Below, piece by piece: positions 1 to 64,000 of a stretch of DNA of 64,000 nucleotides (within the stretch, counting starts at the first letter, position 1; each line of letters opens with the position of its first letter). This DNA comes from a virus (lineage: Duplodnaviria > Caudoviricetes). The stretch lies in the IMG/VR virus record IMGVR_UViG_3300028186_000155; one strand, written 5' to 3'. The notes beneath the pieces are model-generated. The model was not told where the DNA came from. It was given only the letters and a program-made list of their open reading frames with translations, and ran no database searches. The position numbers and the translations under genes are program-made.

Positions 1-1
1 A

Positions 2-100
2 GAAGAAGAAGAAGAGGAAGAGGAAGAGGAAGAGGAAGAGGAAGAGGAAGAGGAAGAGGAAGAGGAAGAGGAAGAGGAAGAGGAAGAAGACGACGAATAA
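2..100 (+). CDS. 3' end of a gene with a poly-Glu acidic C-terminal tail (partial)
   Basis: GAA/GAG repeats in frame read ~29 Glu then DDE and TAA at 98-100; a terminator follows. Confidence 0.75.
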   Translation, partial: EEEEEEEEEEEEEEEEEEEEEEEEEEEEEDDE

Positions 101-139
101 TCGTCGCTCCTAGCGCCCTTCGCTCTTAACCGCGAATCC

Positions 140-173
140 AAGAAACCCGGTTACACCAGCCGGGTTTCTTTTT
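140..173 (+). terminator. Rho-independent terminator
   Basis: AAGAAACCCGG...CCGGGTTTCTT hairpin followed by a T run. Confidence 0.8.
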
Positions 174-267
174 GCCCAAAATCAGCGTTTTGAAAAATTC
201 CTGATGCTCGGAACGATCCGAGTTTCATTTCGCCTTAATGGCATCCAATAGTAGGAACTGAAATACC

Positions 268-816
268 ATGGCCAAGAACGACGTAACCATCAACGCCAAA
301 GCTGAAATCGGTCGTCTGCGTAAGCAGGCCCGCGCACTGGAAGCCACCCAAAAGGCCCAGTCCAAAGTTTCGGAAACCGTCGATGCCCAGCTGGAAGAAA
401 CCAACGCTCAAATCGCCGCGCTCGAAGCCAAGCTGAGCGGTGACGAAGCCCCGGCCAAAGGCAAAGGCAAAAAAGCCGACGCCAAGCCAGCCAAAGGCGG
501 CAAAGCTGCCAAGGAAGAAAAGCCAGCCAAAGGCGGCAAGAAAGCCAAGGCCGAAGAGAAACCAGCCAAAGGCAAAAAGGCCAAGGCTGAAGACGAAAAA
601 CCGGCCAAGAAATCCAAGGTGAAAGCCGAGGAAGAGAAACCGGCCAAAAAGAAAAAGGCCAAGGTCGAAGCTGACGAAAAGCCAGCCAAGAAAAAGAAAT
701 CCAAGGACGTAGAAGAGAAATCTTCGAAGAAGAAAAAGTCCAAGGACACTGACGGCAAGAAAGCCAAAAAAGGCGACAAAGCCAAGAAGAAAAAAGAGTA
801 CGACGATTTCGAATAA
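268..816 (+). CDS. Lys/Ala-rich histone H1/AlgP-like DNA-binding protein
   Basis: N-terminal coiled coil, then repeated EEKPAKGKKAK units; AGGA RBS. Confidence 0.7.
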   Translation: MAKNDVTINAKAEIGRLRKQARALEATQKAQSKVSETVDAQLEETNAQIAALEAKLSGDEAPAKGKGKKADAKPAKGGKAAKEEKPAKGGKKAKAEEKPAKGKKAKAEDEKPAKKSKVKAEEEKPAKKKKAKVEADEKPAKKKKSKDVEEKSSKKKKSKDTDGKKAKKGDKAKKKKEYDDFE

Positions 817-842
817 TCGGCTCGCCTTCTAGGCTAACATGG

Positions 843-866
843 GAAGGGGCTTCGGCCCCTTTTCTT
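843..866 (+). terminator. Rho-independent terminator (UUCG loop)
   Basis: GAAGGGGC-TTCG-GCCCCTTTTCTT. Confidence 0.8.
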
Positions 867-868
867 GT

Positions 869-1639
869 ATGCATTGGCTGCATTCGGCTGATCAAATCGT
901 TTATCGCTTGGGCGCCAGCTGCTTCACCCACACGGAATTCGCACGCGTACTCTACGAACTTCGCGAAGACCGGAAGCATGCAATGTCAATCGCCTTTGCA
1001 GAATCCCAACGCAGCGCTTTCCGCCAGACTGGTGCCTCGGAAATTGTGAAAGACTCACAAGAAACCAAGGCCAACAAACTGCGCGCAGAAGCCACGCTAA
1101 TCGAAGACGGCGCCCGCGCCCTGCTGGCCCGCCCCTCTTTCGTTGCCGCACAAATCGAACTCGGAATTATCGAAACGTTGATTCCACTCCTACAGTTCGA
1201 ATCGGATAACGTCCCCTACACTTTCCACGAATGCCAGCGCCATGAAAACACCGTGGCCCTGTTCTGGAAAGCCTACGTCGAACACCAGACTTTTAGCCAA
1301 ATCTCCTTTGATACCCGCTCGGAAATTCTGAGCCGTGGCATTGGTCTGCCCAATTTCGACAATATTTCAACTCGCGATGCGTTCCTCGACACATTCCACG
1401 CACAGCGGGTTGGGCACAAGGCGTTATTTTCCCACGACCTTGAGCACCTTTACGTTGCGGCCATGAATTTCGTTAAGGCATCGCCGCTACTTGAACGATA
1501 CCGAGAGGCTTTGACAGATGCCGACAAAAACACCGTCTTTCTCGGAACTATCCCGCAAGGCATCCGGGCACTTGAGCCGGTTGCAGAAGACAAAAGACTT
1601 AGCAGTGCTGTACCGAGTCGTAAGCCACGACGAAAGTAA
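869..1639 (+). CDS. hypothetical protein (start uncertain: 869 or 983)
   Basis: Long ORF with phage-like codon usage. Confidence 0.65.
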   Translation: MHWLHSADQIVYRLGASCFTHTEFARVLYELREDRKHAMSIAFAESQRSAFRQTGASEIVKDSQETKANKLRAEATLIEDGARALLARPSFVAAQIELGIIETLIPLLQFESDNVPYTFHECQRHENTVALFWKAYVEHQTFSQISFDTRSEILSRGIGLPNFDNISTRDAFLDTFHAQRVGHKALFSHDLEHLYVAAMNFVKASPLLERYREALTDADKNTVFLGTIPQGIRALEPVAEDKRLSSAVPSRKPRRK

Positions 1640-1838
1640 TTGGTCAATGGTGGCCTCGCTGGATACCAGCAACGACCAGCCCTGCATGACCTTCGACCTC
1701 ACGCAAAACGGCGAGCCTGTACGTTTTCTTTCGGAAATTCCATTCGATGTTGTGATGGTCTACGGCGAATTTATCGGGCAGGTACGGCAATGGGAAAACG
1801 GCGGCGAACTGCATGAGCTACTTAGACACGATGATTAG
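1518..1838 (+). CDS. hypothetical protein (true start probably downstream)
   Basis: Fills the gap between neighbouring genes; overlaps the next start. Confidence 0.5.
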   Translation: MPTKTPSFSELSRKASGHLSRLQKTKDLAVLYRVVSHDESNWSMVASLDTSNDQPCMTFDLTQNGEPVRFLSEIPFDVVMVYGEFIGQVRQWENGGELHELLRHDD

Positions 1839-2487
1839 CTATTTCAATTGTGGCTGCCACGCGACCGGCGACATTCCGATCCTGAGTCGGTGTGAAGAGC
1901 ACAACGGTTTTATTGTCGTGTGCGCAAATCACGATGTGAAACATCAACGCTTCAGCAATGCGTATGGCACTGTCTGGCAAGGCACGCTCCTACACAATTT
2001 GCGGAAGCTGAAAGATGCGCAGTTCTCCTACGTGTTCGCCTACCCGGAACACCATGTACTCAACGCCATGAATTGGTTTACCCCGAAGGCATGGCGCGAT
2101 ACCGATATGGAATTAATGCACCACCTCAAGCGCATTCTGGCGCCGGGCGGTTACATCAGTTTCATTGTTGACCCTAGCGTCTCGCACACCGTGCTCTATC
2201 AGGCCTACAAGCTGGGCATGAAAGTTGACGTGAAAGATGCGACCTATGAGTTTTTCGAAAAGCAGCCATACAGCGAATTGTCGTATGCATTTGCTGACGC
2301 GAAGCTGCACTTCATCGTCTACAACGACTACCGGGAAAAAATCCCGGAGTCGGGTTCGAAGATTCTCGATATTTCAGGGATCAAATTGTCCCGCGTCGAG
2401 AAGCGCAAAAAGAAAAACAGTTTGCTGGTGTTGGCGGGGCACCCACGGCAATTCGAAATAGTGAAGAAACGTCTAGAGGCCCACTAG
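1813..2487 (+). CDS. degenerate N6/N4 (beta-class) DNA methyltransferase-like protein
   Basis: GTLLHNLRKLKDAQFSYVFAYPEH resembles GDxlxxlxxlxdxsvdliitDPPY; LKRILAPGGYI resembles xRvLkpgGxi; KILDISG resembles VLDPFxG; catalytic and SAM motifs are altered. Confidence 0.55.
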   Translation: MSYLDTMISYFNCGCHATGDIPILSRCEEHNGFIVVCANHDVKHQRFSNAYGTVWQGTLLHNLRKLKDAQFSYVFAYPEHHVLNAMNWFTPKAWRDTDMELMHHLKRILAPGGYISFIVDPSVSHTVLYQAYKLGMKVDVKDATYEFFEKQPYSELSYAFADAKLHFIVYNDYREKIPESGSKILDISGIKLSRVEKRKKKNSLLVLAGHPRQFEIVKKRLEAH

Positions 2488-3144
2488 ATGCCCACAAAGA
2501 AAATCAAAACGCAGAAGGTCAAGAAAAGCCGCATCATCACCAAGCCGAAGAAAACACAGGCCAAGCGCGATGCGGAAAAGACCAAAGAGCGTAAGCGGAA
2601 ATCAACGGCGGCCCCGGTGCGGTCTGCTGGTATCACACGCGTAAACGGCGTGCCCTACAAGCTGCGCAAGTTCGAAAACTTGGGCGCACGTCCGATGCCT
2701 GAAACGTTCTTTACACGCCAAGGCAAATCGCTGAAAGAGTTAATCCGAAATACCCCGCGACTTTTCATCAACAACGCGGTGGATGTTGAGGCACACAAGT
2801 ACAAGCGCATGAAAACCAAAGCAGGCCGCCCGGCTGTGAAAGGTATCATGTGGACCAACGATCCGTTCCGACCGGACAAGGTACGGCGCTACCACGAAAC
2901 ATACATCGTGGGCCTCGACAAAAACGGCGAGAATAAACCGCTGTACAAACACAAGCGCGTGCTTGCCCAGTGCACCTGTGAAAACTACGTGTACACGTGG
3001 GAATACGCGAACGCCCGTTGCGGTGCTGCCTACCTGATTTATTCCAACGGTGAACCGCCTGTGTGGATGAACCCCGGCATGTCGGTCGGCCTGTGCAAAC
3101 ACCTGATTGCGTTGGCAAAAATCGTTATTGAAGAAAACCTTTGA
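2488..3144 (+). CDS. SWIM zinc-finger protein with basic N-terminus
   Basis: CTC...CKH motif. Confidence 0.7.
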   Translation: MPTKKIKTQKVKKSRIITKPKKTQAKRDAEKTKERKRKSTAAPVRSAGITRVNGVPYKLRKFENLGARPMPETFFTRQGKSLKELIRNTPRLFINNAVDVEAHKYKRMKTKAGRPAVKGIMWTNDPFRPDKVRRYHETYIVGLDKNGENKPLYKHKRVLAQCTCENYVYTWEYANARCGAAYLIYSNGEPPVWMNPGMSVGLCKHLIALAKIVIEENL

Positions 3145-3157
3145 TAGGAAATAAACC

Positions 3158-3715
3158 ATGAGCTACGAGCCAGACGACGGCCCGCTGACCGACGAACAAA
3201 TGGACCGCATCCGCGAACTGAGTCCAGATATGCCCGACGAAGCCATGACCGACAACCTTTTCGACAAGGCCGCTGCGTGGGCTGCTGCCAATCCGGTAAC
3301 TGAGAAACCGCTGTCCAGCGTGGGCAAACTCGCTTCGGAAATTCCCCGCATTGTGCGCGAAGTTTTCGGCCCGCAAGGCAGCAAGCCTTGGCCGACTCTC
3401 AACACGCAGCCGTTGACCATCGAACTGGCAAGTGAACTGCGCAACAAATCGCAAGGCGATCTGTACGTGGTTGGCACCGGCCTTGCTGACTACATTCGCC
3501 ATACCAACAGCGAAGAGTATTTCGCAGAACACGGCGAAAGTCTGTTGGCCCCATGGGCGGATATTCACCAAAGTAAATCGGGCCGTGAAGCTGGTTACGT
3601 CGGCATGTTGCTAGGCCTCGAAATCTATACGCATCCTGACCTGTCGCAGAATGTTTTCATCTGCATCAAGCAAGGTAGCAAACCACAAGCCGTTGTCGGC
3701 TACGTGCAACTCTGA
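3158..3715 (+). CDS. hypothetical protein; C-terminus resembles a capsid A-domain segment
   Basis: AGGA RBS; GYVGMLLGLEIYT motif. Confidence 0.6.
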   Translation: MSYEPDDGPLTDEQMDRIRELSPDMPDEAMTDNLFDKAAAWAAANPVTEKPLSSVGKLASEIPRIVREVFGPQGSKPWPTLNTQPLTIELASELRNKSQGDLYVVGTGLADYIRHTNSEEYFAEHGESLLAPWADIHQSKSGREAGYVGMLLGLEIYTHPDLSQNVFICIKQGSKPQAVVGYVQL

Positions 3716-3731
3716 AAAGGAGAAACAAAAG

Positions 3732-4208
3732 ATGGCCCTTACCCTGCTGGAAACTCTGGTACGCGACCGCGATACTTCGCGCCTGCAAAGCCCGAAAGAA
3801 ACCTACCCGATCCTGACCCGTATCCTCGGTGATTACGAACTGGGCGCCAAGGCGAAAAAGCCTCGCACTGGTGACGACGCCGTGATCCTGATCATCAAGG
3901 GCATTCTGGCTGGCAATACCGAAACCATCGCACTGCTGAAAAAATCGCAAGGCGGTGAAAAAGAGCACGCAACCGAAATCCTGCGCCTCGAAACCCAAAG
4001 CCGTCTGCTGCAAAACTACATCCCGGCCAAGGCTGAAGTTGCAGACAATCCAGACGTGCTGACCGAAGAGCAGTATCGCGAAATTCTGGCGGAAAATCCG
4101 TTCGACAAACTCGGTCTGTTCCACAAGTTCCTGAAAGAAAACTACGCCGGTCGCACTGAAGGCGCAGTGGCCACCCGCGTATTCAACGCCGTACAAAAGG
4201 GCGAATAA
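3732..4208 (+). CDS. YqeY/GatB-like protein
   Basis: Pattern DDAVILII...LQNYIP...LTEEQY...KENYAGRTEG typical of YqeY; AAGGAG RBS. Confidence 0.65.
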   Translation: MALTLLETLVRDRDTSRLQSPKETYPILTRILGDYELGAKAKKPRTGDDAVILIIKGILAGNTETIALLKKSQGGEKEHATEILRLETQSRLLQNYIPAKAEVADNPDVLTEEQYREILAENPFDKLGLFHKFLKENYAGRTEGAVATRVFNAVQKGE

Positions 4209-4211
4209 CGC

Positions 4212-4427
4212 TTGAGCGTTACGCGGCCCCGCACCACACCTTGCATCGGTCGTTGCTCGCACAATGTGGGCGATGATCTTTGCAAGGGGTGCAACCGCAC
4301 AATCGCAGAAGTTCGAGACTGGAACACATTTACCACCGAACAAAAACTGCAAAAAATGGAAGAGTTGAAGACGCGCTCTCAAAACATGATCGCGACTGAC
4401 AAACCAATTATTTCGTGGGACTCCTAA
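4212..4427 (+). CDS. DUF1289-family Cys-rich (Fe-S) protein
   Basis: TPCIGRCS...CKGCNRTIAEVRDW. Confidence 0.8.
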   Translation: MSVTRPRTTPCIGRCSHNVGDDLCKGCNRTIAEVRDWNTFTTEQKLQKMEELKTRSQNMIATDKPIISWDS

Positions 4428-4903
4428 TGATCGATTGGAAAGTTTGGGACGAAAGCTTCAGCGCCGCGCTGGCTTATCTGGAAAACTGCCCGGCTGTTTT
4501 GACGCGGGTGCAGTACGAGAACGCTGTTAGTCGTCTGCCTGAAGGCTATCAATTGTTGAGCCTCAAGGGTGATCGGGACGCCGATAACAAGCTGAATAAA
4601 GATTCCGTTATCGGCATGTTTTGCATATTGCCTTTCGTGCAGCTTGGCGAATTCCATGTGACCAGCTGTCAATCGGCAGCACGCCCGAACGACGGGCGGT
4701 TCCTGCTGGTGACTGTGGCGAAAGATGGACAGCGTGTAGAACTCTCTACCCGTGACGATATTTTCAACGTCGCATTGTCCAAGCGCAAAGAGCCGACGTA
4801 CTACAAGCGATATTTCAGCAAGGAATTTTCGTTGCTGGAGCGTGAGCACGTATGGGCATTCGTTAACGATGCGTTGTCCAATCTGGAGACAGCAAATGCG
4901 TAA
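4427..4903 (+). CDS. hypothetical protein
   Basis: TAATG coupling to the upstream stop. Confidence 0.65.
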   Translation: MIDWKVWDESFSAALAYLENCPAVLTRVQYENAVSRLPEGYQLLSLKGDRDADNKLNKDSVIGMFCILPFVQLGEFHVTSCQSAARPNDGRFLLVTVAKDGQRVELSTRDDIFNVALSKRKEPTYYKRYFSKEFSLLEREHVWAFVNDALSNLETANA

Positions 4904-5060
4904 CAAGCAGCGCGGTTTCATTGATTTTTCGGGCATCGGAACTTTCCTTGTCACGTTGGGCCTTGCAGTTGGCGTCGTGGTTGGGTTCGTTCTTTTCGTC
5001 GGCATTCCATGGGCGTGGCAATACGTCAAGCCGTGGATTCATCAAGTGACAGCGGGGTAA
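4896..5060 (+). CDS. small membrane protein with prepilin-like N-terminus
   Basis: MRNKQRG|FIDF followed by one hydrophobic helix; GGAG RBS. Confidence 0.65.
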   Translation: MRNKQRGFIDFSGIGTFLVTLGLAVGVVVGFVLFVGIPWAWQYVKPWIHQVTAG

Positions 5061-5064
5061 CAAA

Positions 5065-5625
5065 ATGGCCAAGAACTTGTTGGAAAAGCTGGTCGATAGT
5101 CTGCACCAGCATGGCTACGATAAAATCGAATTTGCCGTGGGTAAAGATGCCGTGCTCTACCACGACAAGGAAGGTATCACGAAAGAGGCGATGCCCCTTG
5201 AGTTGAAGCTGTTCGGTTACATTTCGCATATGACTCATGAGTTCGAGTTGGATTTCGTTCGGTTCATGAACGAATTTATTCAACACATGAATCAGCGCCA
5301 TCACGACCAAATCTACATCGGCACCGATGTTCACCAAATCCAAGAACACGGAAACCAAGGCTTTTTGATCAAGCTGTTTACGCTGGCCAGCAAAGACGTT
5401 GCGCCCGCTACCCTGTTCGACTTCAGCCGTGCACTAGAAGCCCTCAAAGACGGTCGCGAAATTCAACGCGCAGGCTGGAACGGTGCGAATCAGCGCGTGT
5501 TCCTGCACACCTTCGCCACCGATATGCAGCCGTGCTTCGTGCTGATCAACGCGCAGGGCAAAAAACAGCCGGGTTGGGTTCCATCCATGGGCGACCTGCT
5601 GGCCGACGATTGGAAGTTTGCATGA
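5065..5625 (+). CDS. DUF2829/Tad2-like domain fused to an N-terminal unknown domain
   Basis: C-terminal FSRALEALKDG..IQRAGWNG....GWVPSMGDLLADDW signature. Confidence 0.75.
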   Translation: MAKNLLEKLVDSLHQHGYDKIEFAVGKDAVLYHDKEGITKEAMPLELKLFGYISHMTHEFELDFVRFMNEFIQHMNQRHHDQIYIGTDVHQIQEHGNQGFLIKLFTLASKDVAPATLFDFSRALEALKDGREIQRAGWNGANQRVFLHTFATDMQPCFVLINAQGKKQPGWVPSMGDLLADDWKFA

Positions 5626-5876
5626 TTCAGTTCCCGAAGCATAAATGCAGCCTGACCCTGCAACACAACGCACACAAAGATTACTACCAGCCGCTCGCAG
5701 ATTACATCGAAGAAAACGACTGGTACAATTGGATTTCTGACGAAGCCAAGCAACAGGCGCTCGCCACCGATGAAATCTGGACCATTCAATGGTATCCAGA
5801 CACGCCAATCGGTTCGTACTCGGTTGCTGCTGCGACACTGCAAGAACTGCTGGATTTCGTAAACAGTAACACCTGA
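5622..5876 (+). CDS. hypothetical protein
   Basis: ATGA overlap with the upstream gene; 84 aa. Confidence 0.65.
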   Translation: MIQFPKHKCSLTLQHNAHKDYYQPLADYIEENDWYNWISDEAKQQALATDEIWTIQWYPDTPIGSYSVAAATLQELLDFVNSNT

Positions 5877-5887
5877 TAGGAGACAAA

Positions 5888-6901
5888 ATGTCTGCTGATA
5901 AAAACATGACCGGTGAACAAATTCAGCAGATTATGGACATGCTCCTTTACAAGGCGCTAGAGCCGCTGGTTTTGTACACCAACGTTTTCGATGCGCAGGT
6001 GGAATATTTGCTGCTGCTGGTTGCCACCAACCGCAAACGCAAATTGAGTTCGCTGGATCGTGGTGAGGCCGTAGAAAAACTGGCGGCCTACCTGAGTGTT
6101 CCCGACCGGCGACAAAAGTTCGGATTTATCCGCGATGCTCGCGTGGAACGATTCTTCATCCACAAATTCCTGACTTCGTTCTGCCAACAGAACATTGGCT
6201 ACGTCAAACAGTACAAGGAATTTCTGCTTAACCCGACCAAGGAAAAGCAGGTGGCGCTAGACAAATACGCGGTGCAGGTCGGCATGTGCGAACGCTCGGC
6301 CCTGTACACTGCGCTGCAAATTTGTGAAGCGTACCGCAAGCGGTTTTATTCGTATCGAAACGCTGTGGTTGACCTCTACGTGAAGAGCGCCAACAAGTGG
6401 GCCAAGGCGCATCAGGAAGGTACACAAGGCCGGTCGAATTACAAAGACCTTGTGCAATCAATCATCAAGGCGGTGATCACAGCGCTAGACAAATACGATA
6501 GCCGGAAAGGGGCGTTAACTTCCTACGTTCAGTTCTGGACAAAAAACGCCATGAAGGCTTCGAAAGAGCACGAATATGGCGTGGCCTACACCGTACCGCA
6601 AGCGCAGAAGAAAAAACTGTTTGAGGGGACAAGCAGTTACGTCAACTTCAGCGTAAGTCTCGACACGCTTTATGGTGACGATGACGAAGACGGCGGCGTG
6701 GCCCTGCATTCGGTTTTGACGCCGGGTAATGCGCTGGAAAAAGATATCGAAATTGAACAAAGCCGCACGCTGGTACAGCTGCTGGCGAAGAAAGTAGACC
6801 CGCTAGGGATTGCGCGGCTGAGCCTCGACATTGGCGAGTATTTCACGCCAGAAGAAAAGGCAATCATGCGTCAACACATGGCGGAAGAGCAACGACCTTA
6901 A
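5888..6901 (+). CDS. phage sigma70-family RNA polymerase sigma factor
   Basis: Region 2 motif DLVQSIIKAVITALDKYDSRKGALTSYVQFW; AGGAG RBS. Confidence 0.8.
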   Translation: MSADKNMTGEQIQQIMDMLLYKALEPLVLYTNVFDAQVEYLLLLVATNRKRKLSSLDRGEAVEKLAAYLSVPDRRQKFGFIRDARVERFFIHKFLTSFCQQNIGYVKQYKEFLLNPTKEKQVALDKYAVQVGMCERSALYTALQICEAYRKRFYSYRNAVVDLYVKSANKWAKAHQEGTQGRSNYKDLVQSIIKAVITALDKYDSRKGALTSYVQFWTKNAMKASKEHEYGVAYTVPQAQKKKLFEGTSSYVNFSVSLDTLYGDDDEDGGVALHSVLTPGNALEKDIEIEQSRTLVQLLAKKVDPLGIARLSLDIGEYFTPEEKAIMRQHMAEEQRP

Positions 6902-6915
6902 CCAACAGGTGACGT

Positions 6916-7089
6916 ATGGCCCAAAAACCTAGCAATGTGAGCGTGGTAGATTTCAAAAACCCGCGTGACGAAAACGGCAACATTGTTCTGCATCCAGACG
7001 TGAAAACGCTGGCCAAGAAAATCGAACAAGATGCCTACGACCGAGCACTGGCACAAGTGCTGGCACGCGCCAACAAACTCAACTGGTGA
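6916..7089 (+). CDS. small hypothetical protein (57 aa; not in ORF track)
   Basis: AGGTGA RBS; MAQKPSNVSVVDFKNPRD...NKLNW*. Confidence 0.65.
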   Translation: MAQKPSNVSVVDFKNPRDENGNIVLHPDVKTLAKKIEQDAYDRALAQVLARANKLNW

Positions 7090-7119
7090 CATTTCCTACC
7101 CTCGGAAGGCCAGCTGAGA

Positions 7120-7134
7120 AAAACTGTAAACAGT
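7120..7134 (+). promoter_or_regulatory. putative phage promoter motif A (AAAACTGTAAACAGT)
   Basis: Recurs at 12355, 24470 and 51938 (minus strand); lies upstream of the SSB/RecA genes. Confidence 0.55.
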
Positions 7135-7182
7135 GACTAGGGCATGATCCCTAAGCACACATTTAGATCAAGAGGATTGTAC

Positions 7183-8373
7183 ATGGGCGCCGCCGTATTC
7201 AAGGGCATGGGTAGCATCAAGACCACCAACGGTCGCAACGATTCGACCAAGTTGGACGAACTGGTCGATATGATCCAGTGGCCAAAAAACAAATACTTCC
7301 CGTTCCGTATCCTGCCGATCATGCCGCTGCAAGTCCGCCAAGTGTGGATCAAGCTGTGGGCTGGCGCGAAGGGTAAGGAAAAACGCGAAGTAAACATTCC
7401 GCGTTACGCAATCGACTTCGATCCGAACGATCCAGAAACCCCGAAAAAAGGCGTGAAGTGCCCGTACATGGCGCTGGCCGAAAAGTTCAAAGGCCAGAAA
7501 GAAAAGCCGGTGCGTGCATCCGACTTCTGGCTGTTCAACGTGATCGACCGTGACATGCAAGAGGAAGGCCCGCCCCGCAAGGCGTCGAAGCCGACCAAAG
7601 AAGAAAAGAAAACCGGTTACAAGGATATCAATTCCGAGACTTGGACCCCGGTTCGCGTGGCCCGTCTGACCATGACTTCCATCGGTCGTTTGCAAGAACT
7701 GTCCGAAGAAAACAAAGTCAAGGACAAGAAAACTGGCAAGACCGCGCAGTATGACGTTTCCGACGCAAAATTCGGTTTCGACGTGAAACTGAAATTCAAA
7801 CCGGACGCGGCAGGCACCGACAAATACACCATCGACAAAGCCGATGGCCCGTCGAAGCTGACCGACGAAGAGCAAGGTTATCTGGTCTGGAAACTGACCG
7901 AGGAACTGCTGGACGCCTCCGGTCGTATGACCGAGAAGCAGGCGAAGGAAGACGTTAAGCGTATGGAAATCATTGGCGCCGAGGAACTCGACGACGATGA
8001 TGAAGACGAAGACGAAAAGCCACGCAAGAAAAAGAAATCGACTTCGTTGGACGACGAAGACGAAAAACCGAAGAAAAAGAAAAAGGCTAAGTCGGTAGTC
8101 TTCGATGACGACGAAGACGAAAAGCCGAAGAAGAAAAAGAAGAAGTCTTCCGATGATGACGAAGACGAAAAGCCGAAGAAGAAAAAGAAATCTTCGGACA
8201 AGGAAGACAAGCCTTCCAAGGTGAAAAAGAAGTCCAAGTCGAAAGACGACGATGACGAAAAGCCGAAGAAGAAAAAGAAGTCTTCCGAGAAGGAAGTGAA
8301 GGGCGGCGCCAAAAAGAAAGAAAAGACCAAAGAAAAGACCGGCAAGAAGAAAAAGTCTTCGTGGGATGACTGA
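7183..8373 (+). CDS. gp32-like single-stranded DNA-binding protein with long Lys/Asp block tail
   Basis: FRILP...KCP...FNVIDR motifs recall gp32-type SSBs; directly upstream of the recombinase; repeated DDEDEKPKKKKK tail. Confidence 0.55.
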   Translation: MGAAVFKGMGSIKTTNGRNDSTKLDELVDMIQWPKNKYFPFRILPIMPLQVRQVWIKLWAGAKGKEKREVNIPRYAIDFDPNDPETPKKGVKCPYMALAEKFKGQKEKPVRASDFWLFNVIDRDMQEEGPPRKASKPTKEEKKTGYKDINSETWTPVRVARLTMTSIGRLQELSEENKVKDKKTGKTAQYDVSDAKFGFDVKLKFKPDAAGTDKYTIDKADGPSKLTDEEQGYLVWKLTEELLDASGRMTEKQAKEDVKRMEIIGAEELDDDDEDEDEKPRKKKKSTSLDDEDEKPKKKKKAKSVVFDDDEDEKPKKKKKKSSDDDEDEKPKKKKKSSDKEDKPSKVKKKSKSKDDDDEKPKKKKKSSEKEVKGGAKKKEKTKEKTGKKKKSSWDD

Positions 8374-8433
8374 TTCGCCTGTGCTGGCGGGGGCCTAACG
8401 GTCCCCATTCTTTGATCCCCTACCGAGGATTTA

Positions 8434-9951
8434 ATGCCCAAGGCAGTAACTAAAACCAGCAAGCTCGACCTGAAGACCGACGATGGCAAAGGCCCAGTGT
8501 CTAAAGGTGCAAAGAGCAAAGTAGCAAAAGCGGTTTCCAAGGCTGTCGCCGTTCCCGCTAAAAATGTCTTCGACCCTTACGCGAATTTTGAAGACGAAAT
8601 TGATAACATGGAGAAAAAGGTCGGCTTGACCTCCATGGCTGTCAGTGAAAAAGAAGACCGCCTCGATACCGGCAGTCTTTGTGTAAACCTGCAAATGGCT
8701 GGCGGCCTGCTGGCTGGTGGTTGGTACACCTTCTACGGCGAAGAGCAATCGTGTAAAACCACGCTTGCTACAACCGTTATGGGTTCGATCATCCGCAAGG
8801 CCGATTTCCGAGGCAAAGCGTTTTTCTTCGACTACGAAGGTTCGTTCTCGGCGGAATACGCCAACGCCATGTGGAAATACAATGGCAACGGCAAGGCCTC
8901 GCAGGCTGAGGAAGTTTTCGGTGTGCAGGACAAAGAGGGTAATTACATTATCCGTCCGCGCATCCGTTACTATGCGCCTGCTGTAGGTGAGGATTTCTTC
9001 GACGCGCTCGCAAAAATCCTGAAGACCTTACCATCGGTTCTCAAAATCGACGGTGAATTCTTCTACATCTACGAAAACAACAAGGCCAACCAGAAGCTGA
9101 CCAAAGGCCTCTACGACGCCAAGTATTTCAAGAAGTTCAACAAGTTCAAAGTTCCGGCGCCGCATGGTCTGCCGCAAGCTGTGTTCCTTGTGGACTCTTA
9201 CCCAGCAATGCTTTCCCGCCGCGCCGACGAAAAAGAAGACGGCACCGATGGTTTGGCATCGCAAGCACGTATGTTCTCTGACGGGATCAAACGCGTAAAA
9301 GGTAAGATGAAAGAAAAGCGCGTGTTGGTGCTCGGTATCAACCAGCTGCGTGAAGTGCCTATGGCCATGTACGGCCCGGACAAGAAAGAGCCGTGCGGTA
9401 CTGCACTGCGCTTCTTTGCCGATTGCCGTTTCCGCATGTCGCCAATTTCGATTCCTCATGGCAAAGGCATGATGGAAGAGGAAGAATCGATTAGCGGGCA
9501 AGGCGTGGACATGTACCGCTACATCAAGTGCCACGCGTTCAAAAACAAGCTGGGTGGCCCGCAGAAATCCAACATGGTTATGCGTCTCTACGTCGCTAAC
9601 GAAAACGGTGAAGGCCTCGGCTTTGACCGCGTGTGGGATTGCTGGATGTACCTGAAAGAAACTGGCCAGATTTCCGGCCAGCGCAACAAGATCAAATTCG
9701 GTGATGGTACTCCATTTGCAGGCAAAGTTCTGTCGTGGATGGACCTGAAGAAAATGGTTGATGGCGACAAAGACCTGATCAAGAAAGGGTGCGAGAAGAT
9801 GGGCATCAAGCCTATTCGTATTTACGAATGGTGCCGCCGTCAAGTCGAATCCGGTAAGGGTTATGAACTCTACCTCGATCAAATCAAAAACACTCACACC
9901 AAGAAAGCAGCCAAAGCCGCAGCGGCTGCCGATGGTGAAGACGAAGAGTGA
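8434..9951 (+). CDS. recA: RecA/UvsX-like recombinase
   Basis: LDTGS, Walker A GEEQSCKTT, FLVDS, QARMFS, INQLR, GTALRFFA, KNKL. Confidence 0.9.
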   Translation: MPKAVTKTSKLDLKTDDGKGPVSKGAKSKVAKAVSKAVAVPAKNVFDPYANFEDEIDNMEKKVGLTSMAVSEKEDRLDTGSLCVNLQMAGGLLAGGWYTFYGEEQSCKTTLATTVMGSIIRKADFRGKAFFFDYEGSFSAEYANAMWKYNGNGKASQAEEVFGVQDKEGNYIIRPRIRYYAPAVGEDFFDALAKILKTLPSVLKIDGEFFYIYENNKANQKLTKGLYDAKYFKKFNKFKVPAPHGLPQAVFLVDSYPAMLSRRADEKEDGTDGLASQARMFSDGIKRVKGKMKEKRVLVLGINQLREVPMAMYGPDKKEPCGTALRFFADCRFRMSPISIPHGKGMMEEEESISGQGVDMYRYIKCHAFKNKLGGPQKSNMVMRLYVANENGEGLGFDRVWDCWMYLKETGQISGQRNKIKFGDGTPFAGKVLSWMDLKKMVDGDKDLIKKGCEKMGIKPIRIYEWCRRQVESGKGYELYLDQIKNTHTKKAAKAAAAADGEDEE

Positions 9952-9961
9952 TTTAACCGTT

Positions 9962-9990
9962 TGGGGCCTTCGTGGCCCCATTCGCTTTTT
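9962..9990 (+). terminator. probable terminator
   Basis: TGGGGCC-TTCGT-GGCCCCA followed by a T-rich tail. Confidence 0.6.
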
Positions 9991-10035
9991 CCTACGCTGC
10001 AAAAACTCAATCCGATTCTATCGTGGAGATTTGCT

Positions 10036-10629
10036 ATGCCTCGTATTGTCCATGCAATTGAACGTTGTGGTGGCCTTGAATTCCGTGCGTTCGAAATCCC
10101 TTTGCCCAGTTTCAATGAGCCGGGTTCCCACAGGCAAGGCACCAGCCTGTATTGCTTCCGTAGCCGCGAACTCAAGCGCGCATTTCCACAAAAACACGCA
10201 ACCAAGACCACTGAAAAGAATCCGGCGCTCTACTATTCGATTGCTGATGAAGAAGACCTGCATTTCCGCTACACGCATTTGCGGGAATTCTATGAGCGTA
10301 AATTCCCTGATGCTGTGTGGCGTGATCCCGGCCCGGATTTTCTGCCGGTAGGAATTCACGCAATCCCACTGATTAAGGTCGCCAGCGTTTTCGAATTTTA
10401 CGAAGCGATTGGCTACGACTACAAGAAACAGAAATGGCTGCCACAATCCGAGGTGCAGAAATTCAAGACGGATTTCTATCGGGCCAATGCAATCATGATG
10501 GGGCAACAAGCACGCACCGCCAACCAAATAGCACCACCGGAAATTTTGGAAAATAACCAGACTGCAACGGAATCCGGCTGTGAGCCGCGTTCGTCGGACA
10601 GCGGCACCGCCGAGGGTGCCCGGCCTTGA
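10036..10629 (+). CDS. hypothetical protein
   Basis: GGAG RBS; ORF MPRIVHAIE... Confidence 0.65.
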   Translation: MPRIVHAIERCGGLEFRAFEIPLPSFNEPGSHRQGTSLYCFRSRELKRAFPQKHATKTTEKNPALYYSIADEEDLHFRYTHLREFYERKFPDAVWRDPGPDFLPVGIHAIPLIKVASVFEFYEAIGYDYKKQKWLPQSEVQKFKTDFYRANAIMMGQQARTANQIAPPEILENNQTATESGCEPRSSDSGTAEGARP

Positions 10630-10697
10630 CACACCCTGTCACACTGTGCTAGGCGCGGGCCACCCCGCAGCCCCTGTGGGCCGGGGCCTGTAGGGCT

Positions 10698-10803
10698 AAA
10701 CTTCCCATATAGCGTAACCTTGCGTAAGTCGTTGATTCTAGGTAGCATTACAGGGTTGCGGCATGACGCTCGCAGCAAGGCACTTACACAATATGGGAAG
10801 TTT
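10698..10803. repeat. nested inverted repeat with a central IHF-consensus site
   Basis: AAACTTCCCATAT (10698-10710) pairs with ATATGGGAAGTTT (10791-10803); TAAGTCGTTGATT at 10725-10737 is the reverse complement of WATCAANNNNTTR. Confidence 0.65.
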
Positions 10804-10859
10804 CTTGTCCCTCCTATCCACCCGCAATACGACCAGTAGTATTTGAAAAGGATCGGTAT

Positions 10860-11306
10860 ATGGATATCGACTATCAGACATTCGAGGCTGGGGATTTTTC
10901 TTGCCTGCCCGCTCTGTCTAATGGATGCGCAGCTTCAATTGGTTACATTGCTGATCACATCCCCCGGAAAGATTCCGTGGTGGTGCTGGCTTCCGGCATT
11001 GACGCCGAAGGCCAATCGGAAGTCGTCGGTTACATTTTGGCGACCGTGAATGAAGAGGGCGCGTTTATCCACAACGTGCACGTACAAGAAATCTACCGCC
11101 GCAAAGGTCATGCAACCCGCTTGCTTGATCATCTGGCGAACGCTGTAGAGCATGGTATGGGCGCAGGTCCGATTAAACTATTCGTGGCTGACAATAATGC
11201 CAATGCCGTCATGTGCTATTTGGAAAACCAATTCGTGGTTGAGGCACGAATACCAAATTGCCGTGAAGCAAATGTGGCAACCCTGCTGATGACTCGCCAA
11301 ATATAA
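10860..11306 (+). CDS. GNAT (RimI-like) acetyltransferase
   Basis: IHNVHVQEIYRRKGHATRLL motif A; N..A...Y...F motif. Confidence 0.85.
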   Translation: MDIDYQTFEAGDFSCLPALSNGCAASIGYIADHIPRKDSVVVLASGIDAEGQSEVVGYILATVNEEGAFIHNVHVQEIYRRKGHATRLLDHLANAVEHGMGAGPIKLFVADNNANAVMCYLENQFVVEARIPNCREANVATLLMTRQI

Positions 11307-11350
11307 ATGCGAGCGCAGCAAGCAGCTGTGAATGCTGTAGGAGCGAATGG

Positions 11351-11356
11351 TAATTT
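11351..11356 (+). promoter_or_regulatory. putative phage promoter motif B (TAATTT)
   Basis: Same core at 26451, 42066, 51921 and 58759, each upstream of a gene; followed here by a GGGCC/GGCCC hairpin. Confidence 0.4.
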
Positions 11357-11409
11357 CATATTACCGGGCCGCTTTTTGGCCCTAACTACGTTTAATCGGG
11401 GATTTATCT

Positions 11410-12696
11410 GTGTCTAATCACAAATACTTTGATGGTGTGCTCAATGCCCTGAGCGCCTTCGAAGAAGGCATGGCAAAGAACACACTGCGTCGGAAGTCGG
11501 AAGTAATCGCAAAGCTGAACGCGATTTCTAACGAAACCACCACTTTGCAAAACCAAGGGAAACTCCCCCAAGGCACGAAATCGTCTCTGTCCAAAATCAG
11601 CAAGCTGGTTCGAGATACGATTAGCGGCCTCGAAACTGGCGTGTTCAGCAACCTGACGGCGGTTCGGGAAGTTGCACGCGATCACTTTGGGCGTCTGCAC
11701 AGCACATTGCGCCAGCAACTGGACGGCGGCCTCAATGCCGAACAGAAAGAACTGGTGCGGGAAAACTACGCGAACGACGAAGACAAATTCGAGGAATTGA
11801 AGCGCCTCGTAGGTGCCTTCGATCCGGGCACGCTGTTGATCAACGGCGTCAAGGTAGAAAAGCGCGTAGCACTGGCAAACGTTACCACCTTCCTGAATGA
11901 CAATTTCACCCTCTCGCAATTGCGTTCGATCCGTCCGCTCAAAGAAGACGGCACAAACGACCCGGATTCTAAGTGGAATCAGATTTCCTACCCGGAAATT
12001 TGGGCTGCTATGCAACCCGATGCGAAAGGCAAAGCAAAACTGTCTGCACTGAAACGCGAATTGGTGCAGAAGCACGACGATGATTTGGCGCAGCTGTCCG
12101 AGTCCTACAAGGAACTCGTTCGCCGTCTGCCCCGTAGTCTCCGAGTTCCATTCGCTGCTGTTTACTATCCGGTTATTCCAGTATTCCACGACCTCGGCGC
12201 TTACAAGCCGGGCCGTTTGGAACACGCGGGGTTCAAAGTCAAATGGATTGGAACCCATTTCCCCGTATTGGAAGATCAGTTCCTGCTGTGTGTTGACCTC
12301 GATAAAATCGGCATTAAAGATTCCGTGCGTATGACCCGTGATGGCGAGCGCATGAAAACTGTAAATAATGATGGAGAGCTGGCGAAAGCTGTGCAGGGAA
12401 TCATTGACCAAATCAATGAAACCGCACGCCATTCCGGCCAATCGTTCTCACTGGCATCCGATACCATTGTGCGTAACCCGAACAATCCACGCATTGCCCT
12501 TGTGTGGTTGATCGATTCCCGTGTGCGCAAGCAGCTGCATAACCTGCTTGACGGCAAAACCAAAACCACATGGGATATCCCGCGCCACAATATGGAAGCC
12601 ACAAAGCTGAAGCATGGCGACACACCAGCCGCCACGCAAAAGCTGATCGATGCCTCCTATGCCAAGCACCACGGCAATAAGCAGAAAGGTAAGTGA
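11410..12696 (+). CDS. hypothetical protein
   Basis: 428-aa ORF, GTG start. Confidence 0.75.
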   Translation: MSNHKYFDGVLNALSAFEEGMAKNTLRRKSEVIAKLNAISNETTTLQNQGKLPQGTKSSLSKISKLVRDTISGLETGVFSNLTAVREVARDHFGRLHSTLRQQLDGGLNAEQKELVRENYANDEDKFEELKRLVGAFDPGTLLINGVKVEKRVALANVTTFLNDNFTLSQLRSIRPLKEDGTNDPDSKWNQISYPEIWAAMQPDAKGKAKLSALKRELVQKHDDDLAQLSESYKELVRRLPRSLRVPFAAVYYPVIPVFHDLGAYKPGRLEHAGFKVKWIGTHFPVLEDQFLLCVDLDKIGIKDSVRMTRDGERMKTVNNDGELAKAVQGIIDQINETARHSGQSFSLASDTIVRNPNNPRIALVWLIDSRVRKQLHNLLDGKTKTTWDIPRHNMEATKLKHGDTPAATQKLIDASYAKHHGNKQKGK

Positions 12697-13217
12697 CAGA
12701 GTATTACAAAGAGGGTGATTGCACGATTTGCGAGAAGTGGTTCCCATTGCTGCACTGGCACCACACTATTCCGCAATCGCTAGGCGGCAAAGACAGCCTG
12801 CAAATCCCTCTTTGTGCCCAATGTCACAACCTGCTGCATGCGCATGCGCTAGCCGTGGTAGCCAAGGTTAAAAAGGTCAACACCGGTCAAAGCCCAAAAA
12901 AGCAAAAGCAATATTGGGCCAACACGACCATGGAACACAATGCAGGCCCGTATCTCAAGATACTGGTAGAGGCGATTCTGAGTGACGAATCTGTTGTGGG
13001 TAAACAGTATGTCATGCAGTTCAAGGCGCCCCCTGCATTGCACACAGCACTGCAACTGTTTAAATCGGACAGTAACGTATCGTCGCTAGAGAAAGCGATG
13101 GTGCTTGCGATTAGTGAATTTTTGAGAAATAGGGGCTATTTGGATAATGAGCGTTCAATCAGGGATCAAAGCACAGGTAACAAAGGGTCTGCGCGAAGTA
13201 AGCCCAACTTGTGGTGA
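12693..13217 (+). CDS. HNH endonuclease-domain protein
   Basis: CxxC...HHTIPQSLGG...LCAQCHNLLH. Confidence 0.85.
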   Translation: MTEYYKEGDCTICEKWFPLLHWHHTIPQSLGGKDSLQIPLCAQCHNLLHAHALAVVAKVKKVNTGQSPKKQKQYWANTTMEHNAGPYLKILVEAILSDESVVGKQYVMQFKAPPALHTALQLFKSDSNVSSLEKAMVLAISEFLRNRGYLDNERSIRDQSTGNKGSARSKPNLW

Positions 13218-14112
13218 TTGCAGCGGTCTGCGTGACGATATTCTGGTCGAGGGGAACACTGTTCCATGTGGGAGCGTACCGAAAGGTAACTTGACCAAGA
13301 AAGGCACGGACGACAAGGGCAATATCAATGCAGCGGCGAACCAGAAAAACCGTGAGCCGAAGCACGAAGCATCTGCCATTTGTCCAAAGTTTTCTCCAAA
13401 TACTCGCCCGGTGGGAGCCACGGGCGCTGAAAAGATTTCTGAACTGGCAGCACTGATCAGCAGCATTGACCCGAAGGCGCTGCGTGCCCTCGGCGTGCTG
13501 ATGTTCAACGAACCGAACACCCGTAATCAGGGCATGACTTTCATGCAGAAAGTTTACGTCCGTTTCCGTGGATCGCTCGGTCGCAATTACGTTTCCAATT
13601 TCATGCAAGCATACGTCATGTATGCGACTCCGCAACAATACAAACTTATGAGCGCTGATGGTCGCTGCGTGCTGACCTACGGCGAGAATTGCCGCCCGGT
13701 AATTCACACCGAAGAAGAATTCGCCGTCATGTACGAAAAGATGCTGGCGAAAGGTGCTCTGATCGACCCCGATGCAACCACGTTGATTTCCCGGCGCTGG
13801 CGCCATGAAGAGGAATTCAATTTGGGCATTTCCGACCTCGCAGACAAAGCAGCAGACGCGGGTATCGGTGTGTCCACAATTGACGACGTGTTCGCCGCTA
13901 ACAAAGTCCGCAAAGGCCAGAAAAAGGGCCTCCCCGACCTTATCGAGTTGGTGGCGGATGCGGCTGCCGGTTACGACGTTGACAGCAAGACTTCGAATTT
14001 TGTTGAACGCGACGTGAAACGCAGCAAAGGCGATGAAGCAGAAGACGACCAGCCGAAGAAAAAACGCGGGTCCGGGGTTAAAGTTCGTAACGTGCGCGGG
14101 GGTGCAGAATAA
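13147..14112 (+). CDS. hypothetical protein with Cys-rich N-terminus
   Basis: 321-aa ORF coupled to the next gene. Confidence 0.7.
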   Translation: MSVQSGIKAQVTKGLREVSPTCGDCSGLRDDILVEGNTVPCGSVPKGNLTKKGTDDKGNINAAANQKNREPKHEASAICPKFSPNTRPVGATGAEKISELAALISSIDPKALRALGVLMFNEPNTRNQGMTFMQKVYVRFRGSLGRNYVSNFMQAYVMYATPQQYKLMSADGRCVLTYGENCRPVIHTEEEFAVMYEKMLAKGALIDPDATTLISRRWRHEEEFNLGISDLADKAADAGIGVSTIDDVFAANKVRKGQKKGLPDLIELVADAAAGYDVDSKTSNFVERDVKRSKGDEAEDDQPKKKRGSGVKVRNVRGGAE

Positions 14113-15215
14113 TGCTGGGCAAATACATTTCGCAAATCGGAATTGATCCTCAATCCCACGATGGGATGCGCCTTATCGAGGAATGTATTCTCTGTTTGTC
14201 CGGTGTTAATACTGCTTTCGAATTCCAGAACAACGTCAAGGCCATCGACCTGTCCCCTACAGGTATGAGCGGCAAGGACTTGCGTCTGCGCCTCGCGGAA
14301 AAGGCTTACCGCTCCGTCAACGTGAAATATGCGGCCCTCTTCCTCTCGCTTGTCCCCAACAACGCTGACAGCTACAACAAACTGCAACAATTCCTGAGCG
14401 CTTCTGACGTGAATTTGTTCCGCCAGATTTTCTCGCGCCGGGCGTTCAAGGCCAACGTTAAAGCCTACGCCGTGGGCCGTGGCCTCAAGGTGCAAGATGT
14501 GTCGTTTGTCGCGATGCGCCGGGACATGAAAATGTTTGAAACGTATCTGCCTAAAGCGATGCGTCATATCAAATCTCGCGTTCACAAAAAGCTGACCTTT
14601 ATCATTCGCTCTGACAACAACACGGCGAAGGATTTCACCAGCGACCTCACGGTCAAAGTGTTGAACGCATATTACAAACTGATCCCCACGCACCAGCCAG
14701 AGGCCTACATCGTTAACTACATTCGCCGTTCCGCGTCGAATGAAGCAATCAACGTTATCGACAAGCACAAGACCCACAAGCGTGAACGTTTGGTCAAGGG
14801 CAAGGCCGATGGTTTCGGAGGCAACGAGTGGGATCTGATCTGCGCGTCTGAGAACCAAACGTCGGTCAACGAAGAGGGCGAAACGGGCTATGAGTCGGTG
14901 CTGAACTCGCACGAAGACCACACGCCTAGCATCGATTCCTCGATTATGATCAGCCGCCTGATGGATCGCTTCACCGGGCGCAAGCGCAAGATTCTGGAAA
15001 TCCTGAGCGGGCAGATTGACGAACGCTTTACCCGTTTCCTCAAAGCGAAAAATAAACTAGGCCGTGGCGCTGATCACACCGATTACCAGCGCCGGGTGCC
15101 TCACACGACTTTCCTGAAAACGCTGTCGCAATACGTCGGCGTTTACCCGGAAGCTTTCAACAAATTCGTGCAGTACATTGGACGTGTACTGACTGCCCAC
15201 AAGGAGTTTGCTTAA
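14112..15215 (+). CDS. second sigma-factor-like protein (ECF-like regions 2 and 4)
   Basis: AKDFTSDLTVKVLNAYYK...NYIRRSASNEAINVIDKHK resembles region 2; ISRLMDRFTGRKRKILEI resembles region 4. Confidence 0.55.
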   Translation: MLGKYISQIGIDPQSHDGMRLIEECILCLSGVNTAFEFQNNVKAIDLSPTGMSGKDLRLRLAEKAYRSVNVKYAALFLSLVPNNADSYNKLQQFLSASDVNLFRQIFSRRAFKANVKAYAVGRGLKVQDVSFVAMRRDMKMFETYLPKAMRHIKSRVHKKLTFIIRSDNNTAKDFTSDLTVKVLNAYYKLIPTHQPEAYIVNYIRRSASNEAINVIDKHKTHKRERLVKGKADGFGGNEWDLICASENQTSVNEEGETGYESVLNSHEDHTPSIDSSIMISRLMDRFTGRKRKILEILSGQIDERFTRFLKAKNKLGRGADHTDYQRRVPHTTFLKTLSQYVGVYPEAFNKFVQYIGRVLTAHKEFA

Positions 15216-15568
15216 TGGATGCCAAGGAAAACTTGCTAAGTTGGGAATCCGAAGCTTTCGCCCTGTGGAAAGTAGAGGCCCCAATTACCTACAAGCGCCA
15301 GATTGTTAAGGAACTTTACCACCTGATCCGGTCGCAGCCAAACCAGACTAACGTGCGCCTCTTCAACGACCTGAAGCGCACCTGCTACAACGTGACACGC
15401 GTCGAATTTGACAGCGCACTGGCAACACTCGTTTTCTTCGATATGATCGGTATCCAACCGACCAAATGGAATGAAGGCGATACGGTGCACGTCAATCGTC
15501 GTCGGCGCCGTGCCCCGACTTGGCGAAAATACTTAACACAACTTGGCGCCATTCCCATGGCATCGTAG
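15215..15568 (+). CDS. hypothetical protein
   Basis: TAATG coupling; AAGGAG RBS. Confidence 0.7.
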   Translation: MDAKENLLSWESEAFALWKVEAPITYKRQIVKELYHLIRSQPNQTNVRLFNDLKRTCYNVTRVEFDSALATLVFFDMIGIQPTKWNEGDTVHVNRRRRRAPTWRKYLTQLGAIPMAS

Positions 15569-15578
15569 TAGGTAAACC

Positions 15579-17090
15579 ATGCAGATTCACAGTCCAACCG
15601 CTGAACTCCGGGCGTTGCTATCGGTAACGACCAAGAAAGTAAAAGAAGAACGGCGAACACTGTGGCTCGGCAAACTCACAAAGGATCATTTCCACACGCC
15701 AGTGATGCGGCGCGCTTTCGAGCGAATCACAACACTGGCACGGAAACGTTTCAAAATCGTTAGCTGGAAAAGTCTGTTGGAAGACCCCAGCCTAGACGAA
15801 GACTTCCGCGAAATTCTGGCAGAGACTGACGAAAGTCCCTGCCTGAAAAAATCGCAGATGAAAGAAACGCTGGAAACCCTTGAAGAGTTCCGTAAAATTC
15901 GTGTGATGCAGTCCGTGGCGGAACGCATCTATATGGCTATCGAGCAGACTTCGGTTGACGCCGAAAGTCTGCTGCTGGAAGTCACGCAGGAATTCACGAA
16001 GGCCACCGCCGCAAAACACCAAGACGTTAGTTTCCTGCGTTTTGGTAAAGATGCAAACAGCAAGGCAATTACCGATCAGATTTGCCGGAACGAAACGCTG
16101 CCGCGTATCCCGACCGGCTTAGGTGAATACGACAAGACCAACGGCGGTTTCCCTGATACCGGCGTCGTGTTCTTAGCGGCAACCACGTCTGGCGGTAAGT
16201 CGATTGTTTCCATGAACATCGGCCTGCAAATGTTCCTCAAGCAGAAACTGAGTGTCTTCCGCGTCTCGCTCGAAATGCAGGAGATTCAGGAATCCCAACG
16301 TCTGTATTCGCACATGACGGGAATCCCACTCAAAAAGTTCAAGCATGCCAAGCTGAATTCCGAAGACAAACGGAAAGTTCGTGCAGCAGAAAAAATGCTG
16401 GCAGAGCACGGCGAAAAGCATGGCATTCACCATACGATTCACTGCCCGAAGGGCGGTCTGTCGATGGAAGAAACGCTGCAACTGGCCAAGCCGTTCGGCT
16501 ACAAAGTAATCATCATCGACTATATTGGTTTGCTCAACGAAGACTCGGGCAAAGAGCAATGGAAATCGCTGATGGATGCGGCGCGTATCGCGAAGAATTA
16601 CACGCAAGAAACTGGCGCACTGGTTATCCTGCTGGCACAGCTGGACGACGAAAAAGAAGCCATGCGTTATTCCAAGGGTATGAAGGAACACGCCGACTGC
16701 GTAATCCAGTGGAACTACAGCAAACCGGAACAGCGTGAAATTCGCGAAATCCCGATGCTGGTATCTAAAGACCGTGACGGCGAAACCAATTTCATGTTCA
16801 ACATGGAAGAGCGTTTCGACATTATGTCGGTCTACAACCCCGGCCAGCAGCCTAGTGGATCGGGCGGAGGTAATCTTGAGTTTGACGATGACGATGCGGA
16901 CACCGCAGGAAAGTCGAAAAAGAAAAAAATCAAAGGTGAAAAAGCCGGAATCAAAGACGGCAAAACCAAAAAGCTCAAAGGACGATCAAGCGACCTCGAC
17001 GAAATCAAAGGTTCGGGGAAAAAGAAAAAGAAACTTAAATCCAAAACCAAGTCTCTCGCCTTTGACGATGGGCCTGCCGCGCTCTCTTGA
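15579..17090 (+). CDS. dnaB: DnaB-like replicative helicase
   Basis: IPTG, Walker A AATTSGGKS, SLEM, IIIDYIGLL, LAQL, KDRDG. Confidence 0.9.
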   Translation: MQIHSPTAELRALLSVTTKKVKEERRTLWLGKLTKDHFHTPVMRRAFERITTLARKRFKIVSWKSLLEDPSLDEDFREILAETDESPCLKKSQMKETLETLEEFRKIRVMQSVAERIYMAIEQTSVDAESLLLEVTQEFTKATAAKHQDVSFLRFGKDANSKAITDQICRNETLPRIPTGLGEYDKTNGGFPDTGVVFLAATTSGGKSIVSMNIGLQMFLKQKLSVFRVSLEMQEIQESQRLYSHMTGIPLKKFKHAKLNSEDKRKVRAAEKMLAEHGEKHGIHHTIHCPKGGLSMEETLQLAKPFGYKVIIIDYIGLLNEDSGKEQWKSLMDAARIAKNYTQETGALVILLAQLDDEKEAMRYSKGMKEHADCVIQWNYSKPEQREIREIPMLVSKDRDGETNFMFNMEERFDIMSVYNPGQQPSGSGGGNLEFDDDDADTAGKSKKKKIKGEKAGIKDGKTKKLKGRSSDLDEIKGSGKKKKKLKSKTKSLAFDDGPAALS

Positions 17091-17838
17091 TGAACTCACA
17101 CGCGGCGAGCATATAGACCTTGTTGCAGGCAACACCCGGATAGGCCCCAATGATGTGTTCCCCACGAACAAGGTCTATCACGTAAAAAGCGCAAACATTC
17201 CAGACGGTGTATTCCGCTGCGACCCCTCTGTTCCGCCATGGCGATATGCCGACGCTATCGCAATGGACGTTCCCCACGATCCCGCCCGTTACCATCACGA
17301 AGACATTAACTATTCCGAAGAGACTGAAGCCCCGCTCGCCATGAACGAGTTCGAGGTGCCAGACTCCGAATTAGTGCGCTTTAATCACGATGTTTCGTCC
17401 GAGTTGGATCGTTTCAAGCATCTTTTCTACAAAGGGGCGGCAACCCTGAATGCAATGCATGATGCCGCCGAATACGTTGAGGCCGCGCTGTTTAGCGGCC
17501 TTGATATTGAACTGGATATGGACGAAGCGCTGCTAAAAGCCTTCGTCTCTGTTTCGCGTCTGGATGCACTGGCCGCCATGGTCAAATCCACTTCGAATCT
17601 TACCGAAGAGCAACAGGCGTCTTACCTAGAAAAAATCACCGCGTTTATGGCTGAACGCACGGCGCATGCCCTCGACAAGCACGACAACGGGGAGCAAATC
17701 CGGCGAGGCCTACAGGCGCAAAAGGAACTTTATGCACGCGTCCGCCCAGCTGAAGAAACAGATTACGTCAAACGTATGCAACAACAGAGCGACCCTATAC
17801 CGACGATGTGGGGCGTTAGAGGTACACGCAAACCATGA
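17068..17838 (+). CDS. hypothetical protein (terminase small-subunit candidate by position only)
   Basis: ORF directly upstream of, and overlapping, the large terminase. Confidence 0.6.
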   Translation: MGLPRSLDELTRGEHIDLVAGNTRIGPNDVFPTNKVYHVKSANIPDGVFRCDPSVPPWRYADAIAMDVPHDPARYHHEDINYSEETEAPLAMNEFEVPDSELVRFNHDVSSELDRFKHLFYKGAATLNAMHDAAEYVEAALFSGLDIELDMDEALLKAFVSVSRLDALAAMVKSTSNLTEEQQASYLEKITAFMAERTAHALDKHDNGEQIRRGLQAQKELYARVRPAEETDYVKRMQQQSDPIPTMWGVRGTRKP

Positions 17839-20738
17839 AGATGAAACGTTCAAAAGGGGGCATTCTAGTCCCTGATAAACGTGTCGTCGTCTCGCAGGAA
17901 AACCCGTTCGATTATCTGCTGGAACTCAAGCAGAACGGACGGGCTGCTGTGCACGACGACCTAGAAAATATGGGCAAGTCTGCCGCCAAGCTGATCACCA
18001 GCATGGACGTAGACACCGAAATCAACATCGCGAAAACAATTCGCGAATTGATGGAATCGAAAGTTGTAATCCCCAAGGACATGAAGATCGATGACAGTGA
18101 TTTACCCACTGCCAAAAACTTCTACGAATGGGTGACGCAAGATCAGTTCGGCACCATCGGCGATGAACGGCCATTCCTTGAACAGCTGCTGTGGGGCATC
18201 GTTGCATTTAACGATTACTGCCCGAAATGCACAGACATGGAATGGATGCTGCACGATCACAAGGTAGACGACACGTATTCGAAATTCGAACGCAAAGTTT
18301 GCGTGTTGGAAAACGGAACGTGTCCTAGCTGTGGCCTCGGTCGTGCCAATGCAGTCAAGAAAGGCCTGATGCCCTATTACAACGAACTGGCGATCAACGC
18401 CGGGCAGCGTTGTGTGGTTGGTGAAACGCCGGTTCTGTCTGAGTTTGGTTTGCTACACATTGACGAAGTTTACCCGGATGCGCCTGAAGGGTTTACCGAG
18501 TTCGAAACACCGATACACAACGGCCTAGAATTTGAAACCACGTCACACTATTTCGTCGCGAAGCCTGAAATGGTTTATCGCGTTGAAACGGGACGTGGTT
18601 TTTCTGTTACTGGCACCACGGATCACCCGATTGATACCGAACACGGTTTCGTCAAAATCGGTGAACTGGAAATCGACACCAATCTGGACATTCATTTTGG
18701 CCAGCGGGTGTTCGGCAAGGGCGTTCTGTTTGACGCCAAGGCAGCAGGCAAAAATTTCTATAACACCGTGCTACCTTTGTCGGTGCGTACCGCCTGTGAA
18801 AGTTCTGTAATTCTGTTCCTACAAGGTTTGTTCCGTGAAGCGCGCCGCGTGTTTGTCGGCTCTTCGGCGCTTCGCGATGTTTCTGCCCTCCTACTGAATG
18901 CCGGGTATCCACATCGTATCGATGGCCCGTGCATTATCCTAGATACCGGAATCTTTGAACGTCTGCAAAACGACGATTTTATGGCCGGTACATTCTCCGA
19001 TGTGGTCAAGTCGATTACCGAGGCTGGCGAGCGTGCCACCTATGACTTCACCCTGCCCAAAACCCACCAGTTCATCACTGGCGGTATCCTCTCGCACAAC
19101 AGCGGCAAATCACACACTGTTGGCACCTACCTAGCCCCCTACCACCTGCACCGCTTGCTGAAGCTTCAGAAGCCCGCCCAGTTCTATGGCCTGTCGCGCA
19201 CCACGATGCTACAGGGGACGTTTGCGGCCCTGACCTATACCCAAGCCAAGGACACGCTGTGGACCCCCTTCTATGGCGCCCTGATCGAGGGTAACTGGTT
19301 CAAGCAGTATTTCGGGATGCTCAAGCATTACGAAAACGTCTACGGTGAAAAACTCTATAAGCTGACTGACACCTTCGTTGACTTCCGGGTGCGCGGCTTG
19401 CAATACCATCCGATGGGACCAGACAAACGTGTAATGCGTGGACGTACCCGTGTCCTCATTTCCATCGATGAAATCGCGTACTTTGATGCGGATAAAGATT
19501 CCAACAAAGTGAAGATCAGTGCATACGAAGTTTACGACGCACTGGTCAACAGTTTGCTCACTGTACGCGGCGCGGCTGACGCTCTAATTGGTCGAGGCTT
19601 TGACGATGTTCTGTCGGCCTACGCGATGAACGTTAGTTCTCCTACTTCGAAAAACGACATGATTCACGAATTGCTCAACCGGGCAAAAGAATCTAGCTCG
19701 ATTTACGGAATTCACCGCCCCACTTGGATGGTGAATCCAAACTTCAAACGTGACTCCAAAGTTATCGTTGACGCCTACCGGAAAGATCCGGTTTCGGCTG
19801 AGAAAAACTTCGGGGCCAACCCGCCAATGATCGCGAACCCGTTCCTGCCGCAGCACAAGTTCATTCTTGAGTGCGAGGACGTGACCAAAAAGAACACGAT
19901 CAAACTCAAAACCCATTTCATGAACAGCAAGCGACTTGGCCAGTCGCAAATGTACGCGAAAATCGAGAAAATCAAGAAGAGTGGCAAGGCTTCCATTCTG
20001 GCAATCGACGCCGGGGAAAAAGACAACAGTTTCTCCATTGCTGGCGGTACGATTGACGACGATTTTAATTTAAACGTAGACCTGCTGGCAGAGATTATCC
20101 CGCTGCCGGGCTTCCGTATCAACTTCTCGAAGGTTTATTCGGAAATCATCCTGCCGATTATGCAGGCGCGAAACGTTAAGGTGCTGCTGGCCGACCGTTG
20201 GAACTCGCGCACATTCCTGTCGGATGCAGAATTGGATATGGGCGATCCAGAAGCCGACACCGACACACCGACATTTATTGCCAAGCAATACAGCTTGAAA
20301 TACGTGGACATGGTTGGGGTCAGAACGCGGATCGAACAGGGCCAAGTGATTTTGCCCAAATCCGAAATCAAGGTTAACACTTTGCTCGATGCGCTGGATT
20401 CCAACTATCGTGAGTTCTACGAAGGGAAACCGGTTGCGCATTTGTTCAAACAATTGTTCACCGTGAAAGACCTCGAAAAAGGGGTTGGAAAAGGTGATGG
20501 TTACACCGATGATAACTGGCGTGCTGTTGCTCTTCTGCTGTGGGGACTGATGGAAGAGGAATACGTGGGAATGCTGATGGCAGAACCCATGAATATGACA
20601 CTGGCCCGGCCTAACGCGCTGGGTGCCTCGAAACTCGGGGGCGGTGGCGGCACATCGGTTGGCAACGGTGGCGGCGGATTGACTACACAAAACGGCGCAC
20701 CCCTCATGATCATGAGTGCAGGGCGTAGCGGTCGATAA
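17835..20738 (+). CDS. terL: terminase large subunit (intein-containing)
   Basis: Spliced Walker A AGQR|SGKS, Walker B ISIDEIAY, nuclease motif LAIDAG and C-terminal DD. Confidence 0.85.
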   Translation: MKMKRSKGGILVPDKRVVVSQENPFDYLLELKQNGRAAVHDDLENMGKSAAKLITSMDVDTEINIAKTIRELMESKVVIPKDMKIDDSDLPTAKNFYEWVTQDQFGTIGDERPFLEQLLWGIVAFNDYCPKCTDMEWMLHDHKVDDTYSKFERKVCVLENGTCPSCGLGRANAVKKGLMPYYNELAINAGQRCVVGETPVLSEFGLLHIDEVYPDAPEGFTEFETPIHNGLEFETTSHYFVAKPEMVYRVETGRGFSVTGTTDHPIDTEHGFVKIGELEIDTNLDIHFGQRVFGKGVLFDAKAAGKNFYNTVLPLSVRTACESSVILFLQGLFREARRVFVGSSALRDVSALLLNAGYPHRIDGPCIILDTGIFERLQNDDFMAGTFSDVVKSITEAGERATYDFTLPKTHQFITGGILSHNSGKSHTVGTYLAPYHLHRLLKLQKPAQFYGLSRTTMLQGTFAALTYTQAKDTLWTPFYGALIEGNWFKQYFGMLKHYENVYGEKLYKLTDTFVDFRVRGLQYHPMGPDKRVMRGRTRVLISIDEIAYFDADKDSNKVKISAYEVYDALVNSLLTVRGAADALIGRGFDDVLSAYAMNVSSPTSKNDMIHELLNRAKESSSIYGIHRPTWMVNPNFKRDSKVIVDAYRKDPVSAEKNFGANPPMIANPFLPQHKFILECEDVTKKNTIKLKTHFMNSKRLGQSQMYAKIEKIKKSGKASILAIDAGEKDNSFSIAGGTIDDDFNLNVDLLAEIIPLPGFRINFSKVYSEIILPIMQARNVKVLLADRWNSRTFLSDAELDMGDPEADTDTPTFIAKQYSLKYVDMVGVRTRIEQGQVILPKSEIKVNTLLDALDSNYREFYEGKPVAHLFKQLFTVKDLEKGVGKGDGYTDDNWRAVALLLWGLMEEEYVGMLMAEPMNMTLARPNALGASKLGGGGGTSVGNGGGGLTTQNGAPLMIMSAGRSGR
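18411..19100 (+). mobile_element. intein (230 aa) in the terminase Walker A, with a degenerate LAGLIDADG remnant
   Basis: N-terminal CVVGETPV; block B TGTTDHP; C-terminal TYDFTL...ILSHN followed by Ser. Confidence 0.9.
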
Positions 20739-20742
20739 ATAA

Positions 20743-20762
20743 GCGGGGTTGAAAAACCCCGC
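20743..20762. terminator. GAAA-tetraloop hairpin after terL
   Basis: GCGGGGTT-GAAA-AACCCCGC; no clear U tract on the + strand. Confidence 0.5.
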
Positions 20763-20814
20763 AATAAACCTTATGCTGATGACAGGCGTGATTAACAATT
20801 ACGGGACTCCCGCT

Positions 20815-21852
20815 ATGTCGAAAACGAAACTGGATTTAACGAAATACAAGTGGTTCCAGTATGAGGAAGGCCAGCCAGAACTGACCTTCGATCAGGACCG
20901 CCACAATGCTGAATACGTGCTGGAATTGCACGGCGGCAACGTGTTCGGCGTACTGAAACGCGCATACGGAATTTTTGTGGTGCACGCGCACTCCCCGGAT
21001 ATCCAATTCGTCTGGAACGAAACGGAACTTACTCGGGTAATGCAGCACTCGAAAGGCTGGAGCGGCAAGGTTGCGAAAGTCGAAGTTAAGGCCGGTGTTG
21101 GTGGCCTCGACAAACCGTCTTTGGAGCTACCTGACGGCTGGGTGCGAATCACCGACCTCAACAGTTCCAACCTCAACCACGCAATCTACGACACGAAACG
21201 AAAAGTTTTGTACGTTGCGTTCCACCGTGGCGATTCGTGGGCCTACGAAAACGTTACCAAAAAAGAATACGAAGAAATGGTGGCCGCCGAAAGCCGTGGC
21301 CGTTATTTCAACTACCGAATCAAGTATGTGAAACGCCAGTATATGCTCGGTCGTAACTTCGACCTGCCGCCATTTGACGTTAGCCCAGTGGGTCCGAAGA
21401 TGGATGCGCCAGCGGCCCCGGCAACACATGCGAAAAATCCCTATGAGGCGCCGCCACCTAAACCGGCACCGAAAACCCCGAAAGAACCAGCAGCCACGCC
21501 AGCGCCGAACGAGAAACCCGGCCACGCTAAACGGAATCTGCAAATTCCGAAAGGCGCATTCGAAGCATGGATAGACACGGAACAAGATTCCTATAACCGT
21601 GAGCACAAACCAGCTGGCCACGCTTTCGAAATCCTGCGCCGTCAACGCGTGGACACCGAAACTGATTTGATCAAGCTGATGGCTTCCCTGCGCAATAGCA
21701 CGTTGAGCCGTGCTGATCATCGCGCTTTCAAAAACGCAGTCATGTCGGTTGTTTCGCTGGGTGATGAATATCCGTTCACCGCCAAAGGCAAGAAAACCTA
21801 CACCACGCTGCGTAAATACGTTATCGCCCTCGGTAAAGCCAACCCGCAATAA
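20815..21852 (+). CDS. KTSC-domain protein
   Basis: NSSNLNHAIYD...LYVAFHRG..WAYENV...AAESRGRYFN. Confidence 0.8.
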   Translation: MSKTKLDLTKYKWFQYEEGQPELTFDQDRHNAEYVLELHGGNVFGVLKRAYGIFVVHAHSPDIQFVWNETELTRVMQHSKGWSGKVAKVEVKAGVGGLDKPSLELPDGWVRITDLNSSNLNHAIYDTKRKVLYVAFHRGDSWAYENVTKKEYEEMVAAESRGRYFNYRIKYVKRQYMLGRNFDLPPFDVSPVGPKMDAPAAPATHAKNPYEAPPPKPAPKTPKEPAATPAPNEKPGHAKRNLQIPKGAFEAWIDTEQDSYNREHKPAGHAFEILRRQRVDTETDLIKLMASLRNSTLSRADHRAFKNAVMSVVSLGDEYPFTAKGKKTYTTLRKYVIALGKANPQ

Positions 21853-21863
21853 ACAGGAAAAAT

Positions 21864-22496
21864 ATGCCAATCCTAGCAGACGCAGTAGTTGAGACGATTG
21901 CAGACGATGAAGAGCGCTACAGGCAGTTAATCGCCAGCGGTGATCTGGAACAAGTGGGCGTTTACGCCTATTACAAAGCGGTTCCCTACAAGCTCTATTT
22001 GGGCACCGACCGAATGATCGGAAACAGTCTCTCGACCTGTCGCCTGCTGGTGCTGGCAAAGGGCGATGAATTCGTTTATAGCTGCTACTACAAAGTTGCA
22101 GAAAACGAATACTTTGGCCAACGTGCTGTGCAACTCGAAGTGCGTCAAGCCCCACACCTCCGGGGGCTGGCGCGCAACGTGATGCGCAATTATTTCCTGC
22201 TGAAATTCGACGCACTGCGCACCGATTTGTCGGGCACGCCGTGCGGTCGTCACATGTGGCAAGAGTTCTACAAAGAATTCCGCAAAGATTACCATTTCTA
22301 TCACGGTTTCGTGAATATCGACCTGCGCACTTCCCACGGTGACAACAATCAGGAAGCCGCGTGTCCCGACCGCGTAACGCACATCAAATCGCTGAAAACT
22401 GGCGTGGCTATGCGCGATGAACTGTGGCACGACAACAAAGCAGGCAACGTGACCGTTATTTATATTTCGAACAAACCACTTCGGGGCCAAGAATGA
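21864..22496 (+). CDS. hypothetical protein, possibly GNAT-like
   Basis: HLRGLARNV...LRTDLSGTPCGRHMW pattern. Confidence 0.5.
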   Translation: MPILADAVVETIADDEERYRQLIASGDLEQVGVYAYYKAVPYKLYLGTDRMIGNSLSTCRLLVLAKGDEFVYSCYYKVAENEYFGQRAVQLEVRQAPHLRGLARNVMRNYFLLKFDALRTDLSGTPCGRHMWQEFYKEFRKDYHFYHGFVNIDLRTSHGDNNQEAACPDRVTHIKSLKTGVAMRDELWHDNKAGNVTVIYISNKPLRGQE

Positions 22497-24451
22497 AACT
22501 GAGAAAAACCAACCGCACCAGCTTTGCGGCGGCGCCCCAATCGAAGGCAGCCCCGCAGCACATGGGCGCCAGCAAGCGACACTATCCGCAGAAAACCGAT
22601 CAACAAAAGATTGACGATTATCTGGCAACCGCTGCCAGTGGTGGTAACGCGCAGCTGTCGCAGATGCCAATCGAAATCGACATTGACCCGCTGCTGAAAG
22701 ATATCGTTTTCTCTGAAGACCTTGAGCAGAAAAAGCTGGTCATGCGGATTTACACCGATATGTATTACAACGATTCCATTGGCGGATCGATTGTGGATAT
22801 CAAATCGCAGCTGATGTTCTCCGACTTCACCATTTCCGGCATCATGGATCGGAAAGTGATGGACGATTTTATGGAAAACATCGACCGCCTAGACATTCGA
22901 AATCTGATGCCCGACGTGGCTATCGATTACAACGTCAAAGGTGGTTTCATTGCCTCCCTGCTGTACAACGAAAAAACCCAAGTTTTCAGTCGGGTTATGC
23001 CGCACGCCTACGAAAACACCAAGCTGGATCAATTGCCCTTCCACGGCACCGATCCGCTGATCACTGTTGCGTTCCCTGAATACATCCGCGCCACCATGGC
23101 TTCGGATTCGCCGCGTGTAAAAGCGCTGCGTGAATTCTTGGGCGCCGACGTGATGAAACAGCTTTCGAACGAAGCGCTAGAACTCGACCAGAAATCTACC
23201 GTTTACGTTCCGCGCCGCTCGGGTTCCAGTTCCACCGGCACCTCCTATTTCCGCCGCATCATGCCGTGGTATTTGCTGGAGAAAAACCTGTTCCGTGGCA
23301 CGCTGGTTCGTTCCGCTATGCGTCAAAAAGGTATTCTGCACGTAACGCTTGATGGCGCAGGCGAATGGGAACCGACGCTGGCCGATATGCAGGCCGTAAT
23401 GGATATGTTCATGAACGCCGACGCTGACCCGGTTGGGGCAGTGGTTGCAACGCGTGGCGGCATTTCCACCGAAGAAATTCGCGATCCACAAGGTGGCTGG
23501 ACCATCTTCGATAACAAAGACGCGATTGATTCCATCAAAATGAAAGCGCTAGGAATTTCCGATGCTTTCCTGTCTGGTGACGCGACCTACGCAAACGGCG
23601 ACACGTCTACATCATTCTTTATCGATGCAATCCGCACCGAACGGGATTGGCTGACTCGCAAAACTTTGTACAGCCGCATTTTCCCAATGATCAGTGCGCT
23701 GAAAGGCTACGTGCTCAACGCTAACGGCAAACTCTCGACGCGTGGTAACAGCCTCGACAAACTCGATCCTTTGGGTTCGTTTGAACGCCTTAACGACGGC
23801 ACCAAATTGCTGATTCCATCCGTGCACTGGGAAAAGACTTTGCAGCCGGAAGGCGACCAGCAATATATGGATATGCTGCAAGCAATGTCGGATAAAGGCG
23901 TACCGGTTCCGCTGCGTGTAATGGCGGCTGCTGGTGGCCTCAACCTCGACCGTTTGCTGGCTGGCCAAGATTCCGATTTGGCTTCGCAAGAACAGCTGTA
24001 TCAATACCAGAAAAAGATCAAGGATCTGAAAAAGAAATACGGTATTGACGACATGGGCGGCGACATGGGCGGTGGCGGTGGTGGAATGGGTGGTTTCGCA
24101 TCCAATTTCATGAGCACCGCCAGCAACTACGACCAAAAGCTGGCGCAACTGGCCCGTATGAACCCTGATCGCTTCCACGCTTTCGTTGCACAGGCGCAAT
24201 CGATCTACAATCAAAACCTCGACAAAACCTATTCCGATGTATTGGCCCGCAATAACGGGCAAATCGTTGGTTTGGCGAATCGTGATTTTGGTGAAATGGG
24301 CGATGCATTCGGTTACACTCACGATGGTAAGAAGCGCCACCTGACCAACCAAGGATTGGCCCACGAACGTCAAAACCGCAAGATCGAAAAAATGCTGCGA
24401 GAACGTGACGAAAAAGCCGGTATCAAATCGCGCAAGAAAGTCCGTTTCTAA
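22493..24451 (+). CDS. probable portal protein
   Basis: 652 aa, near terL; GTSYFRRI...LEKNL segment and helical character resemble portals; not verified by search. Confidence 0.6.
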   Translation: MKLRKTNRTSFAAAPQSKAAPQHMGASKRHYPQKTDQQKIDDYLATAASGGNAQLSQMPIEIDIDPLLKDIVFSEDLEQKKLVMRIYTDMYYNDSIGGSIVDIKSQLMFSDFTISGIMDRKVMDDFMENIDRLDIRNLMPDVAIDYNVKGGFIASLLYNEKTQVFSRVMPHAYENTKLDQLPFHGTDPLITVAFPEYIRATMASDSPRVKALREFLGADVMKQLSNEALELDQKSTVYVPRRSGSSSTGTSYFRRIMPWYLLEKNLFRGTLVRSAMRQKGILHVTLDGAGEWEPTLADMQAVMDMFMNADADPVGAVVATRGGISTEEIRDPQGGWTIFDNKDAIDSIKMKALGISDAFLSGDATYANGDTSTSFFIDAIRTERDWLTRKTLYSRIFPMISALKGYVLNANGKLSTRGNSLDKLDPLGSFERLNDGTKLLIPSVHWEKTLQPEGDQQYMDMLQAMSDKGVPVPLRVMAAAGGLNLDRLLAGQDSDLASQEQLYQYQKKIKDLKKKYGIDDMGGDMGGGGGGMGGFASNFMSTASNYDQKLAQLARMNPDRFHAFVAQAQSIYNQNLDKTYSDVLARNNGQIVGLANRDFGEMGDAFGYTHDGKKRHLTNQGLAHERQNRKIEKMLRERDEKAGIKSRKKVRF

Positions 24452-24469
24452 TTTATTCACAGTGGCTAG

Positions 24470-24484
24470 AAAACTGTAAATAAT
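24470..24484 (+). promoter_or_regulatory. putative phage promoter motif A (AAAACTGTAAATAAT)
   Basis: Identical 15-mer at 12355-12369. Confidence 0.55.
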
Positions 24485-24492
24485 ACACATGG

Positions 24493-24530
24493 ACCGCGCC
24501 CTGTAAGTAATTGCACGGCGCGGTTTTTTT
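24493..24530 (+). terminator. Rho-independent terminator
   Basis: ACCGCGCC...GGCGCGGT followed by T7. Confidence 0.7.
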
Positions 24531-24548
24531 CGTTTTGGGAGCCGAAAA

Positions 24549-24845
24549 ATGTGGGAAAATTTGTCGTCTGATGAACAGGTTGAATTCTTGGCCAAAGCGG
24601 CTGATTTCGCACTCGATTCACACCTGAGTCACGAACTGATTTACGAAGTTGAACGCCGGTTGACCATGAAACAACGCGTGCAATATGTCGATTGGGTTAG
24701 CGGCCTTGTGGCAGACGCAACCTATCGCATGTACGATCCAGAAGATCCAACGACCGCCATGCATTACTATTTCAATCTGATGCGTGTTGAACTCGAATTG
24801 CGCGGCAAATTGCTGTGGTGTGTGCTGACCGGGAATCAACCGTAA
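24549..24845 (+). CDS. hypothetical protein
   Basis: GGAG RBS; coupled to the next gene. Confidence 0.7.
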   Translation: MWENLSSDEQVEFLAKAADFALDSHLSHELIYEVERRLTMKQRVQYVDWVSGLVADATYRMYDPEDPTTAMHYYFNLMRVELELRGKLLWCVLTGNQP

Positions 24846-25618
24846 TGGCAGGCTCTCCACTCAATTCATCGAAGCATATGGGTCGCCAAGGGCTTGACCC
24901 GAAAATCGTTTATGCGGGCGTGGTGGTAGACAATAACGATCCGCGAAAAGGTTGCAGGGTTCGCGTCCGTGTTGCCGGGATTTTCCCTGATGCGATTCCC
25001 GATAGTCACCTGCCATGGGCCTTGCCTGACAATCAGGATTACGCAGCCGACGCCGGGGCAACGGGTGCCACCTTTTCAAACATTCCGCCAATCGGGGCAA
25101 AGGTAGGTTTGCGTTTCCCAAAGGGTGATGCACACAAACCCATGCTGGCCCCATATCCGGGTGACAAGAAAACTCTGTCCAAACTGGCAGAAACAAACTA
25201 TCCGTTCCGGGCCGTAATGGAACTGGAAAACGGATGCACAATCGTGGTCGATAAACAGACCAATGAAGTGTTTGTGGCGAATCCGGGTGATGCACATTTT
25301 GTGTTCCTCGGTGACTACAGCAAAACGATTGTGGGTTCCTGCACAGAAATCGTCACCGGGTCCAAAGGCGATGTGCCGGGCTACGTGTCGAATGCATCAA
25401 ATACCAAGGTTGGTGAAATCGCTGCCAAATCGGCGGGCGGTGTGTCCAAAGGCGTGGGCAACAAACATGAAAAAATCACAGGCAATTACACGCTGGAAAT
25501 CGGCGGTAATCGCATTGTCAAAGTAGGCGGCAACGATGAACTAACTGTGGCCCGTAACCGCGACGAAAAAGTCGGCGGCAACCACAAGATTATGTCGTCA
25601 CGTTCTGATACCAACTGA
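24845..25618 (+). CDS. baseplate central spike, T4 gp5/VgrG-like (no lysozyme domain)
   Basis: OB-fold YAGVVVDNNDPRKGCRVRVRV...LPWA; C-terminal beta-helix repeats (xxGN). Confidence 0.85.
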   Translation: MAGSPLNSSKHMGRQGLDPKIVYAGVVVDNNDPRKGCRVRVRVAGIFPDAIPDSHLPWALPDNQDYAADAGATGATFSNIPPIGAKVGLRFPKGDAHKPMLAPYPGDKKTLSKLAETNYPFRAVMELENGCTIVVDKQTNEVFVANPGDAHFVFLGDYSKTIVGSCTEIVTGSKGDVPGYVSNASNTKVGEIAAKSAGGVSKGVGNKHEKITGNYTLEIGGNRIVKVGGNDELTVARNRDEKVGGNHKIMSSRSDTN

Positions 25619-25626
25619 GAACAATT

Positions 25627-26244
25627 ATGGCCACTTCAATTGCTTCGCGTTTTGCACGCACAGGCGATTCCTTTCTGCTGGATGATAACGATCTAGGCGG
25701 TGGATATCGTTCGGTCGCCACAATCGCGGCCCGTGATGCAATCCCATTGGGTGCACGCCGCTTGGGCATGACGGTCTATGTGCAGGCCGATAAAACTGAA
25801 TACCAATTGCGTGCCAGCCTGACCAACGCCAGTTGGGAACAGCGCCCATTATTCAGTGGGAAAATTCACACAATTGCCCAGCTGATTTCGGTTGGGGCAT
25901 TAGCGCAATACACGCCATACACATTCGAGCAATACGCCGAAGACCGGGTGCGCGAATGGTTCAACGGACTATCCGCCGCAAACCGTGTGCTAAACAAACC
26001 GCTGTACGTTTTCAAAATCCTGTTTGCCGTTGGCACCCCGAGCCTAGCTGAAGGTACGGTATTGCCACCGAATACCACCTATTTGGGTGATGCGACTTTC
26101 TTCTACGATGCAGCCGGTTCCGCTTCGCCGGTTATCCTCGATTCCAATGCGTTGGTTTGTGTGGCGAAAACTTTGATCCCAATGGGCGATCAGGTAATTG
26201 CCGCAATGAACGAATACGCACAACGTATGGATGATGCACAATGA
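25627..26244 (+). CDS. virion/fibre-associated protein; N-terminal domain paralogous to 26776
   Basis: TGD..L.D.DL.GG(Y/F)R.V.....RDAIP..AR..GM.V.V shared by both. Confidence 0.65.
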   Translation: MATSIASRFARTGDSFLLDDNDLGGGYRSVATIAARDAIPLGARRLGMTVYVQADKTEYQLRASLTNASWEQRPLFSGKIHTIAQLISVGALAQYTPYTFEQYAEDRVREWFNGLSAANRVLNKPLYVFKILFAVGTPSLAEGTVLPPNTTYLGDATFFYDAAGSASPVILDSNALVCVAKTLIPMGDQVIAAMNEYAQRMDDAQ

Positions 26245-26417
26245 GTCCAGAATATACGCGCACATTTTTGTCTGGTGAATTGCTGGCTGGTAATCGCCGT
26301 TCTGATCCGCATGGTGTACGTTGGATCAAAGAACGAATCCCGTTTGAAAATCGGCAAAAGATGGCTCGCCAGATTGGCCGCTATTTGTCGGACGAACCGG
26401 CAACCTATCTCAAATAA
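26241..26417 (+). CDS. small hypothetical protein (58 aa; not in ORF track)
   Basis: ATGA overlap; ends just before a terminator. Confidence 0.5.
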   Translation: MSPEYTRTFLSGELLAGNRRSDPHGVRWIKERIPFENRQKMARQIGRYLSDEPATYLK

Positions 26418-26438
26418 CCCACTTAATCGTGGGTTTTT
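26416..26438 (+). terminator. probable terminator
   Basis: AACCCAC-TTAATC-GTGGGTT followed by Ts. Confidence 0.6.
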
Positions 26439-26468
26439 GTGTTTTCCCGCTAATTTAATGGTAAGTTT

Positions 26469-26789
26469 ATGGAAACTAAACTATTCGAACCGCGTGTGCT
26501 TGGGAAAGGCATTACAATTGAAAAGGCGCCGACCGAACCGAACCACGGCGCTCGATTAGTCGATGTACAGGGACATACCAAAATCGTAAAGGCCGTAATC
26601 ACCGAAGTAACCACGGTGGAAATTCCGGTCGCTACGCCAGACTATATCGTTCAATGTTTTGACGCGGCCAAACAAATCTTTATACCGGATAACGTCCAAG
26701 AAATCGATGGCAAAATCAAGGTCGATTTCCTCCTGCCCCAATCGGGTGAGGTAAGGGTGCTGTTCGTAGGAGGCGATGGTGGCGACTAA
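26469..26789 (+). CDS. hypothetical structural protein
   Basis: Beta-rich ORF in a fibre-gene context. Confidence 0.65.
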   Translation: METKLFEPRVLGKGITIEKAPTEPNHGARLVDVQGHTKIVKAVITEVTTVEIPVATPDYIVQCFDAAKQIFIPDNVQEIDGKIKVDFLLPQSGEVRVLFVGGDGGD

Positions 26790-27630
26790 TATTTCGCAGC
26801 ACTTTGTAAAAACGGGTGACTTTTACCTGTTGGTGGATACCGACCTGCGTGGTGGTTTCCGAATCGTTAGCAGCCTTGCCGAGCGTGATGCAATCCCGAT
26901 TCAGGCGCGCAAACAAGGCATGATGGTGCGCGTAATTGGCACCGATGGGATTACCAACTGGGAACTTGGCTACGGCAAGCCATTGACCAACGCTGGTTGG
27001 GTTGAGGCTTCGTTGGGCGGCAAAGGGGATTATATCCCGATTGCTGGCGGTCCCCTCGAAGGCGAAGTGAAAATGAACGAATTTGGTTCGTTGAATTTCA
27101 ATGATGTTCTGATGATGGAAACGCAGGATGGTAACGTGGTGCTGCGCCGCATTACCCCGCAAGATCCAGACGACCCGGAACCGCGTGCGTTATTGGCCTT
27201 CAATAACGGCGTCGAAAACACCATCGAAATCAATACCGAAATCGGCCAGATGGTTTGCAAAACCGAAGTCGCGTTGTCGTCGGATCGCACGTTGAAAAAC
27301 AACATTGTGCGTATTACCGACGCCGTGAAGAAAGCCAGCCGCATGCATGGCTACACCTTCGAAAAGATCGGGCAAAAGCGTTTGTTTACGGGCCTCATTG
27401 CGCAGGAAGTTGCGCAGGTAATGCCCGAGGCTGTGACCCGCACCAGCGACGGTAAGCTGGCGGTGTTTTACGGTTCGTTGGTTGGCCTGTTGATCGAATG
27501 CATTTACGAACTCGACCGGCGTCTGGCTAAACTGGAACCAGCTGAAACCAAAATCGAAGTTTCGGTAGAAAACGAAACGCAAAATGAAATTGGTAGCCTC
27601 GAAATCGAGGTGGCAAATCGTGGGATGTGA
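26776..27630 (+). CDS. tail fibre protein with a C-terminal peptidase S74 intramolecular chaperone
   Basis: SDRTLKNNI...HGYTF...GLIAQEV..VMPEAV. Confidence 0.85.
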   Translation: MVATNISQHFVKTGDFYLLVDTDLRGGFRIVSSLAERDAIPIQARKQGMMVRVIGTDGITNWELGYGKPLTNAGWVEASLGGKGDYIPIAGGPLEGEVKMNEFGSLNFNDVLMMETQDGNVVLRRITPQDPDDPEPRALLAFNNGVENTIEINTEIGQMVCKTEVALSSDRTLKNNIVRITDAVKKASRMHGYTFEKIGQKRLFTGLIAQEVAQVMPEAVTRTSDGKLAVFYGSLVGLLIECIYELDRRLAKLEPAETKIEVSVENETQNEIGSLEIEVANRGM

Positions 27631-28075
27631 ATACCCACCATCCCCAGTGTTTAAGGTCGTGCCGTCGAATGTTCCTAACTCCGGTAAACGACCAGATGGC
27701 CCCACACCCGATATTCGCGAAGTAGGGGAATCCAGTTGCGTCACCGGCCTTGCGAGTCTGGCGCAGCGTTTAACGCAGGATATTTTGGTTGCCCACGAAC
27801 GGACATTCTCCGGTTTTCCAATGCCGAAGTTTATTCTGATGGCACACCAATACGAGTACCTGCACCCCGACCTACTGATTCCGCAGCAGCTTAACAAATA
27901 CGTTGAGTTCCGCGATGTGACGGTAGGTTATCCGCTGTCGATCAATGGTTATTTGTACATCACTGATCCAGCGGCCTACGGACTGCCCAAAGGCCTGACC
28001 GAGGAAGAGGTTTTGAACAGTTTCCTACGGCATTCTGTTCGGATTACCTACATCGTGAAAAATACGGATTTATAA
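27584..28075 (+). CDS. hypothetical protein (start uncertain)
   Basis: Fills the gap and abuts the next gene. Confidence 0.55.
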   Translation: MKLVASKSRWQIVGCEYPPSPVFKVVPSNVPNSGKRPDGPTPDIREVGESSCVTGLASLAQRLTQDILVAHERTFSGFPMPKFILMAHQYEYLHPDLLIPQQLNKYVEFRDVTVGYPLSINGYLYITDPAAYGLPKGLTEEEVLNSFLRHSVRITYIVKNTDL

Positions 28076-29401
28076 ATGGCCAACTACCGATATCTCGCAG
28101 AAACCGATATCGTGTTCGACAACGCAAACGACGAATACGATTTGCATATGGTGCAGGGTGATCGTTTTACCATGTACCGCCACGGTGGCGTTTACGTGGT
28201 CCAACACGAAGACGCACCGAACATTGTTTTCAAGCTGAAAATCCGTGAAGGCAACGCGCTGCACAACGCCAGTGAAGAGCTAATGAGCGTGCAGGTGGAC
28301 CCGGAAAATCCGCCGTACCTGCTGTTCAAGCCAAGCTTTGAAATGGTGCCGCTGCTTTACGATTATTTGAATGTCACTTATTTCAACAATGAGTGCCCGG
28401 TCGTAAAATTCGTGAAAAGCCGCAACCCTAAAGTGTGGGGTTTGGCGCAAGTTGAATTCTACAAAGGGCGCCCGGTCTATACGTTTCACGTGAACGAAAG
28501 TGCGATGGTTGACCGCGTGTTGTTCATCAACACCGTGGCCCATGAAATGATTCACATGCTGATGTTTTCGCGTGGCTACAAGCTGCACATGACCAACCCG
28601 CAACTGGCAGCTGATCACCTGCATGACGACCACGGCCCGCTGTTCCAGCAGGAAATGCATCGTCTGAATGCCAAAGGCTTCGGGATCATCATTGCCGCCA
28701 CGCACGAAGAGCGTAAGCGTGCATCGACCGATGATTTCTACGCAATTGTTGCGCAAGAAACGCAAAACAATTCGTACAAAAACTGGTACACGTGGTACAC
28801 CGATAAGCCGCTGAAATCGGAAGACGCCGACAACTTGGCGGCCACGCTCAAGGAAATGTACCCGCACAAGGAATACACGATCAAACTGGTGAAGACCAAA
28901 GATCGCCATTTCACTTACGGATCAAACCTGAAAGCGTCGAAAACTTTCCCGGCTTCCACGCTGAAAAAGACCTTCCCCGGCGCCGTCGATTACAAAGACT
29001 GCGAAGTCATGTACACCACGTATCTCTCGCCGTCGATTCACGTCGAACTGCCTGAATACAAAGACGTGCCGGATCAGTACGCGCTGCCACTTGATCGTTT
29101 CTACAAAGTGATGCGCAGCTACACCGACGACCGTTTGGTGCTCAAAGCCAAATGGCAGAAATTCCCGAGCAAAATGCTGTCCACACAAATCGACCAGAAA
29201 TTCAGTGTGTTGATTGGTCGCATGGGCCGGAACTCGATTGACGATGCGGATGTGGTAAACATCCTCAACGATATGCGTATGGCATACGACGAACGTTTCA
29301 CCTACAAGCAATACACCGATGCCATGCACGCATTCATCAAAAAATATGACCGGAAAGGTCTGCTGGCCGATTACGCAAAAATCATGAGGCTTATTGCCTA
29401 A
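28076..29401 (+). CDS. SprT-like zinc metalloprotease with an extra N-terminal domain
   Basis: YDYLNVTYF...HEMIH...HGPLFQ. Confidence 0.8.
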   Translation: MANYRYLAETDIVFDNANDEYDLHMVQGDRFTMYRHGGVYVVQHEDAPNIVFKLKIREGNALHNASEELMSVQVDPENPPYLLFKPSFEMVPLLYDYLNVTYFNNECPVVKFVKSRNPKVWGLAQVEFYKGRPVYTFHVNESAMVDRVLFINTVAHEMIHMLMFSRGYKLHMTNPQLAADHLHDDHGPLFQQEMHRLNAKGFGIIIAATHEERKRASTDDFYAIVAQETQNNSYKNWYTWYTDKPLKSEDADNLAATLKEMYPHKEYTIKLVKTKDRHFTYGSNLKASKTFPASTLKKTFPGAVDYKDCEVMYTTYLSPSIHVELPEYKDVPDQYALPLDRFYKVMRSYTDDRLVLKAKWQKFPSKMLSTQIDQKFSVLIGRMGRNSIDDADVVNILNDMRMAYDERFTYKQYTDAMHAFIKKYDRKGLLADYAKIMRLIA

Positions 29402-29413
29402 AAGTGGGGATCG

Positions 29414-29986
29414 ATGGCGTACCAAAGAAAGCGCGGAACACGCAAACAATCGCGGGCCAAAAAGGCTTACGAAAAACGCGTAGACCAGACAGAAGGCACC
29501 GTGAAAATGTCACGGACGGATATCACCAGTGCACTGATGCAGGCCCTCACGTTTTATTACGCGAAGAAAACCTGTTCTGTGCACAAGGAAGTTGGGGTTG
29601 TGCCGTGGGGTCGTTCAAGACTCGATGCACTAGCCATTGACTATCCCGGCAACTTCTACGGCGTGGAAATTAAAAGCTGTCTGGCTGATTTCCGTGCCGA
29701 CAAGAAATGGCGAGATTATCTGCCACACGTGAACAAGCTGTATTTCCTGTTCGCGCCATCGATCACCAAATCCCGATGCTACCCGGAAATTCGTGCAGAA
29801 CTGAAGGCCGCTGGTGTGGGCATTATGGTACTGAGTGAAACCACCGGGCGCATCAGTTGTAGCCAAAACGCCAAGTTCCGGCCAATGGCAATTACTGCGA
29901 AGTATCGCATGTATCGTAAACTGGCTTGGCTGGCGGGTGAGGCCAAGCACAACATCGGACGCACACAGCGGGTATTTTTGACGTGA
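29414..29986 (+). CDS. MmcB/DUF1052-like PD-(D/E)xK nuclease
   Basis: RLDALAI...VEIKSCLADFRADKKW..Y....KLYF. Confidence 0.75.
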   Translation: MAYQRKRGTRKQSRAKKAYEKRVDQTEGTVKMSRTDITSALMQALTFYYAKKTCSVHKEVGVVPWGRSRLDALAIDYPGNFYGVEIKSCLADFRADKKWRDYLPHVNKLYFLFAPSITKSRCYPEIRAELKAAGVGIMVLSETTGRISCSQNAKFRPMAITAKYRMYRKLAWLAGEAKHNIGRTQRVFLT

Positions 29987-30636
29987 ATCAGTTTAAAAAG
30001 CGTGGCAAGTTTATCTGTCTCGAATCCATCGAAGCAGCTGGCAAAGGAACGGCCACCATTTACGTTGGGGAACACACGCAAAAGCACGGATTGCCATTCG
30101 TTTTCACCCGTGAACCGGGCGGCACGCCGTATGCTGAAGCGCTGCGCCGTTTGATGCTGGATCACGAAGGGAAAGTGCCTGCACTGTGCCAACCGTTTTT
30201 GTCGTATGCCTCGCGCATCCAACACACCGAAGCAGTCATTCGCCCGGCGCTGGATAGCGGCACCAACGTTTTCACCGAGCGTTATTATTGGTCGGCCCTT
30301 GCCTACCAAACGCGCACCTGTGAAGCGACCGAAGATATTCACCGGATGTGCGATGAATACGGCCACCTGATTAAACCTGATCTGACAATCCTTTTGGATT
30401 TGCCACCAGAAGTCAGTTACGAACGCATGCACCGGACCCGCGACAACCTCGATGAATTCGAGAAAAAACCTCTGTCCTATTTCGCTGAAGTGCGCGAAGC
30501 CTACCACGCGATGGTCGATGAATCGTGGGTGGTGGTCGATGCCCAGCAACCCCTTGAAGATGTGAAGCGTCAAATTCTGGCGCTGATCGATGAAATGGTG
30601 CCCCATGGAAATGACGTTAGCGCTGGCGGCCAGTGA
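29983..30636 (+). CDS. tmk: thymidylate (dTMP) kinase
   Basis: FICLESIEAAGKGT, TREPGGT, ERY..S..AYQ, PDLTILLDL. Confidence 0.9.
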   Translation: MNQFKKRGKFICLESIEAAGKGTATIYVGEHTQKHGLPFVFTREPGGTPYAEALRRLMLDHEGKVPALCQPFLSYASRIQHTEAVIRPALDSGTNVFTERYYWSALAYQTRTCEATEDIHRMCDEYGHLIKPDLTILLDLPPEVSYERMHRTRDNLDEFEKKPLSYFAEVREAYHAMVDESWVVVDAQQPLEDVKRQILALIDEMVPHGNDVSAGGQ

Positions 30637-31024
30637 GAAATATTTGCCTAACGGGCTAATGGTTCGGCTGGCCCGAAACTACCCGGACATTCGCGATCTT
30701 GGCGAGCGTCTGTTGCACCTGCCGCAAATCAAACGCGGCAACTTTATGCCGAATGTTCCTGAATCGGATGTGGCCCTAATCAAATACGCGGAAGCCAACA
30801 AACTTTCGCTGTATTACGGCTATCGGATCTACAAGGAAAAGGACAAGGATCAGCTGGAAGCCCTGCTGATGTGCGTCGATGATAAGCGGCGTGTGGTTGA
30901 ATCGGAAAAACGGCGGATGGACAACACCGCCTATTACGTGGGAATCCGTATCCCGCCTGACGATATTGCCAATCACCGCTACTTCAACAAATTCAACCGC
31001 ATGGACTACATCAAGGGCCTGTGA
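30605..31024 (+). CDS. hypothetical protein with MEMTLALAAS leader
   Basis: Shared N-terminal leader. Confidence 0.75.
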   Translation: MEMTLALAASEKYLPNGLMVRLARNYPDIRDLGERLLHLPQIKRGNFMPNVPESDVALIKYAEANKLSLYYGYRIYKEKDKDQLEALLMCVDDKRRVVESEKRRMDNTAYYVGIRIPPDDIANHRYFNKFNRMDYIKGL

Positions 31025-32709
31025 TGGAACTAACAATTGCCGCATCTACCCCGGCGCCGCCCGGCTCGGTTGACGCATTCCTCAAGCTGTTGATCGCCCT
31101 GTACAAGGCGCCCGAATACGATTACGGCACGAATTTCTGTGCCAAATTGCAGAAATGGAATGAGGCTGCCCAGCCGTTCCTTGATCAGTATTCGATCAAA
31201 CGCACATTCACCAAAACGCTCGGCCTGCTGGTCGATGGGGTGGATACGGCAGACGACAAGTATTCCTTGATCGTCAACGGCTGTTTCGATGCGCTGAAAA
31301 AGAAGAAAAAGTCATTCGACAAAAACACCAGCCTCAACAAACAGCAGCTTCAGTTCCTGACTGACATTCGTCTGGCCCGCAATGGCTCGGCAGCTGCGAC
31401 CAAAAGGCTGATGCAGAACGCGGGTTATTTCAAAGACTCGCATATCTCGAAAATGTTTTTGCATGAAGACGAACACACCGAAACCACGGCACAAGACGCA
31501 CTCTATCAGCGGCTGGAAGATCACGTAAAAACCCACGGCAAGGTCAAGGGTAACGTGATGCCAGAAACCACGCTGACCAAGTGGCGCGACAAGGCCAAGG
31601 AACTCGGTGCAAACCTCGCAGAGCACCAAGATTATTTGGATATGCGCCGCCAACGCAAAGCCATTGCTGATAAAGCGGTGGCCAACATTGTGCGAGCATC
31701 TGGCCAGCATACTTTGGACGTGGATTCGATTCGCGAACAAATGGGGAATATCCAGCACGATATTCCTGCATGGTTTGTTGGGCAGATGGACGACAAAGGC
31801 AACTACTACACCACCGATGGCCTACAGCTTTTGAATAAGCCAGTGGGCACCGGCACCATGAACAAAAACTACGTGCCCGGATCGACGGTTTACTATTGCC
31901 AGTATCAGGCGCCGTTCGCGCAAAGCACCACCAACGTTTACACCATCGCGGCCCGCACTGAAGGCCGGGTGCAGAGTTTCGGCGTGGTGCAGGGCATGCT
32001 GCCCGACCTGCAAAAATACGTGAAAAAGTGGTTGCCTGATTTGGCCAAGGGGCCGGGTTCGCTGCGTGGTGTGGCTGCTGCTGTGTGCGAAATCGTTTAC
32101 CAGACTTCGGCACGTATCGGCTCGACCCGTGGCAATACCGCTGGTGAAACCACCTACGGCATTTCTACCCTGTTGCGTCGTCACATTCTGTTCAATGATC
32201 AGCGTGCGATTTTCAAATATTTGGGCAAGAAAGCTGGCCAGCAAAAGCACGTGATCAAGTTCGAAGATCAGCGGACGCAAATGCTGCATAAAGCGATGGA
32301 CGAATTCCTACATGATTTGAAGCCAAAAGATTATGTGTTTACGTTCCGTGGCAAACCGCTGTCAAACTCACAGGTGAACGGCTACCTGCGCGAACTCGGA
32401 TTCCCTGAAGGGTTTAGTGTCCACAAATTCCGCAAGCTGCGCGGTACGGCCATGGCCAAAGTTATCATGGATAAATGCCCATTCGGTGCACGCGCCCGTG
32501 AAGCAGACGTAAACGGTTGGCTGGAAAAAGAATGCCTGAAAATCGGTAAAGAACTCGGCCACCTCGCGGGTGAAAAGGTGACGGCCACCACGGCAATCGC
32601 CAACTATATCGATCCATCGGTTTTCCTGCCGGTTTATGAGAAAACCAACACGAGGCCAAACAGCAAAATCCAGAAGGCTATCGACCTCGCGACAAAGAGC
32701 GCTGAATAA
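31024..32709 (+). CDS. type IB DNA topoisomerase-like protein with MELTIAAS leader
   Basis: Catalytic pattern ARIGS...TYGISTL..RH...YLGK...HKFRK...LGH...NYIDP. Confidence 0.8.
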   Translation: MELTIAASTPAPPGSVDAFLKLLIALYKAPEYDYGTNFCAKLQKWNEAAQPFLDQYSIKRTFTKTLGLLVDGVDTADDKYSLIVNGCFDALKKKKKSFDKNTSLNKQQLQFLTDIRLARNGSAAATKRLMQNAGYFKDSHISKMFLHEDEHTETTAQDALYQRLEDHVKTHGKVKGNVMPETTLTKWRDKAKELGANLAEHQDYLDMRRQRKAIADKAVANIVRASGQHTLDVDSIREQMGNIQHDIPAWFVGQMDDKGNYYTTDGLQLLNKPVGTGTMNKNYVPGSTVYYCQYQAPFAQSTTNVYTIAARTEGRVQSFGVVQGMLPDLQKYVKKWLPDLAKGPGSLRGVAAAVCEIVYQTSARIGSTRGNTAGETTYGISTLLRRHILFNDQRAIFKYLGKKAGQQKHVIKFEDQRTQMLHKAMDEFLHDLKPKDYVFTFRGKPLSNSQVNGYLRELGFPEGFSVHKFRKLRGTAMAKVIMDKCPFGARAREADVNGWLEKECLKIGKELGHLAGEKVTATTAIANYIDPSVFLPVYEKTNTRPNSKIQKAIDLATKSAE

Positions 32710-33071
32710 TGGAAATGATCCTTTCGCTGGCCAGCACCGGGCTAGTGCTGAAGCACGGCAAAATGTCGGAAATGAAATTGGGCGATTCCACGATTACCTA
32801 CCGTTACACCGATGAAGAATTTCGGCCTCAAGGTTCGTTCGTAGAAATCCAGAAGCTGCATACACCTGCCGACAAACGCGGATCAGGCAGTGCACGCAAA
32901 CTGATGGAACATTTCCTGAACCTGACGGATCGTGCAGGCCTCGAAGTGATGCTCGAAGCAGAGCCTATGGATGCCCAAACCAAGGGCGCCAAACTGGTGA
33001 AGTTTTACAAATCGTTCGGGTTCAAATCCAAAGGGCGCGGCACCACCGCGATGATAAGAAAAGCCCAATAA
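32709..33071 (+). CDS. GNAT-family acetyltransferase with MEMILSLAS leader
   Basis: KRGSGSARKLM...LVKFYKSFGF. Confidence 0.8.
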   Translation: MEMILSLASTGLVLKHGKMSEMKLGDSTITYRYTDEEFRPQGSFVEIQKLHTPADKRGSGSARKLMEHFLNLTDRAGLEVMLEAEPMDAQTKGAKLVKFYKSFGFKSKGRGTTAMIRKAQ

Positions 33072-33139
33072 AACACTACCCTCGTAGTAACATGGGAAGA
33101 GGAAGCCCCAAATGCACACCTAACGAAGAGAATTAAGAA

Positions 33140-33868
33140 ATGAAAGTAAATGGCGACCTTGTAATTGTTGAGGGCGGTGTGATCAAAAATCTCACGCTGC
33201 CATCCGACTCGGTTTTCCCTGCCAACGGGAACCGGGGTGAATTGTTCTCGGTGCACGGTCACACCGATGCAACGAATTACCCCGATGGCCTCTACCACCA
33301 CGACGGGACCGCATGGAGAAATATTGCACCTCTGGCAAAGGTGAAAGCGTTAATCGAGGCCGCTGGTTTGGGGGCTTCTGTAGTCACGCAGTGGCGCACT
33401 TTGTACAAAGTCGCAACAGGCATCAGCAGCCAAGCGGCGGGTACTTTTTGGTTCGTGCCTGATATCGGGCCAATTGCCGTAGCCAGTGCATTTTCGACCA
33501 CGGTAATGTCAAGCTTTTGGTATGACCCAGCGGATTATCCAGCTGGCACCAAATTCCGTTTGAATCTGATTTACAACCAGAACAGCGTGGCTTCTAACCC
33601 AATTGATTTTACGCTGGGGCTGCGCAAGGTTTTGCGGCCTGCTGGTAGCGGCGGCACCACTACGCAGCTGATTTATGCGGCAGATACTGCTGATGTTTCC
33701 AGCATCGTGGTAAATGGCCCAATCCCGATTAAAACGCAGGCACATTTGCTGTCTGCTGAATTCACGATGCCGACCGAAGCCGGTCAGTATTGCTTCGTGA
33801 TTACGTTGAGCGGCGCGAACGTTACGTCGGCAACTCACTACGACCTTAGCCTACAGGCTAAATACTAG
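33140..33868 (+). CDS. putative fibre/decoration protein, paralogue 1
   Basis: Shares IVEGGVI.NLT, RGELF, SSFWYDPADYP.GTKFRL, EFTMP.EAGQYCF and LQAKY with 33880. Confidence 0.7.
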   Translation: MKVNGDLVIVEGGVIKNLTLPSDSVFPANGNRGELFSVHGHTDATNYPDGLYHHDGTAWRNIAPLAKVKALIEAAGLGASVVTQWRTLYKVATGISSQAAGTFWFVPDIGPIAVASAFSTTVMSSFWYDPADYPAGTKFRLNLIYNQNSVASNPIDFTLGLRKVLRPAGSGGTTTQLIYAADTADVSSIVVNGPIPIKTQAHLLSAEFTMPTEAGQYCFVITLSGANVTSATHYDLSLQAKY

Positions 33869-33879
33869 GAGGTGATCCG

Positions 33880-34596
33880 ATGGATGTTCACGGATTAGAT
33901 ATTGTTGAGGGTGGCGTTATTGAAAACCTCACGGTTGATTCCGGCGCCACACTTCCGGCTAATGGTGCACGCGGTGAATTGTTTGTTTCTGTAGGAAATG
34001 CCGATCAGGATTTGCACCCGGACGGCCTGCATTTTCACGACGGTGCGGCTTGGGATAACCTGCCTACTGTTGCGCAAGTCGAAAGCCTGATTAACGACGC
34101 GTTAGGGGCCGGTAGCGAAAAGTATTTCCAGACGGTATTCAACATTCGCACCCTTGTTGGTGCCAACGGCCTCGGTAATTACTGGGCAGTATCCGATAGC
34201 GCGGTGCTGGCAGTTAGTGGCGCGTTCAACGCAATCGTAATGTCAAGTTTTTGGTATGACCCGGCAGATTATCCGCTGGGTACAAAATTCCGACTTTCTG
34301 TTACGGCCAACCAAAGCAATACGGCGTCGTCCATGATTGTCGATGTTGGACTCTGTAAGGTTTTGCGTCCGTCAACTACGGGCGGGGCCACCACGCAAAT
34401 GATTTATACGCCGGATACGCCCGACGTGGCGGCTGTAGTGGTCCCTGCACTGCTGAGCAAGACACAAACGAACTATTACACCGAAGAATTTACGATGCCG
34501 TCCGAAGCCGGGCAGTATTGTTTCCACCTCAACCTGCGCAACACCAACGGCAACGCGGGCACGCATTACGAAATGCGCCTGCAAGCCAAATATTAA
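33880..34596 (+). CDS. putative fibre/decoration protein, paralogue 2
   Basis: Tandem paralogue of 33140; AGGAGG RBS. Confidence 0.7.
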   Translation: MDVHGLDIVEGGVIENLTVDSGATLPANGARGELFVSVGNADQDLHPDGLHFHDGAAWDNLPTVAQVESLINDALGAGSEKYFQTVFNIRTLVGANGLGNYWAVSDSAVLAVSGAFNAIVMSSFWYDPADYPLGTKFRLSVTANQSNTASSMIVDVGLCKVLRPSTTGGATTQMIYTPDTPDVAAVVVPALLSKTQTNYYTEEFTMPSEAGQYCFHLNLRNTNGNAGTHYEMRLQAKY

Positions 34597-34606
34597 GGAC
34601 TAATTC

Positions 34607-34768
34607 ATGGGCATGGCAGACGAATTTCCTTTGCACAATACACAGACCCCACATCGCCAATATGCAGGCCCTCCCGGTGAATCCGGTTTGAAACCGCAGT
34701 CTGCCCTGCCGTGGTACGTTCAACACAACATGCGCCAAGAGCGCCGCAAGCAAAAAGGAAAACACTGA
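34607..34768 (+). CDS. small hypothetical protein (53 aa; not in ORF track)
   Basis: AAGGA RBS; TGATG coupling to the next gene. Confidence 0.5.
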   Translation: MGMADEFPLHNTQTPHRQYAGPPGESGLKPQSALPWYVQHNMRQERRKQKGKH

Positions 34769-35154
34769 TGGAAATGCAACTTGCATTGGCCGCAGTAGCC
34801 ACCACGGATTTCGTTGATCGGCGCCGCAAGCAAAAGATTGGGGATCTGCGAGAACAGCTGAAGGCGCTCCGAGCCAAAATGGCGACCTTGAAAGAAAAGG
34901 GCGTACACGAAAGCAAAGAAAACGAACGCACGGCCCCGGTGCGCAAGATCCATACGCATGAGCGCCAGCACGCCTACCGCGCCACGCGCAATCCTGAATA
35001 TCAGGCGATGAAAGAACAGGAAATCCAGTTGAAAGCACAGTTGGATGCCCTGCGTGAAGATCACAAACAGCACCACGCCAAAAAGATGGCCGAAATTCAC
35101 GCTCGCCACAAAAAGCGTGTGCAAGATCGCAAAAACCGCAAGGACCAAGAATAA
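34768..35154 (+). CDS. basic coiled-coil protein with MEMQLALAA leader
   Basis: Shared leader; AAGGA RBS. Confidence 0.75.
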   Translation: MEMQLALAAVATTDFVDRRRKQKIGDLREQLKALRAKMATLKEKGVHESKENERTAPVRKIHTHERQHAYRATRNPEYQAMKEQEIQLKAQLDALREDHKQHHAKKMAEIHARHKKRVQDRKNRKDQE

Positions 35155-35331
35155 ATGATCCGTCCAATTCGCATGTCCGATTTGCACAAAATTTACGAAA
35201 ACGAAACGCCCGAAGAAAAAACCGCTCGCCTCAAGGCAAACAAAGAGCGCACCGAACGCATGCTGGCCAGCTGGAAAGAATTCAGCGAAAAGCATCCCGA
35301 AATCGCAAACAAAATGGTGTGTGCCGCCTAA
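35155..35331 (+). CDS. small hypothetical protein (58 aa; not in ORF track)
   Basis: Exactly fills the gap; TAATG coupling. Confidence 0.6.
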   Translation: MIRPIRMSDLHKIYENETPEEKTARLKANKERTERMLASWKEFSEKHPEIANKMVCAA

Positions 35332-35753
35332 TGAAAACTGAACTCGCTGTTGCATCCGTTCCAACCCAACCCGTTTACGGCGTAGGCACCGAAGTTTGGT
35401 TCCACCCGGCGATTCGCACCCTCAATTTCGGCGCGCTGCAAGACGTGGCGATCCGTGCAAAAGTCATGGGCGTAACCGTGCGCGAAACCCAAATCCAGTA
35501 CGAACTGGCGATGGATGTTTCCAGTTCGAAAATTGGTGATTATTACGAGGCCATTCCGCTGGCGCAAGTGGACTCTTTCTTCGTGCTGACCGAAGACCAT
35601 TTGAAGGAATTGAATGGGCTGGGCGAAGAGGATGTTTACAAGTCGTATGCGTCGGCTGTGCCGAGCACCAGCACCGTGCGCCGCTTCGTACAACGCTATC
35701 AGGAAATCCAAAACGATTTGCCAGCACTGCGCCGGGAACTCGGGCGTGTCTGA
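35331..35753 (+). CDS. hypothetical protein with MKTELAVAS leader
   Basis: Leader variant. Confidence 0.7.
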   Translation: MKTELAVASVPTQPVYGVGTEVWFHPAIRTLNFGALQDVAIRAKVMGVTVRETQIQYELAMDVSSSKIGDYYEAIPLAQVDSFFVLTEDHLKELNGLGEEDVYKSYASAVPSTSTVRRFVQRYQEIQNDLPALRRELGRV

Positions 35754-35997
35754 CGTTACGTGGATTGCCATAATCCTCAATCTGCCGATGCTTTGCCTAC
35801 TGGTCTACGGCCTGCGTGTTCTGCACAAAGAGCAAAGTTCGGCAATCCATTTCCATTCGGATTTCTGGCGTGACGTAACTGAGGCCGGGCGCCTCGTTAT
35901 GTTCCATCCGAATAAATTGGTTAAGGGGCCTGTCGGTCCCCAAGGCCCACAAGGCCCGCAGGGCGTCGTAGGCACACCGCTGCAAAGGAAAAAATAA
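35746..35997 (+). CDS. small membrane protein with a short collagen-like GPx run
   Basis: Hydrophobic N-terminal helix; GPVGPQGPQGPQG. Confidence 0.5.
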   Translation: MSDVTWIAIILNLPMLCLLVYGLRVLHKEQSSAIHFHSDFWRDVTEAGRLVMFHPNKLVKGPVGPQGPQGPQGVVGTPLQRKK

Positions 35998-36458
35998 TGG
36001 AAATGATGCTGGCTCTAGCGAGCGTGCAGGTGCCAAAGCTGCTGTATCATGGCACCAAAAAGAAGTTTACGAAATTCTCGGAATATCGCCCGGCCTTTTT
36101 CACCTCGGTCAAAGCGTATGCCGAAGGTTACGGCCACATCATCATGAAGGTGCATGTAGATATCAAACGTATTTTTGACACGCGCCACGACAAACGCGCC
36201 GTCGAGATTTACAATGATTATTTCCTGCCTTCGGGACTAGCTCGCCAAGGCGCCAAGCACATCAAACTGGGCGAACCAGTTTCAATGCACCACGCCGATG
36301 AATTGTGGTCCTATCTCGCTATACCTGAATATCCCGAACCGCATTACGACGGCATTTTGGTTTACGAGCAAATGGCAATTGCCGATCATGAACCCCTCAA
36401 AGGTGCGGAATTCGCGTTTGTTCCGCTGCACCCTGACCAAATTCATCTGGTGAAATAA
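35997..36458 (+). CDS. ADP-ribosyltransferase-like protein with MEMMLALAS leader
   Basis: LYHGT...FFT...YA..YG...YDGI pattern of phage ART-fold domains. Confidence 0.6.
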   Translation: MEMMLALASVQVPKLLYHGTKKKFTKFSEYRPAFFTSVKAYAEGYGHIIMKVHVDIKRIFDTRHDKRAVEIYNDYFLPSGLARQGAKHIKLGEPVSMHHADELWSYLAIPEYPEPHYDGILVYEQMAIADHEPLKGAEFAFVPLHPDQIHLVK

Positions 36459-37375
36459 TGGAAATGCAACTGGCCCTAGCGGGTTCCAGTGTGCTCTATC
36501 ACTTGATCCTGATGGAGCACGCAATCACCGCACTGAAAAACGATAAATTCAAACTGGCAGCCACCAATGAAGGCGTAGAGGCAGAATTCGGTGATGCTCA
36601 ATATTTCTTGAGCCTTGCCCGTTCTAAGCACTCGGATTACTTCAAGAAAGAAGCTGGCGAATCCCACATCATTTTCGTGCTCGACGGGCAGAAGATGAAC
36701 GCGAATTACCAGATTAAAGCCGTTGACTACTGGGCTGACCAAAAGCACATAACCAACGACGAAAAAGAAGATCGTTTGTTCGCCAACAAAATGTACATCC
36801 CGTGCATTCGCTACGTGAAAGAAATCCACTTCATGAAAGAGGGTGGGAAGTGGAAAGAAAACGATTCGTTGACGCTGGCGCTGCTGGCCAAGCGCAACAA
36901 GATTCAGCTGTTCCAGTATGACGACCTAACGGCCTTCATGAATCTGGATAAGCGCAAGACAATCAAGCTTGAAGTTTCCGACAAAAAGAAACGCAAGTTT
37001 GGCACCACCGAATGGAAGCCGCAGGCGGATCACGGACTTGAGGCGTGGTACGATGCATCGCAGATCGTCTTCCACGGTGACGAAAACCGCGCTGCCAAAT
37101 TCATGCAAAACGCCCGGCATAAAGAGCAAAGCAAGGCCTATCGTGATATTGCGCGCAGCATCGAAAAGCTTAACCGGTTTACCGATGTGGGGACGCAGGC
37201 GGTTAGCGATTTCAACCGGTTGGCACGTTATGCCAAGTTCCCTGTGGAAATGGATAACCTCGAAAAGATCAAACGGGTGAAACGTCGCCTGCGTGTTGAT
37301 ACCAAAGGCTTTTTGGATTATGTGCGTAAGCGCTGGATGACCAGCGAAGAGCGCGAACTGCACGGTTTGGAGTAA
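36458..37375 (+). CDS. putative ART-fold protein with MEMQLALAG leader
   Basis: LYH...FLSLARS...FVLDG...EKEDR (H-S-ExE arrangement). Confidence 0.55.
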   Translation: MEMQLALAGSSVLYHLILMEHAITALKNDKFKLAATNEGVEAEFGDAQYFLSLARSKHSDYFKKEAGESHIIFVLDGQKMNANYQIKAVDYWADQKHITNDEKEDRLFANKMYIPCIRYVKEIHFMKEGGKWKENDSLTLALLAKRNKIQLFQYDDLTAFMNLDKRKTIKLEVSDKKKRKFGTTEWKPQADHGLEAWYDASQIVFHGDENRAAKFMQNARHKEQSKAYRDIARSIEKLNRFTDVGTQAVSDFNRLARYAKFPVEMDNLEKIKRVKRRLRVDTKGFLDYVRKRWMTSEERELHGLE

Positions 37376-37380
37376 ACAAA

Positions 37381-39294
37381 ATGGAAATGATGCTGGCTCT
37401 GGCCGCCGTACCCATGAGCATTGCCCGGCCTCTGGTGAAAAACTGGAACCGTAACGGGCTGGGTGTGCAGGTAATCAAACGTTTCCTGCCAAAGAACAAA
37501 AAGCAGAAGAAAAACACCTATCGCCTCTATCTGCCGATCAAACCAACCAAACAAAAGATCAAAATTCCTGAGCCGATCCTGCATGCGCTGTCGTCCGTTG
37601 GTTACAGCGTTGACGATTACGTGACGGGCATTGCAGTTGATTCTACCGGCAAACGTCGGATGCGAATCGGCAAGCTGTTGAAAGATCAGCAGTTGCTCAA
37701 AGAATTCATGAATGATCCGCAACGCGCTGCACACAAAGACGAATTCACCTGCGTTATTTCCTGCCACCCGTATGACGTGCTGACCATGAGCACCGGGCGC
37801 CGCTGGGATATGACCAGTTGCATGCGCCTCGATCAACCGGGGAAATCGCGTGGCGGTGTAAACCAGCACATCGTGGCCAACGATGTAGCAGAAGGCACAT
37901 TGGTTGCCTATGCAATTTCACCAAACGATACCAATATCAACAAGCCCCATGCGCGCCTGCTGATCAAGCCTTTTGTTGGCCCGAACGGAAGCATTTTGTT
38001 CCGCGTTGAAACCGCTGTTTATGGCACGCCTATTCCCGGTTTCCAAGCAACGGTTAGCCGGTGGCTGCGCCAAGTAAACAAGGGTGCGGAAAGCGGTTTG
38101 TATCATTTGATCGAAGGCCTGTACGATGACGGTGTGGGCAAAGTGCACGCGCATGTCGAGTGGGAAACTGCGAAGGATAAAACGGCAACTCTCCGATCCT
38201 TTGTGAAAGGTGCCTATGCGCAAAACCAAGCGCTTTATGAATTGCTGCTGACCGATAAACGCTGGCTCGATTATTGGGTTGCGCACATCGAAGAAATTTA
38301 CGGATCAGCCGATGAAGCTGCGTTCGAAATGAGCATGTTCTATGGCAACGTTCGCGGCAAAGGTACGACCGGCAAAGCGCGCATTACCGCTAAGCAATTC
38401 GCGGCCCTGATCGACAAGCACCGTGACACTGTGCCAATCCTCGATCTGGTGGAAGTTCTGGCCCCGTTGGAATGGCGCCCCGAATTGCTGAAGGCTTCGA
38501 AATTCCTGCAAGAGGTTGTAGAAGAATCCTATTCGTTCGATCACTTCAACAACGAACCACAACCAGCGGCCTACGTGCTGAATCACGCGGCTTATTATGA
38601 CTCGCGCCTGCTGGGCCTGATCGAAGATAAACCTGAACCCGCCAAGGCCGTTAGCGTAATGCGTGGGCTGATGGCAGGCCTGTATAAACTCACGCCGGAA
38701 TGGTTGAATTCTACGCTGCCGGGTGCCGTGGAATTGCGTGAGCGCGTTGGTTTCCTGCTGGGCATGCTGTATCAGGCCCGTGACGTGAACATTCGCGGCG
38801 ACCGTGAATTGTTGATCAAACTGGCAAATAAACTGAAGGTCGATTATTACTGGACCGAGGACAAGCAGAAATTCCTCGACAAATTGCGCTGGAACAGAAT
38901 TTTCGACCGCAACACCACCATGAAAGCCGAAAGCATGCTGTGTGCACTCGACAATTCGTGGCCTGCACAAGATCCGTATTTGATCGTGAATGCCGACGAT
39001 TTCGTGCTCGAAAATCAGGAAGTCTTCAAACGTCTGACCGACCTCGGTAGCACCCTGATGCAAAGCGCCATGTGGACCGTATTGAATTCGGTTCTGCATC
39101 GTAAGAGCTTGAGTGCCGCAACGTGGCGCCAGCAATTCCCGTGGACTATCAAGTTCATCGAGGCTGTGGCCAAGGGCAATGCGGGTGAACGTGACGAAGG
39201 ACAGATGAAACGCGCGCAATATTTCGTGAACGATCTGAAAAAGAACGACGACGAAATGGACGAAATCATGCGGCAACTAGGCGAAGATTTTTAA
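37381..39294 (+). CDS. large protein, paralogue A, with MEMMLALAA leader
   Basis: N-terminal ~250 aa shared with 39307 (ISCHPYD..MSTGR.WD.TSCMRL...AEGTLVAY). Confidence 0.8.
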   Translation: MEMMLALAAVPMSIARPLVKNWNRNGLGVQVIKRFLPKNKKQKKNTYRLYLPIKPTKQKIKIPEPILHALSSVGYSVDDYVTGIAVDSTGKRRMRIGKLLKDQQLLKEFMNDPQRAAHKDEFTCVISCHPYDVLTMSTGRRWDMTSCMRLDQPGKSRGGVNQHIVANDVAEGTLVAYAISPNDTNINKPHARLLIKPFVGPNGSILFRVETAVYGTPIPGFQATVSRWLRQVNKGAESGLYHLIEGLYDDGVGKVHAHVEWETAKDKTATLRSFVKGAYAQNQALYELLLTDKRWLDYWVAHIEEIYGSADEAAFEMSMFYGNVRGKGTTGKARITAKQFAALIDKHRDTVPILDLVEVLAPLEWRPELLKASKFLQEVVEESYSFDHFNNEPQPAAYVLNHAAYYDSRLLGLIEDKPEPAKAVSVMRGLMAGLYKLTPEWLNSTLPGAVELRERVGFLLGMLYQARDVNIRGDRELLIKLANKLKVDYYWTEDKQKFLDKLRWNRIFDRNTTMKAESMLCALDNSWPAQDPYLIVNADDFVLENQEVFKRLTDLGSTLMQSAMWTVLNSVLHRKSLSAATWRQQFPWTIKFIEAVAKGNAGERDEGQMKRAQYFVNDLKKNDDEMDEIMRQLGEDF

Positions 39295-39306
39295 GGAAAC
39301 CTTTCA

Positions 39307-42060
39307 ATGAAAACAGAAGTGGCATTGGCCGCAGTGTCCATGAAGACGGCGCTGAAATACCGCCGTAACTGGAACAAAGATGCACCCGCCGTACACCTGC
39401 TGCAATCCATGATGCCGAAAGGGCCGGGCCGCAAAGGCTACCGCCTGTATTTCGATATCGGTCAACAGCACCGCACCCACTTTACGATCCCGCCCGCTGT
39501 GCGTTCAGCACTGCAACGCGCCGGTTACGTGGCCACTGATTACCTCGCAAAGAAATGCGTAAAAATCAGTGACAAAGAGCAAAAGAACGTGACCAACATC
39601 GGCAAGGTGATTGCCAAAGATCCGCATGCGAAAGCAGCGTTCGATAATGACCCACAATTGCAGAATACCAAACAGGGTTCGTTGCAGGTGGTGATCAGCT
39701 GTCACCCATACGACATTATCGGCATGAGCACCGGTCGCGATTGGGATTTGACAAGCTGCATGCGACTGGCCGATGGTGAGCACCGTTTGAATCCCGGCAT
39801 TAACCAACACTACGTCAAAAACGATGTGGCTGAAGGTACGCTGGTGGCCTACGTGGTTTCCTCCGACGACCAGAATATTCAGCGGCCTAAAGCGCGCTGT
39901 TTGCTGAAGCCATTTATCAACGCGAAGGGTGACGTTTTGTATCGTCGCGAAACCCGCGTTTACGGCAACCCTGTGCCCGGTTTTGATTTGGTGATTGCAC
40001 GTTTCCTGCGCCAAGCCAATAAAGACCTGCCGTCCGACCGATTCCATATGGCAGAAACGCTGTATAACGACGGCATGGGCACCGAAATGTTCCATGAGCA
40101 AAGTGACGAAAATAACTATTCGGCACACGATGCACTGATGGACCCGGAACTGGCGCTGGATTATATTCAGCAGCGGGTGTTGGTTCTGAAAAACTCTGAT
40201 GATTCAGAAGCGAAAAAGCAGATTGCCCAACAGATTTATCAGTATCTCGATTCCAATGAAGCCGAGAAACTGCACGATACGCAGATTACAGAAATCGTTG
40301 ATGCCCTTAAAGGCGTCAAGGAATTTGTGGATGAACTCAACAACCAATCCACCATGGGCGCGGGCCTGCGTCCGCTGCCTGCACGTATCGGTCGTGCACT
40401 GGGCGCCTTCGATGGGTTTAAAGACCTCGACCAAAAAACCGTGAGCAAATTACCGCTGAGTTTGGTAAATTCGCTGAGCATCGGCGGCGGTGCCGTTATG
40501 GAGGAAATGCTGGGACGCTTGCAGGCAATGACCGAGCACAGCAACCTTGCAACAAACTCAAAAACCTTCCGCATGATTATGACCGGTGTGTATCCAGTAC
40601 CGCCAAAAGAAGTGCTGGAGAAATACCAGAAGGTTGGCCACGCGCTGTATTCGATGGCTTCGGCTGCACGTCACATGCTGTTGCTTGACGACGATTCGAT
40701 GCAAAAAGTTGCCTACGAAATTCTCGATATGGATCTGAGTTTCGAAGAGCCTTTGCGCACAGAAGAAATGGCCGATCTGGTTTATCAGGCCGGTGGCACG
40801 GGTCTGTCGATTTGCTACAACATCGATAACCTTGGCCGTCTCGATTCCAACACGTTGTGGGTTCCACCGGTCGGCGTTGTGGCCAACACCCTGACCCGTA
40901 AAGCTTTCCGCCTGCTGGATAAATACGATAAAGATGGCCGGGTGGAAATGTGGGTTGGTGAAATCAAGAAAAACATGGTTGAGCAGTTGCTGTACAGCCC
41001 TGAAAAACTGCGCGATTACAAAGATTTCCTGCCACGCCTGCGCGATTGGTTGAACGAGAACACCGAAGCGGTGCAGACTCTGGTTTCTCAATGGAACCCG
41101 AAACAGGTTAAAGCGTTGGCAGAATTCCACCTGCCATCCGTAATGCACCTGAACGATAACGGCATCATTTTCGGTTCGCAAACTGCCGACACTATCAACG
41201 GTATTTTGCCGTCGCTGGTTGCGTGGGATGGCGAGCCGCTGATTCCAGAATCGCAGGATATGGTCGAGATTTGCCAGCTGATGGTTGCAGCCGGTAATCT
41301 GCTGGAAAAACCGCTGCATTTGGAAAAGAAATTCGATCCAGAAACGTTCGAAGAGCAAGACGTGGTGGACGTTGCCGAGAACTTCCAAACCGGTATGGGC
41401 CGCCGTCGCCACCAGCGCACCACCACGTTTGGCGCCCTGCTGAACAAAATCGAAATCAACGGCGAAAAACCTGATATCACGTGGCGCATGGAACTGGTTG
41501 AGCACAACGGTGCCGATGGCATTGGTTGGGTTCCACCGGAAAAACTGCCGCAACTGATCCGCAAATTGCTGGCGATGGTTGCCAACATGGATTCGTTGGA
41601 TACCGCGATTCTGGCCCTGACCCGTTTGGTTCACAATACCAATATGATTCACCCTGTGGACGTACAGGAAGAATTGAATAATCGGATGGACATGGGCTTT
41701 ATCCAATATCCAGACGAAGACGAAATGGATGCAGCGGCCTACGAAGAGGCATTGGAAGCCTACGAAGAAAACCGCCAGCGCATCGAAGACGAACTGACGG
41801 CACAGCGCGAAAAAACTCTGGACCTCAACGAACAATTGCTGCTGGTTCTGGAAAAGGTTGCCGACTTTGTTGGCATGGATGATTTCGATGAAAGTCTGGA
41901 TGATGACGAAGCTGAAGCTATGCCATTCGACGTGAAAACTCCGAACATTCGCGAAAATCAATGGGCGGATCAAGCCGATGAAGTCCACGGTCTGCGCCGT
42001 GAGATTTACGACGCGCAACAAACGCGCCCGGATGAATTGCAGGAAATGCGGGACGAATAA
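39307..42060 (+). CDS. large protein, paralogue B, with MKTEVALAA leader and acidic C-terminus
   Basis: Paralogue of 37381; AAGGA RBS. Confidence 0.8.
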   Translation: MKTEVALAAVSMKTALKYRRNWNKDAPAVHLLQSMMPKGPGRKGYRLYFDIGQQHRTHFTIPPAVRSALQRAGYVATDYLAKKCVKISDKEQKNVTNIGKVIAKDPHAKAAFDNDPQLQNTKQGSLQVVISCHPYDIIGMSTGRDWDLTSCMRLADGEHRLNPGINQHYVKNDVAEGTLVAYVVSSDDQNIQRPKARCLLKPFINAKGDVLYRRETRVYGNPVPGFDLVIARFLRQANKDLPSDRFHMAETLYNDGMGTEMFHEQSDENNYSAHDALMDPELALDYIQQRVLVLKNSDDSEAKKQIAQQIYQYLDSNEAEKLHDTQITEIVDALKGVKEFVDELNNQSTMGAGLRPLPARIGRALGAFDGFKDLDQKTVSKLPLSLVNSLSIGGGAVMEEMLGRLQAMTEHSNLATNSKTFRMIMTGVYPVPPKEVLEKYQKVGHALYSMASAARHMLLLDDDSMQKVAYEILDMDLSFEEPLRTEEMADLVYQAGGTGLSICYNIDNLGRLDSNTLWVPPVGVVANTLTRKAFRLLDKYDKDGRVEMWVGEIKKNMVEQLLYSPEKLRDYKDFLPRLRDWLNENTEAVQTLVSQWNPKQVKALAEFHLPSVMHLNDNGIIFGSQTADTINGILPSLVAWDGEPLIPESQDMVEICQLMVAAGNLLEKPLHLEKKFDPETFEEQDVVDVAENFQTGMGRRRHQRTTTFGALLNKIEINGEKPDITWRMELVEHNGADGIGWVPPEKLPQLIRKLLAMVANMDSLDTAILALTRLVHNTNMIHPVDVQEELNNRMDMGFIQYPDEDEMDAAAYEEALEAYEENRQRIEDELTAQREKTLDLNEQLLLVLEKVADFVGMDDFDESLDDDEAEAMPFDVKTPNIRENQWADQADEVHGLRREIYDAQQTRPDELQEMRDE

Positions 42061-42125
42061 AACGGTAATTTGATTGTATATGCCGGGACCGCGTGTCCCG
42101 GTTTCAATCATGCAGAGGATTCGAA

Positions 42126-42548
42126 ATGGAAGTTTGGATAGCACTCGCTGCCGAAGATATTAGCGCCCGGATTTCCGACGGTGTGCGGCAGATTATGAAA
42201 CGCAGCTACACTTCGCTTTTCGCCAACGTTTTCACGCAAGTTTACGATATCGAAGATCGCAAGAAATCCGAAATCAAACAGGTGCGTGAAATGGATAAAG
42301 ACCTGTCGCCGGTTCTGGTGACGGTTGAAGACCAGAAGCACCAGAAACTGACTTTCGTTTTTGCTGTGCCGAACATTGGCAACGTGCTGCATATTCCGAA
42401 CCCGGCCCAAGGTTACATTTTGCACGATAACAAAGTGCAGGAATTCGATTTGGAATCGCGGGTAATCAAGGTGCGCGGTATCGACTACGCGATTGCAGCA
42501 GCAGTCGCCCGGCGAGCGCCGAACTTCCTCGATTTTGGTGCACGTTAA
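42126..42548 (+). CDS. hypothetical protein with MEVWIALAA leader
   Basis: Leader; GAGGA RBS. Confidence 0.75.
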   Translation: MEVWIALAAEDISARISDGVRQIMKRSYTSLFANVFTQVYDIEDRKKSEIKQVREMDKDLSPVLVTVEDQKHQKLTFVFAVPNIGNVLHIPNPAQGYILHDNKVQEFDLESRVIKVRGIDYAIAAAVARRAPNFLDFGAR

Positions 42549-42766
42549 TGGAAGTGCTGATTTCATTGGCAAAGGCGGGTAGTGCCGAACGGTGGGACGA
42601 AATCCCTGAGACGCGTTTTGATAACGCAAAGGAAGGGCGACCACTGAAAGCCACCGGAAAGAAAAAGCGTAGAAAAATCCGTCTGAAAAGCGGATTGATC
42701 GACACGCCAATCGAAGGGGCCGAGACGCACTATCTCGACATTCAGGATACGGTTCGTTGTCCGTGA
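42548..42766 (+). CDS. small basic protein with MEVLISLA leader
   Basis: Leader; TAATG coupling. Confidence 0.7.
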   Translation: MEVLISLAKAGSAERWDEIPETRFDNAKEGRPLKATGKKKRRKIRLKSGLIDTPIEGAETHYLDIQDTVRCP

Positions 42767-42773
42767 GGAAACC

Positions 42774-43037
42774 ATGCCGAAATTAACAATTAAAGGGATT
42801 GCTAAGCAACCCGAAAATGTCGAAAACCCACAACACGAAGGCACGCGCCTGACGAAGTGGGAAGACGACGACAAAATGATCAAGAAAATGCCACGCTCGA
42901 AAAAGAAAACCTTGCTGAAGGATCGCACGCGTTCCGGGGCACAGGGAGCAATGGCATTCCCTCATGATTACATTGAAAAAATGCACGTGTCTAAATCGAA
43001 TTGGTTGGGCCGTCGTGAGCGGGGACGCGACCGATGA
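42774..43037 (+). CDS. small basic hypothetical protein
   Basis: GAGGA RBS. Confidence 0.65.
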   Translation: MPKLTIKGIAKQPENVENPQHEGTRLTKWEDDDKMIKKMPRSKKKTLLKDRTRSGAQGAMAFPHDYIEKMHVSKSNWLGRRERGRDR

Positions 43038-43585
43038 CCGAAATCATTATCGATGGATTTGCGTGCGACGAACCAAAAGAATCTACCGGACGTTTCAAAG
43101 AGATTTTCGGTGATCCGTTTGGCGAGCCACACCCGCACAACCCATTCACGCCTGAAGCCTTTGGCGAGACGTTTGAGCGGGTCAACGCTAAGCCGCGTGT
43201 GAAGGGAATAGCCGAGGATTGGTTCCGCAACGAACTGCGCAAGGGCCTTGAGCGCTCGCGTAAGATGCGCGAAAACAACAACTATGAATCGGTGGCTAGT
43301 GTTCCCCCGTCGAAGAGCCAGCACGCCAAGCAGAAGGCCGACCGGGCGCTGCACAAGGGCATCAAGACGGCACAAGACCACAAGCAAAAGAAGGTGCGTT
43401 CGTTGGGTCAGTTGCAAAAGCAATTGGCGCTAATCAATACGAAGCGGCCCAAAGATCCGGCCAAGATAAAAACTTGGACCGAGCGCCGCCGTGCACTGGC
43501 CAACAAAATTTCCGAGAAACGCGAATCTGTGCGCTACTCGGATAAACGCGTTGCTGGGCTGCGGGAGGAATACCGTGGAAATTGA
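43034..43585 (+). CDS. basic hypothetical protein
   Basis: ATGA overlap with the upstream gene. Confidence 0.7.
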   Translation: MTEIIIDGFACDEPKESTGRFKEIFGDPFGEPHPHNPFTPEAFGETFERVNAKPRVKGIAEDWFRNELRKGLERSRKMRENNNYESVASVPPSKSQHAKQKADRALHKGIKTAQDHKQKKVRSLGQLQKQLALINTKRPKDPAKIKTWTERRRALANKISEKRESVRYSDKRVAGLREEYRGN

Positions 43586-43961
43586 AATGAGTTTCAAAGA
43601 GCCTGACGCGGTAGAATTGAGCACCATGGCAAATCTGGCGTCCATGCTTCAGGAATTCATGCCGGATTGGACTGTGAATTATATGCGGGTCGAAGTTCCT
43701 TTCGAATTGCGTGCATTTTTCACCAACGGCGTAATGTTTCACCGGGCGACCTACCAGCTGTTCAAATACGAGCACGAATTTTTCATCCACGTGGATTTCA
43801 AAGCCAAGGTTGAAATTTACGTGATCCAAAAGCGTCACACTGAAATATTGCGGCGCAAACTCTACATTGTGGAAAGGCCGGACAGCCTGAAGCTATTCCG
43901 CATTATCACCAATGAACTGGAGGCCGTCGCGTATGGCTATAAAGAAAGCGAAATCAATTAA
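43575..43961 (+). CDS. hypothetical protein (GTG start)
   Basis: GGAGG RBS before GTG. Confidence 0.65.
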   Translation: MEIEMSFKEPDAVELSTMANLASMLQEFMPDWTVNYMRVEVPFELRAFFTNGVMFHRATYQLFKYEHEFFIHVDFKAKVEIYVIQKRHTEILRRKLYIVERPDSLKLFRIITNELEAVAYGYKESEIN

Positions 43962-44373
43962 GAAGCCATCCAAAACCAGCGGTAAGAAAACCAAGATTTC
44001 AGGCGTAGCAGCACGCGCCAGAAAGCTGGGTTTGCAATCGATGGGTTATGGTCGCTGGGGTAAAATGGGGCGCATCACGCACCGTACCAGCGAAGGCAAA
44101 CTGGTTGAGGTTAAAGATTCAAAGCACAACCGGGTAATGACCCGCGACGGCAAAAACAAAGCGAAAACCCTGCTGGCCAAACTGGGCGAGCAACACACGC
44201 AAAAAATGGTCAAGATCAAAATGGCGCTGAAAAAGGCCGAAGGTCGCGACGACAAGGAACAAGTTCGCCACCTGACAAGCCTGCTGGACAAATCCAAAAA
44301 GGAAATGGAAAAGACACGGGAACGCACGCTCAAGCTGCACGGGCGCCCGAAGAAAGCCGCTGGCAAGCCGTAA
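43933..44373 (+). CDS. highly basic hypothetical protein
   Basis: GGAGG RBS; Lys/Arg rich. Confidence 0.7.
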   Translation: MAIKKAKSIKKPSKTSGKKTKISGVAARARKLGLQSMGYGRWGKMGRITHRTSEGKLVEVKDSKHNRVMTRDGKNKAKTLLAKLGEQHTQKMVKIKMALKKAEGRDDKEQVRHLTSLLDKSKKEMEKTRERTLKLHGRPKKAAGKP

Positions 44374-44419
44374 CAAAAAAGCCCCCGAATCCACTACGGA
44401 AACGGGGGCTTTTTTGTTT
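44372..44419. terminator. bidirectional terminator between convergent blocks
   Basis: AACAAAAAAGCCCCCG...CGGGGGCTTTTTTGTT. Confidence 0.85.
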
Positions 44420-44428
44420 GTGCCGGGG

Positions 44429-44707
44429 TCAAGACTGGGGCATTAGCTGAAGGGTCTGTATGGCGCTGCGCGTGCGCGTGGTGGCTTCGCGAATAGTTAG
44501 GCGCTGGGTATCTACCAGCAAGCGCGCCAAATCGCGTACATGGCCCACGGCGGCCTCATACAGGGGTTTCTGTTGGGCTTCTGGCAGCGCTTCGAAGTAG
44601 CGCCCGCCCCATTCGATTTCGATGGTATCCAAAAACGGATCGTAGGTTGCGCACAGGCGTTTGCCCAGCAATTCAGCGCCAACGGAAACGCGGTTGATGG
44701 TGGTCAT
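44429..44707 (-). CDS. hypothetical protein
   Basis: GGAG RBS on the minus strand. Confidence 0.7.
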   Translation of the reverse strand: MTTINRVSVGAELLGKRLCATYDPFLDTIEIEWGGRYFEALPEAQQKPLYEAAVGHVRDLARLLVDTQRLTIREATTRTRSAIQTLQLMPQS

Positions 44708-44726
44708 TGATCAGACTCCAAAGAAA

Positions 44727-44742
44727 AGGCCCCGAAGGGCCT
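44727..44742 (-). terminator. UUCG hairpin (AGGCCCTTCGGGGCCT)
   Basis: Identical copy at 45056-45071. Confidence 0.6.
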
Positions 44743-44749
44743 TGATGAA

Positions 44750-45040
44750 TTAGTTTTGCGGGCGTCCGCGTTTGCTTACCAGTTTGTCACGCGCCGCGCC
44801 TATCAGGCGTTCGACTTCCTCTGAATCGGCGTTGTACATGTGAATCAGGGTGCTTTCGAGTTCCATCAGAATATCAACGGCGCGGGCCGCGTTGGCTTCG
44901 CGGGTAACGCTGCTGGCGCTCTCAAATGGCGAGCCATTGATGGTCACTTTAACGCTGTGCGAATCCGCGTGATACTCGGCCTTTACAACCACGGTCGATT
45001 CGACGGAAAGGCCGTTTTGCGGGAAGTTGGTACGGTTCAT
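44750..45040 (-). CDS. hypothetical protein
   Basis: GGAG RBS. Confidence 0.7.
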   Translation of the reverse strand: MNRTNFPQNGLSVESTVVVKAEYHADSHSVKVTINGSPFESASSVTREANAARAVDILMELESTLIHMYNADSEEVERLIGAARDKLVSKRGRPQN

Positions 45041-45083
45041 TGCATGTCTCCAAAGAGGCCCCGAAGGGCCTTAACGAAAAGGG

Positions 45084-45446
45084 TTAGCCGCGCCACTGGC
45101 GGGCAATACGGGCATCGCGGTACTGGTCCCGGCGTTCGTTGTACACGCGCACCAGACTAACGTCCAGCGACTTGGCCGGGCATTTCGCCAACCATTCATC
45201 AAACGCCGCCATGATGATAACCAGCGTTTCGTCATTCAGCGTTTTTGGATTGGGCCACGTGGTGAAACCGTTCCCGGCGATATCGTGATACACGTCGAGT
45301 ATCAACGCATCAGCAGCACCACCGAAAGCGCGACCCAGCGTAACCATGCAACCGCCCGTGGTTGGTTTCTGGCTGATGACGGTCACGCCGCCTTGCGTGG
45401 TGCCAGCGTTGAAAGAGCTTTCGATAACGAGGTTTTTAGTGTCCAT
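45084..45446 (-). CDS. hypothetical protein
   Basis: Start MDTKNL coupled to the upstream stop. Confidence 0.65.
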   Translation of the reverse strand: MDTKNLVIESSFNAGTTQGGVTVISQKPTTGGCMVTLGRAFGGAADALILDVYHDIAGNGFTTWPNPKTLNDETLVIIMAAFDEWLAKCPAKSLDVSLVRVYNERRDQYRDARIARQWRG

Positions 45447-45796
45447 CACTGGTGCTCCATCCAAATGTTGTTCATGTCTTTGCGCAGCTTCAGCAGGGCG
45501 CGCACAAGGTCGGCATTGATAAGGCGATTCGGGAACTCGGCAAACCAAAGGTCGATGGTTTCAACGCAGCATTCCAAAATCGACGGGTGCCAGTGTTCGA
45601 AAGGTTGGTTTTCCCACACCGGCCCCGGTTTGGTGACGGGTGCGTTTTTGGTGGTATCCCAATCGACGCTGGCGGCCCAAATCACTTTGTAGGTCACGGC
45701 TGCGCCATCGGTTTCAAGGCTAACGCTGAAGTCGCCCGAGCGGTGCATAACAGCGATGGTCGATGTGTTCGGGGTGAACTCTTTGGTGATGGTCAT
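45446..45796 (-). CDS. hypothetical protein
   Basis: First gene after the sigma70 promoter. Confidence 0.65.
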   Translation of the reverse strand: MTITKEFTPNTSTIAVMHRSGDFSVSLETDGAAVTYKVIWAASVDWDTTKNAPVTKPGPVWENQPFEHWHPSILECCVETIDLWFAEFPNRLINADLVRALLKLRKDMNNIWMEHQ

Positions 45797-45837
45797 TTGG
45801 TGGCCCTGTCGGCGGTTGGTAGAACGAAAGAGGCCCA

Positions 45838-45866
45838 AAGGTATCGAACGCCAAACCGTTTGTCAA
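45838..45866 (-). promoter_or_regulatory. host sigma70-type (early) promoter
   Basis: TTGACA-N17-TACCTT on the minus strand, ~40 nt upstream of ATG 45796. Confidence 0.7.
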
Positions 45867-45895
45867 CCACTCACGCGATTTGGGAAGTTACGGGC

Positions 45896-45933
45896 AAACA
45901 AAAGCCCCGCGCCACAAAGGGCTAACGGGGCTT
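45896..45933 (-). terminator. terminator ending the thyA/DHFR operon
   Basis: AAGCCCCG...CGGGGCTTTTGTTT on the minus strand. Confidence 0.7.
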
Positions 45934-45938
45934 AGGTT

Positions 45939-46253
45939 CTAGCTAATGGTTACGGTGCCGCGTTGCTCAAGTACCACATACATTTCGTGGCCGCGCATCT
46001 GTTCGGCGGAATTTATGACCGTGTGCGCATGGATAAACATATGCAGCTTCAAATGGTCGTGCTTGGGGATTTCGTGTTCACCATACAAAAAGATATGGCG
46101 CGACCAATCCACTTCGGGACCGAGCAAACGCATTTTCTGTGCGACTTCTGGATGTGAGCGGAAAGTTACACAACGATTTTTCAGCACATCCAAAAAGATC
46201 GGTTCCAGCTTCCCGTCCTTGTCCAAAACCTGTTGCGTTGGAATCACGCGCAT
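45939..46253 (-). CDS. hypothetical protein
   Basis: Operon-coupled ORF. Confidence 0.65.
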   Translation of the reverse strand: MRVIPTQQVLDKDGKLEPIFLDVLKNRCVTFRSHPEVAQKMRLLGPEVDWSRHIFLYGEHEIPKHDHLKLHMFIHAHTVINSAEQMRGHEMYVVLEQRGTVTIS

Positions 46254-46254
46254 T

Positions 46255-46590
46255 TCAATCCCCTTCGAAAATCATTTGGCCCATACAGCTGATCACCATG
46301 GTTTCCATGAATCCAGTTCCATATGAAAGCACTACGTCGTTGGTCCTGAATGCGTAGGACGCGCCGGGATTTGTCAGATCGTGCAAATCATCACGGGTCA
46401 TACGAACAACTTTGTCGGGATTCAGGCCGGTGGTACTGAAGCCTGCGATGCTGTCGAGTTTTTCGTAGACGTACATTTTCATGCCGGGTCTACGTTTCAG
46501 CAGCGTGGCGAACATTTTGTCGATGCCGTCCACGCACAGGGCGTCAATGCTGAATGCGCATTTGTCTGGATCAAGCTTGAAATCAATCAC
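46255..46590 (-). CDS. hypothetical protein
   Basis: Operon-coupled ORF. Confidence 0.65.
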   Translation of the reverse strand: MIDFKLDPDKCAFSIDALCVDGIDKMFATLLKRRPGMKMYVYEKLDSIAGFSTTGLNPDKVVRMTRDDLHDLTNPGASYAFRTNDVVLSYGTGFMETMVISCMGQMIFEGD

Positions 46591-47099
46591 ATCAAATACT
46601 CCGTGACTTTGAATTCTTCAGTTTCCATGATTTCGGTGAACTGCAAACGGTTGACCATCATGTGCATGAAGAAATTCGGGTGCACCTTAACGTCGCAATC
46701 GTAGGTGCCTCGAATGTGAGTTACGCGAATTTTCGATGCTGCCAATTGCGCATCCAGAATCAGACGTGCGCCGCCAATTACCCACGCCCAATCTGTTGGG
46801 GTTTCGAGCAATTCGATAAGGCTCGCCGCTTTTTCTTTTGCCTCTTCCAAAGATTTCACAAACCACACGTGGTGTTCATCGTCAATTTCCGGCGCAGGCC
46901 CTGAACTGATCACGATGTGTGGACGACCGGGTAGCGGACGCCCGCCGAAAGATTCCCACGTTTTGCGCCCCATGATAATTGGGCAACCCATTGTGGCATC
47001 TTTGAACTGCTGCAAATCAGCCGGGAAATGCCAAGGCATAGTGCCATCTTTGCCAATGCCGCCGTCTTCGTCACACGCGAAAATGATTCCAAGTTTCAT
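46587..47099 (-). CDS. folA: dihydrofolate reductase
   Basis: GIGKDGTMPWHFPADLQQFK, IMGRKTWES, PLPGR, VIGG. Confidence 0.95.
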   Translation of the reverse strand: MKLGIIFACDEDGGIGKDGTMPWHFPADLQQFKDATMGCPIIMGRKTWESFGGRPLPGRPHIVISSGPAPEIDDEHHVWFVKSLEEAKEKAASLIELLETPTDWAWVIGGARLILDAQLAASKIRVTHIRGTYDCDVKVHPNFFMHMMVNRLQFTEIMETEEFKVTEYLM

Positions 47100-47371
47100 G
47101 GCAGAATATCCGTATTGAATTGGCCGACGAAAAGATCACCAGCGTGTTGGTTGATTGGGCGTTTAACCCGCACGTGCACCATGCCGCGTTGAACGTGCGC
47201 AGGCGTCACTTTTGGCACCGTGAAATTGTCGGAAATGTTTTCGCGGAATTTCTTGAGCGCCGCTTCATTTCCAAACACCTCAACCTCGCATTCTTTCGAT
47301 GCGCACATGGCAACCAAAAAGACGGTGGCTGCGTCAATGATCGGCTGCTTTTTGTTTTGGTATGGGTTCAT
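47096..47371 (-). CDS. hypothetical protein
   Basis: Operon-coupled ORF. Confidence 0.65.
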   Translation of the reverse strand: MNPYQNKKQPIIDAATVFLVAMCASKECEVEVFGNEAALKKFRENISDNFTVPKVTPAHVQRGMVHVRVKRPINQHAGDLFVGQFNTDILP

Positions 47372-47685
47372 ACGGCACCAACCTTACGCCGTTTTACTTT
47401 TGGCACCTCGATGTATGCCGTTTCCCAATAACCATCCAACTTTTTGTAATCTTCTGGCACGTACTGGGCTTCGGCCACAAACACCGGATTGTCTGCGCAG
47501 AACTGGGCAACTTCGGCCATGTAACGATCTTTTGCCGCCACAACTACCGGGGCGCAACGGTTGATGAAAAACGTTGCCTCTTCCGGCGATCCTGCCAGTT
47601 CGGTGCAGCCGGTTGGACCCGTCCAATCACGGTGGCCGATGGACAGCGCACGTTTCGTGTTATTGCAAACCAAATAAATCTTCAC
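47368..47685 (-). CDS. hypothetical protein
   Basis: Operon-coupled ORF. Confidence 0.65.
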   Translation of the reverse strand: MKIYLVCNNTKRALSIGHRDWTGPTGCTELAGSPEEATFFINRCAPVVVAAKDRYMAEVAQFCADNPVFVAEAQYVPEDYKKLDGYWETAYIEVPKVKRRKVGAV

Positions 47686-48023
47686 TGGAATTTCCCCAAG
47701 ATGGCGAGGCCTTGACGATTGACGTTGGTGATCAGGCGCAAAGGGGCACCTTCTTTGTAGGACAGGTTCGGGATGAAAACCGGCACCGTTTTGTAATAGC
47801 CGACGTGGCCTTCCTCACGCGATTCTGCTTGGAAATAAACGTGGTTCACCAGTTCGTTGTACAGCGGCAGAATCCGCGAAATCATGATGCATTTCAGATC
47901 GGGATTATCCAGCTGTTCGTCGGTCGGCAGTTTCCAGCTGTTGGTCCATGCGTTGGTGTGCTCGTACAGGCGATCAGAAATGTGGCAAGGCATCACTTTG
48001 TTGAGGTTGGCGGTGCGGGTCAT
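47682..48023 (-). CDS. hypothetical protein
   Basis: Operon-coupled ORF. Confidence 0.65.
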   Translation of the reverse strand: MTRTANLNKVMPCHISDRLYEHTNAWTNSWKLPTDEQLDNPDLKCIMISRILPLYNELVNHVYFQAESREEGHVGYYKTVPVFIPNLSYKEGAPLRLITNVNRQGLAILGKFQ

Positions 48024-48301
48024 TTGAAACTCTCCAATTGGTTACGGGTGCCGTCTTGAGAAATCAGGGTGGTTGTTTCGTAGCCGGTTTTTACCAGCGT
48101 GCGCTTGATGGTGAATCTTTCACGCTTCAGCATCCCACGGCGCTGCTGTTCCATGCAGCCAGTTGGCCACACGTTGAGGCTCAACAAAACCTCATGATAA
48201 TCGGCGGAAAGTTCGATCACAGCAGGCCCAAAAATCATGTGGCGGATGAATGCAGCGCGCAGCCGGTCAAATTCTACAGATACGTTTTCTTTACCATCCA
48301 T
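48020..48301 (-). CDS. hypothetical protein
   Basis: Start MDGKEN; operon-coupled. Confidence 0.55.
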   Translation of the reverse strand: MDGKENVSVEFDRLRAAFIRHMIFGPAVIELSADYHEVLLSLNVWPTGCMEQQRRGMLKRERFTIKRTLVKTGYETTTLISQDGTRNQLESFK

Positions 48302-49011
48302 GTGATTGGGTCCGAGTTGTCTGATAGGGCTTTGTGCAGATATTCGTCGGTGTAGACCGGAATACCGCAATAGTCACCAATGTATCCGTTGAAGCTTTTT
48401 TCAACGTTGGCGGCGGTGGCTGTTGCACGCCGGGCAAATTTCGCCATCAAATCTTCATTGGCGTAAAAGTCTGGAACGAACCGGTACGGCAGCAGAATGC
48501 ACTCGACTTTATACGGCCCCTTCACGCCCCACAACGAAAATGGCTTGACGACATTGGCAATATCTTCTGTGCCACCGTCACGCTCAATATGCGCGTAATT
48601 TCTGGCATCTTTGCGTAGGCGATAATACGGCGTGCGTTCCGTTTCCAGTTCGACCGTGAACTGGCCGCCCCACTGCCCGAACAGGCACGGGGAACCAGCC
48701 GGATAGCGGCGATCCTGTGCGGCGAATGCATCGGTGAACAATTCAACCGAATTGCATGTAGCGAAGAAACCACCGCGCATATTTTCTTCGGTCATTGGCG
48801 CCAGCTGAATCGAAGAGTCTTCCAGTGACCAACGGACGATCATTTCGTGATAGCAGGCAGGGACCAAAACGTATGCGGCTTCGTCTGCACAGTGGACAAA
48901 CTCAGATATTCCCCAATCGTTATCCTTCAGGAACAGCGTGTGTCCGTCGCGTGGCAAATCCCAGTAGTTGAATTTGTCAGTTACTGATTTATTCACAGTT
49001 TTCTCACTCAC
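48274..49011 (-). CDS. hypothetical protein with two internal repeats ending in (F/Y)TD motifs
   Basis: GFFATCNSVELFTDAF and GYIGDYCGIPVYTDEY. Confidence 0.65.
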   Translation of the reverse strand: MSEKTVNKSVTDKFNYWDLPRDGHTLFLKDNDWGISEFVHCADEAAYVLVPACYHEMIVRWSLEDSSIQLAPMTEENMRGGFFATCNSVELFTDAFAAQDRRYPAGSPCLFGQWGGQFTVELETERTPYYRLRKDARNYAHIERDGGTEDIANVVKPFSLWGVKGPYKVECILLPYRFVPDFYANEDLMAKFARRATATAANVEKSFNGYIGDYCGIPVYTDEYLHKALSDNSDPITWMVKKTYL

Positions 49012-49460
49012 AGAAAATAGTCGGACAGGTAAGCCTGCGACTGCTTCATTTCTACCTTGTACGGCGTGGGGTCTTGCTCGCAGCTATCGTGGAATTCATC
49101 CCACTTCCACCACAGAACATCGACCAGCCCTTTAGGGGAACCACGGTTCACATAACGTTTGTTGTAATCGAATTTCAGATCACGCGAAGGCCAGAACAAA
49201 ACGTAGGGCAGGCCTGCATTGCGCAACTGTTCGCGCAGCACATCCCACGACGGCAACAAAACGGTAGTGCCCGGAATGGCCAACGACTGGTCAATCAGGC
49301 GCATATATTCCGCCATGTTGAATTTCAGATCCGGGCGATCCAGATCGATAAACGACATGTTGTTTTCTGTGAGTTTGCTTTTGCCGACGCCGGGATATGC
49401 AACGATGATGCGCACGCCCAAAGGCATCCGAAACTCTTCAGGCGTAAGGGTATTCGTCAC
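49008..49460 (-). CDS. small P-loop NTPase/kinase-like protein
   Basis: IIVAYPGVGKS...FIDLD. Confidence 0.7.
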   Translation of the reverse strand: MTNTLTPEEFRMPLGVRIIVAYPGVGKSKLTENNMSFIDLDRPDLKFNMAEYMRLIDQSLAIPGTTVLLPSWDVLREQLRNAGLPYVLFWPSRDLKFDYNKRYVNRGSPKGLVDVLWWKWDEFHDSCEQDPTPYKVEMKQSQAYLSDYFL

Positions 49461-49842
49461 GATATTCTTCCTTTTCTATCAACAAAATTCTGTAAGGGCC
49501 TTCAGGAACATCAGGCAGCATATGCGGTTGCAAAATGTATTTAGGATATTCGGGGCCGTGGTACGCAAGAAACCATGGTGTGCCGTTTGCGTTCATGACC
49601 AGCACACATTCTTCGGTAGGCCATTCGGCTTGCACCCGGCTGGTTACGCGCATTCCGTTTTCTCGCGCAATTTTCCAAGCCGTTTGGTGCACATCGGCCA
49701 CCGGCATGTAATCAAGTTTCCTGCGTATTTCATACGAAAAAGCATCAGCTTCTTTTTCTCGGCGCCAGTCACGTTGAAACTTACAATCGACCAACGCAAA
49801 CGCATACGCACAGCCCAAACTAAACGCCGCGACCGGCAGCAT
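49438..49842 (-). CDS. hypothetical protein
   Basis: Operon-coupled ORF. Confidence 0.6.
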   Translation of the reverse strand: MLPVAAFSLGCAYAFALVDCKFQRDWRREKEADAFSYEIRRKLDYMPVADVHQTAWKIARENGMRVTSRVQAEWPTEECVLVMNANGTPWFLAYHGPEYPKYILQPHMLPDVPEGPYRILLIEKEEYRDEYPYA

Positions 49843-50258
49843 TAGTGCAGCGTCTCGCCGTCTGATTCAGGCCGGGCAATTCCCATGGCGGTCAAAATCA
49901 GCAATTTCTGATCCGGGTTATTGGTTGGGGAAACCGAGGGGTCCGGCGACATGGATTGACCACTACACATTGCGCCCAGTACAGGCGTATCACCGGGCAG
50001 GCTGAAGAACAGCGCATCACGCCCGTCAAAATCCGCCATGAATTCGTTATACGTTGCATCACGCCCGAAAATCTGCCGGTAGTTTCCCACTGCAATTTCG
50101 TAGGCACGGGCGAAAATCGTATCGTGGTCGTACTGCGCCAGTTCCTCGGTTACGCCACGCAGATAGGCCTGATCGGCGTCGGCTTTGCCGCACAGCAGGG
50201 TCAACGCGAATGCCACGGTTCCGATTGGCAATTCCGTGGCGAATTTAACTCCGTTCAT
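49842..50258 (-). CDS. hypothetical protein
   Basis: Operon-coupled ORF. Confidence 0.65.
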   Translation of the reverse strand: MNGVKFATELPIGTVAFALTLLCGKADADQAYLRGVTEELAQYDHDTIFARAYEIAVGNYRQIFGRDATYNEFMADFDGRDALFFSLPGDTPVLGAMCSGQSMSPDPSVSPTNNPDQKLLILTAMGIARPESDGETLH

Positions 50259-50629
50259 TTCACAATCCTTAACGGTTGGTGCACGATGGTAATTGGTGGG
50301 TTAAGGCGGTCGTCGTGTCCCGCATAACATTCATTAAAATTCGGGTAACGCTGATTGCCTTCCGAGAATGCGTCGGTGTAAATGTGCACACCGTGTTTGA
50401 TTCCCACAGGCCATTCACCGGACGCAAACATAACCATGTCGCTAACTGTGCTGATGATATTCCCTTGGAGGATCAAACCACGCCAGTGCACAACAGGAAT
50501 AAACACTGCCTGCTTATCCTTTACGGTTTCCCAAAAAGTATCCAGCTTGAGGCCAAGCGGCGGGCGCCACTCGGTCCTCATGCCTTTCAAATTGCGGAAC
50601 CGGAATGGATCTTCTACCGGTCTAGACAT
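50255..50629 (-). CDS. hypothetical protein related to the 48274 repeats
   Basis: GIKHGVHIYTDAF...RYP. Confidence 0.65.
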   Translation of the reverse strand: MSRPVEDPFRFRNLKGMRTEWRPPLGLKLDTFWETVKDKQAVFIPVVHWRGLILQGNIISTVSDMVMFASGEWPVGIKHGVHIYTDAFSEGNQRYPNFNECYAGHDDRLNPPITIVHQPLRIVK

Positions 50630-51889
50630 TTAGTTTCCTGCAATTGGTGCTTTGATCGATTCATAGGATTCGTAACCGACCAGATTCACGTCTTCGACTC
50701 GGATATTCAGAATCGAATTGACCGGGCCACAGGTGATTTCCAGTTGCGGCGCCTTGTGGATGATCGGACGCGAAAGCTGTTCGCGAACCTGATCCTGATG
50801 GTTTGCGTAAATGTGCGCGTCACCCTCGGTCACATGGAAATAACGGGCAGTCAAACCATGCGCATGCGCCAGCATGTGGGTGAGCATTGCATACTGCGCA
50901 ACGTTGAACGGCATTCCGAGGAAAATGTCATTCGAACGCAGGAACAGTTTGCAGTCGAGGTAGTATTTACCGTTTTCATCTTTTTGGCTGCTGACGTACC
51001 ACTGTGCCAGCGTGTGGCAAGGCGGCAACGACATTTCGTCCAGCTGTGCAACGTTCCAGCCTGTCAGAATGATGCGACGACCACCGCTGTGTTTTGCAAT
51101 CTCGCCGTTATGGAAACGGATTTCGTTAAAGATCGCATCCTCAACCATTTCAATCTGGTCAACTTCACGACGAATAACGATTTGGTTGGAGTCTTCAAAC
51201 CCGGTGTAACGGAAATTGCGGGCGCCCCATTTTTTGAAGAAATCGTCGTTGTACGCACCAGCAGCCGGGATGATCCGAATGTCTTCCCACGTGCGCCACT
51301 GCTTGCCGTAGATCGGACCCAAATCGCCGTCAACCAATTGCTTGTCTGGAATTCCCCAGTTATTCAGCTTGTTGCTCAACGCTTCTTCAATTTCAATGGA
51401 ATCTTTGGTGGGCTGTTGCGCCAGCACTTCAGCACGGAATGCATTGAACTGTTCACGCTGCTGGGGAGACAGCATTTTGATGCGGTCTTCGTTCCAGATT
51501 TTTCCGTAAACCTCGGTGCCCGGTTTGACGTTCTGGTCCCAAATCCGCACGCCCTGTTCTTTCAGCGTTTTCAGATCGAATTTGCCTTTGAGCATCCAAT
51601 CAATCGTTTCGATTTTCATGGTTTTGAATGCGAGTTTCTTGCCGGTGATTGCGCAGAAATTCCGGCGCAAATCAAATTTCATGTTCACGTCACCGAACAG
51701 GCTGATGGTGCCGGTTTTGGTGCGGTCGTCGCGGCGCTCGCCCTCTTCCAGAATGCGTTGGAGCCAGTAGTTGTATTGGTGATCGAATTGGTTATCCCAA
51801 AACGAAACTTCCTCGGGACCGCTGGCCGGTGCTTCGCCCTGCGTGCGGAAATAGTCGTGGCGCCCGTTGTAATCGATACCGTCACTCAT
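50630..51889 (-). CDS. thyA: thymidylate synthase (ThyA) with insertions
   Basis: DRTKTGT, DLGPIYGKQWR, LPPCH, RSNDIFLGMPFNVAQY, GDAHIY.NH. Confidence 0.95.
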   Translation of the reverse strand: MSDGIDYNGRHDYFRTQGEAPASGPEEVSFWDNQFDHQYNYWLQRILEEGERRDDRTKTGTISLFGDVNMKFDLRRNFCAITGKKLAFKTMKIETIDWMLKGKFDLKTLKEQGVRIWDQNVKPGTEVYGKIWNEDRIKMLSPQQREQFNAFRAEVLAQQPTKDSIEIEEALSNKLNNWGIPDKQLVDGDLGPIYGKQWRTWEDIRIIPAAGAYNDDFFKKWGARNFRYTGFEDSNQIVIRREVDQIEMVEDAIFNEIRFHNGEIAKHSGGRRIILTGWNVAQLDEMSLPPCHTLAQWYVSSQKDENGKYYLDCKLFLRSNDIFLGMPFNVAQYAMLTHMLAHAHGLTARYFHVTEGDAHIYANHQDQVREQLSRPIIHKAPQLEITCGPVNSILNIRVEDVNLVGYESYESIKAPIAGN

Positions 51890-51920
51890 TTAAAACGTCT
51901 CCTTTGCTGCCTGTTGTGAG

Positions 51921-51952
51921 TAATTTAACGTATATGCATTGTTTACAGTATT
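51921..51952. promoter_or_regulatory. divergent control region: TAATTT (+, toward baseplate genes) and AATACTGTAAACAAT (-, toward thyA)
   Basis: Both recurring motifs occur within an 84-bp divergent gap. Confidence 0.55.
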
Positions 51953-51973
51953 CCACGCACGGGGGAACCACGC

Positions 51974-52267
51974 ATGGGACAACCTAACGTTCGACTCAAC
52001 ACCGACAAATCCAGCGGGCACGGCTGCTGGCCTCCCACGCTGCCTGTAGCGGCCTCGATGAATGTTTTTTGCAACGGTTTGGCCGAGGTGCGGGTAGGTG
52101 ATGCCTACATGACGCATTGCTGCCCCTCGAAAGGCTGTCACCAAGGCAAAGCAGCAACCGGCGCCGTGCGCACGTTCACCAATGGGCGGTTAGTTCACAC
52201 GCTGGGCGGCGCCATTGATTGCGGCGACTTCGCACAGAACGGCAGCCCCAACGTTTTTTCGGGATAA
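51974..52267 (+). CDS. PAAR-like spike tip protein (T4 gp5.4-like)
   Basis: GHGCWPP...NVFCNG..VRVGD..THCC...GSPNVF. Confidence 0.9.
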   Translation: MGQPNVRLNTDKSSGHGCWPPTLPVAASMNVFCNGLAEVRVGDAYMTHCCPSKGCHQGKAATGAVRTFTNGRLVHTLGGAIDCGDFAQNGSPNVFSG

Positions 52268-52270
52268 ACC

Positions 52271-52657
52271 ATGGCACAGAAAACTTACAAATATTCGGAC
52301 GTAAACCTTTACGCCGACCGCACACAAAAGGCCGTGGTTTTCGATGAAGATTCGGTCAACCAAAATATCATGATGATCCTCACGACGCCGATCCGAAGTG
52401 CGTGGTTTAACCCGTCAATCGGTTGCCTGATTCAGGAACTGCTGTTCGATCAGGTGGACGATATCACCGCCGACAAAATCAAAGATGAAATCACCAGCGT
52501 TCTCCCACGCAACATGGAAACGCGGGTAATTGTTACGGGCTGCGTTGTGACGCCGATGCCTGACGACAATATGTATTACGTGGCTCTGCGCTACGACGCG
52601 CCAGACCTCAACAAAACGGCCATTGTTTTTAACTTCAACCTCGGTATGTCATTATGA
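52271..52657 (+). CDS. baseplate wedge protein, gp25-like
   Basis: YSDV...SVNQNIMMILTT....WFNPSIG.....LLFD...ETRV. Confidence 0.85.
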   Translation: MAQKTYKYSDVNLYADRTQKAVVFDEDSVNQNIMMILTTPIRSAWFNPSIGCLIQELLFDQVDDITADKIKDEITSVLPRNMETRVIVTGCVVTPMPDDNMYYVALRYDAPDLNKTAIVFNFNLGMSL

Positions 52658-54111
52658 GTGATCGTGATATTTTCCCCACGTCGATTGTCGATATCGATGA
52701 AGCTGCGCTTTTCTTTGCAGAAAAGTTGAAAGAATCGGGCGCTTGGGATGACATGCTGCCCACTAACGTTGGTGCCCACATTCAGCGTATTTGGTCCGGT
52801 TCTGCCGTGGGCCATCAGCACGCAATTCAGATGGCGGCACGTAACGCATTTTTCCAGACTGCAAATCGGGATACCTCGATCTACGCGCTGACCCGTGGCC
52901 ACGGTGTTTTCATGGCCCGGCGTGCAGGTGCCTCGGCAACTGTGAAAATGCGCAACGGCTACCAAAGCACCATGTTTGTTCCGCCCTTCAGCCAGCACGT
53001 TGTTGGTTCGGTGCCGTTCTACAATCCGACGCAGTATTACGTGATTTCCGGTCAAGAAACTGAAACCATTTTGAGCCAAGGCACGGTCAAAACCAAAACG
53101 TTTGACCTCGACACAATCGACAATCTCGACCTGTACGAATTCCTGCTGGGTGAGCCGGGTTTCAACGTGAGTGCAGAACTCTACGTTTACACCACCGACA
53201 AAAACACGGGCAACACCCGCAATTGGGAAGAAACCCAAAAGGGCATGTACGAATACACGGCGGATGATTTCGTGTATTTCCATAGCACCACAGCCAACGG
53301 TGATGTATCGCTGATTTTCGGCACTGGCGAATATGGTGCACGCCTGCCACGTAAAACCACGCTGACCATCCGTTACGTGACGAACGAAGGCACCAAACAC
53401 AACGAAATTTTGAGCGGTGTGCGTACTACCTTTGTGGCCCAGCCAATGATTCAGGGCGAAACCACGGAAACCACCGAGGGCGGCGCAGATCCCAAACCTG
53501 CATCGTTTTATCGCCAGTATGCGCCTGTGCTGTACCGGGCAAAAGACAAGCTGATCAGTCACGAAGATATCGCGGCTGCTGTGAAACTTTATCCGGGCGT
53601 TGCGGACTGTGCTGTTTTGGGCCAGCGGGATATCGCACCAGAAGACAAAACGTGGATGAACACAATCCGCATTTGTGTGCTGCCGCGTAACACGCCAACT
53701 TGGGGCGGTGCTAACCCGAACCCTAAATCGGCATCGTGGCAAAACTTTATCAAATGGTTGGGGCCAAAACTGCATGGCAACCTCGAAGTTCAAGCGTGGA
53801 ACCCTACGCAAGTTTTCGTGAAGGTTCAGGTGCAGATTGCGTTCTTTGCCTACGCAGCCGCCGATATCGATAAGCTGGTGCAGACCATCGAGGAACGCAT
53901 CTACAAACTGTTCGAAAAACGTCACGGAATTCTCAAACGTCGTGTGTCGAAATCCGACATTGAAAAAGCCTGCCGAATCGACGGTGTGGACTATATCGAA
54001 GTGCTCAGCCCTACCGAACGTTCGATCATTCTGGATGATCCGACTTCCTATTGTGTGCTGGCAGAAAAGCCGTTGATTATCCCTTCCATTTCGGAGCGGA
54101 ATGATGAATAA
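52654..54111 (+). CDS. baseplate wedge protein, T4 gp6/J-like
   Basis: TA.RDTSIY, LIFGTGEYG, GGADP, follows gp25. Confidence 0.8.
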   Translation: MSDRDIFPTSIVDIDEAALFFAEKLKESGAWDDMLPTNVGAHIQRIWSGSAVGHQHAIQMAARNAFFQTANRDTSIYALTRGHGVFMARRAGASATVKMRNGYQSTMFVPPFSQHVVGSVPFYNPTQYYVISGQETETILSQGTVKTKTFDLDTIDNLDLYEFLLGEPGFNVSAELYVYTTDKNTGNTRNWEETQKGMYEYTADDFVYFHSTTANGDVSLIFGTGEYGARLPRKTTLTIRYVTNEGTKHNEILSGVRTTFVAQPMIQGETTETTEGGADPKPASFYRQYAPVLYRAKDKLISHEDIAAAVKLYPGVADCAVLGQRDIAPEDKTWMNTIRICVLPRNTPTWGGANPNPKSASWQNFIKWLGPKLHGNLEVQAWNPTQVFVKVQVQIAFFAYAAADIDKLVQTIEERIYKLFEKRHGILKRRVSKSDIEKACRIDGVDYIEVLSPTERSIILDDPTSYCVLAEKPLIIPSISERNDE

Positions 54112-57100
54112 GATTGATTTTTCCGAACTCGATATTGAGTTCATCCGGTCACAGCCGATTTGGGCCGCACTGCTGGAAGCGATCCAAGAATTTGTGACGG
54201 TGCAAGTGCGTGACCCGCTGCAACAAGTTTTGGATATTCGCGACCTGTCGGCCCAAACGCCACAAGTTTTCATGAAACAGGCAATTGCCGACCTCGGTAT
54301 CACGTTGCCGCCTGACCTCGTTGTCGATCCAGAACGTTTGTACAATTCCGCGTACATGCTGCCATTGATCCACCAAGTAACAGGCCTCGATTCCGCCACG
54401 CGGATGATTGCCTATCTGCTGGGTCGCCGGGTTGTTTCTTACGAACTTTACACCGAAGATTATGTGACGTTTTACGAAGAGCCGCTGGGTGCCCTGCGTA
54501 TCGACGGCGGCACGTGGTACAAGGTGACGCATATCAATCTGGAAATGCAGAAAATTCCTGCTGACCAGAATATCGTGCTGCCTACCGGAACCACGCTCAA
54601 AGACAAATTTTTGTCTGCATTCTGGTCGCTGGCGCCAATCAATCTGGTGATCGACCAATTCTTCTTCAGCATTGAAGTGGAAAACCAAGAAGATTTCGGC
54701 CTTCAGGGCGTGGTGTATCGCCAGCCCGTTCGCCGGTTGGTGGCCGATGCGGATTATTCGTTGGAAAATGCTGTTTTCACCATCGAAGGTCCAGACTCGG
54801 TGAACAGCGGGGAATCCGCAACCTATCGGGTTATGGCAAAGCATCAGGAATTCGAAACCAACGAATGGACCTCGACCGCTCCGGGCCTTGTTTCGGTCAA
54901 TCAGGGGCATGCCAGTTTCTCGGGTTTTGAAACCGATTCGCTAGTTACCTTGAGCGCCACCATTCGCGGGCAAACCATCACCAAAAACGTGAATGTTTGG
55001 ATCGGCATGCAGGATATTCGCATGCTTGAAATCATTGGCCCCGATGAATTGCTCTCGACGCAAACCGGTGACTATGCGGTGGTCGTGCACCACTCGACGG
55101 GTTCTGATGTAATTCCGGTGGACCTGAAGGTTTTGTCGCCGTTCGCTTACTTCGTGGGTAACACGCTGCACGGGCGTAACCTGACAGCGGATCAGGAAGT
55201 GATTATTCACTGCAAAACTACGATCAACCAAATCGAATACCCGGCATCCAAACACGTCAAACTGAAATACGTTGATCCGTCCGTTTATTTGACTGCGCTT
55301 TCTATCAGCGGTGAGAACCGTTTGAAAGAAGGTTCGGCCACGCAAATGTACGCAACCGCGCATTTCTCGGACGGTTCCAGCGTTGATGTTATTTCCGATT
55401 GGAAGTGCACCAGCCCCGTCGCAGAAATCGACAACGGTCTGGTTTCTACCCGGCTTGTTTCGGGTGAAACGACTGCACAAATCACGGCGCAATATGGTTT
55501 CCGCCAAGTGGTTATGGAAGCCCAGCACGATATCACGGTTTATCCTGAATTCTTGCAGCTGGCGGAACTGGTCATTATCGGTCCTAGCACCGTGAATGAA
55601 ATGGAAAAGGCCAGTTATACCTGCATGGCCGTAATGTCTGATGGTTCCTCGACCACCGTGGTTCCCGAATGGTTTACCACCGAGTTTTCCATTACGCCAC
55701 AAGGCACGCTGTACGCGGGTATGGTGCGCGATCAACTCAATGCGGAAATTCGTGCACAATATCAGGGAATTACTCAGGTATTCCCAGTGACCATTCAGCG
55801 CCCAGCCGTTACGCTGCAACAGTTGCTGATCATGGGGCCGGATTCGGTACGTGTTGGAAATATCAACACCTATCTGGCATACGCGCAGTACACCGACGGG
55901 CGCATTATCCCCATTCAGCCGATTTGGGCACTCAATCCAGAAATGGACTGGGCAACCTTGATCGATGGGGAATTGCTGATTGACGAACCGGAAGAATCGT
56001 TGATCAACCTGCAAATTTCCTATGTGGAAAACGGGCGTTCTTACCAGCAGACGAAAACCATTGTTTGCCAGTCTACGCGCAACAGCATTACCGGCCTTCT
56101 GATCACTGGCCCTGACGCAGTTGATTCGCTGGATCGAATCGTTTTGACCGCGACCGCAATGTATGAAGATGGTTCTTTTGCCACGGTGCATCCGCAGTGG
56201 GAAATCTACACGCTCGATACCAATGCCGATTTTGTGGCTGCTGATATTGGCGGTTATGGCGTGGTTACTGGGCGCCCGGTTGATTACGATATGCAGGTTA
56301 TGGTGCGTGCGACGTATTTCCGCGAAGTGGCGGAATATCCGGTGACTGTGCGTTATGTGGCGCCCAAAGGCCCTGACGTTCCGGTATCAAGTCGTATCAT
56401 TGGCAATTCCGTGATTTACTCGACACAAATTGCCTCGTTTAGCCAAGCGATTCTGTTCAAAAACTGCACCAATGAATTGTTGGTTAGTAGCGATTGGACG
56501 GTCGATAACGAAAACGTAATTGTCGATGAAAACGGCTTCGTTACCTGCAAACTGAATCAGGATCTACAGTTCACCATTACTGCCGTTTGGTCGTGTGGTG
56601 GCTATACCGTTACTGACAGCATGGCGGTTACGGTGGTGCCGGTCGATGCGGCTTATATCGGCCTTGGAATCACTGGCCCCGACACAATTCAAATCGGGGT
56701 AAAAGAGCGATTCAGTGCCGAAGCCTACACACCAGATACCGGCATTGTGGCGGGCCAAGGAATCAACGTTACGCCGCAATGGCAAATCATTACCGACGCA
56801 TTGAATTTGCACATGTTTGCCGATGGTAACGTGCTGGTGCAGGGCGCGGTAGTAAATCAAACGTTTACCATTGCTGCTGAATTCACCTACGAAAACACCG
56901 TGGTGCAAGGAACTAAAACCGTGCTGGTCTTGGGTAGTGGTCCGGTTTATTGCACAGGGCAGGCAGAAGTGGTGGATGATTACGGCACGCTGTTTGAACA
57001 AGCAATCGGTGTTTCCGACGATTCGTTCCGTGATGATTTCGTGGGCTACGGTTATTTCATGGTGCCAACTGTTTTCGGTCCTGTGAAGTTTATCGACGTG

Positions 57101-57256
57101 GCGACTAATACCGAAATGGGCTGGGCGGGGCCGGATGGTTCCAGTATTCCAGCAGTGCACAAACAAACGCAAAACGGAGTCGAGGTTAGCTGGTACGTTT
57201 ACCGCACCGTTGGCCACGATTTGGGGCAGAAATCCTACAGGGTTACATACGGATGA
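54101..57256 (+). CDS. large baseplate wedge protein (gp7-like) with tandem Ig-like repeats
   Basis: Repeated L.I.GP..V units about every 90 aa. Confidence 0.7.
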   Translation: MMNKIDFSELDIEFIRSQPIWAALLEAIQEFVTVQVRDPLQQVLDIRDLSAQTPQVFMKQAIADLGITLPPDLVVDPERLYNSAYMLPLIHQVTGLDSATRMIAYLLGRRVVSYELYTEDYVTFYEEPLGALRIDGGTWYKVTHINLEMQKIPADQNIVLPTGTTLKDKFLSAFWSLAPINLVIDQFFFSIEVENQEDFGLQGVVYRQPVRRLVADADYSLENAVFTIEGPDSVNSGESATYRVMAKHQEFETNEWTSTAPGLVSVNQGHASFSGFETDSLVTLSATIRGQTITKNVNVWIGMQDIRMLEIIGPDELLSTQTGDYAVVVHHSTGSDVIPVDLKVLSPFAYFVGNTLHGRNLTADQEVIIHCKTTINQIEYPASKHVKLKYVDPSVYLTALSISGENRLKEGSATQMYATAHFSDGSSVDVISDWKCTSPVAEIDNGLVSTRLVSGETTAQITAQYGFRQVVMEAQHDITVYPEFLQLAELVIIGPSTVNEMEKASYTCMAVMSDGSSTTVVPEWFTTEFSITPQGTLYAGMVRDQLNAEIRAQYQGITQVFPVTIQRPAVTLQQLLIMGPDSVRVGNINTYLAYAQYTDGRIIPIQPIWALNPEMDWATLIDGELLIDEPEESLINLQISYVENGRSYQQTKTIVCQSTRNSITGLLITGPDAVDSLDRIVLTATAMYEDGSFATVHPQWEIYTLDTNADFVAADIGGYGVVTGRPVDYDMQVMVRATYFREVAEYPVTVRYVAPKGPDVPVSSRIIGNSVIYSTQIASFSQAILFKNCTNELLVSSDWTVDNENVIVDENGFVTCKLNQDLQFTITAVWSCGGYTVTDSMAVTVVPVDAAYIGLGITGPDTIQIGVKERFSAEAYTPDTGIVAGQGINVTPQWQIITDALNLHMFADGNVLVQGAVVNQTFTIAAEFTYENTVVQGTKTVLVLGSGPVYCTGQAEVVDDYGTLFEQAIGVSDDSFRDDFVGYGYFMVPTVFGPVKFIDVATNTEMGWAGPDGSSIPAVHKQTQNGVEVSWYVYRTVGHDLGQKSYRVTYG

Positions 57257-58761
57257 TTGCAATTACTCCAAACTTGCGGAACATTAAACCGCTTTCGAAA
57301 TATATGGCGCTGCGTATCCGTATGTACGGGCGCCAGCGCTTCGCCCGCACCTTCAGCCAATCAGGTTCGAATATGAGCCTGATTACACTGCCTTTCGTGC
57401 CCAATAGTGCAGAACTTTTGGAAGTTTACCATGATGGAATCCGCATGGTTGACGGCTACACGGTATCGGGCCAAAAGGTAACGTTTACCAAACCAATCTT
57501 GGGCAAACTGGAATTCATTGACGACGATCAATTCGTTGATATGTCAGAGAAATGGTTGACCATACCGGCCACCAATCTTTTGCATTACGACAATACTGAT
57601 CAATCTGCATACGGCACGGATCGCCGCGATGGGCAAAAGGTTGCAGTGCACGCCAAACCCATTTGCATTACGCAGGGCGCTATTGGTTTTTGTCGGCCTT
57701 CACACGATGGGGAAAGCCTGCTGTATTGCTCGTATTACGGGATGTATGGTCGCGATTCCGTGACCTATGCAATTCGAACCGATTTGGGCCAATTATCCGA
57801 CTATCGCTGTATTGATATTCGGGTGCGTGATCCAAACTATATCCCGACCATGCGCCTAGCCTGCATCAGTGCCCAAAGTTCGCCAATCAAGGCCAATGGT
57901 GAAGTAAAGGATATTACGGGCACTGGTGGATACCAGTTGTACGGGGCAATCAGCAAAGACCAAACGATTCAATTGCCAAACCGTACAGCTGAATCCGAGC
58001 TAAAAGAATACCATTTTGTTATTCAAGGTTCGGATGAAAACGGCGATTGGTTTGAACCGGAGGAATACTTTGAACCCGACACGTACCGCGTGCGGCTCAC
58101 CGGGTCCGAAGGATTCACCATTACCTATCAGGGGAGTGGCAAAGATTACGGGTACGAAAACGCATTCATGTTTAGCGTTATGTGTGCCCGCGATCCCGGC
58201 GATAGTTTGAGTGTCGTGTTTGAATATGACGGCCAGCAGTTGTTCTTTGGTCGAATCGAAATGGCAGCGGCCAAACCGGTCAATAGCCTAGATAAAACCA
58301 TTGTTCAAAGCTCGATTGTGCTGGATAACGGCGGGGCCACCGAGGCCAAATGGACTTACGGCGAAGAGTGGTTGAACTTCCGTGGTATTTGGCTCGATAC
58401 CGTTTGGGAAAACCCGGTGGAAGAAACGCGTAACGTTCAGGTCACAATGGACTTCGAATATTCCATTGATGCTTACGATCCAATTGCACAGAAGCAAGGC
58501 ATTGCGTTGCCGCAAACCAAGACCGTAACCGGTTCGTTTAAAACATCGTTCGTTGAATCGGAAAACATCGTTACCCAACCGGAAAACACCAACGATATTC
58601 TGTTGGAAAACGTGTTCTATTGGGAAACATCCGATCCGTTTAGCGCGGTGCTGACCGGTAACGTGGAATACATCAGCAACTACGTGTGGACCATCACACC
58701 AACGCCGCCACCTGAAGAAATTCCAGAAGAAAACCCGGAAACCGGTATTGAAGGTCCATAA
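57253..58761 (+). CDS. baseplate/tail structural protein
   Basis: Position and beta-rich composition. Confidence 0.65.
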   Translation: MIAITPNLRNIKPLSKYMALRIRMYGRQRFARTFSQSGSNMSLITLPFVPNSAELLEVYHDGIRMVDGYTVSGQKVTFTKPILGKLEFIDDDQFVDMSEKWLTIPATNLLHYDNTDQSAYGTDRRDGQKVAVHAKPICITQGAIGFCRPSHDGESLLYCSYYGMYGRDSVTYAIRTDLGQLSDYRCIDIRVRDPNYIPTMRLACISAQSSPIKANGEVKDITGTGGYQLYGAISKDQTIQLPNRTAESELKEYHFVIQGSDENGDWFEPEEYFEPDTYRVRLTGSEGFTITYQGSGKDYGYENAFMFSVMCARDPGDSLSVVFEYDGQQLFFGRIEMAAAKPVNSLDKTIVQSSIVLDNGGATEAKWTYGEEWLNFRGIWLDTVWENPVEETRNVQVTMDFEYSIDAYDPIAQKQGIALPQTKTVTGSFKTSFVESENIVTQPENTNDILLENVFYWETSDPFSAVLTGNVEYISNYVWTITPTPPPEEIPEENPETGIEGP

Positions 58762-58820
58762 TTTAATAGATATCAGGGCATCTTTACGGGTGCCCATTTC
58801 ACTTCATTAACGGGGGCCAC

Positions 58821-59060
58821 ATGACCAAAATCATTAATCCGCTGGATATTCTGCGCCAGCAAAAAGAAGCCAAAGCCCAGCAATTGGCTGTTGCCTCGGC
58901 TACCAATGAAAACGCGGAAGTGGCCACGGCCTCTGCACTGTCCAACGTTGACCCGTCCATGTGCCCAAAATGCGGTCGTAAAATGGGATTCGGTTTGCTG
59001 TTTGATCGGACACAGGTTTACTACTGCATTGAAGACCGCGTAACTCAGCCGATGGAATAA
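58821..59060 (+). CDS. small zinc-ribbon protein
   Basis: CPKCG...YYC; contains LAVAS and VATAS motifs. Confidence 0.65.
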   Translation: MTKIINPLDILRQQKEAKAQQLAVASATNENAEVATASALSNVDPSMCPKCGRKMGFGLLFDRTQVYYCIEDRVTQPME

Positions 59061-59064
59061 ATAA

Positions 59065-61374
59065 ATGACTGACAAGCTGGTTTTACTCGACGCTGGGGAA
59101 CAGGCGCTCAACAACGCTAGCGCCGGTGGTATTCTGATCAAACCGGTTTCGTTCAAAATGGGCGATTCCGCGCTGTATCCCACCAGTACCCAACACACCG
59201 ATATCGTCGGCAATTACATTTGTGGTGGACAAATTCACCACGTGGAAACCTTGAGCGCGAAGGTTGCTCGGTTTGTGCTGACTATCGACACTCGCGGACT
59301 TACCGCCCCGACTGAAGTCAAAGAAGTTGTGGTGATGTTTGAGGGAAATATTGCGTTTGGTCGTGCTGTTTTCGGCCAGCCGTATATTCTCAATCCAAAC
59401 GAACCCACACGGCTCTCGGTTGTGCTCGCAACCTCGCGGGCTGACCTCACAACCATTAACGTTTCTGTTGGCGAATGGGAATCCGTACCGAGCACGGCTT
59501 TTGTGTACCAATTGCCTAGCCCGTCGCAAACGGATTTCAACCAAATTTCGCTGTTGAATGGCAAACGAAATCCCGATGGCACTTCCAGCCCTGTAATCGC
59601 CATGCGTTACGGGGCAGGTTCGTTTCAATGGGGCTTCACCGACCATTTGCGCGTGTTTAACGGAATTCCAAGCAGTGCCACCAGCACCACATTCAAAATC
59701 ACCAGTTCGCTCACTTGGGCCGCTGATGAACAAGTTTTGGTGCACGTTGTGGCAGGCAGTGGCGAAGGGCAAACGCGGCGTTATCGCTGGAATGCTGGCG
59801 CACAGGAATTCCGCGATCCAGATTCCAAAGCGTTGGCAAACCTTGCGCAATCAACTATCGCAATCTGGAAACTGGTAAACGCTGGTGGCTCCAATTCTGG
59901 CGGGGGTTCGGGCAATCTGGTAATTCCAGACACAAACGAAATCCCGCAAGACTGGGTATTGACCCCCGGCACCGATGGCACGTTGGTTTGGCAACCGCCG
60001 AAAGCTGCATCGCGCATCATTTCCACGCTTTTCACCGGGCCTTCGAAACTCGATGTAAACGCCCTCAACTTCATGGGCGGCGGTGACGTTTCGCGCTACT
60101 CGACCGGCGATCTAGTGGCAGAAAACGCCAACTATATTTATCCGGCAATCGGTTTGACCACGCAGCACCGTTCGGCATTCCAGCTGGCGGCTTCCGAGGT
60201 TGAATTTGCGGAAAATATCCCGACAAACGTGCCAATTGATTTGCGTGTTTTCACCAAATCGCCAAGCACTGGTACGCGGGCAATCTTCACCACGTTGGAA
60301 TTCGTGGGTGATGGTGCACAGGTCGAATATGATTTGGGACAAGCTGTAGAAAGCGCGGCGCATATCTTCTGCTTCGTGGCCTCGACGCTGCAACCGATCA
60401 CCACCTACAGCATCGACCAAACCACGAATAAACTGCGCATGATTTCCCCGGTTGAGGCCGGTTTGGATATCGAATTCCGCCTGCTTAGCTACGTGCAGGA
60501 AACCGGATACTCGACGCGCATTGTGACCAAAACCTTCCAAACGCAGGGCGATACTTTCTTCCTGCAATTGCCTGCCAAACCGCAATCGATTGAGCAAGTA
60601 TTTGTCAGTCAATCCGGTGCACACATCCACGAATTCAACTACACGTTGATTGACGGAAATCTGGTGTTCAGCGCCAGCCTCGAACCTGATGTAGAAGTCG
60701 AGGTAATGATTTTCGAAAATATCCAGTCGCAGGGTTCCGAACAGACTGGCCTCAACGGCATCATGATTGACGGCTATGTTTCTCACAATAACCTTGTGCT
60801 GCTGCGCCACAATGCGCCGAATGTTGAATTGCCGATCCCTGCACCAAAAATCGCGGTTGGTGATGGCCTGATCATCGACAACAGTTCCGGCACCGCGATG
60901 ATTTCGCTGGATGAATCGGCGTTCCCACAGCTGCGCAATTTCCGCAAATGGAGCACCGACAAATCGTTCACCAGTTCTGATGGTGTGATTGCTCAAACCA
61001 TTTCGCTCACGCAGAAACAAGCATCGATCTACATGATTGTTGCGGACTTCAGCGCCAAGCTGGGGCCGGGTTATCAAAGTGCGGAAGGTACGGAAAATAT
61101 CGAGTTTGTTATCGGTATTCGCAGCGCACAATCGGCAGAACCAAACTTCGGTCGTGAGATTCGCGGTACTGGCCAAGCGGGCGTGATTTCCAACACGAAG
61201 GGCGGCATGGCCTACGCAAACGCCAGTATGACGCAGATGATCCCAATTGACCCGGCGAACCATCCGAGCGAATCGGTGGATATCGTGGCGAAAATGAGGA
61301 TCAACAATGCGAACACCGCGCTGTTTGACCTGCAACTGACAATCAACCTGAATATCCTTGAGATTCCAATATGA
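59065..61374 (+). CDS. baseplate/tail fibre attachment protein
   Basis: N-terminus L.DAG..AL..A typical of fibre anchors; repeated F.GDG...Y.L modules. Confidence 0.65.
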   Translation: MTDKLVLLDAGEQALNNASAGGILIKPVSFKMGDSALYPTSTQHTDIVGNYICGGQIHHVETLSAKVARFVLTIDTRGLTAPTEVKEVVVMFEGNIAFGRAVFGQPYILNPNEPTRLSVVLATSRADLTTINVSVGEWESVPSTAFVYQLPSPSQTDFNQISLLNGKRNPDGTSSPVIAMRYGAGSFQWGFTDHLRVFNGIPSSATSTTFKITSSLTWAADEQVLVHVVAGSGEGQTRRYRWNAGAQEFRDPDSKALANLAQSTIAIWKLVNAGGSNSGGGSGNLVIPDTNEIPQDWVLTPGTDGTLVWQPPKAASRIISTLFTGPSKLDVNALNFMGGGDVSRYSTGDLVAENANYIYPAIGLTTQHRSAFQLAASEVEFAENIPTNVPIDLRVFTKSPSTGTRAIFTTLEFVGDGAQVEYDLGQAVESAAHIFCFVASTLQPITTYSIDQTTNKLRMISPVEAGLDIEFRLLSYVQETGYSTRIVTKTFQTQGDTFFLQLPAKPQSIEQVFVSQSGAHIHEFNYTLIDGNLVFSASLEPDVEVEVMIFENIQSQGSEQTGLNGIMIDGYVSHNNLVLLRHNAPNVELPIPAPKIAVGDGLIIDNSSGTAMISLDESAFPQLRNFRKWSTDKSFTSSDGVIAQTISLTQKQASIYMIVADFSAKLGPGYQSAEGTENIEFVIGIRSAQSAEPNFGREIRGTGQAGVISNTKGGMAYANASMTQMIPIDPANHPSESVDIVAKMRINNANTALFDLQLTINLNILEIPI

Positions 61375-61796
61375 AATACTGGGTATCCACGAATGGTAGC
61401 CTTGGAAAAGGCGCAGATATTGAGCAAGGTGCAGTAGAGATTGGTGCAGATGTTTTTCAATATCTGGTAGACAATCAAACCATGTTCATTATCCAAGTCG
61501 TGGACGGCGCAGTAAGTTGGCGGATCAACATGGCGGCCTATCGACGGGCTGCCCTCGCCAGACTGGAAAACGTGAACTTTATTACGTTTCAAAACGTGAA
61601 GGTTTACGATGACGAACTGCCGTATTTGGGTCCGTCTTATTTCCTGCGTGAGGGCGGCCCGTGCCGCATTTCTCAAGATCAGATGATCCGGTTGGTTACT
61701 GAAAGAAATCGAATTTATACCCTACGGCGTTCGGGTATTCAAACTGCCAAAACGCCGGAAGAGGTGGATGGGTATCTGACATGTCCAACGATTTAA
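61371..61796 (+). CDS. hypothetical protein, possible fibre chaperone
   Basis: Position; ends IQTAKTPEEVD. Confidence 0.55.
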   Translation: MKYWVSTNGSLGKGADIEQGAVEIGADVFQYLVDNQTMFIIQVVDGAVSWRINMAAYRRAALARLENVNFITFQNVKVYDDELPYLGPSYFLREGGPCRISQDQMIRLVTERNRIYTLRRSGIQTAKTPEEVDGYLTCPTI

Positions 61797-62578
61797 CTAT
61801 TGCCGTACTCGACAATAAATCGGTGACTGTGCCCATTGGTGCTACGGTCATTACCAACAAAAAAGACCAGAATTCGCTGATTGTTCAATCGGCTATGACT
61901 GGTCAAGAAGTGGTGGCGCCCTCCTACGAACACATTGAAGCCCCCGGCTATGATGGTGAACAGGCGTACCGCGATAATGCCGATGAAATGTATTTCGGCA
62001 CCCCGGTTGATTCGAACGCGTTGCGAATTGCAGAAATCGTATTCGATGACGATACCGGAATCCTGACGTTTTATCGCAACAACGGAACCCACTTCGAAGT
62101 CACTGGTTTTTTGCGTCAAATCGATTTCGGTATTGGCCCCGCTGGCACCCGTGGAAATCCCGGTAAAAACGGCACGGATGGTGACGATGGGCGCGAAGGA
62201 AAAGATGGGCAAACCGGTTGCGCAGGTCAAACGGGAATTGAGGGCCGCCCCGGTCCTACCGGTGATCCCGGTATTGAGGGCGAAGTAGGCGCCGCTGGCC
62301 CTGTAGGTCCATTAGGCCCAACGGGTCCGCGTGGTGATGTGGGGGCAACGGGTGCACCCGGATTTGAAGGTAAGCGCGGTTTGTGCGGTCCAAGTTGCCC
62401 AACGACCAGCCGTGGCCCGTGTGGTCCACAAGGGCAGGCAATGAGCGCCAACGTAGGGACCGGGCTTTACCCAAAACAAAACGAATTGATTTGGGCCGGT
62501 GCAGAAGATTGCATGTTGCCGATTTGCCCAGCGGTTTACACACCGTATCCAGTGGGTGATAAAACGGTGATTTACTAA
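61781..62578 (+). CDS. collagen-like (Gly-X-Y) fibre protein with Cys residues
   Basis: Roughly 30 consecutive G-X-Y triplets. Confidence 0.85.
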   Translation: MSNDLTIAVLDNKSVTVPIGATVITNKKDQNSLIVQSAMTGQEVVAPSYEHIEAPGYDGEQAYRDNADEMYFGTPVDSNALRIAEIVFDDDTGILTFYRNNGTHFEVTGFLRQIDFGIGPAGTRGNPGKNGTDGDDGREGKDGQTGCAGQTGIEGRPGPTGDPGIEGEVGAAGPVGPLGPTGPRGDVGATGAPGFEGKRGLCGPSCPTTSRGPCGPQGQAMSANVGTGLYPKQNELIWAGAEDCMLPICPAVYTPYPVGDKTVIY

Positions 62579-62588
62579 GGGACGAATC

Positions 62589-64000
62589 ATGAAAGAATGC
62601 AGTACGTTGCCCATGATCGCCCCGCAGGAATTGCCGGTGGCGAAATTTAGCGCAGTGTGCGGAAACTGGCTCACTGTGTGCGGTAAAGGCAAACACAAGA
62701 TTTCCTATTTCGTGGGTTTTCAGCAGGGGCCAATCACCATTTGGTATCAGCGCGAAAACCTCGATGATGAAATCTATATTTATCAGGATGGTGAAGTGAT
62801 TGCAGCTGCACCACTTGCCACGCCTGACGGTTCATTCAGTTTCGATTACGCACCCGTGCACCCTAATGCTGGTGGCGATGAATTGATTTTGACGCACGAA
62901 GGTATGGCCGTTGGTTCTCGCGCCCATATCCATTTGCTGTGCCCGGTCGATCCTTGTTTGCCTTCGGTTGTGCCGAAACCTACGCCGGTCGATACCACGC
63001 TGATTTGCGGTCGCCAATGGCACCAAGCCGGATACGTGAAAAAGAACACGATTTTGCTGGGTGAAAATCCCGGTAAGGTCGATCTTATTTGGTCGGTTGT
63101 GGGGAATAGTTTGGTCAACGTTTTTCAGGGCAAAACCCTGTTGCTGACCATGACGCCGGATCGTGAGGATGTGTTTACATTCGAATATGATCCAGAAGCG
63201 GGCGACGTTTACGTTACCACGCAAGGCACTGGCTCCGTTGACTACATTTTCAGTTGCCCGAACAACGACGAAGTAATCCCTGATCCCGTTTACGAATTCA
63301 CCTGTGACGCGACCGAGGATTACACGTTCAATGCACCGCAATTGACCACCTTGATTCTGCCTGATCAGAAATCCGGTGTGATCGATTTCCGTGTGAGTCT
63401 GGTAGAAACCACGCAGCTGATTTTCTCGCAAAACAACGTGCCTTTTTATGTTGTGAGCGGGCACACAGGCACCGTGAATTTCTCTTTCGATTACACGCCC
63501 GACAAAGGCAAAATCACGGTCGATGCGCAGGGCTACGGCGAAGTGAAACTCTTCGCAAAATGTCCATACACCCCGGACGTTCCTATTCCGGTCGATGTGT
63601 TCATGGATTGTGGCGCCACGCTGAATACTTATCCCGGCTATTCGAATATCACGGTCGATATGGGCGGTATCTCGGGCGAAACGATCATTGACCTAGTGAT
63701 CACCGAAACCGAACTGGAAATCACCAACGGCGGGGCCTCGCGGTTTATTTCGCAATCCGGTTCCTATTCGTATCAATACGATAAAGACCAACCGCTTTTG
63801 GTGCAGGCACGCGGCAACGATTTCCAAATGCGCTTGAGTTGTCCTGTGCGCCAGCCGGTTACGCCAACCATTGATTGCGGTGTTAGCCGCACGGTCGATA
63901 GTTTTGCAAATGTCACCATGCGTTACGGATCAACGGCGGGCAATACCACGATCACCACCAACCTCGATGTTTCGGTTTACCGGGATAACGTGCTGGTTGG
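62589..64000 (+). CDS. large beta-rich repeat protein, runs off the window (partial; not in ORF track)
   Basis: AAGGGA RBS; MKECSTLP...; open to the window end in my manual translation; ~95-aa repeats bounded by CG...CP. Confidence 0.75.
   Translation, partial: MKECSTLPMIAPQELPVAKFSAVCGNWLTVCGKGKHKISYFVGFQQGPITIWYQRENLDDEIYIYQDGEVIAAAPLATPDGSFSFDYAPVHPNAGGDELILTHEGMAVGSRAHIHLLCPVDPCLPSVVPKPTPVDTTLICGRQWHQAGYVKKNTILLGENPGKVDLIWSVVGNSLVNVFQGKTLLLTMTPDREDVFTFEYDPEAGDVYVTTQGTGSVDYIFSCPNNDEVIPDPVYEFTCDATEDYTFNAPQLTTLILPDQKSGVIDFRVSLVETTQLIFSQNNVPFYVVSGHTGTVNFSFDYTPDKGKITVDAQGYGEVKLFAKCPYTPDVPIPVDVFMDCGATLNTYPGYSNITVDMGGISGETIIDLVITETELEITNGGASRFISQSGSYSYQYDKDQPLLVQARGNDFQMRLSCPVRQPVTPTIDCGVSRTVDSFANVTMRYGSTAGNTTITTNLDVSVYRDNVLV

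What the first reader, a model, noticed from the sequence alone, without database searches (positions are those of the whole stretch)
30605..42766. Shared N-terminal 'MEMxLALA' leader on at least 11 unrelated proteins: candidate head-packaging and maturation tag for an injected effector set
Seen in sequence: leaders MEMTLALAAS (30605), MELTIAAS (31024), MEMILSLAS (32709), MEMQLALAA (34768), MKTELAVAS (35331), MEMMLALAS (35997), MEMQLALAG (36458), MEMMLALAA (37381), MKTEVALAA (39307), MEVWIALAA (42126), MEVLISLAK (42548). Consensus is M-[EK]-h-x-[LIV]-[AS]-[LV]-A-[ASG]. Except for the 37381/39307 paralogue pair, similarity stops right after the leader. The codons vary synonymously (ctggctcta, cttgcattg, ctggcccta), so conservation appears to be at the protein level. 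The leader is too short and too acidic for a Sec signal. Cargoes include topoisomerase IB, GNAT, two ART-like proteins, two large paralogues and basic proteins. Established: T4 internal proteins and Alt are packaged into the head; the IPs use a ~10-aa capsid-targeting sequence removed by the prohead protease. Inference: this is an independent modular address tag that loads host-takeover enzymes into the head for co-injection with the DNA, and could be used for protein cargo loading.
Basis: partly seen in the sequence, partly recalled or inferred. Interest (0 to 1): 0.92.

Follow-up and report, generated by a model that had tools for sequence, protein, structure and literature searches.

The report
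Head-protease-matched packaging tag on phage proteins
Eleven otherwise unrelated proteins of a Lu11-like Pseudomonas jumbo phage begin with the same 8-residue tag, which ends in the likely cutting site of the phage's head-maturation protease, so it most likely marks enzymes that are loaded into the capsid, as phage T4's capsid-targeting sequence does with a different tag and protease.

Summary
All 11 leaders are present at the stated coordinates. A six-frame scan finds 12 matches against about 0.1 expected. Conservation is at the protein level: each conserved position uses 5-7 different codons.

The window is a fragment of a Lu11/HRDY3-like jumbo phage. The tag varies by lineage: MEMxLALA here and in HRDY3, MKIQLAVA in Lu11, MxILVSLS in Dickeya and Erwinia relatives.

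Its last four residues (hydrophobic, A/S/G, x, A/S) recur in relatives in three places:
- at the expected capsid-protein maturation site, about 20% from the N-terminus;
- near the protease's own N-terminus (HRDY3);
- many times in the scaffold proteins.

Two cargo families give a natural swap test. Homologues in phages with a T4 gp21-type protease carry a leader ending in L/I-x-E at the same junction. Homologues of the large paralogues are found by mass spectrometry in virions of RsoM2USA and Atu_ph07.

Best reading: a protease-clipped, T4-CTS-like head-incorporation tag that belongs to a different protease family. Cleavage, targeting sufficiency and injection remain untested.

The scan has found T4-type (L/I-x-E) leader sets many times on other DNA. 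This is a non-T4 variant.

The parts
30605..31024 (+). 139-aa protein of unknown function; leader MEMTLALA at 30605-30628
   Evidence: orthologues in HRDY3, Lu11 and PaBG gp86; no Pfam or PHROG family
31024..32709 (+). Type IB topoisomerase, 561 aa; leader MELTIAAS at 31024-31047 (the ORF can also start at GTG 31021)
   Evidence: PF01028 at 48.9 bits against a cut-off of 23.7; 23 of the 24 proteins listed carry an MxI[SA][IL]A|A-type leader
32709..33071 (+). 120-aa GNAT-like protein; leader MEMILSLA at 32709-32732
   Evidence: weak GNAT Pfam hits below the cut-offs; the HRDY3 orthologue is annotated as GNAT
34768..35154 (+). 128-aa basic protein (net charge +12); leader MEMQLALA at 34768-34791
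35331..35753 (+). 140-aa protein; leader variant MKTELAVA at 35331-35354
   Evidence: HRDY3 orthologue has MKTEIAIA
35997..36458 (+). 153-aa ART-PolyVal-like protein; leader MEMMLALA at 35997-36020
   Evidence: PF18760 at 28.9 bits, E 2e-6, below the 31.2 cut-off
36458..37375 (+). 305-aa protein with a DarT/Tpt1-like ADP-ribosyltransferase fold; leader MEMQLALA at 36458-36481
   Evidence: AF2 pLDDT 90; Foldseek hits to DarT at E 5e-4, prob 1.0, and to Tpt1/KptA; 1024 homologues carrying either [AS]-x-[AS] or L/I-x-E leaders
37381..39294 (+). 637-aa protein, paralogue 1, with a conserved 250-aa N-domain; leader MEMMLALA at 37381-37404
   Evidence: homologues are in the RsoM2USA and Atu_ph07 virions
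39307..42060 (+). 917-aa protein, paralogue 2 (acidic C-terminal part); leader MKTEVALA at 39307-39330
42126..42548 (+). 140-aa protein; leader MEVWIALA at 42126-42149
   Evidence: HRDY3 orthologue has MELMLALA
42548..42766 (+). 72-aa protein; leader MEVLISLA at 42548-42571
   Evidence: the HRDY3 orthologue has the same leader
26416..26460 (+). Context, weak evidence: a terminator-like hairpin followed by a CTAATTTAATGG motif. This may be the start of the transcription unit that runs through the leader cluster.
   Evidence: in HRDY3 the same CTAATTTA motif sits just upstream of the leader-bearing gene in the head module

Best explanation
The 8-residue leader (M, E/K, hydrophobic, x, L/I/V, A/S, L/V, A, followed by a small residue) is an N-terminal propeptide. 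Its last four residues form the recognition site of this phage group's own head-maturation protease (PHROG 18299; no Pfam family; not T4 gp21). By analogy with the T4 capsid-targeting sequence, the proposed sequence of events is:
1. The tag brings each cargo into the assembling prohead core.
2. The protease cuts after the final Ala, when it also cuts the scaffold, the capsid protein and itself.
3. The mature enzymes stay in the head and probably enter the host with the DNA. These are topoisomerase IB, a GNAT-like protein, two ART-fold proteins, two large paralogues and several small proteins.

Shown here: the tag, its restriction to lineage and locus, its match to motifs in head proteins, and its exchange for L/I-x-E tags in phages with a T4-type protease.

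Inferred: cleavage, targeting, ejection.
For: 1. Tag and statistics.

2. Lineage-specific tags on orthologous and extra genes. HRDY3 has MEMMLALA, Lu11 has MKIQLAVA on about 13 genes, and Dickeya JA11 and Erwinia Yoloswag have MxILVSLS. Leader identity between unrelated genes of one genome is 0.52-0.69, against 0.11-0.38 between lineages.

3. The same motif occurs in the head proteins of relatives.
- Capsid protein: I-A-T-A|S at residues 69-72 of 368 (HRDY3), V-A-T-A|S (Lu11), V-A-A-A|E (PaBG), V-S-E-S|H (JA11). These sit 18-22% from the N-terminus. PaBG's capsid protein is reported to lose about 20% of its mass on maturation (PMC7412058).
- Protease N-terminus (HRDY3): I-A-I-A|S.
- Scaffolds, hydrophobic-A-x-A counts against residue shuffles: 9 vs 2.2, 17 vs 3.8 and 11 vs 2.9, each P < 0.001. 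[LI]-x-E is not enriched there. The reverse holds in the core protein of RsoM2USA, which has a gp21-type protease: [LI]xE 18 vs 7.6.

4. Leader-bearing genes also sit inside the head module, next to the protease gene.

5. Swap test. Of the 120 closest homologues of the 637-aa protein, 105 are scored by the script as ending in [AGS]-x-[AS]|; most of the 13 left unclassified are anchor errors. Of 120 homologues of Atu_ph07 gp394, 101 end in hydrophobic-x-E|. MAFFT places the junction in the same column, and the median leader length is 8 in both sets. Atu_ph07 and RsoM2USA encode Peptidase_S77. HRDY3, PaBG and Yoloswag do not. The 305-aa family shows the same split.

6. Virion mass spectrometry of homologues. 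RsoM2USA ORF132 is among the 10 main virion bands (PMC8504454). Atu_ph07 gp394 was detected with 18 unique peptides and 41% coverage (PMC6102473 Table S5).

7. AF2 leaves the first 4-5 leader residues at low confidence, ahead of well-folded domains.

8. T4 precedent: the 10-aa CTS, the 7-residue propeptide of the ART Alt, and a cleavage-type site near the gp21 N-terminus (PMC9026906).
Against: - There is no mass spectrometry or N-terminal sequence for any leader-bearing protein of this phage group. PaBG's 14-band proteome lists only gp83 from the equivalent cluster, not the topoisomerase.
- The protease, scaffold and capsid genes are not on the 195-kb fragment. The link therefore runs through HRDY3 (78% nt identity) and more distant relatives.
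- The Ala-to-Ser covariation is not clean. JA11's scaffold is enriched for both hydrophobic-A-x-A and hydrophobic-S-x-S.
- A four-residue motif in Ala-rich helical scaffolds may recur for structural reasons that residue shuffles do not control.
- The protease's fold and catalytic type could not be checked.
- Nothing tested here distinguishes targeting from mere clipping, or shows ejection into the host.
Confidence: 0.75

Rival explanations
1. The leader is only a protease-removed propeptide. It might block the N-terminus or the activity of the enzymes until head maturation. Incorporation into the prohead would then depend on other parts of each protein, so the 8-mer is not an address tag.
For: Only the last four residues match the motif seen in the scaffold, capsid protein and protease. 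Leader length varies from 6 to 20 residues among homologues, while the [AGS]-x-A end is constant.
Against: Positions 2-4 are also uniform within a genome and differ between lineages. Eleven unrelated folds are unlikely each to hold a separate targeting determinant. In T4 the N-terminal part of the CTS carries the targeting (PMC9026906).
Confidence: 0.15
2. The leader is a recognition tag for another enzyme or for another cellular location. Examples would be an N-terminal modification by a maturase, as in RiPP-like systems. It would then have nothing to do with the capsid.
For: An earlier scan case (e1-127136) showed that a shared phage leader can be tied to a radical-SAM enzyme rather than to capsid sorting. 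One tagged gene here is itself GNAT-like.
Against: No maturase-type gene was seen among the scanned neighbours. The motif recurs in head proteins. The tag switches to L/I-x-E exactly in phages with a gp21-type protease. Homologues are virion proteins.
Confidence: 0.04
3. The conservation lies at the nucleotide level, for example a translation-initiation or coupling element around ATGGAAATG. It would not be a peptide signal.
For: Six leaders share ATGGAAATG. Several genes are translationally coupled (stop codon overlapping the ATG) and lack a clear Shine-Dalgarno sequence.
Against: Positions 5-8 use 5-7 different codons each. Relatives keep the residue pattern with other codons and other residues at positions 2-4. 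The motif also occurs inside head proteins.
Confidence: 0.02
4. It is a minimal secretion or lipoprotein signal cut by host signal peptidase at A-x-A.
For: A-x-A followed by a small residue resembles the signal peptidase I site.
Against: The leader has eight residues, Glu at position 2, no positively charged n-region, no hydrophobic core of 10 or more residues and no lipobox Cys. The cargoes are cytoplasmic-type nucleic-acid enzymes.
Confidence: 0.01

Closest known systems
Phage T4 capsid-targeting sequence (CTS) of internal proteins IPI/IPII/IPIII, and the N-terminal propeptide of Alt, both removed by prohead protease gp21 (PMC9026906)
   Same: A short N-terminal tag (8 aa here; 10 aa for the CTS and 7 aa for Alt) on several unrelated proteins. 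It ends in the resident head protease's cutting motif. The same motif occurs in the scaffold, the capsid protein and near the protease's own N-terminus. The cargo includes an ADP-ribosyltransferase. Homologous cargo families are shared with T4-type jumbo phages, and the cut junction sits at the same alignment position.
   Different: The motif is hydrophobic-[A/S/G]-x-[A/S] followed by a small residue, not L/I-x-E. The protease is PHROG 18299 with no Pfam match, and Peptidase_S77 is absent from complete relatives. The cargo set is larger and richer in enzymes (topoisomerase IB, GNAT-like, two ART folds). No experiment exists for this group.
Propeptides and ejection proteins of phiKZ-like giant phages (phiKZ gp175, SPN3US gp245; PMC10052503, PMC5694885; the motif is quoted from my own knowledge and was not re-read here)
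   Same: A jumbo phage head that packages many proteins, which are processed at a short motif by an essential prohead protease.
   Different: Those phages cut after Glu (small-x-E), and their propeptides are longer and more varied. A uniform 8-mer on a gene cluster is not described for them.
Polyvalent proteins of phages and conjugative elements (Iyer et al. 2017, cited in PMC7824862)
   Same: A similar domain repertoire (ART-PolyVal, GNAT), thought to be delivered with the DNA. Homologues of the 305-aa ART domain also occur inside proteins of 900-1700 aa.
   Different: Here the domains are separate genes, each with its own tag, instead of one giant multidomain protein.

Membership tests
T4-type CTS / gp21 propeptide | Short N-terminal peptide shared by several otherwise unrelated proteins | tested here: met
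   11 genes; no similarity after the leader except for one paralogue pair
T4-type CTS / gp21 propeptide | Leader ends in L/I-x-E, the gp21 cleavage motif | tested here: not met
   Leaders end in [AS]-[LV]-A. [LI]xE is depleted in the scaffolds of relatives.
T4-type CTS / gp21 propeptide | Genome encodes a Peptidase_S77 (PF03420) prohead protease | tested here: not met
   No match in the fragment, nor in complete HRDY3, PaBG or Yoloswag. The same search finds it in RsoM2USA and Atu_ph07.
T4-type CTS / gp21 propeptide | Leader alone is sufficient to load a foreign protein into the head | not testable with these tools
   Needs fusion experiments during infection
Prohead-protease propeptide (general) | The same motif lies at the capsid-protein maturation site and recurs in scaffold proteins | tested here: met
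   Capsid-protein sites lie 18-22% from the N-terminus, against a reported 20% mass loss in PaBG. Scaffold enrichment has P < 0.001. The sites themselves are predicted, not sequenced.
Prohead-protease propeptide (general) | A head-maturation protease gene is present in the genome | tested here: inconclusive
   Present in all five relatives tested (phrog_18299). Not on the 63%-complete fragment that holds the window.
Prohead-protease propeptide (general) | Tagged proteins are present in virions and are N-terminally trimmed | tested here: inconclusive
   Homologues of one cargo family are in the RsoM2USA and Atu_ph07 virions. There are no data for this group and no N-terminal peptides.
Sec/Tat/lipoprotein signal peptide | Positively charged n-region, hydrophobic core of about 10 or more residues, and a lipobox Cys for lipoproteins | tested here: not met
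   Eight residues, Glu at position 2, no Cys
Leader recognised by a dedicated maturase (RiPP-like) | A modifying enzyme gene is linked to the tagged genes | tested here: inconclusive
   None among the genes scanned with Pfam or PHROGs. Not every neighbour was scanned.
ADP-ribosyltransferase fold (cargo 36458-37375) | ART core fold with a conserved His in an h-h-Y-H-x-T strand | tested here: met
   Foldseek to DarT at E 5e-4, prob 1.0, and to Tpt1/KptA. H15 is nearly invariant in 61 homologues. Activity was not tested.

The most novel reading that the evidence does not exclude
Short N-terminal address tags may be interchangeable modules that match whichever head protease a phage has. The same cargo families (the 250-aa N-domain family and a DarT-like ART family) move between unrelated jumbo-phage lineages by swapping only about 8 residues: [AGS]-x-A| in place of L/I-x-E|. 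A previously uncharacterised protease family (PHROG 18299) would have Ala/Ser-directed specificity. If this holds, the packaged and probably injected proteome of uncultured jumbo phages could be read from sequence alone.
Probability: 0.6. Interest if true: 0.7.

Novelty: new variant of a known kind. Interest (0 to 1): 0.6.

Why it matters
- It predicts, for a whole jumbo-phage group (Lu11, HRDY3, PaBG, and the Dickeya and Erwinia relatives), the cutting motif of a head protease that has no Pfam family.
- It gives a sequence-only list of proteins likely carried inside the capsid. The list includes a type IB topoisomerase and DarT-like and PolyVal-type ADP-ribosyltransferases, which are candidates for first-minute host takeover or counter-defence.
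- The natural tag swap between protease families suggests that the T4 CTS principle is general and modular.
- It gives simple predictions that can be tested in cultured phages (Lu11, HRDY3).
- The principle itself is not new: T4 established it, and this scan has already found many T4-type examples.

Tried and rejected
- Head genes inside the window. PHROG scans of 5.9-20.7 kb and of the region upstream found replication genes, the terminase and the portal, but no capsid protein or protease.
- Pfam Phage_capsid (PF05065) found nothing in four genomes.
- My guess that JA11 gp172 was the capsid protein was wrong. The capsid protein was found with PaBG gp80.
- The Lu11 genome paper is not held.
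- Protease classification failed. There is no Pfam family and no PDB sequence match with a 5-sequence profile. hhalign against two gp21-type proteases was not significant.
- The N-domain of the large paralogues has no Foldseek PDB match. VIA-align gives only weak GNAT-fold resemblance, Z 4-6.2.
- GAA at codon 2 (9 of 9) is explained by genome codon usage.
- The promoter and terminator scan found no more sites than shuffles did.
- No sequencing-run search was made.
Full report
**What the window is.** The window is part of a 194,917-base viral contig that CheckV rates about 63% complete. The stretch of the finding (window 30000-43000) is 78.6% identical in DNA to Pseudomonas phage HRDY3 (313,683 bp) over the aligned half, and the window is more distantly related to Lu11. 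These phages belong to the group that the PaBG paper calls "Lupandier": Lu11, PaBG, NCTB, the Dickeya JA/AD1 phages and the Erwinia Y3/Yoloswag/Alexandra phages (PMC7412058). Upstream of the finding lie a sigma factor, SSB, UvsX, a helicase, the large terminase (17835-20738) and the portal (22424-24451). Downstream lie baseplate and tail genes.

**The observation.**
- All eleven leaders are at the stated coordinates.
- A six-frame regex scan of the whole fragment gives 12 hits. Ten are in this 12-kb stretch on one strand, and each opens an ORF.
- About 0.1 hits are expected by chance.
- A degenerate DNA pattern for the 8-mer finds 9, 9 and 7 sites in the fragment, in HRDY3 and in Lu11. The reversed-pattern control finds none.
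- Conservation is at the protein level: positions 5-8 each use 5-7 different codons.
- With the leader removed, only the 637-aa and 917-aa proteins resemble each other.

**Relatives.** HRDY3 keeps the tag on the orthologues and on three further genes. The tag is specific to each lineage:

| Phage | Leader |
|---|---|
| This window, HRDY3 | M-E-M-x-L-A-L-A |
| Lu11 (about 13 genes) | M-K-I-Q-L-A-V-A |
| Dickeya JA11, Erwinia Yoloswag | M-x-I-L-V-S-L-S |

Mean identity between leaders of unrelated genes within one genome is 0.52-0.69. Between lineages it is 0.11-0.38. A tag that is uniform within a genome but drifts between genomes points to a trans-acting reader that co-evolves with it.

The capsid protein, scaffold and protease genes are not on the fragment, so I examined them in relatives. 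HRDY3's head module holds a protease (PHROG 18299, no Pfam family), two acidic scaffold-like proteins, a 247-aa virion protein and the capsid protein.

The motif hydrophobic-A-x-A followed by a small residue appears in three places.
- **Capsid protein.** The sites are I-A-T-A|S at residues 69-72 of 368 (HRDY3), V-A-T-A|S (Lu11), V-A-A-A|E (PaBG) and V-S-E-S|H (JA11). All lie 18-22% from the N-terminus. PaBG's capsid protein is reported to lose about 20% of its mass on maturation.
- **Protease N-terminus (HRDY3).** The site is I-A-I-A|S at residues 21-24.
- **Scaffolds.** The motif occurs 9, 17 and 11 times, where residue shuffles give 2.2, 3.8 and 2.9.

The T4 motif [LI]-x-E is not enriched in these scaffolds, and in two of them it is depleted. 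The core protein of RsoM2USA, which has a gp21-type protease, shows the reverse pattern. Two leader-bearing genes also sit inside the head module next to the protease gene, and their leaders follow the A-type or S-type of their lineage.

One caveat applies. JA11's scaffold is enriched for both the A-type and the S-type motif, so the Ala-to-Ser covariation is only partial.

**A natural swap experiment.** The 250-aa N-domain shared by the two large paralogues is widespread.
- Of its 120 closest homologues, an automated rule scores 105 as ending in [AGS]-x-[AS]|. Most of the 13 left unclassified are anchor errors.
- Of 120 homologues of Atu_ph07 gp394, 101 end in hydrophobic-x-E|.
- MAFFT puts the junction in one and the same column, directly before a conserved A-[VL] that opens the mature domain. 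The median leader length is 8 in both classes.
- Atu_ph07 and RsoM2USA encode Peptidase_S77. HRDY3, PaBG and Yoloswag do not.
- A second, unrelated cargo family (the 305-aa protein, with 1024 homologues) shows the same split just ahead of its conserved L-Y-H-x-T strand.

So the same cargoes carry whichever tag fits the resident protease.

**Packaging.** Two published virion proteomes contain homologues of the large paralogues. RsoM2USA ORF132 is one of the ten main virion bands (PMC8504454). Atu_ph07 gp394 was found with 18 unique peptides and 41% coverage (PMC6102473 Table S5). PaBG gp83, encoded next to its topoisomerase IB, is also a virion protein. However, it is not homologous to the proteins here, and its leader is unclear.

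**Cargo.**
- Topoisomerase IB passes Pfam's cut-off.
- The GNAT call is weak.
- The 153-aa protein hits ART-PolyVal just below the cut-off.
- The 305-aa protein folds with pLDDT 90, and its N-domain matches DarT and Tpt1/KptA (E 5e-4, prob 1.0).
- The N-domain of the large paralogues folds well (pLDDT 88.8) but has only a weak GNAT-like resemblance.
- In both models the first 4-5 leader residues have low confidence.

**Comparison with the known.** T4's CTS is the first 10 residues of IPIII. It targets foreign proteins into the head and is cut by gp21. Alt, an ADP-ribosyltransferase, loses 7 N-terminal residues. gp21 has a cleavage-type site near its own N-terminus (PMC9026906). The system here works like that but fails two defining features of the T4 family, namely the motif and the protease family. 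It is therefore a new variant rather than a member. I found no paper that describes a cleavage motif or a leader for this phage group. The scan has reported T4-type leader sets many times on other DNA. One shared leader turned out to be tied to a radical-SAM enzyme, which I considered as a rival here.

**What remains inferred.** Actual cleavage, the sufficiency of the 8-mer for targeting, and ejection into the host are all untested. The protease fold could not be examined. A CTAATTTA motif precedes both the transcription unit that holds the cluster (26450) and the leader gene in HRDY3's head module. This is only a weak hint of co-regulation.

Noticed in passing
window 37381-38190 and 39307-40120 (N-domains): The 250-aa N-domain of the two large paralogues is a very widespread jumbo-phage family with no Pfam model: 165 and 464 hits at E <= 1e-5 in two searches. 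It is a virion protein in RsoM2USA and Atu_ph07. T4-type homologues often carry DUF4116 (PF13475) downstream. The AF2 model is confident but resembles only GNAT folds, and weakly (Z 4-6.2).
   Followed up: partly
homologues of window 36458-37375 (P0315, P0320, P0328, P0342, P0359): Some homologues of the DarT-like protein have a third kind of N-terminal extension, ending in [AS]-G just before L-S-x-[IV]-L-Y-H (for example ..VLAG|LS). This may be the cutting site of yet another head-protease type.
   Followed up: no
window 33140-33868 and 33880-34596: Two paralogous genes of 242 and 238 aa without the leader sit inside the cluster. HRDY3 annotates no genes of that size at the equivalent place (its genes after the GNAT gene are 58-141 aa). 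They have no PHROG family.
   Followed up: partly
window 35754-35996: The 243-base 'gap' between two leader genes is open in one frame and ends in a short collagen-like G-P-x run (GPVGPQGPQGPQG). HRDY3 and Lu11 have small collagen-like genes (MDI[FY]ENGV...) in the same cluster.
   Followed up: no
P0252-P0254 (homologues of window 31024-32709): In some relatives the topoisomerase IB is 683-687 aa. Its N-terminus resembles that of the small leader-bearing gene that precedes the topoisomerase in HRDY3 (L001 5017-5424), so it may be fused to a homologue of that gene and carry a single leader.
   Followed up: no
L026 1408-2298 and alignment A1 (proteases of five relatives): The PHROG 18299 protease has invariant His149 and Ser203, 54 residues apart. 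It also has an invariant C-x-x-C ... C-x-H cluster that looks like a zinc-binding insert. It has no Pfam or PDB sequence match.
   Followed up: partly
window 28076-29401 vs PaBG gp89 (L008 15446-16792): PaBG's orthologue, which that record annotates as SprT-like, starts with MELAIA|S. The orthologue here, and those in HRDY3 and Lu11, start MANYRY... without a tag. Tags can therefore be gained or lost on a single gene.
   Followed up: no
window 7123, 12358, 24473 (+), 51949 (-); 24448, 26450 (+): There are two recurrent upstream motifs. ACTGTAAA[TC]A is the motif annotated in Lu11 as a middle/late promoter. CTAATTTA also lies upstream of head-module genes in HRDY3.
   Followed up: partly
L014 21750-23725 vs L016 5348-7252: The scaffold-like protein is one gene of 634-664 aa in Lu11, JA11 and PaBG. 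In HRDY3 it is split into two genes of 322 and 328 aa at the poly-acidic linker.
   Followed up: no
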